A stretch of DNA of 40,693 nt from Clostridiales bacterium (GTDB lineage Bacteria > Bacillota > Clostridia > Lachnospirales > JAISYE01), in contig JAISYE010000067.1 of the NCBI GenBank assembly GCA_031297485.1, forward strand, positions 1 to 40,693, given 5' to 3'. The notes below the pieces were generated by a model. The model made no database searches. It saw only the letters and a program-made list of their open reading frames with translations, and was not told where the DNA came from. Below, piece by piece: positions 1 to 40,693 of the stretch. Positions within the stretch are counted from its first letter, which is position 1; each line of letters begins with the position of its first letter. Position numbers and translations under genes: made by a program.

Positions 1-1
1 T

Positions 2-853
2 ATAACCATACCATCCGGACGCGGAGGCGCAGAGATTGCCGGAAGTTCCATAATCAGAATTGTGAATTCCGGAAAACCTCTGGAGGTAAAGACCGGTTTC
101 TTTACATTCACCGCTACTACGCCAGTTATATCAGGCTGGAACGCAAAGGAAAGCTCCGTGGTTTATATTCAACTGTCGCCGGTCAGCAAAAACCCGGATA
201 ATATTTTGGTAAGCAGCCTTAGCAAAGTAAACAGCGTAAACCGTGATCTGGCCAAAAAGATTTTCACTCTGGATGTAAAAGTAGACGGCAGAACTGTCCC
301 AAGGAGCGTCCAACCCGTAAAGATGACCATCAGCACAAAGGGCTTTACGCCTGAACAGCTAGCGAACCTTACAGGAGTGTATTACAACAGCGCCCTGTCG
401 TCCTACAGGCAGCTTGGCGGCAAATTGTCCGCCGATGGGACTACCTTCAGCTTCTATACCTATGATAGCGGAAATTACGGCGTCATAGTAAGCAGCAATT
501 TATCAAAAATCAACTTTGCAATTGGAGACAAAAACTTCACAAAGAACGGCAGTTCGGTAGCCAATGACGTAGCGCCGTATATTTCTCCTGAGGGCAAGAC
601 AATGGTGCCTCTGCGCGCGATGGCGGAGTCGCTTGGCGCCATCATAGCCTGGAACGACGCGACAAAGACTATAGCAATAAGCAAGGGCAGCATTGTAACG
701 CGCCTTACCTTGGGCCAGCAGCTTCCCAATGGCATGGGAGGCCTGGAGCTTCAAAGCGGACGCACGTTTGTCCCAATAAGATATGTGGCCGAACAATTTG
801 AGGCAAACGTCGTCTGGGACGACGCAACAAATAGTGTGGATATCTATCAATAA
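2..853 (+). CDS. Surface/secreted protein, 5' partial, with C-terminal copper amine oxidase N-terminal (stalk) domain
   Basis: Frame is open from position 2 to TAA at 853. C-terminus carries typical stalk-domain motifs 'APYISPEGKTMVPLRAMAESLGA..W' and 'GRTFVPIRYVAEQFEANVVWD'. Confidence 0.85.
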   Translation: MTIPSGRGGAEIAGSSIIRIVNSGKPLEVKTGFFTFTATTPVISGWNAKESSVVYIQLSPVSKNPDNILVSSLSKVNSVNRDLAKKIFTLDVKVDGRTVPRSVQPVKMTISTKGFTPEQLANLTGVYYNSALSSYRQLGGKLSADGTTFSFYTYDSGNYGVIVSSNLSKINFAIGDKNFTKNGSSVANDVAPYISPEGKTMVPLRAMAESLGAIIAWNDATKTIAISKGSIVTRLTLGQQLPNGMGGLELQSGRTFVPIRYVAEQFEANVVWDDATNSVDIYQ

Positions 854-950
854 ATTAAAATCAATTTCCCATTGTCCATCCGCGCCGCCTGGCACCTGGC
901 GCCCTGGCACACGCGCCGGAAATTCCGGCCCCAAATGGACAAAACGGCAG

Positions 951-982
951 CACCCGCCTGATTTCCCGGCGGGTGTTTTTTT
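951..982 (+). terminator. Rho-independent terminator
   Basis: cacccgcc-tgatttccc-ggcgggtg hairpin followed by a T7 run, downstream of the 2..853 gene. Confidence 0.75.
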
Positions 983-1136
983 GCCCTTATTGATTAATAT
1001 TATTAGAAACGTAGGGCTGCGGACGAAACGAATATGTATTACAGCGGGCGGTAACAATACGACAATTTGAAAGACCCAAAATTTAGTCCGTGACGCGCAA
1101 AAGAACTGAAAATTCAGAACAGGGAGTCTGGGAGCG

Positions 1137-1450
1137 TAAGCGCGAACTTAAGAAAAAAACAAACAATCCCTTTTACGCCGAGCAAGCTCGTATCCTTAAA
1201 AAGGTTCTACCTGCATCAAAAGCGCTGCATTCCCCGCCCTTAAGAAGGGGTCTGCGCCGGGCAAGCTCGGCCGGGGCCGGAACATCCGGTATCGGGGATG
1301 GAATCCCCAGCGGGGTTAGGGGCCAACGAACAAACCATCGTTAGGCCCCTAACGGTGAGGTGTCCGTTGGTCTTAAGATTTTGACCTTCCCTAAGCCTTA
1401 AGCTCGCGCCAATGGGGTCTGGGCGGCGCCCCTAACGGTGCAGTGTCGTT
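1137..1450 (+). repeat. Modular palindromic repeat, family A
   Basis: Shares long blocks (same or reverse-complement orientation) with 7595-7927, 15519-15733 and 23518-23720, e.g. ggggccaacgaacaaaccatcgttag and ctaacggtga..tgtccgttggt.ttaag.ttttgacctt. Confidence 0.85.
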
Positions 1451-1453
1451 TCT

Positions 1454-2734
1454 CTATTCCATTAATTTTTCAAGCGAGGCAATCTCGACCGCTGCGCAGA
1501 ATATTTCCATGGCCAGCTTCAGTTCGTCCAGAGTAGGGTAGGTGGGCGCTATGCGTATGTTGCTGTCAAATGGGTCGCGGCCATATGGGAATGTGGCGCC
1601 GGCCGGCGTCATTGTTACGCCCGCTTCCTTGCAAAGTTGGACAATACGCTTCGCGCAGCCGTTAAGGGAATTAAAGCTGATAAAGTATCCGCCGTTAGGC
1701 TTGCTCCACCAGGCGATTTCCTTGCCTTGCAGATACCGCGTTAAAATTTCATCTACCGCGTCAAATTTCGGCTTGATGTTTTCCGCCATTTTGCGCATGT
1801 GGCCCCGTACGCCTTGCACGTCGCCGAAGAAGCGCACGTGGCGCAGCTGGTTAAGTTTGTCCGGGCCCACGGTTTGTATGTTCATTCTTTTTAAAATGTA
1901 CTGGCAGTTGGACGCGGACGAGGCTATGGCCGACACAGCCGCACCGGAAAAGCTTACTTTTGAAAAGGATGTGAATATAAGGGGCATGTGGGGGTTATTC
2001 ACTTTTTCACATTCGCGCAGAATGTTCGGTATCTTGGGGACTTCGCCGTTAAACGCGTGGACGCAGTACGCGTTGTCCCAATACAGGCGGAAATCAAAGG
2101 CTTTGGGCTGCAAGCCGGCTATGCGCATAACAGTTGCGTCGGAATAGACGCAGCCGTCGGGGTTGGAGAATATAGGCACGCAGAACATGCCTTTTATAAG
2201 CGGATCGCCTGATACCAGGGTTTCCACCATGTCCATGTCCGGCCCGTCCGCTTTCATGGGAATGGGTATCATTTCAATATGGAAATAATCGCACATGGCA
2301 AAATGTCTGTCATAGCCCGGCACCGGACATATAAACCTGATGCTGCCCTGCCTCTGCCAAGGTATGCCGTCCCGCACGCCGTGGGTCATATTGGAGGCGA
2401 TATTGTCAAACATCATGCTTAGGCTTGAATTGCCTCCTACCAGTACCTCTGTTACGTCTATATCAAGAATATCCGCAAAAATACGCTTCATTTCCATAAT
2501 GCCGTCCAGGCCGCCGTAATTGCGGCAGTCAACGCCTGTGCAGCTTGTGTAGTCGTCATGAGAAAGACAATCCAATAGCCCGCTGGATAAATCCAGCTGC
2601 TGCTTGCTGGGCTTGCCCCGCGACATGTCTAACCGCAGGCCCATCTTCTGAAACGCGTCATATTTCTTATGCAAATCGTGATATAGCTCTGTTATTTTTG
2701 CAACAGATAGCTTGTTATACGCAACTACGGACAT
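1454..2734 (-). CDS. PLP-dependent aminotransferase class I/II (aspartate aminotransferase, Rv3722c-like subfamily)
   Basis: Motifs 'LDMSRGKP', 'CPVPGYDRHF', 'WDNAY', 'SFSKVSF' (PLP lysine) and 'RIAPT'; GGGGAG RBS upstream. Confidence 0.88.
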   Translation of the reverse strand: MSVVAYNKLSVAKITELYHDLHKKYDAFQKMGLRLDMSRGKPSKQQLDLSSGLLDCLSHDDYTSCTGVDCRNYGGLDGIMEMKRIFADILDIDVTEVLVGGNSSLSMMFDNIASNMTHGVRDGIPWQRQGSIRFICPVPGYDRHFAMCDYFHIEMIPIPMKADGPDMDMVETLVSGDPLIKGMFCVPIFSNPDGCVYSDATVMRIAGLQPKAFDFRLYWDNAYCVHAFNGEVPKIPNILRECEKVNNPHMPLIFTSFSKVSFSGAAVSAIASSASNCQYILKRMNIQTVGPDKLNQLRHVRFFGDVQGVRGHMRKMAENIKPKFDAVDEILTRYLQGKEIAWWSKPNGGYFISFNSLNGCAKRIVQLCKEAGVTMTPAGATFPYGRDPFDSNIRIAPTYPTLDELKLAMEIFCAAVEIASLEKLME

Positions 2735-2807
2735 AATTCTCCCCTGCCTATTTAATAGTCATCCGGGACCGCCCGCGTTATTCATACGGGTCCCTGCCAA
2801 GATGTGG

Positions 2808-2841
2808 TCGGAACGCGCCGCCCTTGTTTGTCGGGTTCTTT
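2808..2841 (-). repeat. Internally deleted family C element in the aminotransferase leader
   Basis: Minus strand reads aaagaacccgacaaacaagggcggcgcg-ttccg, matching both ends of the 59-bp unit at 11571-11629. Confidence 0.65.
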
Positions 2842-2856
2842 ATTGAAACTGTTACA

Positions 2857-2884
2857 ATAATAGCAGGATGGCGCAAAATGTCAA
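2857..2884 (-). promoter_or_regulatory. Putative sigma-A promoter of the aminotransferase
   Basis: Minus strand: TTGACA-16 nt-TATTAT with a TG extended -10. Confidence 0.5.
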
Positions 2885-2991
2885 GAGCCGATAATTTTGA
2901 ACAGCTCCGAAAGGTAAAAATTGAGGGGATGCATATCCAAGAGGCGGGCATATATATGTTTTATATATTTACCTGTTAGTTTGACAAACTC

Positions 2992-3054
2992 AAAAAGTTA
3001 TCCACAGTTGGGACCGCACCTGTTGATTAGCCTAATACCTGCGGATAACTTTTT
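2992..3054. promoter_or_regulatory. Inverted repeat whose arms are DnaA boxes; may also act as a terminator
   Basis: TTATCCACA at 2998-3006 (perfect box) and TGCGGATAA at 3040-3048 (1 mismatch, opposite strand). Arms are aaaaagttatccacag / ctgcggataacttttt. Confidence 0.5.
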
Positions 3055-3131
3055 TATAAGCGGCGGGCTATAAATTTTCCTTCTTCGCTCGCCAAACCCA
3101 GCCGAGAAGGTATGGCTTCTATATAACCGCG

Positions 3132-4157
3132 CTATACTTTGGTTCCGCACTCGGCACAGAATTTTGCCTCCGGTGCCATCTTCGCGCCGCAATTCTGGCA
3201 GAACCTCGCGGTGTTAGGCTCGTTTTTAGCTCCGCACTGGCTGCAAAACTTGGCCGTTGGGCTTATAGCCGCGCCGCAGGACGCGCAGGGAATTGTCCTC
3301 GCGGGCGTTTCAGGCTGAGGCCCACCGAACATGCCGTCAACCATCCGCATCCCCGCCGCCAAGCCCATAGCGCCCTGCATGGCCGCGCCCGCCGCGCTGT
3401 TCCCGCCCTGTGCAAAAGAATCCGCCATAGCTGCGCGGGTGTACTGGTCAATATTACCAATCATGCCCGCACCCGCCGCGTTGTTGATCCGGACTTGAAC
3501 TTCATCGGGATAATTGAAGCTGCTTACGTTGAAGGCTGTAATCGTCAGGCCTGCTTTACGCATTTCGCCGTCCATATCCTGCCGCAGGCCCGCGCTGATC
3601 TCAAAAGAGTTGGCTTGCAGGTTGAACATGTCTTTGCCCTCTTTGGAAATCCACTTCATTAAGCATTGATTTAAAAGGGCCAGCACGCGCTCCTTTACGT
3701 CTTCGACGGCGAAGGTGTCCTTCACGCCCGCGATTTTTTCAATAAGCGCGAGGTAATCGGCCACCTTAAAGCTGAAAGTGCCGAAAGCCCGCACCGGCAG
3801 GCCGCCCGGAAACTGCTGGGACGGCAGTAAAATGGGTTTGGACGTGCCCCAGTTTTCCGTGAATTCCTTCGTATTCACAAACAGCACCTCGGCGCGAAGC
3901 CCGGAATTAAAGCCGAACTTGAAGCCTTTCAGCGTACTGAGAAAGGGGATAATCTGCGTTTCGATTTCGTAGCTGCCATCCTTCTCAAATATACCTTCAA
4001 TCACGCCGTTGTTCAGGAAGACAGCGTCCTGGCCCGGACGGATTATGAGCCGGGAATTTTTCTTAATCTCCCGGTTGTTCCACTTCCAGAAGATTACGTC
4101 CTGCCGGGTCTCGCTCCACTCAATAACATTGAGTAACTGACTTTGCAAAATAGGCAT
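3132..4157 (-). CDS. SPFH (Band 7_1) domain protein with C-terminal double zinc ribbon, YdjI-like
   Basis: 'NVIEW..WKWNNREIKKNSRLIIRPGQDAVF..TQIIPFLSTLKGFKFGFNSG' plus four CxxC pairs at the C-terminus; third gene of a ydjGHI-like arrangement. Confidence 0.88.
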   Translation of the reverse strand: MPILQSQLLNVIEWSETRQDVIFWKWNNREIKKNSRLIIRPGQDAVFLNNGVIEGIFEKDGSYEIETQIIPFLSTLKGFKFGFNSGLRAEVLFVNTKEFTENWGTSKPILLPSQQFPGGLPVRAFGTFSFKVADYLALIEKIAGVKDTFAVEDVKERVLALLNQCLMKWISKEGKDMFNLQANSFEISAGLRQDMDGEMRKAGLTITAFNVSSFNYPDEVQVRINNAAGAGMIGNIDQYTRAAMADSFAQGGNSAAGAAMQGAMGLAAGMRMVDGMFGGPQPETPARTIPCASCGAAISPTAKFCSQCGAKNEPNTARFCQNCGAKMAPEAKFCAECGTKV

Positions 4158-4199
4158 ATGCTCAACTCCTTTATTGTCGCTTTGGCTTATCTAATATCA

Positions 4200-6299
4200 T
4201 TAAAAGCTTCTTTCAGAACGGCTGCTGTGACCGCTTCCACTGCTGCCGGAATGCCCGCCGCCGGATTCGGATTCGTTTTCGATCTTTCTCTTGGCCGTGT
4301 GGGTGGATATAAACCTGTCGCTGCTGTAATGCAGCGCCAAACTCTCTTCCGCCAGGTAATTGCGGGCCGGCACTTTGCGTTTCATACCATGACCATGCAG
4401 AAGACACAAAATGATGATTGTTATAAGCCCGGCGCACAGCGAGACAAGCAAGCTTAACCAAATAATAACAGGGAATCTTTCAGCCATAACCGCTTTAGGA
4501 ACCCATGAGCCAAGAGCTTTCGACGCGAGATTTACGTATTGCGTGCACACCGTTTCATAATCTCCGACGCTAACAGCGAGATTCGCCGCCGAGATTATCT
4601 CAGAATAAGCGTCATAGCCTATTTTGTCATAAGCCAGGCTGCCGTTGCGCGAAAGAAGCGCCGCCGGTTCGTCCCCCTCCACATCCGGCGGTATCCCAAC
4701 AGTCAGCAGAATAAAGCTGTCAGAAAGCCACTCGTTGTTTTCGCTTATAAACGCGTTGTCAAAGGCCCGCACGGCCTCGTAAGCCGGGTAAGGGGCTATG
4801 ACAAAGCAGAAACGTGTATGGTGCTTTTCGGACATCTCACGCATCTGCGCCGACAGTTTTCCTTTTTGCGCATCGGTCAGCTTATTGCCGTAGTCCCAAA
4901 TATAGCCTGCGGAATCCAACGCGGGCAGTTCAATATGCTCCGCCTGCCAAGAGTCCAGCTGATTACTGAGGAAACGCGCGCAGGCGGTGTACACGGAATA
5001 ATAAAAAAGCTTGTCGTTTACGTCGTAGTCATCGCCGGACAGTACGCTGTTTTCCGGGTCATAGGCGCCAAAGGGCGCTGTGACGGCGTCTCCATAGGTT
5101 TTAGAGCCGGAAATGACCAGCATATAAGCGCCGTCATATTCCGCTTTATCCTTAAAATTTTGGTTGTAAAACGCGCCCGCGAAACGCCGCAAATAATCCT
5201 TGTCAACGGATTCGTCCAGCAGGACGATAATGTAATCCACGCCGGACTTGTCAGACACGTCCCTGATTCGCTCGGACAATACGCCGTATTCCGTTTCAGT
5301 CAGTGTCCCCGCGAAATCATACAGCCGCAGCGACGGGTTCACTTCCGGCGCGTCGATGTTGTATTCCGAGCGTTTCTTTTTCACCAGCGCGGACATCTCA
5401 TCCACAAAAGTGTCCGCCGCCTTGACGTAACCGTCAGTCACAAGGTCGGGCGCAAACGCGTCAATCGCGCTAGAAATTTCGTCGTCGGATACCATCGTCC
5501 GCAATTCGCCGAAACAATCCACCGACACGCGCCGCGTCGTCATATTTATGGAGAGAACCACGCCGTCAAATACGCCGCCCTCGCCCTGGAAACTATCGTT
5601 GAAAAATTGATACGCGAAATCCTCCAGTAACACATCTTTATCCGTCGTTAAAATGAGAAAGTGTGCGCCCGTATCCACTGACACAGCGCCCAAAACGCCG
5701 TTTAGACGCTCCCTTTCCGCTTGGCTGAAAAGGCCGGCATCGTCGTACAGATTCCGTTCCCGCGTAAGAAAAGCCTGATCGGAACGCCGCCGCTCATCGG
5801 CGCTGTTTTCGGAAGGGATCAGCTTAACGTACCGGAGGTTGATTAAGTACTCTCCTTGCCCTGGTTCCATCGGCGTAAGGGACAAGGCAATATCGCCTTC
5901 CGGAATAGTAAGGCTTCCGGCGGATATTTCCTCATAAACAGACCAATTGTCGCCGGTTGGCGGCAGTGAAAGTTCGATTGCGCTTTCGCCGCCGGTTACG
6001 TATAATTTCAGTTCGGCGGAGCCGTTTCTATCATCCTGCTTGGCATATGCCAAAACAACATCGCAGGGGCCCGCCCGCCGCGATGTGAATTCAAAATAAA
6101 CCTCGCTGACGTCTTTCCAGCCGCCTATGTTGTAGGGCGGAGTATCCGGCTCTATGACCATGCCAGCCGCGCCGTCAATAATCGCGTCTTGCGCGTAGAG
6201 GGTAATTTCATCCGCTGAAGCGGGAGATTGCGACGCGAAAGCCGTAAGCGACATCAGTCCGCAGGCAATCATAACAAGGCAAACCCAACGTCTCACCAT
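4200..6299 (-). CDS. TPM-domain membrane protein, YdjH-like, with N-terminal carbohydrate-binding-module-like domain and three TPM repeats
   Basis: Start at ATG 6299 overlaps the upstream TAA. Signal peptide; beta-sandwich segment ('NIGGW..TGDNWSVY..INLRYVKLIP'); three TPM starts ('LYDDAGLFS', 'LYDFAGTLT', 'IWDYGNKLT'); C-terminal TM helix and Gly/Ser tail. Confidence 0.8.
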   Translation of the reverse strand: MVRRWVCLVMIACGLMSLTAFASQSPASADEITLYAQDAIIDGAAGMVIEPDTPPYNIGGWKDVSEVYFEFTSRRAGPCDVVLAYAKQDDRNGSAELKLYVTGGESAIELSLPPTGDNWSVYEEISAGSLTIPEGDIALSLTPMEPGQGEYLINLRYVKLIPSENSADERRRSDQAFLTRERNLYDDAGLFSQAERERLNGVLGAVSVDTGAHFLILTTDKDVLLEDFAYQFFNDSFQGEGGVFDGVVLSINMTTRRVSVDCFGELRTMVSDDEISSAIDAFAPDLVTDGYVKAADTFVDEMSALVKKKRSEYNIDAPEVNPSLRLYDFAGTLTETEYGVLSERIRDVSDKSGVDYIIVLLDESVDKDYLRRFAGAFYNQNFKDKAEYDGAYMLVISGSKTYGDAVTAPFGAYDPENSVLSGDDYDVNDKLFYYSVYTACARFLSNQLDSWQAEHIELPALDSAGYIWDYGNKLTDAQKGKLSAQMREMSEKHHTRFCFVIAPYPAYEAVRAFDNAFISENNEWLSDSFILLTVGIPPDVEGDEPAALLSRNGSLAYDKIGYDAYSEIISAANLAVSVGDYETVCTQYVNLASKALGSWVPKAVMAERFPVIIWLSLLVSLCAGLITIIILCLLHGHGMKRKVPARNYLAEESLALHYSSDRFISTHTAKRKIENESESGGGHSGSSGSGHSSRSERSF

Positions 6300-7417
6300 T
6301 AACCGGCTATCCACAGCCAGACCTCCCATCCAAGAACCGCAGCCGCGAAAACAACCGCGGACAGCAACACGAACAGTACGCCTGCGCGCCGCCAGTCTAT
6401 GGGAAGCTTGCCGTCAAACTTGCCCGTCTGCCCGTTGATTGCGAACAGGAAATCCCTATGCTTGTACTGGGCCGTCAGCATCCAAACGGGAAACATCACA
6501 TATTCAGAGGACATTCTGTCAATAGAAGTGTCTCCCGAACGGAGCGTGACGGAATCATAACCTTGCATCGTGCGCAAAAGCTCATTCTGCGCGGCCAGCC
6601 TGACGCGCGCGGAAACAGCGGCGATTAAGCTATCTTGCTTCGAGGTCGGCGCTTCCGCGAAGTGGCCCAAAAGATAATTTTGAGAAAAGGGCGTCAGTTC
6701 CGACGTTTCGAATGGTTCGACAGCTTGCATGTCCTCGTCAGTGATTTTTTCGGAGGCGTCCGCGGGAACGCCGTTAAAATCCATCACACCGGCTCTGCGG
6801 GATTCATAGGTATCTGTTTTCGTATATTCGTAATTGCCGTCGCTCCATCGCCGTGTGTTGGTACATTCGGCTGTAACGCAAGCGGAGCATTGGGTGTCAA
6901 AGAGTTTGAACGGTACATAAACGCTCTTAAACCCGCTCGTTTTCACCGCCGCCTTGAAAGCGGCAGGCAGCAGGGGCTTGTTCTTCAGCTTTGACAGAAA
7001 TATTTCAGCGGCTTCAGCCGAGGTTTTCTTAAACGGTATAATACGGCTTGGCAAATCATCCCCGGAGACGAGCCTTTCAGCTATGACGACGGGATTCCGG
7101 CAGAACGTGCAGAACGCCGCCGCCAGGGTTTCGCTGCCCGCCATAACCTCCGCCCCGCAAGCCGGGCAATTGTAGGTACGTAGATGGATCGCTTGTTCCT
7201 GGGTTTCAGATTTCCTCCCAACCGAAGGGTCAGCGGTTTGCCGCGCGATTACGCTTACGGATTCCCATACGCCGTCGTTTTGTTCCTCCGGGTAAACGTT
7301 CCGCATTTGTTCCAGCGTAAACTTAGAGCCGCAATGGTCGCAGGCAAAAGCCTTTTCCGCTATATCGTAGCGTATGGCTCCGCCGCAGTTTAAGCATGAG
7401 CATAGGGTAACAGCCAT
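6299..7417 (-). CDS. Zinc-ribbon membrane protein, YdjG-like
   Basis: Four CxxC motifs, 'YVPF', 'VPADAS', 'EPF', 'PVW..NGQTGK..G.LP' and a C-terminal TM helix; AGGAGG RBS. Confidence 0.85.
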   Translation of the reverse strand: MAVTLCSCLNCGGAIRYDIAEKAFACDHCGSKFTLEQMRNVYPEEQNDGVWESVSVIARQTADPSVGRKSETQEQAIHLRTYNCPACGAEVMAGSETLAAAFCTFCRNPVVIAERLVSGDDLPSRIIPFKKTSAEAAEIFLSKLKNKPLLPAAFKAAVKTSGFKSVYVPFKLFDTQCSACVTAECTNTRRWSDGNYEYTKTDTYESRRAGVMDFNGVPADASEKITDEDMQAVEPFETSELTPFSQNYLLGHFAEAPTSKQDSLIAAVSARVRLAAQNELLRTMQGYDSVTLRSGDTSIDRMSSEYVMFPVWMLTAQYKHRDFLFAINGQTGKFDGKLPIDWRRAGVLFVLLSAVVFAAAVLGWEVWLWIAG

Positions 7418-7478
7418 ATGTGCCGCCTCCTGTTTTCTCTATAGTAATGACGAAAGTAAGTTACCAAACTTTTTCGGA

Positions 7479-7499
7479 GATAGTCGAGCTTGCTCGACG
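7479..7499 (+). repeat. Family B palindromic half-element
   Basis: gatagtcgagcttgctcgacg, identical to the arm at 15773-15793. Confidence 0.75.
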
Positions 7500-7594
7500 A
7501 AAAGCGTTGAAGCGTTCGCATTTCCTGTGAAAAAGTTTGTCGTTTAATTATACTCACCGAACGAATACATTTGCCAAACATGAAGGCCTTAAAA

Positions 7595-7927
7595 CCTTGG
7601 GGCTCTGCCCCAAGCCCCGCTGGGGACCTAACGATGGTTTGTTCGTTGGCCCCCAGACCCCTTCTTAAGGGCGGCGAGTGCAGCGCTTTTTGATGCAGGT
7701 ACAGCCTTTTTTAAGAAAAGGGATTATTTGTTTTTTTCTTAAGTTCGCGCTTATAGGGCTCTGCCCCATGTGTACGAGCTAAGGCTTGTGGAAGGTCAAA
7801 AGATTAAGACCAACGGACAGTTCACCGTTAGGGGCCTAACGATGGTTTGTTCGTTGGCCCCCAGACCCCTTCTTAAGGGCGGCGAGTGCAGCGCTTTTTG
7901 ATGCAGGTACAGCCTTTTTTAAGAAAA
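7595..7927 (-). repeat. Modular palindromic repeat, family A, with an exact internal 93-bp direct duplication
   Basis: 7627-7719 is identical to 7835-7927. Blocks are reverse-complementary to 1137-1450. Confidence 0.9.
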
Positions 7928-7936
7928 CGTTAACGC

Positions 7937-8146
7937 TCACTGAGTCGCTGCGGTATAGGTTGTTATCTCCACTTCGGAACCGTAGAGCGCTTCGCTTGAA
8001 CTGTCACGTTCAAAAGTAAACGCGAGGACGTGATTCTCGTCCAAGTAATTATACAAGGTTCCGCTCCAATCTTGCTCGCCGCCGGAACACGCAGTAATTG
8101 TAACGAGCATAAGAACCGCTGTCAATGCCAATATAATCTTTTTCAT
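7937..8146 (-). pseudogene. Short lipoprotein, possibly truncated
   Basis: 'MKKIILALTAVLMLVTITAC' lipobox signal; only about 50 residues follow before a stop about 10 bp from the family A element. Confidence 0.5.
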
Positions 8147-8609
8147 TTCAAACACCACGTAATATATTTTTATTTACTGCCGCATAGTTCCGGCAAATTA
8201 TCCTGCCGCTTGATACGGCAGCGGCGGATTCCGCCCCCATAGCCGTATTCCATAAAAAATATGACAGGGAAAGCGATTAAGAAAACCGCGGTGATTACAA
8301 TCCAATAGCACAAATGGTAGCGGCCCAGCTTGCGGCCAGCGCGGAAGCCGCGAGGTTAATGAGTGCGCTGCCGATTCCGGTATGCGTGACGGGGCTTGTA
8401 AGAGCGCCAGCAACGCCCGACGCAATGCCCGCCGGCGCCAGCAGATGAAATGTCTGCACGTCAAGGGGTACGCCCTTCGCCGAAGTATGTGTTTCGCGTT
8501 TTTTGCGGCCACGCTTTCAGGACATCGCCTCCAGATTCCGGATTTTCCCGCCGTCCTCAAGCCGTATGCGCTTCTGCCGCGCGGCGAAGGAGAAACCGCG
8601 CATAAGGAA

Positions 8610-8647
8610 GCGCCCCGAGGCCGCGATTTAAGCCTTTGCCGGGGCGC
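8610..8647 (-). terminator. GC-rich hairpin downstream of the HD-GYP gene
   Basis: gcgccccg...cggggcgc stem with inner aggc/gcct pairing; weak U-tract. Confidence 0.4.
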
Positions 8648-8654
8648 GTTTAAA

Positions 8655-9734
8655 TCAGTATGGGCTGTTGTTGGTGTAGTCTTGGTGTTCGTAGTTTTTA
8701 AATTGGTCCTTTACCTCCATCATTGTTTCAAAAAGCAGCGGGTCGAGATGGGAGCCGGAGGACTTGCCCATAATATCCAGGGTTTCCTCGTGGGTAAATG
8801 CTTTCTTGTAGCAGCGCTCGGTAACAAGGGCGTCGTATACGTCCACAACCGCGACTATTCTGGCGGACAGCGGTATGTCCAGGTTCGCGGTGCCGTCGGG
8901 GTAGCCGCTGCCGTCCCAGCGCTCGTGATGCGAGCGGCAAATGTCGTAACAGTGCCTAACGTAGTCGTCCTCTTCATTGTTGGACATCAGGGACTTTATA
9001 ATGGTGCCCCCAATGGTTGTATGTGTTTTTATTACGTCGAATTCATCCGGTGTAAGTTTGCCGGGTTTAAGTAATATATTGTCCGGTATTCCTATCTTGC
9101 CTACATCGTGCAAGGGGACAGCCTTAACCAGCGCGTTATAGTTTCGCGACACTAAGTCCTGGGTGTAACGCCCTTGCTTTAACAACTGTGTTACCATTAT
9201 ACGCGCCAGTTCCCGGGTACGCTTGACATGCTGGCCGGATTCCAAACTCCGGTACTCTATCATGTTGGCTATGGATTCTAAAAAATTCTCCTTCGTTTGG
9301 ATAAGTTCCTGAGCCTTTTCCTCCACCATCATTTCCAGTTTGTCCCGATACAGGCTTAGTTCCAAATGGTTGGCTACGCGCAGCCGCACTATTTCAGGCA
9401 GAAACGGCTTGGATATATAGTCTACCGCCCCTGCCTGCAGCCCCTGCGTTTCACTGTCAGCCGCCGTGATGAAAATCACGGGGATTTTTTTAAGGACAGG
9501 GTCGTTTTTCATAAGCATGAGAACCTCAAAGCCGTCCATGCCAGGCATCATAATGTCCAGCAGCAGCAGGTTCGGCTTTACTATGGAATTGAGCATCTTG
9601 GACATGGCTTCTATGCCGTCGGAGGCTTCCTCAATTTCATAGTAGTCATGCAGAATTTCTTCCAGGATAATGCGGTTTGTTTCAATGTCGTCAACGACAA
9701 GGACCTTCGGCCGCCTTCCCGTCTCCAGGCTCAT
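8655..9734 (-). CDS. Response regulator with HD-GYP c-di-GMP phosphodiesterase domain (RpfG-like)
   Basis: REC domain 'VLVVDD..LLLDIMMPGMDG..KPF'; 'HDVGK', 'HHERWDGSGYP', 'DVYDAL'. Start moved to ATG 9734 after an AGGAGG RBS. Confidence 0.93.
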   Translation of the reverse strand: MSLETGRRPKVLVVDDIETNRIILEEILHDYYEIEEASDGIEAMSKMLNSIVKPNLLLLDIMMPGMDGFEVLMLMKNDPVLKKIPVIFITAADSETQGLQAGAVDYISKPFLPEIVRLRVANHLELSLYRDKLEMMVEEKAQELIQTKENFLESIANMIEYRSLESGQHVKRTRELARIMVTQLLKQGRYTQDLVSRNYNALVKAVPLHDVGKIGIPDNILLKPGKLTPDEFDVIKTHTTIGGTIIKSLMSNNEEDDYVRHCYDICRSHHERWDGSGYPDGTANLDIPLSARIVAVVDVYDALVTERCYKKAFTHEETLDIMGKSSGSHLDPLLFETMMEVKDQFKNYEHQDYTNNSPY

Positions 9735-9735
9735 A

Positions 9736-10098
9736 TTATCCCTCCTGTTCAAGGAATCGCCGGATTTCCGCGTTGGTCGCCTCAAGTACGGAATAAAGGT
9801 CAGGCACAAGAGCGTCCGCCGGGCTTTCCCCTTTTGCCTTCGCCTCTATAGCCGCCGAAATTGCAGCAAGCCGCTTAAAACCAAGGTTAACCGCCGTGCC
9901 TTTAAGTGTGTGCGCGGCCTGCGTTATCTTTGCGTATTCCCCTGATTTTACTGCCGCGTCTACATCGTCCGACATGGCCTTGCCGTTAAACTTGTTAAGC
10001 AGCCGGATGTACAGCTTCTTGTTGTTCATTACCCTGCCTATACCGTCCTTAATGTCCATCAACGGCGTTTCGGCGCCGTCCCATGATATATTCGCCAC
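9736..10098 (-). CDS. Hpt (histidine phosphotransfer) protein
   Basis: 'AAHTLKGTAVNLG' motif; GTG start after AAGGAGGT. Confidence 0.92.
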   Translation of the reverse strand: MANISWDGAETPLMDIKDGIGRVMNNKKLYIRLLNKFNGKAMSDDVDAAVKSGEYAKITQAAHTLKGTAVNLGFKRLAAISAAIEAKAKGESPADALVPDLYSVLEATNAEIRRFLEQEG

Positions 10099-10307
10099 AA
10101 TTTTTACCTCCTTTTTGTTATAAGTTGATTCTTTATTATACGCCTATTCTACACCATATTTTTTAAAACCGCTATAGATATTCATGGAGAGTTTAAACTT
10201 TTGGGTCTTTCAAAATTTGGATGGTATCCAGAGTAATTGTTTCGCAATTTTATCGCCATAATGCTATTATAATTACATGAATCCTAAAGACTGCGCATTA
10301 GGCGGTT

Positions 10308-10328
10308 CGTCGAGCAAGCTCGGCTATC
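10308..10328 (-). repeat. Family B half-element
   Basis: cgtcgagcaagctcggctatc, 1 mismatch to 15804-15824. Confidence 0.7.
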
Positions 10329-10425
10329 ATAGTCATCTGGGGCCCACCCGGATGTGGATTGAAACAAACTTTTCCAATATAGGTTACTGGACCGGCCGCT
10401 CCGATCAAGCCTGAAACGCCGCGGT

Positions 10426-11457
10426 TCAGAATATGCTGTTCACCAGCCGGAGGGTTTCCTCCTCGTCCAGTACCACGTAGGATTTCCCGCCTATATCCTG
10501 GGGCGAGCAGGGCAGAGTGGCGGTTACAATATTTTCGGGCCGCAGATTTTTGACGTACTTTAAATATTTAGGCGCTTCGGCCAGCGAAAAATTGGTTTCT
10601 ACATAGTTGAAGTAGGTCGCTAGAAGGGCGGGCAGGCTGTTAATTATATTCTCGCTTGAAAGAGCCTGGGAGGCCATCGCCTTTATAAAGGCGTGCTGGG
10701 TGGCCGCGCGGCCCAGGTCCTGCAGGGGATAGCCGGGGGTTTCGTCCGCCGCGCCGAAATTCCCATGCCTGTACCGCAGCAGCTGCTCCGCCTGGTCCCC
10801 GTTAAGCACCTGCGGCCCCGGCTCCAAATTTATGTGCAGGCCCTGCAGCGGGTCGTCATAGCGCATGGCCTGCGGCACGTCAAATTCCACGCCGTTAATG
10901 CTGTCCACTATAAAACGCAGCGCCTCGAAATCCACGGTTACATAATATTCGAAGTCTTGTGCCAAAAGCGACTCTATCTGCTGGCACAGGACCTCCATAC
11001 CCAGCTCGTTTCCGGCGTAATGGTAAACTTCGCACGCCTTCATTTCACCGGAGGCGGGAACATACTTGCCCTTGTCTTTTAACAGCGCCTGGTTTTCTTC
11101 TGTCATTACCACATATGTATCCCGTGGAACGGAAATAAGGTTAAGCGTCAGGCTGACCGCGTTAAAACACCCGGCTATTATGGTGTCGGTGCGCGGTACG
11201 CCGGCTTCCTGGCTGTCCACGCCCACAATTAAAAAATTTGTGCGCTCCTTTAGCGGCGTTACAGAATCCACTATTTCCTGTAAAATAGTTTTTTTGTCAG
11301 AAGACTTGGCGCCGGGCGAAAAACCGCCGGTATTCGGCGCCACGTCCGCCGTAAAGTACGCAACCGCCAGCAGCAGCCCTACCGCAATGGAAAAACCCGC
11401 TATTATTCCGAAAACTATTCTGAAAAATGTTGCCGCTGAACTTTTTTTGCGTCTCAT
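10426..11457 (-). CDS. LytR-CpsA-Psr (LCP) family cell-wall glycopolymer transferase
   Basis: N-terminal TM helix; 'NFLIVGVD..RTDTII..SVPRDT', 'LLRYRH', 'DLGR..Q'. Start taken at 'MRRKK'. Confidence 0.9.
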   Translation of the reverse strand: MRRKKSSAATFFRIVFGIIAGFSIAVGLLLAVAYFTADVAPNTGGFSPGAKSSDKKTILQEIVDSVTPLKERTNFLIVGVDSQEAGVPRTDTIIAGCFNAVSLTLNLISVPRDTYVVMTEENQALLKDKGKYVPASGEMKACEVYHYAGNELGMEVLCQQIESLLAQDFEYYVTVDFEALRFIVDSINGVEFDVPQAMRYDDPLQGLHINLEPGPQVLNGDQAEQLLRYRHGNFGAADETPGYPLQDLGRAATQHAFIKAMASQALSSENIINSLPALLATYFNYVETNFSLAEAPKYLKYVKNLRPENIVTATLPCSPQDIGGKSYVVLDEEETLRLVNSIF

Positions 11458-11507
11458 GTAAAGTTCCTCTCTGTCAAAAACATACCGGTGACGGCTGAAT
11501 TTTGATA

Positions 11508-11696
11508 AAACCACGAATGAACACAAATAAACACGAATATAAAAAACAATCGTGTCCATTCATGTCCATTAAAGAACCCGGCGAACAAGGGCGGCGCGAA
11601 GCGCCGTTTTCGCGAAGCGAAAATTCCGAAAAGAACCCGGCGAACAAGGGCGGCGCGAAGCGCCGTTTTCGCGAAGCGAAAATTCCGACGTGGTTT
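11508..11696. repeat. AACCACGAAT-type palindromic repeat interrupted by two family C units
   Basis: Left arm aaaccacgaatgaacacaaataaacacgaat. Right arm atcgtgtccattcatgtccatt + cgtggttt reconstitutes once 11571-11688 is removed. Confidence 0.75.
11571..11688 (+). mobile_element. Two identical tandem 59-bp family C palindromic elements
   Basis: aaagaacccggcgaacaagggcggcgcgaagcgccgttttcgcgaagcgaaaattccga at 11571-11629 and 11630-11688. Confidence 0.85.
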
Positions 11697-11736
11697 AAAT
11701 AAACGCCCTTTGTCTTTGCCGGCGGCAGCGGGCAGT

Positions 11737-13620
11737 TTACACCGCCTCGAACTGGCTGTTATACAGCTGGTAATAAAAGCCGCGCTGCTCCAGCAGCTGT
11801 TCGTGGGTGCCCTGTTCCACAATGTCGCCCTCGTTCATTACTAGGATTATATCAGCGTTCCTGATAGTTGACAAGCGGTGGGCGATTATAAAGCTCGTCC
11901 TGCCCTTCATTAAATTTTGCATGGCTTCCTGAATGCGCACCTCTGTGCGGGTGTCCACAGAGCTTGTGGCCTCGTCGAGTATCAGAATTTTCGGGTCGCA
12001 CAGGAACGCCCGCGCTATTGTGAGCAGCTGTTTTTCTCCTTGGGAAACATTGGACGTGTCTTCGTTAAGCTCCATGTCATAGCCGTTGGGCAGCGTGCTG
12101 ATAAAACGGTGCACATGGGCCGCCCGCGCCGCCTGCTTTACCTCGCTGTCTCCGGCGCCGGGCTTGCCGTAGCGGATGTTGTCCATGATACTGCCGTAAA
12201 AAAGCCAGGTGTCTTGCAGTACCATGCCGAATAAATTCCGCAGCCCGCCCCTGTTGAATTCCCTGATGTCCGTGCCGTCTACCAGGATTCTCCCGCCGTT
12301 AAGCTCGTAAAAACGCATCAGCAGTTTTACTATTGTCGTTTTGCCCGCGCCCGTTGGCCCAACAATGGCGATTTTTCTGCCCGGCTCGATTTTCGCGGAA
12401 AAGTCGTTTATCACGATCTTGTCTTCGTTATAGCCGAAGCGCACATGGTCGAATTCTATGCCTCCGGATATGTCCGTCGTTTGGGCCGGATTCTCCGGGT
12501 CGGCTTCCTCTTCCTGTTCGCCTAAAAACTCAAAAACCCTTTCCGCCGCCGCCGCTGTGGACTGTAATACATTCGCGATCTGCGCGGTCTGGGTTATTGG
12601 CTGCGTAAACGAACGGATATAGGAAATAAACGCTAAAATGTCCCCTACCTCTATAACGCGCCGCGCCGCCAGCACCCCGCCGGCAATACTGACCCCCACG
12701 TACCCCAGGTTGCCCACAAAGCCCATAAGCGGCATCATAACCCCGGAAAAAAACTGCGCCTTCCACGCGCTGGTGTACAGTACCTCGTTGTCCGCGCCAA
12801 AAGTCTCTATGGCGCGCCCTTCGCCGTTAAACGCCTTTACGACTATATGCCCGCTGTAAATCTCCTCCACCTGGCCGTTTACATGTCCCAGGTATTCCTG
12901 CTGCAACTTAAAATGCGGCTGCGACAGCTTTACCATAGCACTGGCCAAAAACAGCGACATGGGTATCATTAACAGCGCTATAAGCGTCATAAGGGGGCTT
13001 ATGGTCAGCATCATGATGATTATCCCGATTATGGTGGTTACGGACGTTATTATCTGCGAGAGGCTTTGACTTAGGGTCTGGCTTACTGTGTCCACGTCGT
13101 TTGTTATACGGGACAAAACTTCCCCTCGCGTCTGCCTGTCGAAATATTTAAGGGGCAGTTTGTTTATCTTTTTGAAAATTTCCTCCCGCAGGTTATAGGA
13201 GATTTTTTGCGTCACGCCCGCCATAATATAGCTTTGCGCGCCACCGAACAACGTACTGACCAAGTACATGGCCAGCAGCAGCAGACATATCTGCCCCAGC
13301 CTCGCGAAATCTATTCCGCCCGCGCCCTGGGCTGCCAACATGACGCCGTTGTATATTTCGGTTGTGGCGGAACCGGTTATTTTCGGCCCCACTATGGAAA
13401 AAATGCAGCTGGCCGCCGCAAGCACTATTACAGCCGTAATGCCGGCCCAATAGGGTTTTATGTGTTGCAGCAGGCTGAGCATTGTGCCTTTAAAATTCTT
13501 CGCCTTGGCACCGGGGAACATTCCGGCCATTGGTCCGCCCGGGCCTCCAGGCCTGCCTGGGCCGCCGGGGCGGAATGGCCTGCCGGGGCCGCCCGGGGCG
13601 TCATGCCGTTTTTCGCTCAT
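11737..13620 (-). CDS. Heterodimeric ABC exporter, TMD-NBD subunit (TM288-like)
   Basis: Six TM helices; Walker A GPTGAGKT, signature SQGEKQ, Walker B ILILDE, H-loop AHR. Confidence 0.93.
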   Translation of the reverse strand: MSEKRHDAPGGPGRPFRPGGPGRPGGPGGPMAGMFPGAKAKNFKGTMLSLLQHIKPYWAGITAVIVLAAASCIFSIVGPKITGSATTEIYNGVMLAAQGAGGIDFARLGQICLLLLAMYLVSTLFGGAQSYIMAGVTQKISYNLREEIFKKINKLPLKYFDRQTRGEVLSRITNDVDTVSQTLSQSLSQIITSVTTIIGIIIMMLTISPLMTLIALLMIPMSLFLASAMVKLSQPHFKLQQEYLGHVNGQVEEIYSGHIVVKAFNGEGRAIETFGADNEVLYTSAWKAQFFSGVMMPLMGFVGNLGYVGVSIAGGVLAARRVIEVGDILAFISYIRSFTQPITQTAQIANVLQSTAAAAERVFEFLGEQEEEADPENPAQTTDISGGIEFDHVRFGYNEDKIVINDFSAKIEPGRKIAIVGPTGAGKTTIVKLLMRFYELNGGRILVDGTDIREFNRGGLRNLFGMVLQDTWLFYGSIMDNIRYGKPGAGDSEVKQAARAAHVHRFISTLPNGYDMELNEDTSNVSQGEKQLLTIARAFLCDPKILILDEATSSVDTRTEVRIQEAMQNLMKGRTSFIIAHRLSTIRNADIILVMNEGDIVEQGTHEQLLEQRGFYYQLYNSQFEAV

Positions 13621-15389
13621 GTTAACGCCTCCTTAATATTATCCGCGCCTAGGTCTCTGGATAATTCTTCTGGTGATAACTGGGACTCCGCTATCTCCCG
13701 ATACACCGGACATCGGCGCAACAGTTCCGAATGTGTGCCCTGGCCAGCCACGCGGCCTTCGTCCAGGACTATTATCTTGTCGGCGCGCATTACCGTGCTT
13801 ATCCGCTGGGCGACTATAAGGACAATGGCTTGCGAGACTTCCTCATGAAGGGCCTTGCGCAGCAGCGCGTCTGTCTTGTAGTCAAGGGCGGAAAAACTGT
13901 CGTCAAAAATATAAATTTCCGGCTTCTTCGCCAGGGCCCGCGCGATAGACAGCCGCTGCTTCTGGCCGCCGGACACGTTTGTGCCGCCTTGGGATATTTG
14001 CGTCTCGTACTGGTCCGGCGCGTCCTCTATAAATTCCGAAGCCTGGGCTATCCGCGCCGCTGTACGGGCGTCTTCCGGCGTTATGTGCCCGCCGCCGTAG
14101 CGCAGGTTGGATTCGATGGTGCCGGTAAAAAGCAGGGCCTTCTGCGGCACGTAGCCGATTTTGGCCCGTAGCCCTGCGAGGGGGATGTTGGTTATATCCA
14201 CGCCGCTTACCTCTATGCTGCCTTCCGTAACGTCGTAAAAGCGCGGTATAAGGTTTATCAGCGTGGACTTGCCGCTGCCCGTGCTTCCCACAAACGCCAC
14301 GGTCTCGGCGCCTCCGGCTCGGAAACTTATGTTTTGAAGTACGTATTCCTCCGCGTTAGGGTATTTAAAGGAAACGTTTTTAAATTCCACGCACGGCTTA
14401 TTATTGGGGAGTTCCGGCGCGGCTGACGCAACCGTGTCCTTAATGGTCACTTCCTCTTCAAGCACGGCCACAACGCGGTCGGCTGACACTGCCGCCCGGG
14501 GGATGAACATGGACATCATGGAAAGCATTAGGAACGACCAGAAAATTTGCATCGAGTACTGTATAAAGGCCATCATGTAGCCCACGTTAATGGCGCCCCG
14601 CTGGATTCCGCGGCCGCCGAACCACAGCACGGCAATCACCGAAAGGTTCATTATAAGCGTCATAAGCGGCATCATGAACCCCATAAAGCGCGTTACAAAC
14701 AAGTGGGTGCCGGTTAAGTCGCTGTTGGCTTTTTGGAATTTATTTTCCTCAAATTGCTGGTTGGAGAACGCGCGGATAACCATGATACCGCTTAGGGATT
14801 CCCGCACTACCATGTTTAAGCGGTCCACCAGTTCCTGAATTTTTTTAAAGCGCGGCGTAACTATGGAAAAGGTCCCTATCACCAGCGCCAATATGCCCAG
14901 CACCGCCACAACTATTATCCACTCCATGCCGGACCGCGCGCCCACAACCTTTATTATGCCGCCTATGCCCATAATCGGCGCGTAGCACAGCATTCGCATG
15001 GACATAAACACGAACATCTGGAGCTGCTGGATGTCGTTGGTACTGCGCGTAATAAGCGACGCGGTTGAGAACTTATCCAGTTCCGCGTTGGAAAAGCTCA
15101 CTACCTTGACAAACACTTCCCGCCGCAGGTCCCGGGCGCTGGCCGACGCCACCACCGAGGCCAAAAACGAGGAGCCTATTACCGCGGACATGGCCAGCAG
15201 AGCTATAGCAAGCATACGAACCCCTACCGCCACAATGTAGGACGTGTCGCCCGCGCCTATGCCGTTATTTACTATGTCCGACATCAGGTCCGGCAGCGCC
15301 AGTTCGCACCACGCCTGCACAAACAGCAGGGCTATCCCCGCTGTTATTTTCCACAGGTATGGCCGCAGGTACTTTGCGAGTTTCTTCAT
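13617..15389 (-). CDS. Heterodimeric ABC exporter, TMD-NBD subunit (TM287-like, degenerate catalytic residues)
   Basis: GSTGSGKS, SGGQKQR, Walker B IFDD (E to D) and switch AQR (H to Q). Confidence 0.93.
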   Translation of the reverse strand: MKKLAKYLRPYLWKITAGIALLFVQAWCELALPDLMSDIVNNGIGAGDTSYIVAVGVRMLAIALLAMSAVIGSSFLASVVASASARDLRREVFVKVVSFSNAELDKFSTASLITRSTNDIQQLQMFVFMSMRMLCYAPIMGIGGIIKVVGARSGMEWIIVVAVLGILALVIGTFSIVTPRFKKIQELVDRLNMVVRESLSGIMVIRAFSNQQFEENKFQKANSDLTGTHLFVTRFMGFMMPLMTLIMNLSVIAVLWFGGRGIQRGAINVGYMMAFIQYSMQIFWSFLMLSMMSMFIPRAAVSADRVVAVLEEEVTIKDTVASAAPELPNNKPCVEFKNVSFKYPNAEEYVLQNISFRAGGAETVAFVGSTGSGKSTLINLIPRFYDVTEGSIEVSGVDITNIPLAGLRAKIGYVPQKALLFTGTIESNLRYGGGHITPEDARTAARIAQASEFIEDAPDQYETQISQGGTNVSGGQKQRLSIARALAKKPEIYIFDDSFSALDYKTDALLRKALHEEVSQAIVLIVAQRISTVMRADKIIVLDEGRVAGQGTHSELLRRCPVYREIAESQLSPEELSRDLGADNIKEALT

Positions 15390-15518
15390 TCACTAATCCT
15401 CCCTTATTTTTTCTTAGTGTTTATATATACAGGAAAATATTATACAGGTTTGCGGGAATTTTTAAAGTGTCCTAAGATTAAAAATCAAAAGTTTTAAAAT
15501 CTCTGGGTGTCTGTTAAG

Positions 15519-15733
15519 AGGTCAAAAGATTAAGACCAACGGACAGTTCACCGTTAGGGGCTCCGCCCCATTGGCGCGAACTTAAGGCTTGAGGAAGGTC
15601 AAAAGATTAAGACCAACGGACAGTTCACCGTTAGGCTCCGCCCCAAACCCCGCTGGGGACCTAACGATGGTTTGTTCGTTGGCCCCCAGACCCCTTCTTG
15701 CGCTTCGCGCGCACTCATTAAAGAACCCAACGA
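15519..15733 (-). repeat. Family A repeat with internal 40-bp duplication, joined to a family C end
   Basis: 15519-15558 = 15596-15635 = 7793-7832; ends in ttaaagaacccaacg. Confidence 0.85.
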
Positions 15734-15748
15734 GCCTCCCGCGCCTTA

Positions 15749-15877
15749 GGACGTGTTTGAAAACTTGATTCCGATAGTCGAGCTTGCTCGACGCAGCGCG
15801 AAGCGTCGAGCAAGCTCGACTATCATTGCGGCGGTTTCATTCGAAATTTCGCGCTTTAAGGAATTTTCAAACACGCC
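15749..15877. mobile_element. Family E MITE-like element (TIR GG(A)CGTGTTTGAAAA) carrying a nested family B element
   Basis: Near reverse complement of the 64-bp element at 36995-37058, plus an insert at 15773-15838; flanked by TTA on both sides. Confidence 0.8.
15773..15824. repeat. Complete family B element: perfect 22-bp inverted repeat
   Basis: gatagtcgagcttgctcgacgc-agcgcgaa-gcgtcgagcaagctcgactatc. Confidence 0.85.
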
Positions 15878-15930
15878 TTAGTATAGCTTAGCGAAAATTC
15901 AGAAACTTAATTATACAACCAAAAATTAAA

Positions 15931-15969
15931 AACCACCATCAACTGAATTTTATCAGTTGACAGTGGTTT
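15931..15969 (-). terminator. Probable terminator of the Mo-oxidoreductase operon
   Basis: aaaccac..tcaactga / tcagttga..gtggttt inverted repeat with a T-run on the minus strand. Confidence 0.6.
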
Positions 15970-16005
15970 CTATATCGAAGGCCCTTTTTTATCAGCAGCC
16001 TGCCA

Positions 16006-18897
16006 TTACGCTTTCGCGACTTCGCAGAGTCCCTCGCGGAAGGGCACGAAGCCGCTTATGGGGTCGAAGTCCCGCGTTATCAGCTCGTTTGCGTCCGCTT
16101 GCGGCCACCCGTGCAGCAGGTCTATGATACCTGGCTTTATGGTCTCGCTCGTCTTGAGCGTTACGACAATTCCCGTGCCGTTTACCGGAGCCGTGACCCG
16201 CACTTTGTCGCCGTCGCGCAGCCCGCGGGCCAATGCGTCCGACGTGTGCAGCCGCGCTACGGGTTCCGGCATAAAACGGCGCAGCCACGGCAATTCCCGG
16301 TGTTTGGCGTTTGAGTAAAACGGCACGCGGCTGCCCACGACCATAACAAGCGGAAACTTTTCCGCGGTTTCCGGCGTGCTGATAGGGCTGTATACCGGCT
16401 CGCGGTACTTCGGCAGCGGCTCCAGCCCGTTCTCGCGCAGTACCTCGCTCGCGAACTCCACCTTGCCGCTCGGCGTGTCAAACCCCGGTTTGCCGTCACG
16501 CCGCAAAACCCCCAGCTCCCATTTACGGTACTTTGTCCCGCCGCCGCGGATGGGAATTGTAAGCCCGTTGGGGTGAACGCGGCGCAAGTCCTCAAGGGTA
16601 TACTGCTTTGAACCGCCCAGTGTGCGCAAAACCTCACGTATGCACATCTCGTCGCTTGTCTCTCCGCCCCCGAAGAATTCGTCCCTGTAGCCAAGGGCGA
16701 CACCTATGTCGCAGCAAATACGGTAGTCGCTCCGCGCCTCGCCTCGAGGCGGAACAACGGGTTCGCGCAGGAAAATCCTGCGCCCCGCGAAGGTCAGCGG
16801 CGCGCTTCGCTCCAGACTCATCGCCGCCGGCAGCAGCATATCGGCATAGTCGTGAGTCCACGGGTTTTCACGGAAATCCACCGCAACGGTAAAGTCCATA
16901 TTCTTAAACGCTTCCTGATATTCGTGCGTCTGCCCCCACATCATAAGGTTCGCGCCCAGCGCCAGACACGCGCGAATCGCGCCGGTTCTGACGTACTCGG
17001 GAATTGAGTTTATCTGGATGTTCCCGTCAATATCAACGACATCCCACATTTTATGGTACGGCGTGTCAACGCGTAAATGCCGTATCGCGGGATACAGGTC
17101 GAGCCTCGCGAACTTAAACGACGCGCCGGACAAATCAACGTCGAGCGGGTCGTCGGCAATGCGGTGCCCGCCCTCCACGTCAAGGCTGCCTGTAAGCGGC
17201 ACAAGCAGCATCATCGCGCGGTAATTGTCGGTGCCGTTTGTATGATGCGGAAACGCCGACGAGCTTTTTATTGTTATCGGCTTCGTTCTCTCTGCGAGCA
17301 GCGCCCCTGCGGCGGACAGCACCTCGGACGCAACGCCGCATATGGCCGCGGTCTTTTCCAGCGTGTACTCGCTCGCCAGAGCGGCATATTCCTCAAAACC
17401 ATGCGCCCACTTCGCGATAAACTCCTTGTCGTAGTTGCCGCTTTTGATTATCTCATTGGCGAAGAACAGCGCTAAAGCGCCGTCCGTGCCAGGGCGCAGC
17501 TGAATATGCACGTCGGCGAAATTTTCCACCGTGTATGTCACGCGCGGGTCAACGACAATGTACTTTACCGCGCCAAACTCGCGCGCCGTCATCATTCGGT
17601 CCACCTGCCACGCGGCCGAATTAGCGGGGTTGTTGCCCCAGATAATGCACACCGACGTATCCACAATATCGGGGTTGCCCATGCTCGCCGCCATAGTCGC
17701 GCGGCAGTTTATGCCATAGATGAGTTTCGTCGCGATTGCCGTAGCTGTCGCGCAGGTACTCGACTCCGTGCCAAAATTAGGGCTGCCGAACGTGTAGGCG
17801 AGCCGCTGCATAATAGCGCGCGGCTCCTTCGGGTCTCCGGTCATAAACAGCACCTTTTCCGCGCCGTACTTCTCCTTGATGCCGTTAAACCTTTCCGCGA
17901 TTTCGGCGTAGGCTTCCTCCCAGGTTATGCGTTTCCACCTGCTTTTTTCGCCTTTTGGGTTAACGCGCCGCAAGGGGTACAGCAGACGGTCGGGCGCCTC
18001 AATGTCCTGGACCTGCGCAAGCCCCATTGGACATAGCGTTTCGTTACCGTACTCCTCACGGCGTTCCAGCCGCAATATTTTCCCGTCTTTTACAAGGGCT
18101 TTTACTCCGCAGCGAGGTACGTGGTTGCACATTACGCAGTGGCTGTACTTGTACTCCGCGCCTGGAATATCCTCCGGCGGCGCGCTGTTGTTGCGGCGTA
18201 TCCAATCGCGCGAGCGGAACAGGCCGTCCTTTAAATCCTGATAATCCGTGTCGGCGGCGCCGCGCTTTTTTTCTTTGCCCTCAAGCGTGGTGGGGACTAG
18301 CCGGACCGGACCGGAACCTCCGTCGCCTTCGTAACTCTTTGGCAGCAGGCCGGGGTCAAACCCCTCCGGCACAACGTAGTACATGCTTGTCCCTTTGATT
18401 TTTACCGCGCCGTACAGCTTTATATAGCAGTTTATCTCGCTGTCCTTGTCGTCAAGGTCGCCGAATATCCGCGCGTGCGCCGGGCAAAGGGCGACGCAGA
18501 CCGGTTCCTCGTTTCGCGCCAGCTTTTCCTGACACAGCGTGCATTTTTCGGCTTTAAACTTGCCCGCGCTTACCTTGGTCAAGAACCGCTGGCCGTATGG
18601 GCACGCCTTAACGCACGCGCCGCAGCCGATACATTTTTCGTCGTTTGTGAGCACGGGCCCTTCCTGAGAAATGGATGTGGCGCCTGTCGGGCAGACTTTG
18701 TGGCACGGCGAGTCCTCGCAGTGATTGCACATCGTTGAAACATACCGCGTGTGCGAGTCCGCTCCCTCGCCGTACTCTACTATTTTACCCTGGTTGTAGT
18801 CAACGCCGTCGCGCGTGCGGAAATACTGCTTACACGCGACGACGCAGCCGTAACAGCCAGTACATCGCACAAGGTCGATTAGCATTCCGTATTTCAT
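16006..18897 (-). CDS. Fused 4Fe-4S dicluster (DmsB-like) and Mo/W-bisPGD (DMSO reductase superfamily) oxidoreductase, cytoplasmic
   Basis: Start 'MKYGMLIDLVRCTGCYGCVVAC' after AGGAG. Four ferredoxin Cys clusters; catalytic domain 'CVMCNHVPRC..LC', 'RLLYPL', 'GSPNFGTESSTC', 'WGNNP', 'RPGTDGAL', 'ADMLLPA', 'TPSGKVEF'. No Tat signal. Confidence 0.9.
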   Translation of the reverse strand: MKYGMLIDLVRCTGCYGCVVACKQYFRTRDGVDYNQGKIVEYGEGADSHTRYVSTMCNHCEDSPCHKVCPTGATSISQEGPVLTNDEKCIGCGACVKACPYGQRFLTKVSAGKFKAEKCTLCQEKLARNEEPVCVALCPAHARIFGDLDDKDSEINCYIKLYGAVKIKGTSMYYVVPEGFDPGLLPKSYEGDGGSGPVRLVPTTLEGKEKKRGAADTDYQDLKDGLFRSRDWIRRNNSAPPEDIPGAEYKYSHCVMCNHVPRCGVKALVKDGKILRLERREEYGNETLCPMGLAQVQDIEAPDRLLYPLRRVNPKGEKSRWKRITWEEAYAEIAERFNGIKEKYGAEKVLFMTGDPKEPRAIMQRLAYTFGSPNFGTESSTCATATAIATKLIYGINCRATMAASMGNPDIVDTSVCIIWGNNPANSAAWQVDRMMTAREFGAVKYIVVDPRVTYTVENFADVHIQLRPGTDGALALFFANEIIKSGNYDKEFIAKWAHGFEEYAALASEYTLEKTAAICGVASEVLSAAGALLAERTKPITIKSSSAFPHHTNGTDNYRAMMLLVPLTGSLDVEGGHRIADDPLDVDLSGASFKFARLDLYPAIRHLRVDTPYHKMWDVVDIDGNIQINSIPEYVRTGAIRACLALGANLMMWGQTHEYQEAFKNMDFTVAVDFRENPWTHDYADMLLPAAMSLERSAPLTFAGRRIFLREPVVPPRGEARSDYRICCDIGVALGYRDEFFGGGETSDEMCIREVLRTLGGSKQYTLEDLRRVHPNGLTIPIRGGGTKYRKWELGVLRRDGKPGFDTPSGKVEFASEVLRENGLEPLPKYREPVYSPISTPETAEKFPLVMVVGSRVPFYSNAKHRELPWLRRFMPEPVARLHTSDALARGLRDGDKVRVTAPVNGTGIVVTLKTSETIKPGIIDLLHGWPQADANELITRDFDPISGFVPFREGLCEVAKA

Positions 18898-18907
18898 GTG
18901 ACTTCTC

Positions 18908-19663
18908 CTAAATAACGTAATTATTGCCAATATTAACTCGCGAGATAAACTGCTTCGCCCGTTCTGTTTTCGGCGAGCCAAAGACAGCTTTCGGCGTGCC
19001 TTCCTCTATAACGCTGCCGTCGTCAAGAAACAGTACCTTGTCTGCGATTTCATACACAAAATTCATCTCATGGGAAACGATAATCATTGCGTGCTTGCGC
19101 TCCGCGGCAATTTTTTTGATAACCGACAAAACTTCCGCTATCATCTCAGGGTCTAGGGCACTGGTCGGTTCGTCCAGCAGCAGAGCCTTCGGGTTGAGCG
19201 CAATGCTGCGCGCAATGGCGACACGCTGCTGCTGACCGCCGGAAAGTTTGTCCGGATAATACTCGACGCGGTCGCTAAGCCCGACTTTGTCAAGCAGCTC
19301 GCGGGCGGCGTTTTCAGCCTGGGCTTTCGGAGTTTTGCGCACTGTTATAAGCCCTTCGGTAACATTTTCAAGCGCGGTTTTATACTTAAATAAGTTAAAG
19401 TTTTGAAATACCATCGCGGTATTGCGCCGCATATACATAATGTCCTGCTTAGTGGCCTTGGAAGCGTCAAAGGAGTACTCGTCAAGGCGCATGGCGCCCT
19501 CGTCCGGCATCTCAAGAAAATCGACGCACCTAAGCAGCGTGCTTTTACCACTGCCTGACGCCCCGATTACCGCGACGACCTCGCCGTTTTCGGCCGTCAG
19601 GTCAATGCCTTTAAGAACATGGTGCTTATTAAACCATTTTTGCAGACCCGATAGCTGAAGCAC
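18908..19663 (-). CDS. Polar amino-acid ABC transporter ATP-binding protein
   Basis: GASGSGKS, LSGGQQQR, LLLDEPTSALDPE; GTG start at 19663, 8 nt after GGAGG. Confidence 0.92.
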   Translation of the reverse strand: MLQLSGLQKWFNKHHVLKGIDLTAENGEVVAVIGASGSGKSTLLRCVDFLEMPDEGAMRLDEYSFDASKATKQDIMYMRRNTAMVFQNFNLFKYKTALENVTEGLITVRKTPKAQAENAARELLDKVGLSDRVEYYPDKLSGGQQQRVAIARSIALNPKALLLDEPTSALDPEMIAEVLSVIKKIAAERKHAMIIVSHEMNFVYEIADKVLFLDDGSVIEEGTPKAVFGSPKTERAKQFISRVNIGNNYVI

Positions 19664-21011
19664 TGGCTTCACCTCCCTTTGGCGCCCGCTCGTTGCACTT
19701 AAGGTGCCTTTCCCACATGTTAAGCAGTTTGCTGACCACAAACGTAATCATCCAATAGATAATCGCGAGCGTGACGTACATCTCGAAGTAGCGGTAATCC
19801 ATCTGACTCAGCAGCTGGCCCTTACGTGTCATTTCCACGACGGACACGGTAAAAGCAAGGCTTGTGCCCTTAATCATACTGATATACGCGTTGCCGAGGC
19901 TGGGCAGCGCGATAACCAGCGACTCCGGTATAATTATGCGCCGCAAGGTCTGCCACGTACTCATGCCGATACTGTGCGCGGCTTCAATCTGCCCTTTGTC
20001 AACCGCTTGAATTGCCGCGCGGATGGCTTCCGACGAGTACGCCGCGTCGTTTAAGGCAAGGGCCACAAGCGCGAAGGTAATACGAGGGATTTCGTTAATA
20101 AACGCCGTGTCGGCGCCGAGAGCCTTAAGCGCCATCGGTATGCCGTACAGCGTGGCGTAAAGCTGAATAACAATCGGCGTGCCGCGCGTAAACGAAACAT
20201 ATGCCGACGCGATATGGCGCGCCACCGGCACGCGCTTCACCTTAACAATCGCCACAATAAACGCCACGAGAAGGCTGGCGAACATCGAAACCGTAGCGAT
20301 ATACAGCGTAATCGGCAGATATGCGAGTATAGGGGGAATGCGTTCGAAAATCAGCAGCGCATCAAACATCGGCGAACTTTTGTAGCGCAGGCCGGCGCTT
20401 TCGTTTAACAAAATCGTGCCGAGCCGCTGCGCCGAAAAGGTCCAACGCGCGTCCCCAAGCGCTTCAAAATCGGCTTTTGCCTGAAGCGCGGTTTTATACT
20501 TTTCATCGTCCGGACTGCCGTCCTTTTGGGTGAATCCGGCGGGGTCCGGCTCCGTAAACGTGAATTGCACTATACTGTCCGTTTTGACGTATGTACCCGG
20601 AACGTTGACGAAGCCGTATTTGTCGTCGGTGTGAATATAGAACCCTGTGCCGGTGAACTTAACGTACTCGCTTTTCCCTTCAAACTCACGGGTCGAGCTG
20701 TTGTACACCTGCAAATAGTAGTCGCCCGACAGCCGGTCTGCTAACCCGCAGGCCGACAGGGACAGCGCGGCGGCAATCATTACGAGCGCCGCCCGAATCC
20801 AACCGCGGGGGCGGCCGGAATTTTCGCCGCCTAAGGGTGATTTGTCCGTTGCCGCGCCCAAGAGACAACCCGCCGTTAGCTTGTTCGCCGGGTTCTTTAT
20901 TGTGCCCGCCCGAAAATTTTGAAACCTGCCGGGTCCCGGGCAGGTTTCAACGCTGGTTCCGCGCGGCGGGACTTCTGACGCGAAACCTTTTGCTGCTTTA
21001 ATTGCGCTCAT
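19629..21011 (-). CDS. Polar amino-acid ABC permease (HisM/TcyB type) with N-terminal lipoprotein-like extension; start uncertain (21011 or 20780)
   Basis: 'FTRGTPIVIQL', EAA loop 'GQIEAAHSIGMS', 'KGTSL'; upstream 'AALSLSACG' lipobox plus a soluble domain of about 120 aa. Confidence 0.85.
   Translation of the reverse strand: MSAIKAAKGFASEVPPRGTSVETCPGPGRFQNFRAGTIKNPANKLTAGCLLGAATDKSPLGGENSGRPRGWIRAALVMIAAALSLSACGLADRLSGDYYLQVYNSSTREFEGKSEYVKFTGTGFYIHTDDKYGFVNVPGTYVKTDSIVQFTFTEPDPAGFTQKDGSPDDEKYKTALQAKADFEALGDARWTFSAQRLGTILLNESAGLRYKSSPMFDALLIFERIPPILAYLPITLYIATVSMFASLLVAFIVAIVKVKRVPVARHIASAYVSFTRGTPIVIQLYATLYGIPMALKALGADTAFINEIPRITFALVALALNDAAYSSEAIRAAIQAVDKGQIEAAHSIGMSTWQTLRRIIIPESLVIALPSLGNAYISMIKGTSLAFTVSVVEMTRKGQLLSQMDYRYFEMYVTLAIIYWMITFVVSKLLNMWERHLKCNERAPKGGEASASAIGSAKMV
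20815..20898 (-). mobile_element. 84-bp family C element, in frame within the permease 5' region
   Basis: Minus strand aaagaacccggcgaacaag...gcgaaaattccgg; translated as KNPANKLTAGCLLGAATDKSPLGGENS. Confidence 0.75.
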
Positions 21012-21032
21012 TATCCAATCCCTGCTCCGCCT

Positions 21033-21953
21033 TTAATTGTTAAACCACTCAGGCAGGCCGTCCTCGCCGAACCACTTTATAGCAAGCTCGCGGATTGTAC
21101 CGCTTTCACGCAGAGTAATAATCGCTTCATCAACCGCGTCGGCAAGGGCCTGACCGTCTTCTGTTTTAGGATAGATATACCATCCGAGCGGGTCCTCAAT
21201 CTGCTGCGCTTCCTCGTCCGGGAGGCTGACAATACGCAGCGACTCGAATTGTTCCGGGTAGCTTTGGCGGCGGATTTTCAACCCCCAGTACTCCGAAAAT
21301 GCGAAGTCCACAACGCCGTTAATTAAATCCTCAAACCCCACCGCTCCGTCGATACCGCTTGTCACCGCGATAATCGGATTATCCGGGTGCTCCTTGTTAT
21401 ATGTGTCAACAAAAATATCCGAATACAGCCCGGACCCGGAGACATAAACCTTTTTGCCGCCCAGGTCGTTAACGGAGTTTATTGCTGTGTCGTCAATGCG
21501 CGTAACAATAACCTGGCCGTTAAAGGTATAGGGTTCCTTGCCGAACAGCCACTGGGCTTCGCGTTCCGGCTTCTTGGTGATATTGTTTACGCCCATTTGG
21601 TACAGTCCCGCGTTAATCCCTGTGAAAATCGCGGGGAAATCGGTTACTTGAAACTCGAATTCGTACTGCGGCAGCAGTTTGTCTACCTCGGCGATAACGT
21701 CCCGGTCATAGCCTATATAGTTCTCGCTGCCGTCTTCTTGATAGGAGTACGGTTTTGGGCCGCCGGAGTTGCCGATCAGGATTTTGGTGACATTAACGGG
21801 TTCTTCCGCCGGAGCGGAACTCTCGGCGGGGGGCGCGCTGGCCGTGGCCGACGGCGCGGCGCCGCTGCAGGACGCAAGCGCGAAGATTGCGGCAAGCGCG
21901 AGCAGAATTGCTAAACTGTGGGGGCGAACTGTGTTCGCCAGTAACTTTTTCAT
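21033..21953 (-). CDS. Amino-acid ABC substrate-binding lipoprotein (SBP family 3, cystine/S-alkyl-cysteine type)
   Basis: Lipobox 'LASC', 'PKPYSY', 'GYD', 'NNITKKPERE', 'LAIKWFG'. Confidence 0.88.
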   Translation of the reverse strand: MKKLLANTVRPHSLAILLALAAIFALASCSGAAPSATASAPPAESSAPAEEPVNVTKILIGNSGGPKPYSYQEDGSENYIGYDRDVIAEVDKLLPQYEFEFQVTDFPAIFTGINAGLYQMGVNNITKKPEREAQWLFGKEPYTFNGQVIVTRIDDTAINSVNDLGGKKVYVSGSGLYSDIFVDTYNKEHPDNPIIAVTSGIDGAVGFEDLINGVVDFAFSEYWGLKIRRQSYPEQFESLRIVSLPDEEAQQIEDPLGWYIYPKTEDGQALADAVDEAIITLRESGTIRELAIKWFGEDGLPEWFNN

Positions 21954-22093
21954 GGTTATCCTCCTCTTATTTTATACCGCGGACGGTCAAAGTCACAGCC
22001 CTGTTACACTCAGTGTCCGCCCAGGCAGGCCTCGCGTTTACACAGAGGCGACATCGCCTGTCCGCGGGGCGCGGGCGAAAAAAAACCAACCGC

Positions 22094-22177
22094 AAAGAAC
22101 CCTGCGGACAAGCTAACGTTGGGTTGTCCTTTAGGCGCGAAGCGCCGTAATAGCTTCGCGAAAACTCCAAATTCCGG
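22094..22177 (+). mobile_element. 84-bp family C element, intergenic
   Basis: aaagaaccctgcggacaag...ggcgcgaagcgcc...aaattccgg. Confidence 0.7.
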
Positions 22178-22189
22178 TATGGTAAATTT

Positions 22190-23320
22190 TCAGACATTCG
22201 TATCCACCGCCTTTACTATTCTGTCTATAGCCTCACTAAGCCTCGCGCGGCTTGTCGCAAAGTTTACGCGGACGAACCCTTCGCCGCCGCCGAAATCCGC
22301 GCCGCCTGCCAGCGCGACCTTCGCGTTGTCCCTCAGGAATTTTACTGTGTCGCCAAGCCTATATTCCGTAAGGTCAACCCATTGCAGAAACGTCGCCTCG
22401 TTGTTGGTAAGCCGGCATTTCGGCAGGCGCGCGCGAAACTCGCGCCGCAAAAAATCCCGGTTCCCGCGCAGATGATTGAGCTGCTCCTTTTTCCACTCGT
22501 CGCAGCGTTCGCTGAACGCGCCCGCAATCGCGGCGGCGTTAAGCCCGCTGACACCGCCGCGTCCAAAGGCGCGTTTAACTGTGCCGCGCAGCGTCTCGTC
22601 CGGCACAACGGCTATCGCGCCGCGAATCCCGGGCATGTTGCAGACCTTGCCCGCCGCAATCAGCGTCACCGAATTCGGCTCAATGTCGAACCAGGGCGTG
22701 TGCTTGCCGTCAAAGACAAGCTCACAGTGTATTTCGTCCGATATTGTGACTAACCCGCGGCGGCGCGCAAAGTCCGCCAGAGCGGAGAGTTCGTCCCGGG
22801 TATAAACATACCCGATGGGGTTGTGGGGGTTGCACAGAAAAAACGTGCCCGCGCCCGCGGATTTAGCGGTCAATGCGTCAAAATCACAGCGATACGCCAG
22901 CGTACCGTTCTCCCTTGTCTCGCTCAGCCTGGCGCGGTGGGCGCGTCTGCCGGCCCGTTCCGGCGCCGTAAGCATCAGCGAGTAACCGGGTTCCGCGACC
23001 AGCACGCCGCCCTCCGCAATACACGCCAGAGTCTCGAAGGCAGGGACAATCCCCGGAATAGGTACAAGCCACTCCCGCGGCACTGTCAGCCCGAACTTGC
23101 GGCTGTACCAGTCCGACACGATGCCGAGCAGGCCGAAGTCGTTCCAACCATAGCCCAATGTCGGCATGGAGCCGGTAAGCTCATTAATCGCGTCCAGCAC
23201 AGGCGGCGCCGTAGGCCAATCCGCGTCGGCAATCCCCATGCCGATTGTCCCCTCCGGTATGGTGTCCCACTTTATTGACGCTGTCCCCCGCCGTTCGGCG
23301 AGCTTTTCAAAAAACGACAT
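22190..23320 (-). CDS. patB: PatB/MalY-family PLP-dependent C-S lyase (cystathionine beta-lyase-like)
   Basis: 'RRGTASIKWD', 'MGIADADW', 'LCNPHNPIG', 'SDEIH', 'AAGKVCN', 'RVNFAT'; ATG 23320 after AAGGAG. Confidence 0.88.
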   Translation of the reverse strand: MSFFEKLAERRGTASIKWDTIPEGTIGMGIADADWPTAPPVLDAINELTGSMPTLGYGWNDFGLLGIVSDWYSRKFGLTVPREWLVPIPGIVPAFETLACIAEGGVLVAEPGYSLMLTAPERAGRRAHRARLSETRENGTLAYRCDFDALTAKSAGAGTFFLCNPHNPIGYVYTRDELSALADFARRRGLVTISDEIHCELVFDGKHTPWFDIEPNSVTLIAAGKVCNMPGIRGAIAVVPDETLRGTVKRAFGRGGVSGLNAAAIAGAFSERCDEWKKEQLNHLRGNRDFLRREFRARLPKCRLTNNEATFLQWVDLTEYRLGDTVKFLRDNAKVALAGGADFGGGEGFVRVNFATSRARLSEAIDRIVKAVDTNV

Positions 23321-23346
23321 CCAAATCGCTCCTTCAGGGATGTGTG

Positions 23347-23409
23347 AATAACATATATGACATATATTTATTATATGCGCAGTGTAATACAAAGAGGAAA
23401 GTTTGTCAA
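23347..23409 (-). promoter_or_regulatory. Sigma-A promoter and downstream palindromic operator candidate of the patB operon
   Basis: TTGACA (23404-23409)-17 nt-TACACT (23381-23386); imperfect palindrome aataacatatatgacatatatttatt at 23347-23372. Confidence 0.6.
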
Positions 23410-23517
23410 GAGAAAAAAATCGGCAGATGTCAGGGAAAGAAGTTTAAGTCTATATCAGAAGCGCAAAATACAGCGCAAAAAATTTAAGGTCTGTGTCTAT
23501 TCAGAGGCGTAAGATAG

Positions 23518-23720
23518 TTGTCCGTCGGTTCTTTAATGAGCGCGCGCGAAGCGCAAGAAGGGGTCTGGGGATGAAATCCCCAGCGGGGTTTGGGGCCAAC
23601 GAACAAACCATCGTTAGACCCCTAACGGTGAACTGTCCGTTGGTTTTAAGGTTTTGACCTTTCCCAAGCCTTAAATTCGCGCCAATGGGGTCAACCCGCC
23701 CGTTTGCCACTAACGGTGAT
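23518..23720 (+). repeat. Family A repeat joined to a family C end
   Basis: Collinear with 1294-1420 and reverse-complementary to blocks in 15560-15733. Confidence 0.85.
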
Positions 23721-23800
23721 TACGAATATGCTCGCGCAGGTTTCGCCTATAGGCATAGCAGGGGAGGGTGAGGCTTGAAAAATGAGTTTGGAATTTTCGC
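23721..23800 (+). repeat. Degenerate copy of the glycoside hydrolase 3' end (35320-35398)
   Basis: Manual alignment gives 69/80 identical columns, including tttcgcctatagg and cttgaaaaatgag. Confidence 0.85.
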
Positions 23801-23905
23801 CTCAAAGAGCGCGGCGAAAACGGCCTAACGGTAATTTGCCCGTTGCCGCGCCCAACGGACAACCCTAACGGTGAACTGTCCGTCGGGTTTTTCGCCAGGT
23901 TCTTT
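23790..23905 (-). mobile_element. Family C element with inserted 21-nt modules
   Basis: Begins ggaattttcgc and ends ggttcttt, the reverse complements of the family C ends. Confidence 0.7.
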
Positions 23906-23945
23906 AGTGTGATAGTCACTGAGATTCTTTGCCGCGAACATAGGT

Positions 23946-24734
23946 TTACTTGTTTTTGTTAAGCATACTTGTCGGCGTACACCCGTAATATTTAGAAAAG
24001 GCCGCTTCAAAGTATGAGTATGTCGAATACCCCGTTTGCTCGGCCACAGCCGTCACACTGACGGCTGTGCCGTTTAAAAGCCGTTTGGCAAGTTCCATTC
24101 TTTCCATAATGATAAAACGTTTAATGGAGACGCCTTTTTCCCGCTTAAAAACTCGGCTGATATAATCTTCGTTTAGAAAATACCTGTTGGCAATCTGTGT
24201 TACGCTTAAATCTTCGTCTGAAAGGTGTGACAGTATATAGGCGGTTACCTCGCCGGTAAGGTCTTTCGGCGTTAAAGGTTTTTGCTTGTCTTGCGTCTTT
24301 TCCCGTTTTTCATTCAGCCATTGCGCGCCGTATTTTGCGATTTGTCTGTTTTCACGAGCCGCGAGTATTTTTTGCGCGGACTTTTGTACGGTTTCGGCTA
24401 TATTTTCATACGGAGCAGGGGTTAGTATATAGTCCTCGCAACCTAATCGGATAGCTTCTTGCGCATACTCAAATTTGGCGTGGCAAGTTAAAAAGACGAT
24501 AGCAGCGTCCGCGCCGCTCGCCCGTACTTTTCTTATAAATTCAATACCGTTTTCGCCGGGCATTTCTATGTCGCACAAAATAACATCCACAGTTTGCGAC
24601 GACATAATATTCAGAGCCTCGGCAGTGTTGTGCGCTTCGTATACATCGCCCGCAATGCCGTAATTTTGCCAGTTTACGGCGGCGAGTAAGGCTTTTATTG
24701 CTATTATTTCATCGTCAACTATTAACAGGTTCAT
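23946..24734 (-). CDS. YesN-type response regulator (REC plus AraC HTH)
   Basis: 'LLIVDDE..CDIEMPGENG', C-terminal 'YISRVFK..VAEQTGY..YF..F..YG.TP'. Confidence 0.92.
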   Translation of the reverse strand: MNLLIVDDEIIAIKALLAAVNWQNYGIAGDVYEAHNTAEALNIMSSQTVDVILCDIEMPGENGIEFIRKVRASGADAAIVFLTCHAKFEYAQEAIRLGCEDYILTPAPYENIAETVQKSAQKILAARENRQIAKYGAQWLNEKREKTQDKQKPLTPKDLTGEVTAYILSHLSDEDLSVTQIANRYFLNEDYISRVFKREKGVSIKRFIIMERMELAKRLLNGTAVSVTAVAEQTGYSTYSYFEAAFSKYYGCTPTSMLNKNK

Positions 24735-26403
24735 AATCTTCTTCCTTTTTCGGGATAATGATACTTACTATACTGCCTTTCCGTAACTCGGACTCGGCTT
24801 CCACTTTGCCGTCTCCGCCGTAAAAATACCGAATCCGCTTGTAGGAATTATATATGCCTATGCGGAAAGATTTACCTTCACCCGTATCAAAAGTACCGTT
24901 GTTTATTTGCGTTACGGTTTCCGGAGGCATACCCGCGCCATCGTCTTGTACCCGTATATGCGCTTTGCCGTTAAATATACTTGTTTTAATATTGATATTG
25001 ATAAAGTCCTTACCCGCCATAGCGTGTTCAAAAATATTTTCCACAAAATTATGAACCAGCAAAGGCGGCACAAGATAAGCAAGCGTTTTTTCCTCAATAT
25101 CAAGCACGGCCTTAAACTTACAGGGATAACGTATCGAGGATATTTCTAAATATTGGCGTATAAGCTCAATTTCCTTTTCAAGAGGTTCAAGGTCGGCGTC
25201 ATTACGGAAAATATAGCGGAAATAGTCCGAAAGGTACAACGCCAGCTTTTGAACGTCCGCTGTTTCGCCTATTTGCGCAAGCCCATACACCAGCTTAAAC
25301 ATATTAAGCAAAAAATGCGGACGTATCTGTAACTGTAAATTGCGCAGCATAATTTTTTGGTGCGCCATTTCTTTTTCATAGTTTTCAATTTTTAGTTGGT
25401 CTATGCTGTCCACCATTTCGTTAAACGCCCTGTTTATTATAATAAATTCTTTCGCGTATTTGTGGTGTGAACCTATGCGGTATTCTCTGTCGCCGGATTT
25501 TAGCCTTAAAATAGCTTTGTGTATTTTATTGAGAGGACGAAGCAAAGCTCGGTTTAACACAAACAACAGAACAGGTATAAGTGCCAAGTATAAAAACGCC
25601 AGCACTATTCCGAACCATTGGATAAGCGGTAAAGTCTTGATAATTTCTATTTCGGTAGTTTCAATTGAAAGGCTTAAATCAATGCGGCCGGAACTGCTTG
25701 TAACGCGGATAACGCCCTTTTCGGCGGCGGCAACCGGCGAAGAGCTTACAGTTACGCTTATGCCGTTATATGCGGCGGCTTCTTTTAACGCGTTTACCGA
25801 CTGGTCTATTGAAATAACCGCCCCATAGTAAAAACCTTTGAACTCGTTTATGTAAATAAGCCATTTTTGTTCGTTAATATCGACCAAACTCCAGCGTTTA
25901 GCCAAGTAAACGCCTTCGTTTTTAATATAACCGGCTACGGCGCTGCGATATTCTTGGCTGGGCGAGTGCCAAGTCCCCGAAGATGTTGAGCGTTGTAATA
26001 AAACAAGTAAAAAATCGCCCGACTGCTTGCCATAAGTAAAATAACCGTCCGCATTGCCGATTGTTTCTATGTTAGTTCGCAACCGCGCCGCCATTTGTGT
26101 TTTCGCGAGTGTATATGCGTCGTCGCCACCTTGATGTATTAGCCTTATAAACGCCGCGTCCCGTTCGGACAAGTCATATAAATAATAGTTTACGCCGGAT
26201 AATTGATTATCCAAATCCTGTATATAAAAATTGGCCATATTTTCAAGCGAAACACGCCCTTGTTCTATAACCACAGCAATGGATTGAACCATGGAAACAA
26301 TTACAAGCGCGTTCAGCGGTAAAATGGTTAACAAAATTATAATTACAATTTTATTTGTTATGCCGCCGACCAAGCTTTGAATCATATTTTTCAACAGAAC
26401 CAC
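24715..26403 (-). CDS. YesM-type sensor histidine kinase
   Basis: Two TM helices, HAMP, 'LQLQIRPHFLLN', 'FVENIFEHA', 'DDGAGM', 'IGIYN'. Confidence 0.92.
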   Translation of the reverse strand: MVLLKNMIQSLVGGITNKIVIIILLTILPLNALVIVSMVQSIAVVIEQGRVSLENMANFYIQDLDNQLSGVNYYLYDLSERDAAFIRLIHQGGDDAYTLAKTQMAARLRTNIETIGNADGYFTYGKQSGDFLLVLLQRSTSSGTWHSPSQEYRSAVAGYIKNEGVYLAKRWSLVDINEQKWLIYINEFKGFYYGAVISIDQSVNALKEAAAYNGISVTVSSSPVAAAEKGVIRVTSSSGRIDLSLSIETTEIEIIKTLPLIQWFGIVLAFLYLALIPVLLFVLNRALLRPLNKIHKAILRLKSGDREYRIGSHHKYAKEFIIINRAFNEMVDSIDQLKIENYEKEMAHQKIMLRNLQLQIRPHFLLNMFKLVYGLAQIGETADVQKLALYLSDYFRYIFRNDADLEPLEKEIELIRQYLEISSIRYPCKFKAVLDIEEKTLAYLVPPLLVHNFVENIFEHAMAGKDFININIKTSIFNGKAHIRVQDDGAGMPPETVTQINNGTFDTGEGKSFRIGIYNSYKRIRYFYGGDGKVEAESELRKGSIVSIIIPKKEEDYEPVNS

Positions 26404-26573
26404 CTCTTAATTTATACTAAGGAATTTCATTCGCTCCGCACCTGTATACCGCGCGCCCGCGCAATTGAATCACCGGCAAGTGTCATCAGGATACGGTATA
26501 TTCTATATTGTTTATCTTCATTGTCAAGGCTGTTTAACCAAAAAGTCCACGCCAAACGCACAGTAATTAAGAA

Positions 26574-26602
26574 AAGTCGGAAAGTCTAAAATTCAAGTCG
26601 GA
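26574..26602 (+). promoter_or_regulatory. Direct repeat AAGTCGGA, 21 bp apart; candidate binding site for the AraC-type response regulator
   Basis: Copies at 26574-26581 and 26595-26602, immediately upstream of TTGCAT (26606-26611). Confidence 0.55.
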
Positions 26603-26685
26603 TTTTTGCATATACCCGAGAATAAATTGTAGTTATATTGTTTTTGGAGATGTTGAAATTAAAAAATTTTTTAGGAGGGGTATGT

Positions 26686-28257
26686 GTGAAAAGATTTTTA
26701 GCGATCCTGCTTGTAGCGGCAACGCTTGCTTCTTTTGCGGCTTGCAGTCAGCAAAACGGTAAGGAGGCGGAATCGCCTGCGAAGTCCGCGTCTGCCGACA
26801 TGGAAACATCACAGGCTGAAACGCCGCAAGAAGAGCTGTATGAAGTGGTAATGGAATACCCGACGCTTGGTCAAACGCCGCGTGATCTTAAACTTGTGGA
26901 AGACAAGGTGAACGAGCGGACTGAGAAAGAAATAGGCGTGCACGTTACATTGTTCCCTGTTTCAGCTATGGAACTCAACAGCCAAACCAACCTTATGATT
27001 TCGACGGGTGAAAAGCTTGACCTTGCCTGTATTTTGTTTGAGGGCGGTATAGGCGGTTATGTTAATAAGGGCGCGTTTTTGGAACTTGACGGACTTGTGG
27101 CCGATTACGGGCAAGACATAGTCCGTGTTGAGGGCATCGCGATGGCAGGCGGTTATTTTAACAATAAGCTGTACGCCATTGTAAACGAATGTTATATGGG
27201 ACAGCAGAATGGCTTTATGGCAAGAAAAACTATAATTGACAAATACGGCATTGAGTACGACCCTAACCACGTATATAATCACGAGGAATTAGGGGCAATT
27301 TTCGCTGAAATAAAAGCGGGCGAGGCCAGTCAGTTTTACTGCATAGCCGGAAACAGCGGAGATGTTTTTACGTCAATGAATGGTATTGATACGTTGGGCG
27401 GTTCAATCGGTTCCGGCGTGCTTATGAATTACGGCAGAGGCTCGACAGCTGTTGTAAACGCGTTTGAAACACCCGAATTTGCCAATGCCTGCGATTATGC
27501 CCGCAAATGGTACAATGCGGGATATTATTCCCCTGACTGCAACACGACGACAGACTCTGTAATAGACCTTTTGCAAACAGGCAATTATTTAGGAGCTTTT
27601 AACAACTGCGTCCCCGGAGTCGTAAGAGACTGGCAAGGTCTGGCCAGAGTAATAGACGGCGACGACGGCGGTTTCCTTCCGTTCTATACTCAGGCTCCGC
27701 ATACGACTATGCAAGTGTTCCAAAATTCTATGTGGGCTGTGCCCATTACTTGCGACAATCCCGAAAAAACTATGCAATGGCTCAACCTGCTTTACGCGGA
27801 CGAGGAAATGACGAATTTGCTGTATTTAGGCATTCAAGGCGTACATTGGAACTTTGCCGAGGGAAGCAAAAGAGTCGTGGAAAGGCCCGCGGATTATGAC
27901 CCGGCGGACCCGCCGTATATGGCGGTATTGGATGTTTGGGGCGACAAGAGCGTGCAGTATGTGCAAGCTCCCGCAGACGAAAGTTATTATACGGACTTGA
28001 AAAACTTTAACGATTCTATAACGGATGAGCATAAATCGGGCGTATTGGGTTACTGCTTTAATACCGAGGTATGCAAAGCGCAATACGTTGCCGTTGCCGA
28101 CGTTGCGGCGCAGTATCAGCCAAGCCTGCTGTACGGTGTTGTTGACCCCGCCAGCGTTTTGCCGGAATTTTTAAGCGCGCTAAAAGCGGCGGGCATAGAC
28201 GAATTAATTAAGGCTAACCAAGAACAGTTAAACGAATGGCTGGCGGAGCAGAAATGA
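26686..28257 (+). CDS. Carbohydrate ABC substrate-binding lipoprotein (DUF3502-type C-terminus)
   Basis: GTG start after AGGAGG; lipobox 'FAAC'; 'NPEKTMQWLNLLY..LYLGIQGVHW', 'LKAAGID..Q.QLNEW'. Confidence 0.9.
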   Translation: MKRFLAILLVAATLASFAACSQQNGKEAESPAKSASADMETSQAETPQEELYEVVMEYPTLGQTPRDLKLVEDKVNERTEKEIGVHVTLFPVSAMELNSQTNLMISTGEKLDLACILFEGGIGGYVNKGAFLELDGLVADYGQDIVRVEGIAMAGGYFNNKLYAIVNECYMGQQNGFMARKTIIDKYGIEYDPNHVYNHEELGAIFAEIKAGEASQFYCIAGNSGDVFTSMNGIDTLGGSIGSGVLMNYGRGSTAVVNAFETPEFANACDYARKWYNAGYYSPDCNTTTDSVIDLLQTGNYLGAFNNCVPGVVRDWQGLARVIDGDDGGFLPFYTQAPHTTMQVFQNSMWAVPITCDNPEKTMQWLNLLYADEEMTNLLYLGIQGVHWNFAEGSKRVVERPADYDPADPPYMAVLDVWGDKSVQYVQAPADESYYTDLKNFNDSITDEHKSGVLGYCFNTEVCKAQYVAVADVAAQYQPSLLYGVVDPASVLPEFLSALKAAGIDELIKANQEQLNEWLAEQK

Positions 28258-28258
28258 T

Positions 28259-29101
28259 ATGAACACACAATTTGCGGCAAAAAAAGAATATGCGGACGCG
28301 CTTCTTGAAATAGCGCGTAATACCGAACCGTTATTGCCCGCAAAGCCGTTAAACTTTATTAAGGTGATGGAAGAGAATAGGGGTAGCATTGATATTTTGC
28401 AATACCCCTATTCTTTCCCCAAAGACGGCTTAGATAGGAAAAACCCGTTAGCGGTGGTTTTAGGCGACAGCGTAACAGCGGGGCATTTTGAGTTTGCCGG
28501 CGACCCCGGAAAGATTTTCGCGCGCTTACAGGCAGGGCAGCTCGGCAAAAACGATGTGATTTCCATTATGGACGCAAGGCAAGGGTATGTTGACCAGTTT
28601 AGGGCCATGCTTATCGGCAAATACGGGCAAACCTGCGTAAGCGTAATAAACTCGGGGCTTGCCGGAGACGTTATTTTAAGTATGGAAAAACGTTTGGACA
28701 GAGACGTAATACGTTATCAACCCGATTTGGTTATTGTAAACGCGTCGTTAAACTGGCCGAAGCAATGCCGCGGCACTGAGACATATAAAGAATCGCTGCT
28801 GCGAACCGTGCAAAGGCTGAAAACGGAAACTGACGCGGACATTATATTGATGACACCCAATATGGTTATGCCTTCCCCGCCGGATATGGATAACCCTTTG
28901 TCCGCACTTGCGGACAGAGTAAATGTAATTAGGGAAGCGGCGGAAAAAGAGAATCTGTGTTTGGCGGATACATACCGTGTGTGGGAGCGGTACGCGCAAA
29001 AAGGGTTCCCTGTTTCCGAACTGCTTGCGAACGGTGTAAACCATCCTTGTGCCGAAGGACATACCGCCTGCGCAATTACATTAATGAAATTGTTTTTATG
29101 A
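28259..29101 (+). CDS. SGNH/GDSL hydrolase family esterase
   Basis: 'VLGDSVT', 'NSGLAG', 'ASLN', 'NGVNHP'. Confidence 0.85.
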   Translation: MNTQFAAKKEYADALLEIARNTEPLLPAKPLNFIKVMEENRGSIDILQYPYSFPKDGLDRKNPLAVVLGDSVTAGHFEFAGDPGKIFARLQAGQLGKNDVISIMDARQGYVDQFRAMLIGKYGQTCVSVINSGLAGDVILSMEKRLDRDVIRYQPDLVIVNASLNWPKQCRGTETYKESLLRTVQRLKTETDADIILMTPNMVMPSPPDMDNPLSALADRVNVIREAAEKENLCLADTYRVWERYAQKGFPVSELLANGVNHPCAEGHTACAITLMKLFL

Positions 29102-29113
29102 GGAGGCCGCGAT

Positions 29114-30046
29114 ATGGAAATAACAGGGGCACGTAAAAAAGCGGTTAAGTGGAAACGGTTTATGCCGTTTTATATAATGGCTCTCCCCGGGGTTGTTTAC
29201 TTATTTTGTAACAACTATTTGCCGATGGCGGGCATTGTTATAGCGTTTAAGCACTTGGATTTCCGTAAAGGAATATTCGGAAGCGAATGGGCGGGGCTTG
29301 ATAACTTCAAGTTTCTTTTCGCGTCTAAAAACGCGTTTGAAATAACAAGAAACACTTTGTTGTATAACGGGCTGTTTCTTGTGCTTGGCACTGTCTTGGC
29401 CATAACGCTCGCGGTATTGATGAATGAAGTCCAAGGCAAAGCCGCGTCAAGGTTATACCAGTGTCTAATATTATTGCCGTTTTTAATAAGTTGGGTTATA
29501 GCAAGTTATTTGGTTAACGCCTTTATCGCGGCGGATACAGGACTTATAAACAACGGCATCCTTAAACCGCTCGGGCAAAAGCCTGTTTCTTGGTACAACT
29601 CGAAACAATACTGGCCTGCAATACTTACCATATGTAATACTTGGAAATCAATCGGCTATGGTATGATTATATACCTAAGCAGTATTATAAGTATAAGCCA
29701 GGATTACTACGAGGCCGCCATAATAGACGGCGCGTCAAAATTCAAGCAAATACGTCTTATTACGCTGCCGCTTATTAAGCCTACCGTCATTACCATGACC
29801 ATCCTTACAGTAGGCAGAATTTTCTATTCTGACTTCGGCTTGTTTTATCAGGTGCCAAAAAACAGCGGCACATTGTACAGTGTTACGCGTACAATTGATG
29901 TGTATGTTTATAACGCTTTGATGAATAACAGTGACTATGGTATGTCGAGCGCGGCAAGTATTTATCAGTCGCTGGTCGGGTTTGTTCTTATTATATCAAC
30001 CAACGCGTTATTGCGTAAACTGAGCAAGGATAACGCTCTGTTTTAG
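29114..30046 (+). CDS. Carbohydrate ABC permease (LplB type)
   Basis: 'YLPMAG..IAFK', 'WAGLDNFKFLF', EAA loop 'YYEAAIIDGA'. Confidence 0.92.
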   Translation: MEITGARKKAVKWKRFMPFYIMALPGVVYLFCNNYLPMAGIVIAFKHLDFRKGIFGSEWAGLDNFKFLFASKNAFEITRNTLLYNGLFLVLGTVLAITLAVLMNEVQGKAASRLYQCLILLPFLISWVIASYLVNAFIAADTGLINNGILKPLGQKPVSWYNSKQYWPAILTICNTWKSIGYGMIIYLSSIISISQDYYEAAIIDGASKFKQIRLITLPLIKPTVITMTILTVGRIFYSDFGLFYQVPKNSGTLYSVTRTIDVYVYNALMNNSDYGMSSAASIYQSLVGFVLIISTNALLRKLSKDNALF

Positions 30047-30058
30047 GGGAGGGGCTAT

Positions 30059-30961
30059 ATGCCGGTTAAAAGTTTTGAAAATGTGACTTGGAAAGCAGCT
30101 GCCCACATAATTTTGTGCGCGTTCGCTCTGGCAGCCGTTATGCCGTTTGTGTTACTGATAGCCGCTTCTTTTACCGATAACAATACGGCGCTTGCGCAAG
30201 GGTTCTCGTTTTTACCGAAGAAATTGAGTTTAGATGCCTATGTCTATATAGTCCGCGAATGGAGGACTATCGGCCGCGCGTACTTTATGACGATACTCGT
30301 CACCGTATCCGGTACGGCCATAAGCCTTATCGTTACTTGTATGTTCGCTTACGCGCTTTCGCAGGGCAATCTGCCGGGAAGAAACCTCTTAACATTTTTG
30401 TGCGTTTTCCCGATGTTATTTAATGGTGGTCTGGTTGCGTCATACTATGTCTGGTCGTCGGTGTTTCAGATAAAAAACACCTTGTGGGCACTAATAATAC
30501 CAAACCTGTTAATGAATACTTTTAACGTAATTTTAATAAAAAACTATTTTCAAAACAGTATCAGCCCAAGTATTTTAGAAGCGGCGCGTATTGACGGCAT
30601 AAGCGAGTTTGGGTTGTTTGTACGTATAGTTATGCCGCTTTCGGTTCCGTTAGTGGCTACTATAGGGCTTATGGGCGCGCTGGCGTATTGGAACGACTGG
30701 ACAAATGGCTTATATTACCTTACGGAACGAGACGGTGGTCAATTTTACACCATACAACTTGTGTTAAACAGCATAAACGAGAATATTAACTTTTTGGCCA
30801 ACAATTCTGAGCTTATGTCGCGGGCTAACATACAAAACCTGCCGTCGACAACAATGCGTATGGCTATCGCCGTGATAGGCATATTGCCAATTTTGGCCGC
30901 TTATCCGTTCTTTCAGCAATATTTTGTAAAAGGCATTACTTTGGGCGGAGTAAAAGAATAA
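30059..30961 (+). CDS. Carbohydrate ABC permease (LplC type)
   Basis: 'MLFNGGLV', 'LEAARIDG', 'YWNDW', 'YPFFQQYFVKGITLGGVKE'. Confidence 0.92.
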   Translation: MPVKSFENVTWKAAAHIILCAFALAAVMPFVLLIAASFTDNNTALAQGFSFLPKKLSLDAYVYIVREWRTIGRAYFMTILVTVSGTAISLIVTCMFAYALSQGNLPGRNLLTFLCVFPMLFNGGLVASYYVWSSVFQIKNTLWALIIPNLLMNTFNVILIKNYFQNSISPSILEAARIDGISEFGLFVRIVMPLSVPLVATIGLMGALAYWNDWTNGLYYLTERDGGQFYTIQLVLNSINENINFLANNSELMSRANIQNLPSTTMRMAIAVIGILPILAAYPFFQQYFVKGITLGGVKE

Positions 30962-30979
30962 ATAAATGGGAGGCTGTGT

Positions 30980-32551
30980 ATGAGGACTTTTGTTGAAAAG
31001 CTGACAAATGCCACACTTACAGGGTATATTCACGGCAAAAGCGGTGAAATGCCCAATGTTGACATTCGCCCTGCCGTTCTTGTTTTCCCGGGCGGCGGCT
31101 ATATGTTTTGTTCCGACCGGGAAGGGGAACCTGTCGCGCTCGCGTATCTTGCGGAGGGATACAACACGTTTGTTCTGCGTTATTCGGTCGGCAAAAACGA
31201 ACCTTGCCAAAAGGCATTTGAGGACGCTAACGAGGCTATCGCCTATTTGCACAATAACGAGGCTGAATTGAATATTGATAAAGATAAAATAGCCGTAATT
31301 GGTTTCTCGGCGGGAGGGCACCTTGCCGCTTGGCTGAGCGTTTCAGGCGCTGTAAGGCCAAACGCCGCTGTACTTGGATATCCGTGCGTTTTGAAAGAAT
31401 GCGGCGATACGCTCGGCAAAGAATTCCCCGAAATTATCGGGAATGTGGACAAAAACACGCCGCCCGCGTTTATCTTCTCGACGCGCAACGATGACGTAGT
31501 GCCTATCGAAAACTCTTTGAAGTATATTAACGCTCTCGCTCAGGCGGGTGTTGGCTTTGAAACGCATATTTACGCGAAGGGAACACACGGGTTGTCGCTT
31601 GCCAAACCTCTTACATCATCTGGCGGAGCCGTTATGGTTAATGAAGATGCGGCGGGTTGGTTTACCCTTAGCGTCAAGTGGTTAAAAGGCATTTGGGGCG
31701 ATTTTCCGGCAGACGGCACACAACCGCCCAATATGAATTGGTTCGTTTCAACCCCATTAAACAAGTATGTTGTGCATATTTGCGACAAAACAGGCGTGGC
31801 GGCTTTCCTTGTAAAGGGCAAAGAACGCGCTTTACTTATAGATACCTGTATGGGTTTAGGGGATATAAAAGCCGAAGTTGAAAACTTAACAAAGCTGCCA
31901 TATGAGGTTGCCTTGACGCACGGACACCTTGACCACGTAGGCGGCGCGGGTTGTTTCAGCAAAGTCTGCGTTAACGGAAACGACGTATTGCTCGCAAAAG
32001 AACACTCCTCATTTGAGATGCGTTACGAGTCGCTTAAGCGCGGAATGCCGCAAGGCGTTGAGCTTCCGGAAAATGTTGTAACGCCGGCATTTAACGGCGA
32101 GTTTTTGCCGCTTAACGACGGTCAAGTGTTCGATTTAGGCGGGGTTATGGTTGAGGCTATCGCTTTACGGGGGCATACGAAAGGGAGTATGTGCTTTTTA
32201 ATACGCGAACAGCGCGCTGTCCTTTACGGTGACGCCTGCAATGTAAACACGCTTATAATGGACGGCAACGCGGAAAATATTTCTGCATACCGCGATAATT
32301 TAATTAAGTTTAAGGAGCGCGACGGGGATTACGACACGGTTTACTATTCGCACGGGCCGGCAATAGGGCCGCGCGGATGCCTCGACGACAACATAGAACT
32401 TTGCGTTAAAATACTTGAAGGCACTGATGACGCCGTACAGACGGAAATTTTCGGGCAAATAATGTTCCGAGCGGCAGCCGCGGATGATAATTACAGGCGT
32501 TTGGACGGCAAGCATGGAAACATTGTTTATAATAAAGCTAATGCTTTTTGA
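30980..32551 (+). CDS. Fusion of alpha/beta-hydrolase (esterase) and metallo-beta-lactamase-fold hydrolase
   Basis: N-half 'PGGGY', 'GFSAGG', 'DDVVP', 'HGLSL'; C-half 'IDT', 'THGHLDH', 'GHTKGS', 'GDA', 'SHG'. Confidence 0.85.
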   Translation: MRTFVEKLTNATLTGYIHGKSGEMPNVDIRPAVLVFPGGGYMFCSDREGEPVALAYLAEGYNTFVLRYSVGKNEPCQKAFEDANEAIAYLHNNEAELNIDKDKIAVIGFSAGGHLAAWLSVSGAVRPNAAVLGYPCVLKECGDTLGKEFPEIIGNVDKNTPPAFIFSTRNDDVVPIENSLKYINALAQAGVGFETHIYAKGTHGLSLAKPLTSSGGAVMVNEDAAGWFTLSVKWLKGIWGDFPADGTQPPNMNWFVSTPLNKYVVHICDKTGVAAFLVKGKERALLIDTCMGLGDIKAEVENLTKLPYEVALTHGHLDHVGGAGCFSKVCVNGNDVLLAKEHSSFEMRYESLKRGMPQGVELPENVVTPAFNGEFLPLNDGQVFDLGGVMVEAIALRGHTKGSMCFLIREQRAVLYGDACNVNTLIMDGNAENISAYRDNLIKFKERDGDYDTVYYSHGPAIGPRGCLDDNIELCVKILEGTDDAVQTEIFGQIMFRAAAADDNYRRLDGKHGNIVYNKANAF

Positions 32552-32563
32552 CGAAGGTGTGAT

Positions 32564-35383
32564 ATGTACAACAGATTGCTCGACGTATTAGAAAATAAAA
32601 GTAAAAACTATATTCTGCCGTTTTTTTGGCAACACGGCGAAGACGAAAAGATTTTGCGCGAATATATGCAAGTTATTCACAACGCCAATATAGGCGCGGT
32701 GTGCGTCGAGAGCCGCCCTCATCCGGATTTTTGCGGTGAAAAATGGTGGACGGATATGGACGCCATTTTGGACGAGGCCGCACGGCTGAATATGAAAGTG
32801 TGGATACTTGACGATTCGCACTTTCCGACAGGCTATGCGAACGGGTCAATGGAAAACGTCCCGAAAGAGCTGCGTCACCAATATTTGGACTATAATACGC
32901 TTAACGTATGCGGTCCCAAGCCCGCCGTGGAAATTGACGTAAACGCATTAATCCACCCAAGACCAGCGCCGCCTTGGCTTCCGCCCCCGCCGCCTAAGCG
33001 CGTGTTTAACGACGACAAACTCTTTAAGGTTTTGGCGGCTGAATATGTTGGGGATAAACTTGGCGAAAGCATTGATTTAACAGAGTTTGCGGCGGACGGA
33101 CGGCTTGTGTGGAATGTCCCCAAAGGTTATTGGCGCATATTTATCGTTTATCTTACGCGCGACGCGAACGGGCGTAATGATTACATTAACTTTTTGGACG
33201 AAAGATCTTGCCGTGTACTTATAGACGCGGTGTACGAAACGCATTACGAGCGTTATAAAAACCTTTTCGGCAGCGTTATAGCCGGATTTTTCAGCGACGA
33301 ACCACCTATAGGCAACAGCCCGGGATATACGCGCAACAACCGTATAGGAGACTTAATGCCTTTGCCCTGGTCTGCCGCCATGCCTGACAAATTTTCGGAA
33401 GAATATGGCGCGGGCTGGAAGAAGCAGGTTATTTACTTGTGGGAACAAGGTGTTGACGAAGAGGAAACAGCGCGTATAAGAAGCGCGTATATGCACAGCG
33501 TAAGTAAACTTGTTGAAAATTGCTTTTCCGGGCAAATAGGGCGCTGGTGTGAGGAACACGGCGTTCTGTATATCGGGCATATGCTTGAAGACTGCGATGC
33601 GAACGCCGACTTGGGGCCGTCTATGGGGCATTTTTTCCGCGGGCTTAAAGGCCAGCATATGGCGGGAATAGACAACATAGGCGGGCAGGTGGTTATTGGC
33701 GGTCAAAACTCGCCGCGTTTTCCCGCGCAGGGCGGTTTTGATGTTGCGGGATTTTACCATTATCTGTTGGGGCGTTTAGGCGCGTCAATGGCGGCTATTG
33801 ACGCTAATAAGCAAGGGCGCTGTTTGTGTGAAAACTTTGGCGCGTATGGATGGCAAACCGGTGTTTCAACCATGAAGTACCTAACCGACCATTTTCTTGT
33901 ACGCGGCGTAAATAGGTATGTTCCTCATGCCTTTTCGCCGAAAAAGTTCCCCGACCCAGACTGCCCCCCGCATTTTTACGCGCGCGGCGAAAACCCTCAA
34001 TATAAAGCGTTCGCCGCCCTTATGGCTTACACGAACCGGGTTTGCCACTTAATCGACGGCGGTAAGCCTATAACGCCTGCCGCTGTGCTTTACCACGGCG
34101 AAAGCCGTTGGGCGGGCGCTTATCAAAGCAATATAGAAGTGTGCAAAATTTTGACGAGAAATCAAATAGGCTTCACGGTCATACCTGCCGATGTATTTGG
34201 CCGGACTTCCAGTGAATATGGCACCGCTTTATCAGCCGATGGCAAGACTTTAACTATAAACGGCGTGGCTTTTTCGGCGTTGATTATTTCGGAATGTGAT
34301 TACATGCCATACCAAGCGGCTTTGTTTGCCGAACGCGCTTTATCTTGCGGGTTCCCTCTTTTCTTCACAGGGAAATTACCCAAAGGTGTCTGCGACGCGG
34401 AAAAAGCCGAAAGCAAGCGTTTAATGGCTTTACTCGGGGCCCGCGCCGTCCCCGTCCCTGCGGTTGATATACCCAACGCGCTTGCGCCATATGTTAAGCG
34501 CGACGTAATTATAAATGGCGGCAGTTTTCAGAACTTAACGGCATACCGCTATAAAAATACTGAAAATGGCGCGCCGGAGGTTCCGGACTCGCTAGTATAT
34601 TTGTTATTGAACGAAGACCCGTGCGAAACATTCGGGGGCGGGACTTCCGGTGCGGCGCAAATCGCGCTTGAGGGCGCGGCGGAAATGGAAGTTTACAAAT
34701 ACGACGCGTGGAATAATCAGCTTTTTGAAGTGCCAAGCAAAACCGTAAGTTCCGGCTGCGGCAGATGGATTGACATTACGCTTGAGCCGCTTGAAATGGC
34801 CATTTTCGTTTGTCAGGCTGAAAAGATTCCCTCAAGGCGGCAAAGTAAAGTCCGCGAAAGCCTTGAACTTGACGGTTTTACGGTTTCTTGCGCGGCGGCC
34901 GGCAAGTATCCGTCATTCGACAGAGAACCCGGCGAACAAGGGCGGCGTGAAGCGCCGTTTTCGCGAAGCGCCGTTTTCGCGAAGCGAAAATTCCGAAGAG
35001 TTGGCGTGCCCGACTTTATAAATGGCATGGGACTGATACTTAAAGATTTTACCGGTTTTATACGTTACGAAACAACGTTTGAAGCGCAACCCGGTTTTAT
35101 TGTGGATGATAGATATAAAAACGATGTATTTTTATGCCTTGAACAAGTATACGACACCGCCGAAATCTATGTGAACGGTAAAAGTGTTGGGAGCATTGTA
35201 TGTAAGCCGTACAAAATTAACATAGGCGGCTACTTGAATAATGGAACCAATTCTATTATAATAGAGGTAGCCACGACGCTTGAACGTAAAGTGATTGCCA
35301 TGGGCCTTGACGTTGCGTGTATGAATATACCCGCGCCGGTTTCGCCTATAGGTATAGTAGGGAGGGTGAGACTTGAAAAATGA
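32564..35383 (+). CDS. Large glycoside hydrolase (GH106-like catalytic region with C-terminal GH2-type sugar-binding domain)
   Basis: 'YILPFFWQHGE', 'ESRPHPDF', 'WILDDSHFPTG', 'GFFSDEP', 'ENFGAYGW', 'VPHAF', 'AEIYVNG..PY'. Confidence 0.8.
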   Translation: MYNRLLDVLENKSKNYILPFFWQHGEDEKILREYMQVIHNANIGAVCVESRPHPDFCGEKWWTDMDAILDEAARLNMKVWILDDSHFPTGYANGSMENVPKELRHQYLDYNTLNVCGPKPAVEIDVNALIHPRPAPPWLPPPPPKRVFNDDKLFKVLAAEYVGDKLGESIDLTEFAADGRLVWNVPKGYWRIFIVYLTRDANGRNDYINFLDERSCRVLIDAVYETHYERYKNLFGSVIAGFFSDEPPIGNSPGYTRNNRIGDLMPLPWSAAMPDKFSEEYGAGWKKQVIYLWEQGVDEEETARIRSAYMHSVSKLVENCFSGQIGRWCEEHGVLYIGHMLEDCDANADLGPSMGHFFRGLKGQHMAGIDNIGGQVVIGGQNSPRFPAQGGFDVAGFYHYLLGRLGASMAAIDANKQGRCLCENFGAYGWQTGVSTMKYLTDHFLVRGVNRYVPHAFSPKKFPDPDCPPHFYARGENPQYKAFAALMAYTNRVCHLIDGGKPITPAAVLYHGESRWAGAYQSNIEVCKILTRNQIGFTVIPADVFGRTSSEYGTALSADGKTLTINGVAFSALIISECDYMPYQAALFAERALSCGFPLFFTGKLPKGVCDAEKAESKRLMALLGARAVPVPAVDIPNALAPYVKRDVIINGGSFQNLTAYRYKNTENGAPEVPDSLVYLLLNEDPCETFGGGTSGAAQIALEGAAEMEVYKYDAWNNQLFEVPSKTVSSGCGRWIDITLEPLEMAIFVCQAEKIPSRRQSKVRESLELDGFTVSCAAAGKYPSFDREPGEQGRREAPFSRSAVFAKRKFRRVGVPDFINGMGLILKDFTGFIRYETTFEAQPGFIVDDRYKNDVFLCLEQVYDTAEIYVNGKSVGSIVCKPYKINIGGYLNNGTNSIIIEVATTLERKVIAMGLDVACMNIPAPVSPIGIVGRVRLEK
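34922..34996 (+). mobile_element. 75-bp family C element inserted in frame in the glycoside hydrolase
   Basis: 59-bp unit (2 mismatches vs 11571-11629) plus a 16-bp tandem duplication ccgttttcgcgaagcg; codon-aligned; encodes REPGEQGRREAPFSRSAVFAKRKFR. Confidence 0.9.
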
Positions 35384-35385
35384 GC

Positions 35386-35526
35386 CCGGAATTTTCGCTT
35401 TGCGAAAACGCGGCCCGCAGAGGTTGGTCCGTCTTCGCCGCAACGGAGAACCTAACGGTGAATTGTCCGTTGCGGTGAATTGTCCGTTGCGGTGAATTGT
35501 CCGTTGGTTTTGTCCGTCGGGTTCTT
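35386..35526 (-). mobile_element. Family C element containing three tandem 17-mers
   Basis: Ends ccggaattttcgc / cgggttctt; cggtgaattgtccgttg three times at 35456-35506. Confidence 0.75.
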
Positions 35527-35572
35527 GGGCGTTCGGGGTAAAGAAATAATACAACAGATGGGAAAATGATAT

Positions 35573-36979
35573 ATGCGCGTTGGTAAATTGTTCGGAACAA
35601 AAGATATGACCGTCGGTACGCCTTGGCAAAAACTGCTTCTGTTTGCCGCGCCGCTGTTGATTGGGAATGTTATTCAGCAAATATACAGCACGGTGGACGC
35701 CGTCGTCGTCGGGCGTTTTGTCGGCGACGAGGCGTTGGCGGCAGTTGGCGGCAGTTTCCCTATTATTAACCTTGTTTTTATTCTGTTTATCAGCATAGCG
35801 ACAGGCGCGGGAATTATGGTGGCGCAATATTTCGGGGCAAAAGACAGGGAAACGCTTTCGCAAACAATAGGTACGACACTTACCCTTATGGCTGTGGCAA
35901 GCGTTATTATTATGGCCGCCGGCTCAATAATTACGCGCCCGCTCTTGACGCTTATTAAAACACCCGTCAACGTAATTGACGGCTGTACGGAATATTTGAC
36001 AATAATATTCATCGGTATTTCCGGCATTGCCTACTACAACGGAGTTTCAGGCATTTTGCGCGGAATGGGCGACAGCGTTATGCCGCTCGTATTTTTATCT
36101 ATAACTTGTTTCCTTAATATTGTGTTGGACATTTGGTTTGTTGGCGGTTTGGGTTGGGGCATAGCGGGCGCGGCTTGGGCTACGGTTATTTCCCAGTGGG
36201 TTTCCTCCGTGCTTTGCATTATAAGGCTTGCGCGGATGAAAGGCACGATAGACCTGAACCTTAAACGGTTGTTCCCTAAAAAGAATTTGTGCGCGCAACT
36301 GCTGAAACTCGGCGCGCCATCCGCGGTAACGCAAGTTATATTCGCTTTCGCCAATATTTTGGTGCAGTCGCTGACGAACAGTTTCGGATCATATATAATG
36401 ACCTGCGGCACAATCGTAATGCGCGTGGACGGGTTCGCCATGATGCCTAACTTTACGTTCGGTATGGCTATGTCGACCTTTGTCGGGCAAAATATAGGGG
36501 CAAATAAAATTGACCGCGTTAAAGCGGGCGTCCGCTCGGGGCTTTTAATGGCGGTCACTTTTTCAACCGTAATGGTGATCTTGATAATAATTTTTGGTAA
36601 ATATCTTATGGGGATTTTTACGACTACGCAAGACGTAATCGATTTAAGCTATAAAATGCTGTGCATACTTGCGGTAGGTTATATAGCGATGTCGGTGACG
36701 CAGACGCTGGGCGGTTCGATGAGCGGCGCGGGCGACACCACGTCGCCTATGTTTGTTTCCATATTCAGCACGATAATAATCCGAATGCCGCTTGCTTACC
36801 TGCTGGCGTACCTTACACGCTCGCGGGAAAATCCGAAGGGCATACCAGAAATAGCGCTGTATGTTTCACTTTTAACCGCTTGGATTCTCGGCGCTTGTTT
36901 GGCGGCTGTATTATTCAAAAGAGGACGCTGGCGCACAAAAAGCGTTGTCAAATCGGCTGACGGACAGCAGGTTTTGTAA
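35573..36979 (+). CDS. MATE family efflux transporter
   Basis: 'KDMTVG.PW', 'QQIYSTVDAVVVGRFVG..ALAAVG', 'RGMGDS..PL', 'NIVLD', 'GQNIGA', 'GAGDT'. Confidence 0.93.
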   Translation: MRVGKLFGTKDMTVGTPWQKLLLFAAPLLIGNVIQQIYSTVDAVVVGRFVGDEALAAVGGSFPIINLVFILFISIATGAGIMVAQYFGAKDRETLSQTIGTTLTLMAVASVIIMAAGSIITRPLLTLIKTPVNVIDGCTEYLTIIFIGISGIAYYNGVSGILRGMGDSVMPLVFLSITCFLNIVLDIWFVGGLGWGIAGAAWATVISQWVSSVLCIIRLARMKGTIDLNLKRLFPKKNLCAQLLKLGAPSAVTQVIFAFANILVQSLTNSFGSYIMTCGTIVMRVDGFAMMPNFTFGMAMSTFVGQNIGANKIDRVKAGVRSGLLMAVTFSTVMVILIIIFGKYLMGIFTTTQDVIDLSYKMLCILAVGYIAMSVTQTLGGSMSGAGDTTSPMFVSIFSTIIIRMPLAYLLAYLTRSRENPKGIPEIALYVSLLTAWILGACLAAVLFKRGRWRTKSVVKSADGQQVL

Positions 36980-36994
36980 ATTGCCCCGATTTAA

Positions 36995-37058
36995 GGCGTG
37001 TTTGAAAATTCCTTAAAGCGCGAAATTTAGAATAGGAATTAAGTTTTCAAACACGTCC
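36995..37058. mobile_element. 64-bp family E MITE-like element, uninterrupted copy
   Basis: ggcgtgtttgaaaa...ttttcaaacacgtcc terminal inverted repeats; second copy at 15749-15877. Confidence 0.8.
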
Positions 37059-37083
37059 CAGGCCCCAAAGCCGTGGTATTCAT

Positions 37084-37126
37084 AAAAGGCCCGCAGCTGC
37101 CGCAAAACGGCAGCTGCGGGCCTTTT
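37084..37126. terminator. Bidirectional Rho-independent terminator
   Basis: aaaaggcccgcagctgccg-caaaa-cggcagctgcgggcctttt, a perfect 19-bp stem. Confidence 0.85.
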
Positions 37127-37134
37127 ACCGTGTA

Positions 37135-37230
37135 CTAATTAATCCATGGCGCCCCACGGGCGTAAAGCAGGTTAATCCGCGCCTGCGCGGCCTGTGCCCG
37201 GGTCATTTCGCTCCTCGGGCCTCAGTATCC
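37135..37230 (-). pseudogene. Remnant of the 3' end of an SLH-domain protein gene
   Basis: Minus strand reads (L R P, frameshifted) ..PRSEMTRAQAAQARINLL..stop, resembling the SLH motif P-x3-(I/M)TRA(E/Q)AA, and points into the terminator. Confidence 0.5.
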
Positions 37231-37400
37231 GAGTGGGACAGACCGCCGTCTTTGTTCTTATCAAGCCTTAATTTTGATTCCACGGGATAATAATCCCATA
37301 TCTGGATAACATAAATGCGGGCGTAAAACATGCGCCACACCACAGGAATGGTCAAAGGTTAAAAATGACAGTTGCCTGATAAAAAAGGAGTGCAGGATAA

Positions 37401-40400
37401 ATGAAGGTCGCAAAATATTGTTGGGCCTTGCTGCTTGTTGTGTTAACGGTGGCTGATTTGTCCACGGGCGTATTTGCCAAGGCGATGAATAAGAAGTATA
37501 CCCGCGAGGTGCGGGTCCAAAGCGCGATACAGCTGCTGGACGCGGCCGCGCGCTACGAGGATGGCGAGGCGATAGTCCTGGCGGGGGACATCAGCCTGAC
37601 GCAGCCGCTGGTATTTATGGGCAGGGGCACAATCACGCTGGATTTAAACGGCTTTAAGCTGGATGTGGTTACAGCGGACAGGGACGCGGTTTCCCTTGAA
37701 AATGCCGTGGCCGGCCTTGTAATAACGGACCGGCAGGACGGTATGGGCAAACTTACGGCCCAATGCGCCTACGCGGGGGAGACACCCAACCCCACGGGCA
37801 GCGCGGGCATTCGCGTGCTGGACCGCGGCCAGTCCCTTGTAATTGAGAATTGCGGCGTCGAAGCCACAGGCGGTAATTTCGGCGCGGGCATTGGCGGCAG
37901 CCAATACGCCGCCGGCGCGGTTACGATAAGAAGCGGCGTCGTAACAGCCAAGGGCGGAATGTACGGCGCCGGACTCGGCGGAGGATATCAGCAGCCTGGC
38001 GGCGACATTTTAATAGAGGACGGGACCATTACGGCTGTTGGCGGCGATTACGGCGCGGGCATAGGAACCGGCGGCTTTGACGGCTTAATCCGGCCTCAAA
38101 GCACGGCGGTGACTATAACCGGCGGCCGCGTAATGGCTAATGGCGGCGCACAGGCCGCGGGTATCGGCGGCGGGAAACTTCAAAACCGCTGCGCTGTAAA
38201 TATCTCCGGCGGAAACGTAAGCGCTCTGGGCGGCGCAGGCGGCGCGGGCATCGGAAGCGGCGGCGTCAGTGCCCTTGGTCTCCAATATAACGGCAAACTG
38301 CAAGGCGCGGTAACCATATCCGGCGGCAACGTCAGGGCGGAAGGCGGCAGTTTTGGCGCTGGTATAGGGACCGGCGAGGGCCGCGGTGATTTATCAGCCG
38401 AAGCGCTGCTGGAAGGCCGCGCCATTAAGCTGGAAGGCGGCAATGTCCTGGCCCGGGGAGGAAGCGGCGGCGCGGGTGTTGGCGGCGGCGCGTACCTTTC
38501 CGGCGGCGATATAGAGATTTGTGATACGGTGATGCTGGAAGCTTTCGGCGGCGAGCTGGCGGCAGGTATCGGCGGCGGCAAGGGCGCGGAATCCGGCAAG
38601 TGCGTTATGCTGGCTGGCGGGAAAATTTACGCCGCCGGCGGCGATTTTGCGGCTGGTATAGGTTCCGGCGCTTTTTCCATGGAACACTTGGAGCCCACGG
38701 ACTCCTATTTTCAAGGGCGGAAAAATATTCAAATAGCAGGCGGCAGCGTTGAGGCTGTGGCGGGTTCGGACGCGGCGGCAATAGGCGGCGGTTCGGGCGG
38801 TTCGGGAGCGCGGCTATTTGTGTCCGGCGGCGCGGTTATAAACGCCGTAAGCGAATGGGAAACCACAATAGGCGCGGGCAGGTATTCCTATGACAACGGT
38901 TCTATGACAATCACCGGCGGCAACATCCGCGCAAACAACCGGGTAGGCGCCGCGCCGGTGGATTTGCGCGGCAAGCCGGTTTTCCGCGGCCAAATAGGCG
39001 TTTACTCCTCGGAGGACAATTCCCCTGTGGCGGACGCGCCGGTGGATATCCTGCTGGACGACGAAAACCTGCTGTCTGTGCGCACAAGCGCGGACGGCAA
39101 GGCTGTCATATACCTGCCCTTGGACGCCGCCCCTATAGATGTGCGGGCCGGCGCGGACAGGGCGCGCTTTGACGGGGGTGATTTCAAATTTACCGAGGAC
39201 GGCGAGACCGCGCTTGTATTCCATGTGCAGAACAGTTCGCCGCTTAAAATACTGTCCGCGGAAGCCACGCACTACATTGGCGGGCGTTACGACACCATAC
39301 CGCTGGACTACAGCGGCGGCGGCGGAAACGTGACATTTTCGGTTCTTGACAACCAGCAGGATATAAGAATAGACGCCGCGTCCGGAGTGCTCACCATACC
39401 GGTAAATGTCAAACCAGGTGAATACACCTTAATGGTAAACGCCTTTGACGACGGCCAGCTGGCGGACAGCGCGCCCTTTGCGCTTACGGTAAAGGAGAAG
39501 CTGCTGGAGATTGTGCCGGACAAACCGTCATATACTATAGCGCCGGGGGCGAGCCAAGTTCTGCGGGTTTCGACTTTGCCTCATAACGCGGACGTGGCGC
39601 GGCTGGACTGGAAAGTAACCGCGGGCGACGCGGACTTCGCCCTAACCGACTATTACAGTATTACCGGCGAGAAGGCCGCCGTGTTTTCCGCGCAAACGCC
39701 GGGCGAGTACGCCGTAACAGTGGCGGCCAAGGACGCGGACGCCAACACGGCGCAGGAGACCATACTTGTAACAGTCGCGGACGAGACGGAGCGACTCCCG
39801 CGGGAACAAGCGGCGCCGGTATTCGCCGGCGGCAAGGGGGCCGGGGAAATATCCGCGTGGAATGTAAACAGGCTGGACGCGGCGACAGCCAGCATCGGGT
39901 TTTATTCTGATATAGACGGTTCCTATGTTTACGAGCTTGTAAACGAAGGTCAGAACGCGAGCGGGAATTTTACAGAAGGCGGAATTGTGACAGCGGGCCA
40001 TAACAGCGTAACGCTGGGCGGTCTGCCGGAATCGGGCGCGTACAGTTACAAAGTGAGGATTATAAACGCGGATGGCGCGGAGAGCGTGACAAGGGAAATT
40101 TACGTGCCTGCCTATCAGGCGGGGGACATAAGCCCGCCGCTCTTGTCCGAACTTACGGCGGCCCGCTTATCGCCCACGGCGGCGGCGCTGAGCTTTAAGG
40201 CTGACGAGGAAGGCGAGCTGGTATACCTGACCGGCGGGGAAGGCGCGGCGGCTAAGACGCGCATAGTGCCCGGGCCAAACCGCGTGACTATAGGGTCTCT
40301 TGACACGGAAGCGCCCTTGCGGATATACGCCGCCGCGCTGGACACCCTGGGCAATTATACTGAAACAATAGAGGTGGAAATACCCGGCTACAGCCATAAG

Positions 40401-40693
40401 AATCTGACAGTGCTGGCGCCCTCCGGCCTATGGACCCGCAGGGAGGGTTTAAACACCGCTGTGGTTGGTTTTTCCTCTGAAATAGAAGGCGAGCTTCTAT
40501 ATAGGATAGCGCCGAGCCGCAGTCTGGGGCTGGCGCCGGTTCTTTCGGAAGCGGAGGAATGGGTGGAGCCGGGCATTACGGCGGCGGCCTCGGCCAACGA
40601 ATTTACCATAGAAAACCTGCCGGACGGCGGCGAATACACTGTGAGCATAGCGGTACGCGACCCGGTTTCACGGAACGTGACTCCCCCGTCCGC
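37401..40693 (+). CDS. Large secreted/surface protein, 3' partial, with about 10 GG-x2-(G/A)AGIG-x-G repeats followed by Ig/Fn3-like domains
   Basis: AAGGAG RBS, ATG 37401, signal peptide 'MKVAKYCWALLLVVLT..VFA'. The same frame is still open at the window end, which would explain its absence from the ORF track. Repeats span about 37868-38800. Confidence 0.85.
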   Translation, partial: MKVAKYCWALLLVVLTVADLSTGVFAKAMNKKYTREVRVQSAIQLLDAAARYEDGEAIVLAGDISLTQPLVFMGRGTITLDLNGFKLDVVTADRDAVSLENAVAGLVITDRQDGMGKLTAQCAYAGETPNPTGSAGIRVLDRGQSLVIENCGVEATGGNFGAGIGGSQYAAGAVTIRSGVVTAKGGMYGAGLGGGYQQPGGDILIEDGTITAVGGDYGAGIGTGGFDGLIRPQSTAVTITGGRVMANGGAQAAGIGGGKLQNRCAVNISGGNVSALGGAGGAGIGSGGVSALGLQYNGKLQGAVTISGGNVRAEGGSFGAGIGTGEGRGDLSAEALLEGRAIKLEGGNVLARGGSGGAGVGGGAYLSGGDIEICDTVMLEAFGGELAAGIGGGKGAESGKCVMLAGGKIYAAGGDFAAGIGSGAFSMEHLEPTDSYFQGRKNIQIAGGSVEAVAGSDAAAIGGGSGGSGARLFVSGGAVINAVSEWETTIGAGRYSYDNGSMTITGGNIRANNRVGAAPVDLRGKPVFRGQIGVYSSEDNSPVADAPVDILLDDENLLSVRTSADGKAVIYLPLDAAPIDVRAGADRARFDGGDFKFTEDGETALVFHVQNSSPLKILSAEATHYIGGRYDTIPLDYSGGGGNVTFSVLDNQQDIRIDAASGVLTIPVNVKPGEYTLMVNAFDDGQLADSAPFALTVKEKLLEIVPDKPSYTIAPGASQVLRVSTLPHNADVARLDWKVTAGDADFALTDYYSITGEKAAVFSAQTPGEYAVTVAAKDADANTAQETILVTVADETERLPREQAAPVFAGGKGAGEISAWNVNRLDAATASIGFYSDIDGSYVYELVNEGQNASGNFTEGGIVTAGHNSVTLGGLPESGAYSYKVRIINADGAESVTREIYVPAYQAGDISPPLLSELTAARLSPTAAALSFKADEEGELVYLTGGEGAAAKTRIVPGPNRVTIGSLDTEAPLRIYAAALDTLGNYTETIEVEIPGYSHKNLTVLAPSGLWTRREGLNTAVVGFSSEIEGELLYRIAPSRSLGLAPVLSEAEEWVEPGITAAASANEFTIENLPDGGEYTVSIAVRDPVSRNVTPPS

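What the first reader, a model, noticed from the sequence alone, without database searches (positions are those of the whole stretch)
11508..11696. Clean nested insertion defines family C ends and shows no target-site duplication
Seen: removing 11571-11688 (two exact 59-mers) rejoins ...catgtccatt|cgtggttt, completing the right arm of a different palindrome whose left arm is aaaccacgaatgaacacaaataaacacgaat. No duplicated target is visible, and several other copies also start after T (T|AAAGAAC). Known: DDE transposons usually leave TSDs, while HUH/Y1 and recombinase-based elements do not. From memory (unverified), AACCACGAAT-AACACGAAT repeats often flank GxxExxY genes. Inference: a TSD-free mechanism that favours hairpins and can yield head-to-tail tandems, as a circular intermediate would.
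Basis: partly seen in the sequence, partly recalled or inferred. Interest (0 to 1): 0.72.

Follow-up and report, generated by a model that had tools for sequence, protein, structure and literature searches.

The report
Duplication-free mobile repeat splits a palindrome
Two identical 59-base copies of a small hairpin-bearing mobile repeat sit head to tail inside another palindrome, and this repeat family inserts throughout the genome (even in frame inside genes) without duplicating its target, by an enzyme that is still unidentified.

Summary
Window 11571-11688 is two exact 59-mers. Removing them restores CATT|CGTGGTTT, and three uninterrupted copies of the host palindrome elsewhere in the genome read straight through that junction.

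"Family C" is a real, modular, non-autonomous element of 34-232 nt. It has a conserved 5' AAAGAACCCGNCGAACAAG(GG), one or more hairpins with C-GNA-G loops, and a 3' TTCCGA.

- About 80-130 copies occur in this genome. None of 75 arrays has a flanking repeat of 4 nt or more.
- Ten filled/empty comparisons read straight through the junction.
- Insertion follows C-A-N-Y (CAAT, CAAC and similar, 30-40 times over expectation).
- Copies also lie in frame inside genes (DapF, a glycosidase-like ORF in the window), inside IS elements and on phage contigs.
- The family occurs patchily in other Clostridia MAGs.

Not supported:
- a preference for hairpin targets;
- a replication-strand bias;
- a Y1, Y2 or IS110 transposase in this MAG, though IS interiors are unassembled.

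The anatomy works most like HUH single-strand transposons (IS200/IS605, IS91), but membership is unproven. Tandems arise both by local duplication and by independent abutting insertions. No paper in the searched library holds the core sequence.

The parts
11508..11538 (+). Left arm of the host palindrome (AAACCACGAAT + decamer repeats NNACACRAAT)
   Evidence: Family census: 37 decamer arrays, 5 clean palindromic copies elsewhere.
11539..11549 (+). Loop of the host palindrome
11550..11570 (+). Inner part of the right arm of the host palindrome, ending in the target CATT
11571..11629 (+). Family C copy 1 (59 nt): 21-nt 5' end, hairpin 1 CGGCGC-GAA-GCGCCG, hairpin 2 TTTTCGC-GAA-GCGAAAA, 3' TTCCGA
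11630..11688 (+). Family C copy 2, identical to copy 1 and joined head to tail
   Evidence: Closest copy elsewhere is C249:8333-8391 at 98%.
11689..11696 (+). Outer part of the right arm of the host palindrome (CGTGGTTT), cut off by the insertion
11737..13620 (-). ABC transporter gene (membrane plus ATPase domains) whose stop lies 48 nt right of the insert
10426..11559 (-). LytR_cpsA_psr family ORF as listed. The likely start is the ATG at 11456-11458, which makes 11459-11736 intergenic
   Evidence: The start codon is my reading of the sequence.
34922..34996 (+). Family C copy (75 nt: the 59-mer type with an internal 16-nt duplication), in frame inside a 939-aa glycosidase-like ORF (32564-35383)
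20815..20898 (-). Family C copy (84 nt) after CAAT
23788..23905 (-). Family C copy (118 nt, extra hairpin modules) after CACT
35386..35527 (-). Divergent family C copy (142 nt) holding the 17-nt x3 tandem module
22094..22170 (+). Divergent family C copy (77 nt, degenerate 3' end)
2808..2841 (-). Minimal family C copy (34 nt: 5' end, half of a hairpin, TTCCGA) after CAAT

Best explanation
Family C is a non-autonomous mobile DNA element with unlike ends. The 5' end is AAAGAACCCGNCGAACAAG(GG). The 3' end is a hairpin followed by TTCCGA. Between them sits a variable set of small hairpin modules. It inserts immediately 3' of a short target (C at -4, usually C-A-A/N-Y, followed by a purine) and duplicates nothing.

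At 11571-11688 a copy landed after CATT inside the right arm of another repeat, the ACCACGAAT palindrome, and is now present as an exact head-to-tail dimer.

Shown: the boundaries, the absence of a TSD, the target bias, the empty sites, insertion into genes, IS elements and phage contigs, and the conserved hairpins.

Inferred: the element is moved in trans as single-stranded DNA by an HUH-type enzyme. That enzyme would cleave after the target tetranucleotide at the 5' end and after CCGA at the 3' end, as IS200/IS605 and IS91-family transposases do. Because the target motif survives upstream of the element and the 3' end itself carries C at -4, element edges stay targets, which explains tandems of unlike copies. 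The identical dimer here is more likely a local duplication or a re-insertion of the same copy. The enzyme is not identified.
For: Boundaries and no TSD: conservation starts at the first A of AAAGAAC and stops after TTCCGA (85 5' flanks and 108 3' flanks). 0 of 75 arrays have flanking repeats of 4 nt or more.

Empty sites: the host palindrome. C147 vs C99, C205 vs C235/C167, C245/C34/C8 vs a repeat of about 135 copies, C29 vs C75, C72 vs C170, C64/C10 vs C138. An IS110 copy with two inserts vs a sister copy with none in G223. Two inserts inside an integrase gene in G286.

Target: C at -4 in 71/85. CAAT 10, CAAC 9 and CACT 5 of 84 against 0.1-0.3 expected. The same bias holds in 47 independent flanks from other genomes, metagenomes and viral contigs (C at -4 in 32/47).

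Structure: two adjacent hairpins whose stems differ between genomes yet still pair, with C-GNA-G loops (GAA 14, GTA 7, GCA 4, GGA 2).

Spread: 15 of 401 genomes of the same order, patchily across families (82, 32 and 11 hits in three of them). Three IMG/VR contigs.

HUH-like rules as published: IS608 inserts its left end 3' of a tetranucleotide that stays essential (PMC5027513, passages). The IS91 family has no TSD, a tetranucleotide target next to one end, subterminal palindromes and ss/ds circles (PMC13181058, passages). IS801 targets are GAAC/GGAC/CAAG/CGAC and it yields mobile miniature fragments (PMC3189936, passages).

Tandems: the C205 and C211 neighbours are 72% and 68% alike but 84-96% like copies elsewhere.
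Against: No Y1 (PF01797), Y2 (PF04986) or IS110 (PF01548) transposase in this 90.7%-complete MAG.

Among 11 family-C-bearing genomes tested for Y1, only 3 had a hit, and the IS200 copies in one of them have unrelated ends. Y2 was found in 1 of 10.

No element bounded by family C ends carries a transposase. No gene flanked by copies looks like a RAYT.

There is no orientation bias relative to the gene-majority strand (48 vs 39, p = 0.39) or GC skew (37 vs 31, p = 0.54), unlike the lagging-strand bias reported for IS608/ISDra2.

The 5' end has only a weak 3-bp stem. Absence of a transposase is weak evidence, because contig ends show unassembled IS-like termini.
Confidence: 0.5

Rival explanations
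1. Family C moves as a double-stranded circle through a site-specific recombinase (IS110/IS1111-type DEDD enzyme with a guide RNA, an IS607-type serine recombinase, or a tyrosine recombinase). These are also TSD-free and would make the TTCCGA|AAAGAAC junction.
For: No TSD. Unlike ends. The tandem junction equals the predicted circle junction. Two copies lie next to an IS110 transposase gene in G223.
Against: Targets share only about 4 nt, whereas IS110-type targeting uses long specific sites (recalled). No dinucleotide or longer core is shared between the element ends (…CCGA|AAAG…) and the targets (CAAY|R), which serine and tyrosine recombinases need (inference from the sequence). The sister IS110 copy lacks both inserts, so the IS is a target and not the source. 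PF01548 is absent in G000, G267 and G402.
Confidence: 0.1
2. Insertion goes through RNA (reverse splicing or target-primed reverse transcription of a small structured transcript), which also gives exact, duplication-free junctions.
For: Exact junctions. Conserved ends with a variable middle. Conserved hairpins. No replication-strand bias.
Against: There are no group I or group II intron features, and Rfam gave only a sub-threshold chance hit. Intragenic copies are mostly multiples of 3 (17 of 22) and open in the host frame, so they are translated rather than spliced out. Reverse transcriptases were not searched for.
Confidence: 0.07
3. The repeats are not mobile. They are host structural or regulatory sequences (REP-like) spread by recombination or gene conversion, and the 118 nt at this locus is ancestral.
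For: No transposase found. Strong conservation of the ends could reflect a host binding protein.
Against: Filled/empty pairs occur in unrelated contexts, including conserved genes, IS elements and phage contigs. Distribution is patchy across families of the order. All six reading frames are used inside genes.
Confidence: 0.03
4. For the dimer alone: a single copy was inserted and later duplicated by replication slippage or unequal exchange. Neither a multimeric circle nor a second insertion was involved.
For: The two units are 100% identical and are each other's closest relatives, as in the C60 trimer (97%). Slippage does happen inside these elements: a 16-nt x2.4 repeat at 34949-34986 and a 17-nt x3 repeat at 35456-35506.
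Against: Tandems of unlike units (C205, C211; also C21 and C33 by eye) cannot arise this way, so abutting insertion also occurs. No reads were available to test copy-number variation.
Confidence: 0.5

Closest known systems
IS200/IS605 family and its non-autonomous derivatives (Y1 HUH, 'peel and paste')
   Same: No TSD. The left end inserts 3' of a specific tetra- or pentanucleotide that is kept (PMC5027513, passages). Unlike ends with hairpins near the ends.
   Different: No Y1 gene in this MAG, nor in 8 of 11 carriers. No strand bias. The 5' end lacks a clear hairpin. The target is looser (C-A-N-Y).
IS91 family (IS91, IS801, IS1294; Y2 HUH, rolling circle) and IS801 miniature one-ended fragments
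   Same: No TSD. A tetranucleotide target next to one end only. IS801 targets GAAC/GGAC/CAAG/CGAC resemble CAAC/CAAT. A subterminal GC-rich palindrome lies next to the other end. ss and ds circles with joined ends. Small mobile fragments (PMC13181058 and PMC3189936, passages).
   Different: A Y2 gene was found in only 1 of 10 carriers, and there family C sits as an insert inside that IS's integrase gene. There is no sequence likeness to a known oriIS or terIS. The elements are far smaller (34-232 nt).
REP/REPIN elements with RAYT transposases
   Same: Short GC-rich hairpin repeats, many copies, no TSD, clusters.
   Different: Family C clusters are head to tail, not inverted pairs. No RAYT-like gene is flanked by copies. 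PF01797 is absent. Family C also enters coding sequence.
Rickettsia palindromic elements (RPEs)
   Same: Small repeats inserted in frame in unrelated protein-coding genes, mechanism unknown (review PMC10969869, passage). Here 17 of 22 intragenic copies are multiples of 3, and DapF carries an insert of about 30 aa.
   Different: Unrelated sequence and host phylum. Family C has defined unlike ends and a defined target. All six frames are used, so no single peptide is conserved.
Modular mosaic repeats (pneumococcal BOX, enterobacterial BIMEs; recalled)
   Same: Conserved end modules with a variable number of internal hairpin modules.
   Different: BOX ends are partly complementary, and the insertion mechanism is unknown or tied to TA. 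Neither was tested here.

Membership tests
IS200/IS605-derived element | No target-site duplication | tested here: met
   0 of 75 arrays have flanking repeats of 4 nt or more. Empty sites.
IS200/IS605-derived element | Left end inserts 3' of a fixed tetra- or pentanucleotide | tested here: met
   C at -4 in 71/85. CAAT/CAAC/CACT enriched 30-40 fold. 32/47 outside this genome.
IS200/IS605-derived element | Subterminal imperfect hairpins at both ends | tested here: inconclusive
   The 3' hairpin lies 6 nt from the end in nearly all copies. The 5' end has only an invariant CCC(N9)GGG stem, and hairpin 1 starts 21 nt in.
IS200/IS605-derived element | A Y1 (TnpA) transposase in the genome | tested here: not met
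   PF01797 gave 0 hits in G000. Hits in 3 of 11 carriers. The IS200 ends in G401 are unrelated. The MAG is incomplete and IS interiors are unassembled.
IS200/IS605-derived element | Orientation bias tied to the lagging-strand template | tested here: not met
   48 vs 39 (gene-majority proxy). 37 vs 31 (GC-skew proxy). The two proxies agree in 30 of 31 contigs.
IS91-family-derived element | No TSD, and a tetranucleotide target next to one end (oriIS) | tested here: met
   The published targets CTTG/GTTC (= CAAG/GAAC) are similar to CAAY but not the same.
IS91-family-derived element | A Y2 transposase in the genome | tested here: not met
   PF04986 gave 0 hits in G000, G078, G267, G005 and G401-G405. 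Only G286 has it.
IS91-family-derived element | Sequence likeness of the ends to oriIS/terIS of a full-length element | not tested
   No full-length element with these ends was found. The ends of the G286 IS91-like element were not resolved.
REP/REPIN-RAYT system | A single-copy RAYT gene flanked by the repeats, and repeats in inverted pairs | tested here: not met
   Six genes are flanked by copies. The two in the window are a solute-binding protein and an aminotransferase; the other four were not scanned. Clusters are direct tandems.
Classical MITE (DDE-derived) | Terminal inverted repeats and a TSD | tested here: not met
   The ends AAAGAACCCG... and ...TTCCGA are not complementary (sequence). 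No TSD.
IS110/IS1111 family | A DEDD transposase and a long specific target | tested here: not met
   PF01548 is absent in G000. Targets share about 4 nt only. The G223 IS110 is a target, not the source.
Integron attC site | R''/R' core sites (RYYYAAC ... GTTRRRY; recalled) at the ends | tested here: not met
   The ends are AAAGAAC and TTCCGA. Copies are dispersed, not in cassette arrays.
RPE-like intragenic repeat (a functional class, not a homology family) | In-frame insertion in unrelated protein-coding genes | tested here: met
   17 of 22 intragenic copies are multiples of 3. DapF aligns to PDB 2otn on both sides of an insert of about 30 aa. The paralogue C75 lacks the 69-nt insert of C29.

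The most novel reading that the evidence does not exclude
Family C is the first described member of a widespread Clostridia and phage class of duplication-free, tetranucleotide-targeted hairpin elements. They colonise genes in frame, as Rickettsia RPEs do. Under this reading they are moved by an enzyme that is neither a Y1 nor a Y2 HUH transposase nor an IS110 recombinase, that is, by a new transposase type or a host DNA-processing enzyme acting on C-GNA-G DNA mini-hairpins.
Probability: 0.2. Interest if true: 0.85.

Novelty: new variant of a known kind. Interest (0 to 1): 0.62.

Why it matters
It gives a clean natural example of TSD-free insertion with exact filled and empty sites, a defined 4-nt target and conserved DNA hairpins. 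The bacteria are Clostridia MAGs, in which such small elements are, as far as I recall, little described (no literature search on this point was run).

The family enters conserved enzymes in frame (DapF), other mobile elements and phage contigs. It is therefore a source of protein insertions, a marker of horizontal traffic and a cause of assembly breaks. If its mobilising enzyme is not a known HUH transposase, it points to a new transposition activity. If the enzyme is one, the family would extend the small non-autonomous derivatives of IS91- or IS200-type elements to these Clostridia.

Tried and rejected
- **Fuzzy regex census:** timed out and was replaced by BLAST and Hamming scans.
- **Rfam at E <= 1:** only a sub-threshold mir-996 hit (20.8 bits against a gathering score of 40.3, E = 0.41), taken as chance.
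- **Orthologous empty site in relatives:** no genome of the same family or genus is held, and same-order genomes matched the coding flanks only.
- **Sequencing runs:** none was listed, so no test of copy-number polymorphism or circle junctions was possible.
- **Autonomous element search:**
  - 5'...3' motif pairs 260-6000 nt apart: four of the nine were examined and enclose ordinary genes.
  - Self-megablast found no IS-sized repeats (longest 944 bp at 85%).
  - The one TnpB fragment has unrelated flanks.
  - The IS200 copies in G401 have unrelated ends.
  - Viral (3 loci) and metagenome (43 loci) scans gave only short forms.
- **RAYT-like arrangement:** six genes are flanked by copies. The two in the window were scanned and are ordinary.
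- **IS110 link:** rejected, because a sister IS110 copy lacks both inserts.
- **IS91 link in G286:** the two copies are inserts in the integrase gene, not IS ends.
- **MAFFT plus RNAalifold:** failed to recover the hairpins because stem lengths differ. Single-sequence folds were used instead.
- **Hairpin-target preference:** negative.
- **Strand bias:** negative.
- **Serine or tyrosine recombinase model:** rejected by reasoning, since element ends and targets share no core.
- **Less clean filled/empty pairs:**
  - C205:14573 vs C219/C204 is diverged near the junction.
  - C59 vs C209 and C64 vs C259 have indels at the junction.
  - C259 keeps an AAAGAACCCAA remnant.

Full report
**1. The observation**

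Window 11571-11629 and 11630-11688 are two identical 59-mers in head-to-tail order (TRF period 59, 100% matches, score 236).
- The left flank ends GTCCATT and the right flank begins CGTGGTTT.
- CATT+CGTGGTTT is the exact reverse complement of AAACCACGAATG at 11508-11519.
- Removing exactly these 118 nt therefore completes the outer stem of a different palindrome: arms 11508-11538 and 11550-11570 plus 11689-11696, loop 11539-11549.
- The single-strand fold of 11500-11705 pairs those bases across the insert (z = -4.1).
- The locus lies between the stop of an ABC-transporter gene (11737-13620, minus strand) and the start of a LytR_cpsA_psr gene.

**2. Empty sites exist**

The same genome holds uninterrupted copies of the host palindrome (C200:6930-6998, C56:11322-11390, C56:192-259). 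They read ...GTCCATTCGTGGT... straight through the junction (family census).

I then joined the flanks of 88 family C arrays inside a script and searched the genome. 18 arrays had hits spanning the junction. One search printed 15 alignments.
- Ten comparisons, from eight insertion sites, read exactly through the junction. These are C147 vs C99, C205:16793 vs C235 and vs C167, C245, C34 and C8 vs a repeat of about 135 copies (all three at TTCAG[T/C]|GTTTTCG), C29 vs C75, C72 vs C170, and C64 and C10 vs C138.
- The window locus vs C200 is the eleventh.
- Four comparisons are less clean because of divergence or indels near the junction: C205:14573 vs C219 and vs C204, C59 vs C209, and C64 vs C259.

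Genome-wide, 0 of 75 arrays have a flanking direct repeat of 4 nt or more. Repeats of 2-3 nt occur as often as in shuffled pairings.

**3. What family C is**

A census with the 19-nt 5' motif (up to 3 mismatches, 129 hits) and the 13-nt 3' motif (up to 1 mismatch, 117 hits) shows a modular family of 34-232 nt.
- The 5' end is a conserved AAAGAACCCGNCGAACAAG(GG).
- The 3' end is a conserved hairpin followed by TTCCGA.
- The middle is built from hairpin modules.
- The two ends are not complementary.

Conservation begins at the first A and stops after the last A (85 5' flanks after dropping 27 of 112 that lie in one MITE subfamily or at tandem junctions; 108 of 115 3' flanks).

The core type folds into two adjacent hairpins. 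Across 25 distinct core sequences from this genome and from other sources, the stems differ but still pair. Examples are CGGCGC/GCGCCG, CGAC/GTCG, CAGC/GCTG and TGGC/GCCA for hairpin 1, and TTTTCGC/GCGAAAA, TTTTCAC/GTGAAAA and TTATTCC/GGAATAA for hairpin 2. The loops are mostly C-GNA-G (GAA 14, GTA 7, GCA 4, GGA 2). That G-N-A triloops closed by C-G form very stable DNA mini-hairpins is recalled, not tested.

**4. Target**

Upstream flanks have C at -4 in 71/85, A at -3 in 47/85 and a pyrimidine at -1 in 68/85. The first base after the element is a purine in 88/108.

The commonest tetranucleotides among 84 flanks are CAAT (10), CAAC (9), CACT (5), CAGC (4), CCAT (4) and CATT (3), against 0.1-0.6 expected. 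Because the empty sites already contain these bases, this is target choice and not part of the element.

The bias recurs in 47 independent flanks from other genomes, metagenome contigs and viral contigs: C at -4 in 32/47, A at -3 in 23/47, T at -1 in 25/47.

**5. Where it goes**

*Inside genes.* Of 84 paired units, 22 lie inside greedy ORFs, and 17 of those 22 have lengths divisible by 3. Of the 62 intergenic units, 33 do.
- The window copy at 34922-34996 lies in frame in a 939-aa glycosidase-like ORF.
- A DapF homologue aligns to PDB 2otn on both sides of an insert of about 30 aa that corresponds to an 87-nt copy.
- An RtcB-like ORF carries a 69-nt copy, with a less clear alignment.
- All six frames are used, so this is not a protein module.

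*Inside other mobile DNA.* Copies also sit in a TIR-MITE of this genome, in the integrase gene of an IS91-like element in G286, and in the upstream non-coding region of an IS110 copy in G223 whose sister copy lacks both inserts. In one MAG the copies ride inside an AT-rich MITE.

**6. Distribution**

No same-family or same-genus genome is held. The 19-mer (up to 1 mismatch) occurs in 15 of 401 genomes of the same order, patchily across families: G000 82, G078 32, G267 11, the others 1-3. The reversed-pattern control gave 0-1 per genome.

It showed full copies in several MAGs titled Lachnospirales, Lachnospiraceae, Clostridiales, Defluviitaleaceae, Syntrophomonadaceae, Oscillospiraceae and Firmicutes, and in one Treponema MAG, where binning error cannot be excluded. 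Single hits in other phyla lack the 3' end. By my arithmetic they are in the range of the chance expectation of about 17.

Three IMG/VR contigs each hold one full copy. 43 metagenome loci hold short forms only.

**7. Mechanism**

[quoted passage not shown] These match the rules of single-strand HUH transposons.
- IS608 inserts its left end 3' of TTAC, which stays essential (PMC5027513, passages).
- IS91-family elements make no TSD, use a tetranucleotide next to oriIS, have subterminal palindromes, and form ss and ds circles with joined ends (PMC13181058, passages).
- IS801 uses GAAC/GGAC/CAAG/CGAC and throws off mobile miniature fragments (PMC3189936, passages).

I therefore think an HUH-type enzyme acting in trans is the most likely mover. 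This is inference.

Evidence against it:
- PF01797, PF04986 and PF01548 have no hit in this MAG (90.7% complete).
- Y1 was found in 3 of 11 carriers and Y2 in 1 of 10.
- No full-length element with these ends turned up.
- Orientation shows no bias by two proxies for replication direction that agree with each other in 30 of 31 contigs (48 vs 39, and 37 vs 31).

The missing enzyme is weak evidence, because contig ends include IS-like termini whose interiors are not assembled.

**8. Hairpin preference and tandems**

Reconstructed empty sites (65 of 76 arrays, after dropping those near contig ends or in the MITE subfamily) are not more structured than 600 motif-matched control sites. The means are -7.05 and -8.47 kcal/mol. 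The junction is flanked by paired bases in 15/65 and 242/600. The palindrome hit in this window is therefore not typical.

Tandems are real and of two kinds.
- In the window dimer (100%) and the C60 trimer (97%), neighbours are each other's closest relatives.
- In C205 (72%) and C211 (68%), neighbours are far more like copies elsewhere (84-96%), so a second element inserted exactly at the edge of a resident one.

The second kind is expected if the target motif survives upstream of the element and the 3' end (CCGA) itself has C at -4. A circular or multimeric intermediate is possible but not needed.

**9. Known or new**

No paper in the searched library holds the core 16-mers (about 8.1 million PMC papers and 0.36 million preprints). 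Rfam has no family for it. I file it as a new variant of a known kind: a TSD-free, HUH-like non-autonomous element with RPE-like behaviour inside genes. It is not shown to be a member of IS200/IS605, IS91, REP/RAYT, IS110 or integron attC families (see the membership table).

Noticed in passing
G000 genome-wide; e.g. window 23506 region (row 'C67 - 17188'): A TIR-MITE family with ends GTGTCTATTCAGAGG...CCTCTGAATAGACAC (123 end matches). It is built from nested hairpin modules. About 25 copies carry only the 19-nt 5' part of family C, and about 8 carry a full 48-nt copy.
   Followed up: partly
G000 contig ends; C149, C106, C80, C250: A repeat of about 135 copies (TATACTCACACACGAAAACA ... TGTTTTCGTGTGTGAGCAACC...). 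It ends 32 contig ends and was hit three times by family C at the same position.
   Followed up: partly
G000 contig ends C204_L, C52_L, C78_L, C96_R and C291_L, C58_R, C63_L: Two clusters of contig ends begin with GAGTCT[G/A]CTGCAAGAA... after unique sequence. They look like termini of IS elements whose interiors were not assembled.
   Followed up: no
window 34949-34986 and 35456-35506: Short exact tandem repeats (16 nt x2.4 and 17 nt x3) lie inside two family C copies, so hairpin modules are multiplied by slippage.
   Followed up: partly
G000 many loci; L142, L144, L151, L183 and others: Small hairpin modules (for example CTAACGGTGA..GTCCGTTGG, CCAACGAACAAACCATCGTTAGG and GTTTTGAAAT..ATTTCAG) sit inside loops of other repeats, including hairpin 1 of family C. 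This suggests further nested mini-elements.
   Followed up: no
L028 (G286:C40:1494-1547 and 1940-1998): An IS91-like element (integrase plus Y2 transposase) in an AT-rich genome has two GC-rich family C copies inside its integrase gene. The interrupted IS has itself multiplied: the same insert lies on another contig (L072).
   Followed up: partly
L043-L118 (a MAG titled Lachnospirales): About 20 family C copies share identical flanks because one copy rides inside an AT-rich TIR-MITE of about 200 nt that breaks many contigs.
   Followed up: partly
G000, all paired units: Lengths divisible by 3 are over-represented even among intergenic copies (33 of 62; 57 of 96 overall). The common forms are 48, 69, 87 and 105 nt.
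   Followed up: partly
window 13531-13597: A 27-nt x2.5 GC-rich tandem repeat (77% matches) near the junction of the two ABC-transporter genes.
   Followed up: no
G000:C259:10226-10314: A MITE copy keeps only AAAGAACCCAA at the place where sister copies hold a full family C unit. This may be an internal deletion or an imprecise loss.
   Followed up: no

What the first reader, a model, noticed from the sequence alone, without database searches (positions are those of the whole stretch)
23721..35398. Degenerate copy of the hydrolase gene's 3' end, plus the adjacent element end, brackets the whole 11.6-kb sugar cluster
Seen: 23721-23800 matches 35320-35398 at 69/80 columns in direct orientation. 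It covers the last ~21 codons, the stop codon and the start of a minus-strand family C element. The left copy has a 1-nt insertion and lies between family A and C modules. Inference, three options: (i) the element carried flanking DNA when it moved (read-through transduction, as rolling-circle elements do); (ii) remnant of a tandem duplication of the cluster, later deleted; (iii) the cluster integrated as a circle using repeats as homology. Each would mean the repeats can move or amplify host genes.
Basis: partly seen in the sequence, partly recalled or inferred. Interest (0 to 1): 0.72.

Follow-up and report, generated by a model that had tools for sequence, protein, structure and literature searches.

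The report
Dead gene stub beside sugar cluster
A decayed 63-base copy of the end of a sugar-cutting enzyme gene sits at the far side of its own gene cluster, and it is most likely a harmless scar of an old duplication and deletion at repeat sequences, not proof that the repeats carry genes around.

Summary
Window 23721-23800 matches 35320-35398 at 69 of 80 columns. BLAST gives 67/77 identities, E 3e-12 against the 3.53-Mb assembly, and the coding part exists only twice there.

The right copy is the native end of a 939-aa GH106-like hydrolase. Its last 20 codons align with a 43%-identical paralog and 10 metagenome homologs. The left copy is a dead stub with a +1 frameshift and 7 substitutions (5 replacement, 2 silent). 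It has lost a Met and a Pro that homologs keep.

On its left the stub abuts a hairpin-repeat module broken in mid-hairpin. That looks like an illegitimate junction, not a clean insertion. On its right lies a complete family C repeat, as after the real gene.

The bracketed eight-gene cluster looks foreign. Its GC3 is 0.43-0.51, against 0.60-0.71 in the left flank.

My best reading is a scar of a duplication of the cluster end, later cut back by deletion. Repeat-primed copying or deletion followed by reintegration remain possible. Element-borne transduction is disfavoured: this is 1 case among 86 elements, and no HUH transposase was found.

No close relative and no usable reads were available. 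Interest is modest.

The parts
22190..23392 (-). Left flank gene: PatB-family C-S lyase / class I-II aminotransferase, GC3 0.69 (typical for this genome)
   Evidence: Pfam PF00155 E 2e-30; TIGR04350 250 bits, below its cut-off of 340; GC3
23480..23720 (+). Composite hairpin-repeat block (MITE-like). Its outer terminal motif GTGTCTATTCAGAGG lies at 23493-23507. Its last module is cut in mid-hairpin at ...CTAACGGTGATT|, where the stub begins
   Evidence: Self-BLAST depth 25-418. The two nearest copies, on C146 and C163, continue ...GGTGATT-TGACCTCTGAAT(A/C)GACAC, and that tail is absent here. The terminal motif has 150 genome hits, 35 of them in inverted pairs
23721..23786 (+). Relic of the hydrolase 3' end: codons 920-939, the stop and G. 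It carries a +1 frameshift (extra G) and 7 substitutions (5 replacement, 2 silent)
   Evidence: No ORF above 80 aa crosses the intergenic region
23787..23906 (+). Family C repeat element, left copy. Long first hairpin (type 1), preceded by TTT. Carries the rare CCTAACGGTGAAnTGTCCG module
   Evidence: folds as hairpins, z -3.25
23946..26403 (-). AraC-type response regulator (23946-24734) and histidine kinase (24715-26403), GC3 0.47 and 0.43
   Evidence: Pfam; GC3
26638..32551 (+). Sugar ABC uptake and esterases: solute-binding protein with DUF3502, GDSL esterase, two permeases, and an esterase/metallo-beta-lactamase-fold fusion. GC3 0.49-0.51
   Evidence: Pfam; NCBIfam; GC3. The same gene order occurs in loci L014, L015, L016, L019 and L024
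32564..35383 (+). 939-aa glycoside hydrolase, distantly GH106-like, with a C-terminal jelly-roll domain. Its native 3' end (35320-35384) is the right repeat copy
   Evidence: The C-terminus aligns with a paralog and 10 homologs
34922..34997 (-). Family C element inside the hydrolase reading frame. It is read through as residues 787-812
   Evidence: It is an insertion relative to 9 of 11 aligned homologs; the other 2 carry shorter, unrelated sequence there
35385..35530 (+). Family C repeat element, right copy. Short first hairpin (type 2), preceded by CCC. The rare module is present in 3 tandem partial copies
   Evidence: fold z -2.86
35573..36979 (+). Right flank gene: MATE efflux family, GC3 0.55 (intermediate)
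   Evidence: Pfam PF01554 E 2e-60; GC3

Best explanation
The left copy is a non-functional relic, a 63-base stub of a second copy of the hydrolase gene's end together with the family C hairpin repeat that follows that gene. The most likely history has four steps. First, an 11.6-kb sugar-utilisation cluster arrived by horizontal transfer. Second, a family C repeat came to lie 4 bases after the hydrolase stop codon. Third, the cluster, or at least its end, was duplicated in direct orientation. The unit boundary falls at the outer end of the C element, as in a tandem duplication formed at dispersed repeats. Fourth, an illegitimate deletion removed almost all of the upstream copy. One of its end points lay inside a hairpin module of another repeat and the other lay 20 codons before the hydrolase stop. 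The stub has since decayed without selection and does nothing today. Shown: the match, its two-copy status, the native origin of the right copy, the decay of the left copy, the broken module at its left edge, and the atypical composition of the cluster. Inferred: the order of events, and that the duplication covered the whole cluster.
For: The match is real and two-copy.

The right copy is native. The last 20 codons align to the end of a 43%-identical paralog (C182) and of 10 full-length metagenome homologs.

The left copy decayed on its own lineage. It has a +1 frameshift and 5 replacement against 2 silent changes. At the Met column (11 of 12 aligned sequences) and the Pro column (12 of 12), the right copy keeps the residue while the left reads Thr and Gln.

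The left edge is a break. The module ...CCCGCCCGTTTGCC(A/C)CTAACGGTGATT runs on into TGACCTCTGAAT(A/C)GACAC in both nearest copies. Here it runs straight into hydrolase sequence, and the missing tail is not found downstream of the stub.

The similarity ends at the outer end of the C element, within about 5 b.

Both C elements carry a module seen in only 6 of 86 family members, which argues that they were copied together.

The cluster looks acquired. The GC3 of its 8 genes is 0.43-0.51, at or below the genome's 5th percentile (0.513; 1694 ORFs). The left flank has 0.60-0.71. Paralogous permeases are mostly at 0.55-0.72, and the paralogous hydrolase is at 0.67. The same gene order recurs at 45-71% amino-acid identity in 5 metagenome loci.
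Against: No second full copy, no relative with the ancestral arrangement and no read evidence exist, so the route is inferred from one junction.

The two C elements differ right next to the well-kept gene part. The 3 bases before GGAATTTTCGC are TTT against CCC. The first hairpin is long against short. The second module is different. After a joint duplication this requires later remodelling or conversion.

The terminal motif of the left repeat block is unpaired in 80 of 150 genome hits. An incomplete block is therefore common, and the truncation argument rests on only 2 closely matching copies.

A duplication followed by a deletion that spares just 63 b is a two-step story. One-step repeat-primed copying explains the same structure.

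The link to patB runs through a repeat with 200-400 copies and could be an assembly choice.
Confidence: 0.45

Rival explanations
1. Repeat-primed ectopic copying in one step. A break or stalled fork at a family C element downstream of the regulator gene was repaired from the C element behind the hydrolase. Synthesis ran 63 b past the element into the gene end. The new strand was then joined illegitimately inside the neighbouring hairpin repeat. Only about 190 b were ever duplicated.
For: The duplicated segment is bounded on one side by the outer end of a C element, which offers homology, and on the other by a break inside a hairpin module, which is illegitimate. The two elements share a rare module (6 of 86). 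Hairpin-rich DNA makes up 6.55% of the genome at self-match depth 20 or more.
Against: The element halves nearest the copied gene end are the least alike, whereas a fresh conversion tract should make them the most alike. Only this one case was found in the genome-wide screen.
Confidence: 0.2
2. Deletion followed by reintegration. An ancestor lost the cluster through a deletion between the hairpin repeat and hydrolase codon 920, leaving patB-stub-C-MATE. A circular or linear copy of the cluster from a related cell then recombined through the stub and C-element homology, restoring the cluster to the right of the stub.
For: The repeat|hydrolase junction at 23720/23721 has the polarity of a deletion joint across the cluster. 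The cluster is compositionally foreign and is a conserved syntenic unit elsewhere. Family C start motifs occur in 4 other assemblies (9 stretches), so a donor could also carry such repeats.
Against: No integrase or recombinase domain was found in any of the 8 cluster genes. Flanking homology would normally restore the locus without leaving the stub. The replacement-biased decay (5:2) shows no sign of divergence accumulated under selection in a donor lineage, though the numbers are small.
Confidence: 0.15
3. Element-borne transduction. The family C element moved from behind the hydrolase to the left site and took 63 b of flanking gene with it, as one-ended or read-through rolling-circle elements do.
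For: The fragment is contiguous with the same end of a C element in the same orientation at both sites. A filled/empty site pair (C29 against C75) shows that C elements do insert. The constant boundary is the element's outer end and the ragged boundary lies in the flanking gene.
Against: This is 1 case among 86 elements. The elements are of different subtype and differ in the 3 bases before the start motif. The target repeat lacks its right end both at the junction and downstream, which a simple insertion would not cause. No Y1_Tnp was found, with the control positive in 6 of 14 genomes. No Y2_Tnp or IS91 models hit, but their controls were silent, so those results are uninformative.
Confidence: 0.1
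4. Assembly artefact. The contig joins sequence from two strains, or mis-joins at a repeat, so the two copies do not lie 11.6 kb apart on one chromosome.
For: The assembly is a 299-contig draft. Several contig ends carry 90-98% identical copies of gene ends plus repeats found elsewhere, which suggests strain mixture. High-copy repeats lie just left of the stub.
Against: The copies differ at 11 of 80 columns, so they cannot be one collapsed locus. The stub, its mosaic C element and the regulator gene are joined through low-copy sequence of depth 1-9. Only the link to patB crosses a high-copy repeat.
Confidence: 0.05

Closest known systems
Tandem chromosomal duplications whose join points lie in dispersed short repeats (REP-mediated duplications in Salmonella and E. 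coli; recalled from Shyamala, Schneider and Ames 1990 and the amplification literature, not read here). Of PMC11111574 I saw the search listing and passages only; it reports tandem duplication activating horizontally transferred genes.
   Same: The direct-repeat unit ends at a short hairpin repeat. The duplicated cargo is a horizontally acquired, nutrient-related gene set.
   Different: No second copy survives here. Only a 63-b stub and one element remain, and the other boundary is an illegitimate break. The repeats are a different, modular family in a Clostridiales-type genome.
Gene 3'-end duplications at the borders of integrative islands (elements that integrate into the 3' end of a gene and carry a replacement end; recalled knowledge).
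   Same: A partial copy of a gene's last codons sits at one border and the intact gene end at the other, in direct orientation, around a compositionally foreign segment.
   Different: The intact gene lies inside the bracketed segment, not outside it. No integrase is present. The copies are 14% diverged and one is frameshifted.
One-ended or read-through transposition of IS91/ISCR and Helitron-type rolling-circle elements (recalled knowledge).
   Same: A constant element end is combined with a variable stretch of adjacent host DNA on the other side.
   Different: The element is a 36-222-b non-coding hairpin repeat. No HUH transposase was found. The screen found no other capture.
Modular intergenic hairpin repeats: REP/BIME of enterobacteria, and BOX, RUP and Correia elements (recalled knowledge).
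   Same: Short hairpin units in mosaic combinations, at high copy number, mostly between genes and sometimes in tandem.
   Different: The sequences are unrelated and there is no Rfam match. No RAYT-type Y1 transposase was found. One copy sits in frame inside a gene.

Membership tests
Integrative island with att repeats at a gene 3' end | Integrase or recombinase gene in the island | tested here: not met
   Pfam scan of all 8 cluster genes found no integrase, recombinase or transposase domain
Integrative island with att repeats at a gene 3' end | Direct repeats at both borders that include the target gene's 3' end | tested here: met
   69/80 columns in direct orientation
Integrative island with att repeats at a gene 3' end | Target gene belongs to the host and lies outside the island | tested here: not met
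   The hydrolase body (32564-35319) lies between the repeats and shares the cluster's low GC3 of 0.51
IS91/ISCR/Helitron-like rolling-circle transduction | HUH (Y2) transposase available in the genome | tested here: inconclusive
   PF04986, PF14319 and NF033538 gave no hit in G000, but their control genomes were also silent and the assembly is 90.7% complete
IS91/ISCR/Helitron-like rolling-circle transduction | Recurrent capture of different flanking DNA on one constant side of the element | tested here: not met
   Self-BLAST screen of 43 low-copy segments next to repeats. Only this pair is a clear intra-contig gene-end/intergenic case, among 86 C elements
REP/BIME-like repeats mobilised by a RAYT | Short imperfect palindromes at high copy number, mostly intergenic, in mosaic arrays | tested here: met
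   86 elements with both ends, median length 69 b. The basic unit folds into two hairpins. Tandem 59-b units lie at 11571-11689
REP/BIME-like repeats mobilised by a RAYT | Y1 (IS200/IS605-like) transposase gene in the genome | tested here: not met
   PF01797 gave no hit in G000; the control was positive in 6 of 14 genomes. The assembly is 90.7% complete, so absence is not proven
MITE (for the repeat block left of the stub) | Terminal inverted repeats bounding a short non-coding element | tested here: inconclusive
   GTGTCTATTCAGAGG has 150 hits: 70 lie in 35 inverted pairs 132-415 b apart and 80 are unpaired. The copy at 23493 is unpaired. Target-site duplications were not examined
Tandem duplication joined at dispersed repeats | Unit boundary coincides with a repeat element | tested here: met
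   Left/right similarity stops at the outer end of the C element, GGTTCTT, within about 5 b
Tandem duplication joined at dispersed repeats | Two full copies of the unit, or reads showing copy-number variation | not testable with these tools
   Only one run held any of the sequence (share 0.06), as contigs of 151-274 b with none bridging a junction
GH106-type glycoside hydrolase (the gene whose end is copied) | Match to the family model above its curated cut-off | tested here: not met
   PF17132 scored 25.4 bits against a cut-off of 29. NF045579, the jelly-roll domain, scored 40.9 against 50. The PDB hits 6q2f and 5mqm cover the C-terminal domain only

The most novel reading that the evidence does not exclude
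The family C hairpin repeats act as portable homology that primes copying of the host DNA next to them. Repeats could thereby scatter gene ends and set up direct repeats around a foreign 11.6-kb sugar cluster, turning it into a unit that can be amplified, excised as a circle and passed between termite-gut Clostridiales that share the same repeat family.
Probability: 0.12. Interest if true: 0.6.

Novelty: new member of a known kind. Interest (0 to 1): 0.3.

Why it matters
If the reading holds, the stub is a dated footprint of how a horizontally acquired polysaccharide-utilisation cluster was rearranged after arrival. Both rearrangement end points lie in short hairpin repeats, which cover 6.55% of this genome at self-match depth 20 or more. 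That would make the repeats the local substrate for duplication and deletion, much as REP elements are in enterobacteria, in a lineage known only from metagenome assemblies. It gives no evidence that the repeats carry genes around. The practical value is as a marker: the same stub in related genomes would show whether the cluster was duplicated, lost or regained.

Tried and rejected
Reads. The look-up of sequencing runs returned one run (X1, share 0.06). Laying it on 19000-38500 gave only short contigs of 151-274 b, partly near-identical, with none bridging 23721 or 35320, no joint skipping the cluster and no circle junction. Misassembly, excision and copy number therefore stay untested.

Synteny. 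All 40 relatives offered are only 'same order'. PatB-like hits were 31-35% identical and never on the same contig as a MATE hit in the genomes that had both (G016, G037). Whether patB adjoins the MATE gene in relatives cannot be answered.

Metagenome scan with the hydrolase. It returned 21 loci. The best full-length identity was 53% and the best partial 65-75%, so there is no close relative.

Genome-collection scan with the C-element start. It returned 9 stretches in 4 assemblies. Those genomes share only repeat modules with the window and a weak MATE match. They have no cluster and no close hydrolase; the best hit was 26% identical.

The idea that the 80-mer is a repeat module is rejected. 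Rfam gave no family at gathering score in the whole window. No coding potential crosses the stub; ORFs there are at most 80 aa and lie over repeats.

A second candidate relic (C56/C94, 84% over 117 b) turned out to be a low-copy repeat segment that includes a hairpin module, not a gene end.

A degenerate pattern for type 1 elements found nothing in the window because I wrote it too strictly.

Earlier findings of this scan were not open.

I saw PMC11111574 only as a search listing and passages. It is a method paper and bears only loosely on this case. The second literature search gave nothing on these repeats. I made no search for prior descriptions of this repeat family beyond.


Full report
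**Observation**

Window 23721-23800 and 35320-35398 align over 80 columns with 69 identities and one gap, an extra G in the left copy. BLASTN-short against the whole 3,528,685-b, 299-contig assembly finds each copy only as itself and its partner: 67/77 identities, E 3.3e-12.

An all-against-all self-BLAST gives depth 1 across 23721-23786 and 35320-35386. Depth rises only where GGAATTTTCGC begins. The local alignment score is 49, and no score among 1000 shuffles exceeded 15. With gaps, the pair extends through the following repeat element to 23883 / 35470 (164 columns, 74%, E 1e-18).

**What the two copies are**

The right copy is the end of ORF 32564-35383, a 939-aa protein. That protein gives weak GH106 and galactose-binding-domain matches, and its C-terminal jelly-roll domain is also seen in PDB entries 6q2f and 5mqm.

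Its last 20 codons are native. They align to the very end of a 43%-identical paralog on contig C182 and of 10 full-length homologs from metagenome loci. All share a common ...IEVATTLERK...M..xxPLSPTG(I/L)xGxVxL ending.

The left copy, read in the same frame, gives T-N-M-L-A-Q-V-S-P-I-G-I-A-G. An extra G then shifts the frame. There are 7 substitutions, 5 replacement and 2 silent (alignment). At the Met column (11 of 12 aligned sequences) and the Pro column (12 of 12), the right copy keeps the residue and the left copy has lost it.

So the changes fell on the left copy without selection. It is a dead stub. No ORF longer than 80 aa crosses the 553-b intergenic region, and no Rfam family matches anywhere in the window.

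**The edges of the stub**

To the right, 4 bases after the stop in both copies, begins a family C element. This family starts (Y)TC-GGAATTTTCGC, has one or two short GC hairpins, and ends ...CTTGTTCGTCGGGTTCTTT. I found 86 copies with both ends in the genome, with a median length of 69 b. Left/right similarity stops at the outer end of that element.

The two elements are not twins:
- The three bases before the start motif are TTT (4 of 86 elements) and CCC (3 of 86). The usual forms are TTC (36) and CTC (22).
- The first hairpin is long on the left and short on the right.
- The second module differs.

Yet both carry, in their 3' half, a CCTAACGGTGAAnTGTCCG module present in only 6 of the 86 elements. 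That argues they were copied together and remodelled later.

To the left, the stub abuts a composite hairpin-repeat block (23480-23720, self-match depth 25-418). The last module of that block reads ...CCCGCCCGTTTGCCACTAACGGTGATT and then runs straight into hydrolase sequence. In the two closest copies (C146, C163) the same module continues TGACCTCTGAAT(A/C)GACAC, which is the block's terminal inverted repeat. That tail is absent at the junction and downstream of the stub.

The junction therefore cuts a hairpin in half. It looks like an illegitimate deletion or joining point, not an insertion of a mobile unit.

One caveat applies. The terminal motif is unpaired in 80 of its 150 genome hits, so incomplete blocks are common, and the truncation argument rests on two close copies.

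**The bracketed segment**

Between the copies lie eight genes:
- an AraC-type response regulator and a histidine kinase, both on the minus strand;
- a DUF3502 solute-binding protein;
- a GDSL esterase;
- two ABC permeases;
- an esterase/metallo-beta-lactamase-fold fusion;
- the hydrolase.

Their GC3 is 0.43-0.51, at or below the genome's 5th percentile (0.513; 1694 ORFs of 300 aa or more). The twelve genes to the left have 0.60-0.71, the MATE gene to the right has 0.55, and the next gene has 0.67.

This is not a property of sugar clusters in this genome. About fifty paralogous permeases lie mostly at 0.55-0.72, and the paralogous hydrolase is at 0.67.

The order kinase-regulator-binding protein-permeases-esterase-hydrolase recurs, wholly or in part, in five metagenome loci at 45-71% amino-acid identity. 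The cluster thus looks like a horizontally acquired unit. Its left compositional border coincides with the stub.

**Is it a recurrent process?**

I screened the self-BLAST for low-copy segments (40 b or more at depth 2 or less in both copies, HSP 45-400 b) that touch high-copy repeats in both copies. This gave 43 candidates.

This pair is the only clear case within contigs of a gene 3' end matched to an intergenic copy. The others fall into four groups:
- contig-end overlaps or near-identical variants (C36/C146, C268/C277, C17/C142, C191/C200, at 90-98%), where the assembly prevents a verdict;
- paralogous genes;
- CRISPR leaders;
- low-copy repeat segments.

One informative pair (C29 against C75) shows a family C element present in one of two paralogous ORFs and absent from the other, so the family does insert.

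No Y1 transposase was found, with the control positive in 6 of 14 genomes. No Y2 or IS91 models hit, but their controls were silent. The assembly is 90.7% complete.

**Explanation**

All viable histories share two features. One is homology, or a boundary, at the C element. The other is an illegitimate junction inside another hairpin repeat.

I rank them as follows, with probabilities:
- **0.45** A direct duplication of the cluster end, most simply a tandem duplication whose unit ends at the C element, followed by a deletion that removed nearly all of the upstream copy.
- **0.2** One-step repeat-primed copying from the right C element into the gene end.
- **0.15** Deletion of the cluster followed by reintegration through the stub and C-element homology.
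- **0.1** Transduction by the element.
- **0.05** Assembly artefact.

The remaining 0.05 is left for histories not considered here.

Whichever route applies, the stub is non-functional now; I put about 0.85 on that. The copies share no exact run longer than 15 b (alignment), so efficient homologous excision or amplification today is unlikely. That last step is inference from what is generally known about minimal homology lengths.

**What could not be done**

No genome closer than order level is held. The PatB/MATE adjacency test was therefore empty.

The metagenome scan gave no close relative. Four other assemblies share the C-element start (9 stretches), but they share only repeat modules and not the cluster.

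The single sequencing run with any of the sequence held only 151-274-b contigs that bridge nothing.

**Comparison and verdict**

The closest known things are:
- tandem duplications joined at dispersed short repeats (recalled literature; PMC11111574 seen as listing and passages only);
- gene-end duplications at island borders, which this case fails because there is no integrase and the gene lies inside the segment;
- rolling-circle transduction, which it fails on recurrence, and for which no enzyme was found.

This is a new example of a known kind of rearrangement scar, set in an unusually repeat-rich genome. Interest is modest (0.3). The repeats themselves, including one read through in frame inside the hydrolase, are the more unusual feature.

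Noticed in passing
window 34922-34997: A family C repeat element lies inside the hydrolase reading frame, in the opposite orientation to the one after the stop. It is read through as residues 787-812 (REPGEQGRREAPFSRSAVFAKRKFRR). It is an insertion relative to 9 of 11 aligned homologs; the other 2 carry shorter, unrelated sequence at that linker.
   Followed up: partly
whole assembly G000: The genome is very rich in short modular hairpin repeats. 6.55% of bases have self-BLAST depth 20 or more and 4.92% have depth 50 or more. Some modules reach 300-400 copies.
   Followed up: partly
G000 C29:19508-19586 versus C75:3675-3761: This is a filled and empty site pair for a family C element inside two paralogous ORFs. 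It gives the element's limits as (C)TCGGAATTTTCGC...GGGTTCTT, with no obvious target duplication.
   Followed up: partly
window 11571-11689: Two 59-b family C units, 100% identical over the 59 b aligned, lie head to tail. Similar tandem runs occur on C60, C205 and C211.
   Followed up: no
G000 contig ends: C17:7127-7221/C142:29104-29197, C268:16473-16545/C277:1-73, C191:1-263/C200:10914-11176, C36:1-72/C146:6592-6663: Gene 3' ends followed by repeats recur at contig ends at 90-98% identity to an internal locus. These could be strain variants, assembly forks or further relics; the draft assembly cannot tell.
   Followed up: partly
loci L034-L042: The exact 23-b start of the short-hairpin family C element occurs in 9 stretches of 4 other assemblies, 5 of them in one assembly. 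The repeat family is therefore shared beyond this genome. Those genomes share only repeat modules with the window.
   Followed up: partly
window 23946-35383: The whole eight-gene sugar cluster has GC3 0.43-0.51, against a genome median of 0.63. Its regulator pair is inverted relative to the same cluster in five metagenome loci.
   Followed up: yes
G000 C8:4632-4760 and C27:8810-8855: A 37-38-b repeat (GTTGCGCAACCCGCTTTCC..GAAAGGGGTTTGAAAC) with spacers, followed by similar leader-like sequence on both contigs, looks like two CRISPR arrays.
   Followed up: no
window 37401-40691: A large open-ended ORF (1097 aa or more) with beta-helix repeats and Ig-like domains carries internal DNA repeats with a period of about 87-114 b.
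   Followed up: no
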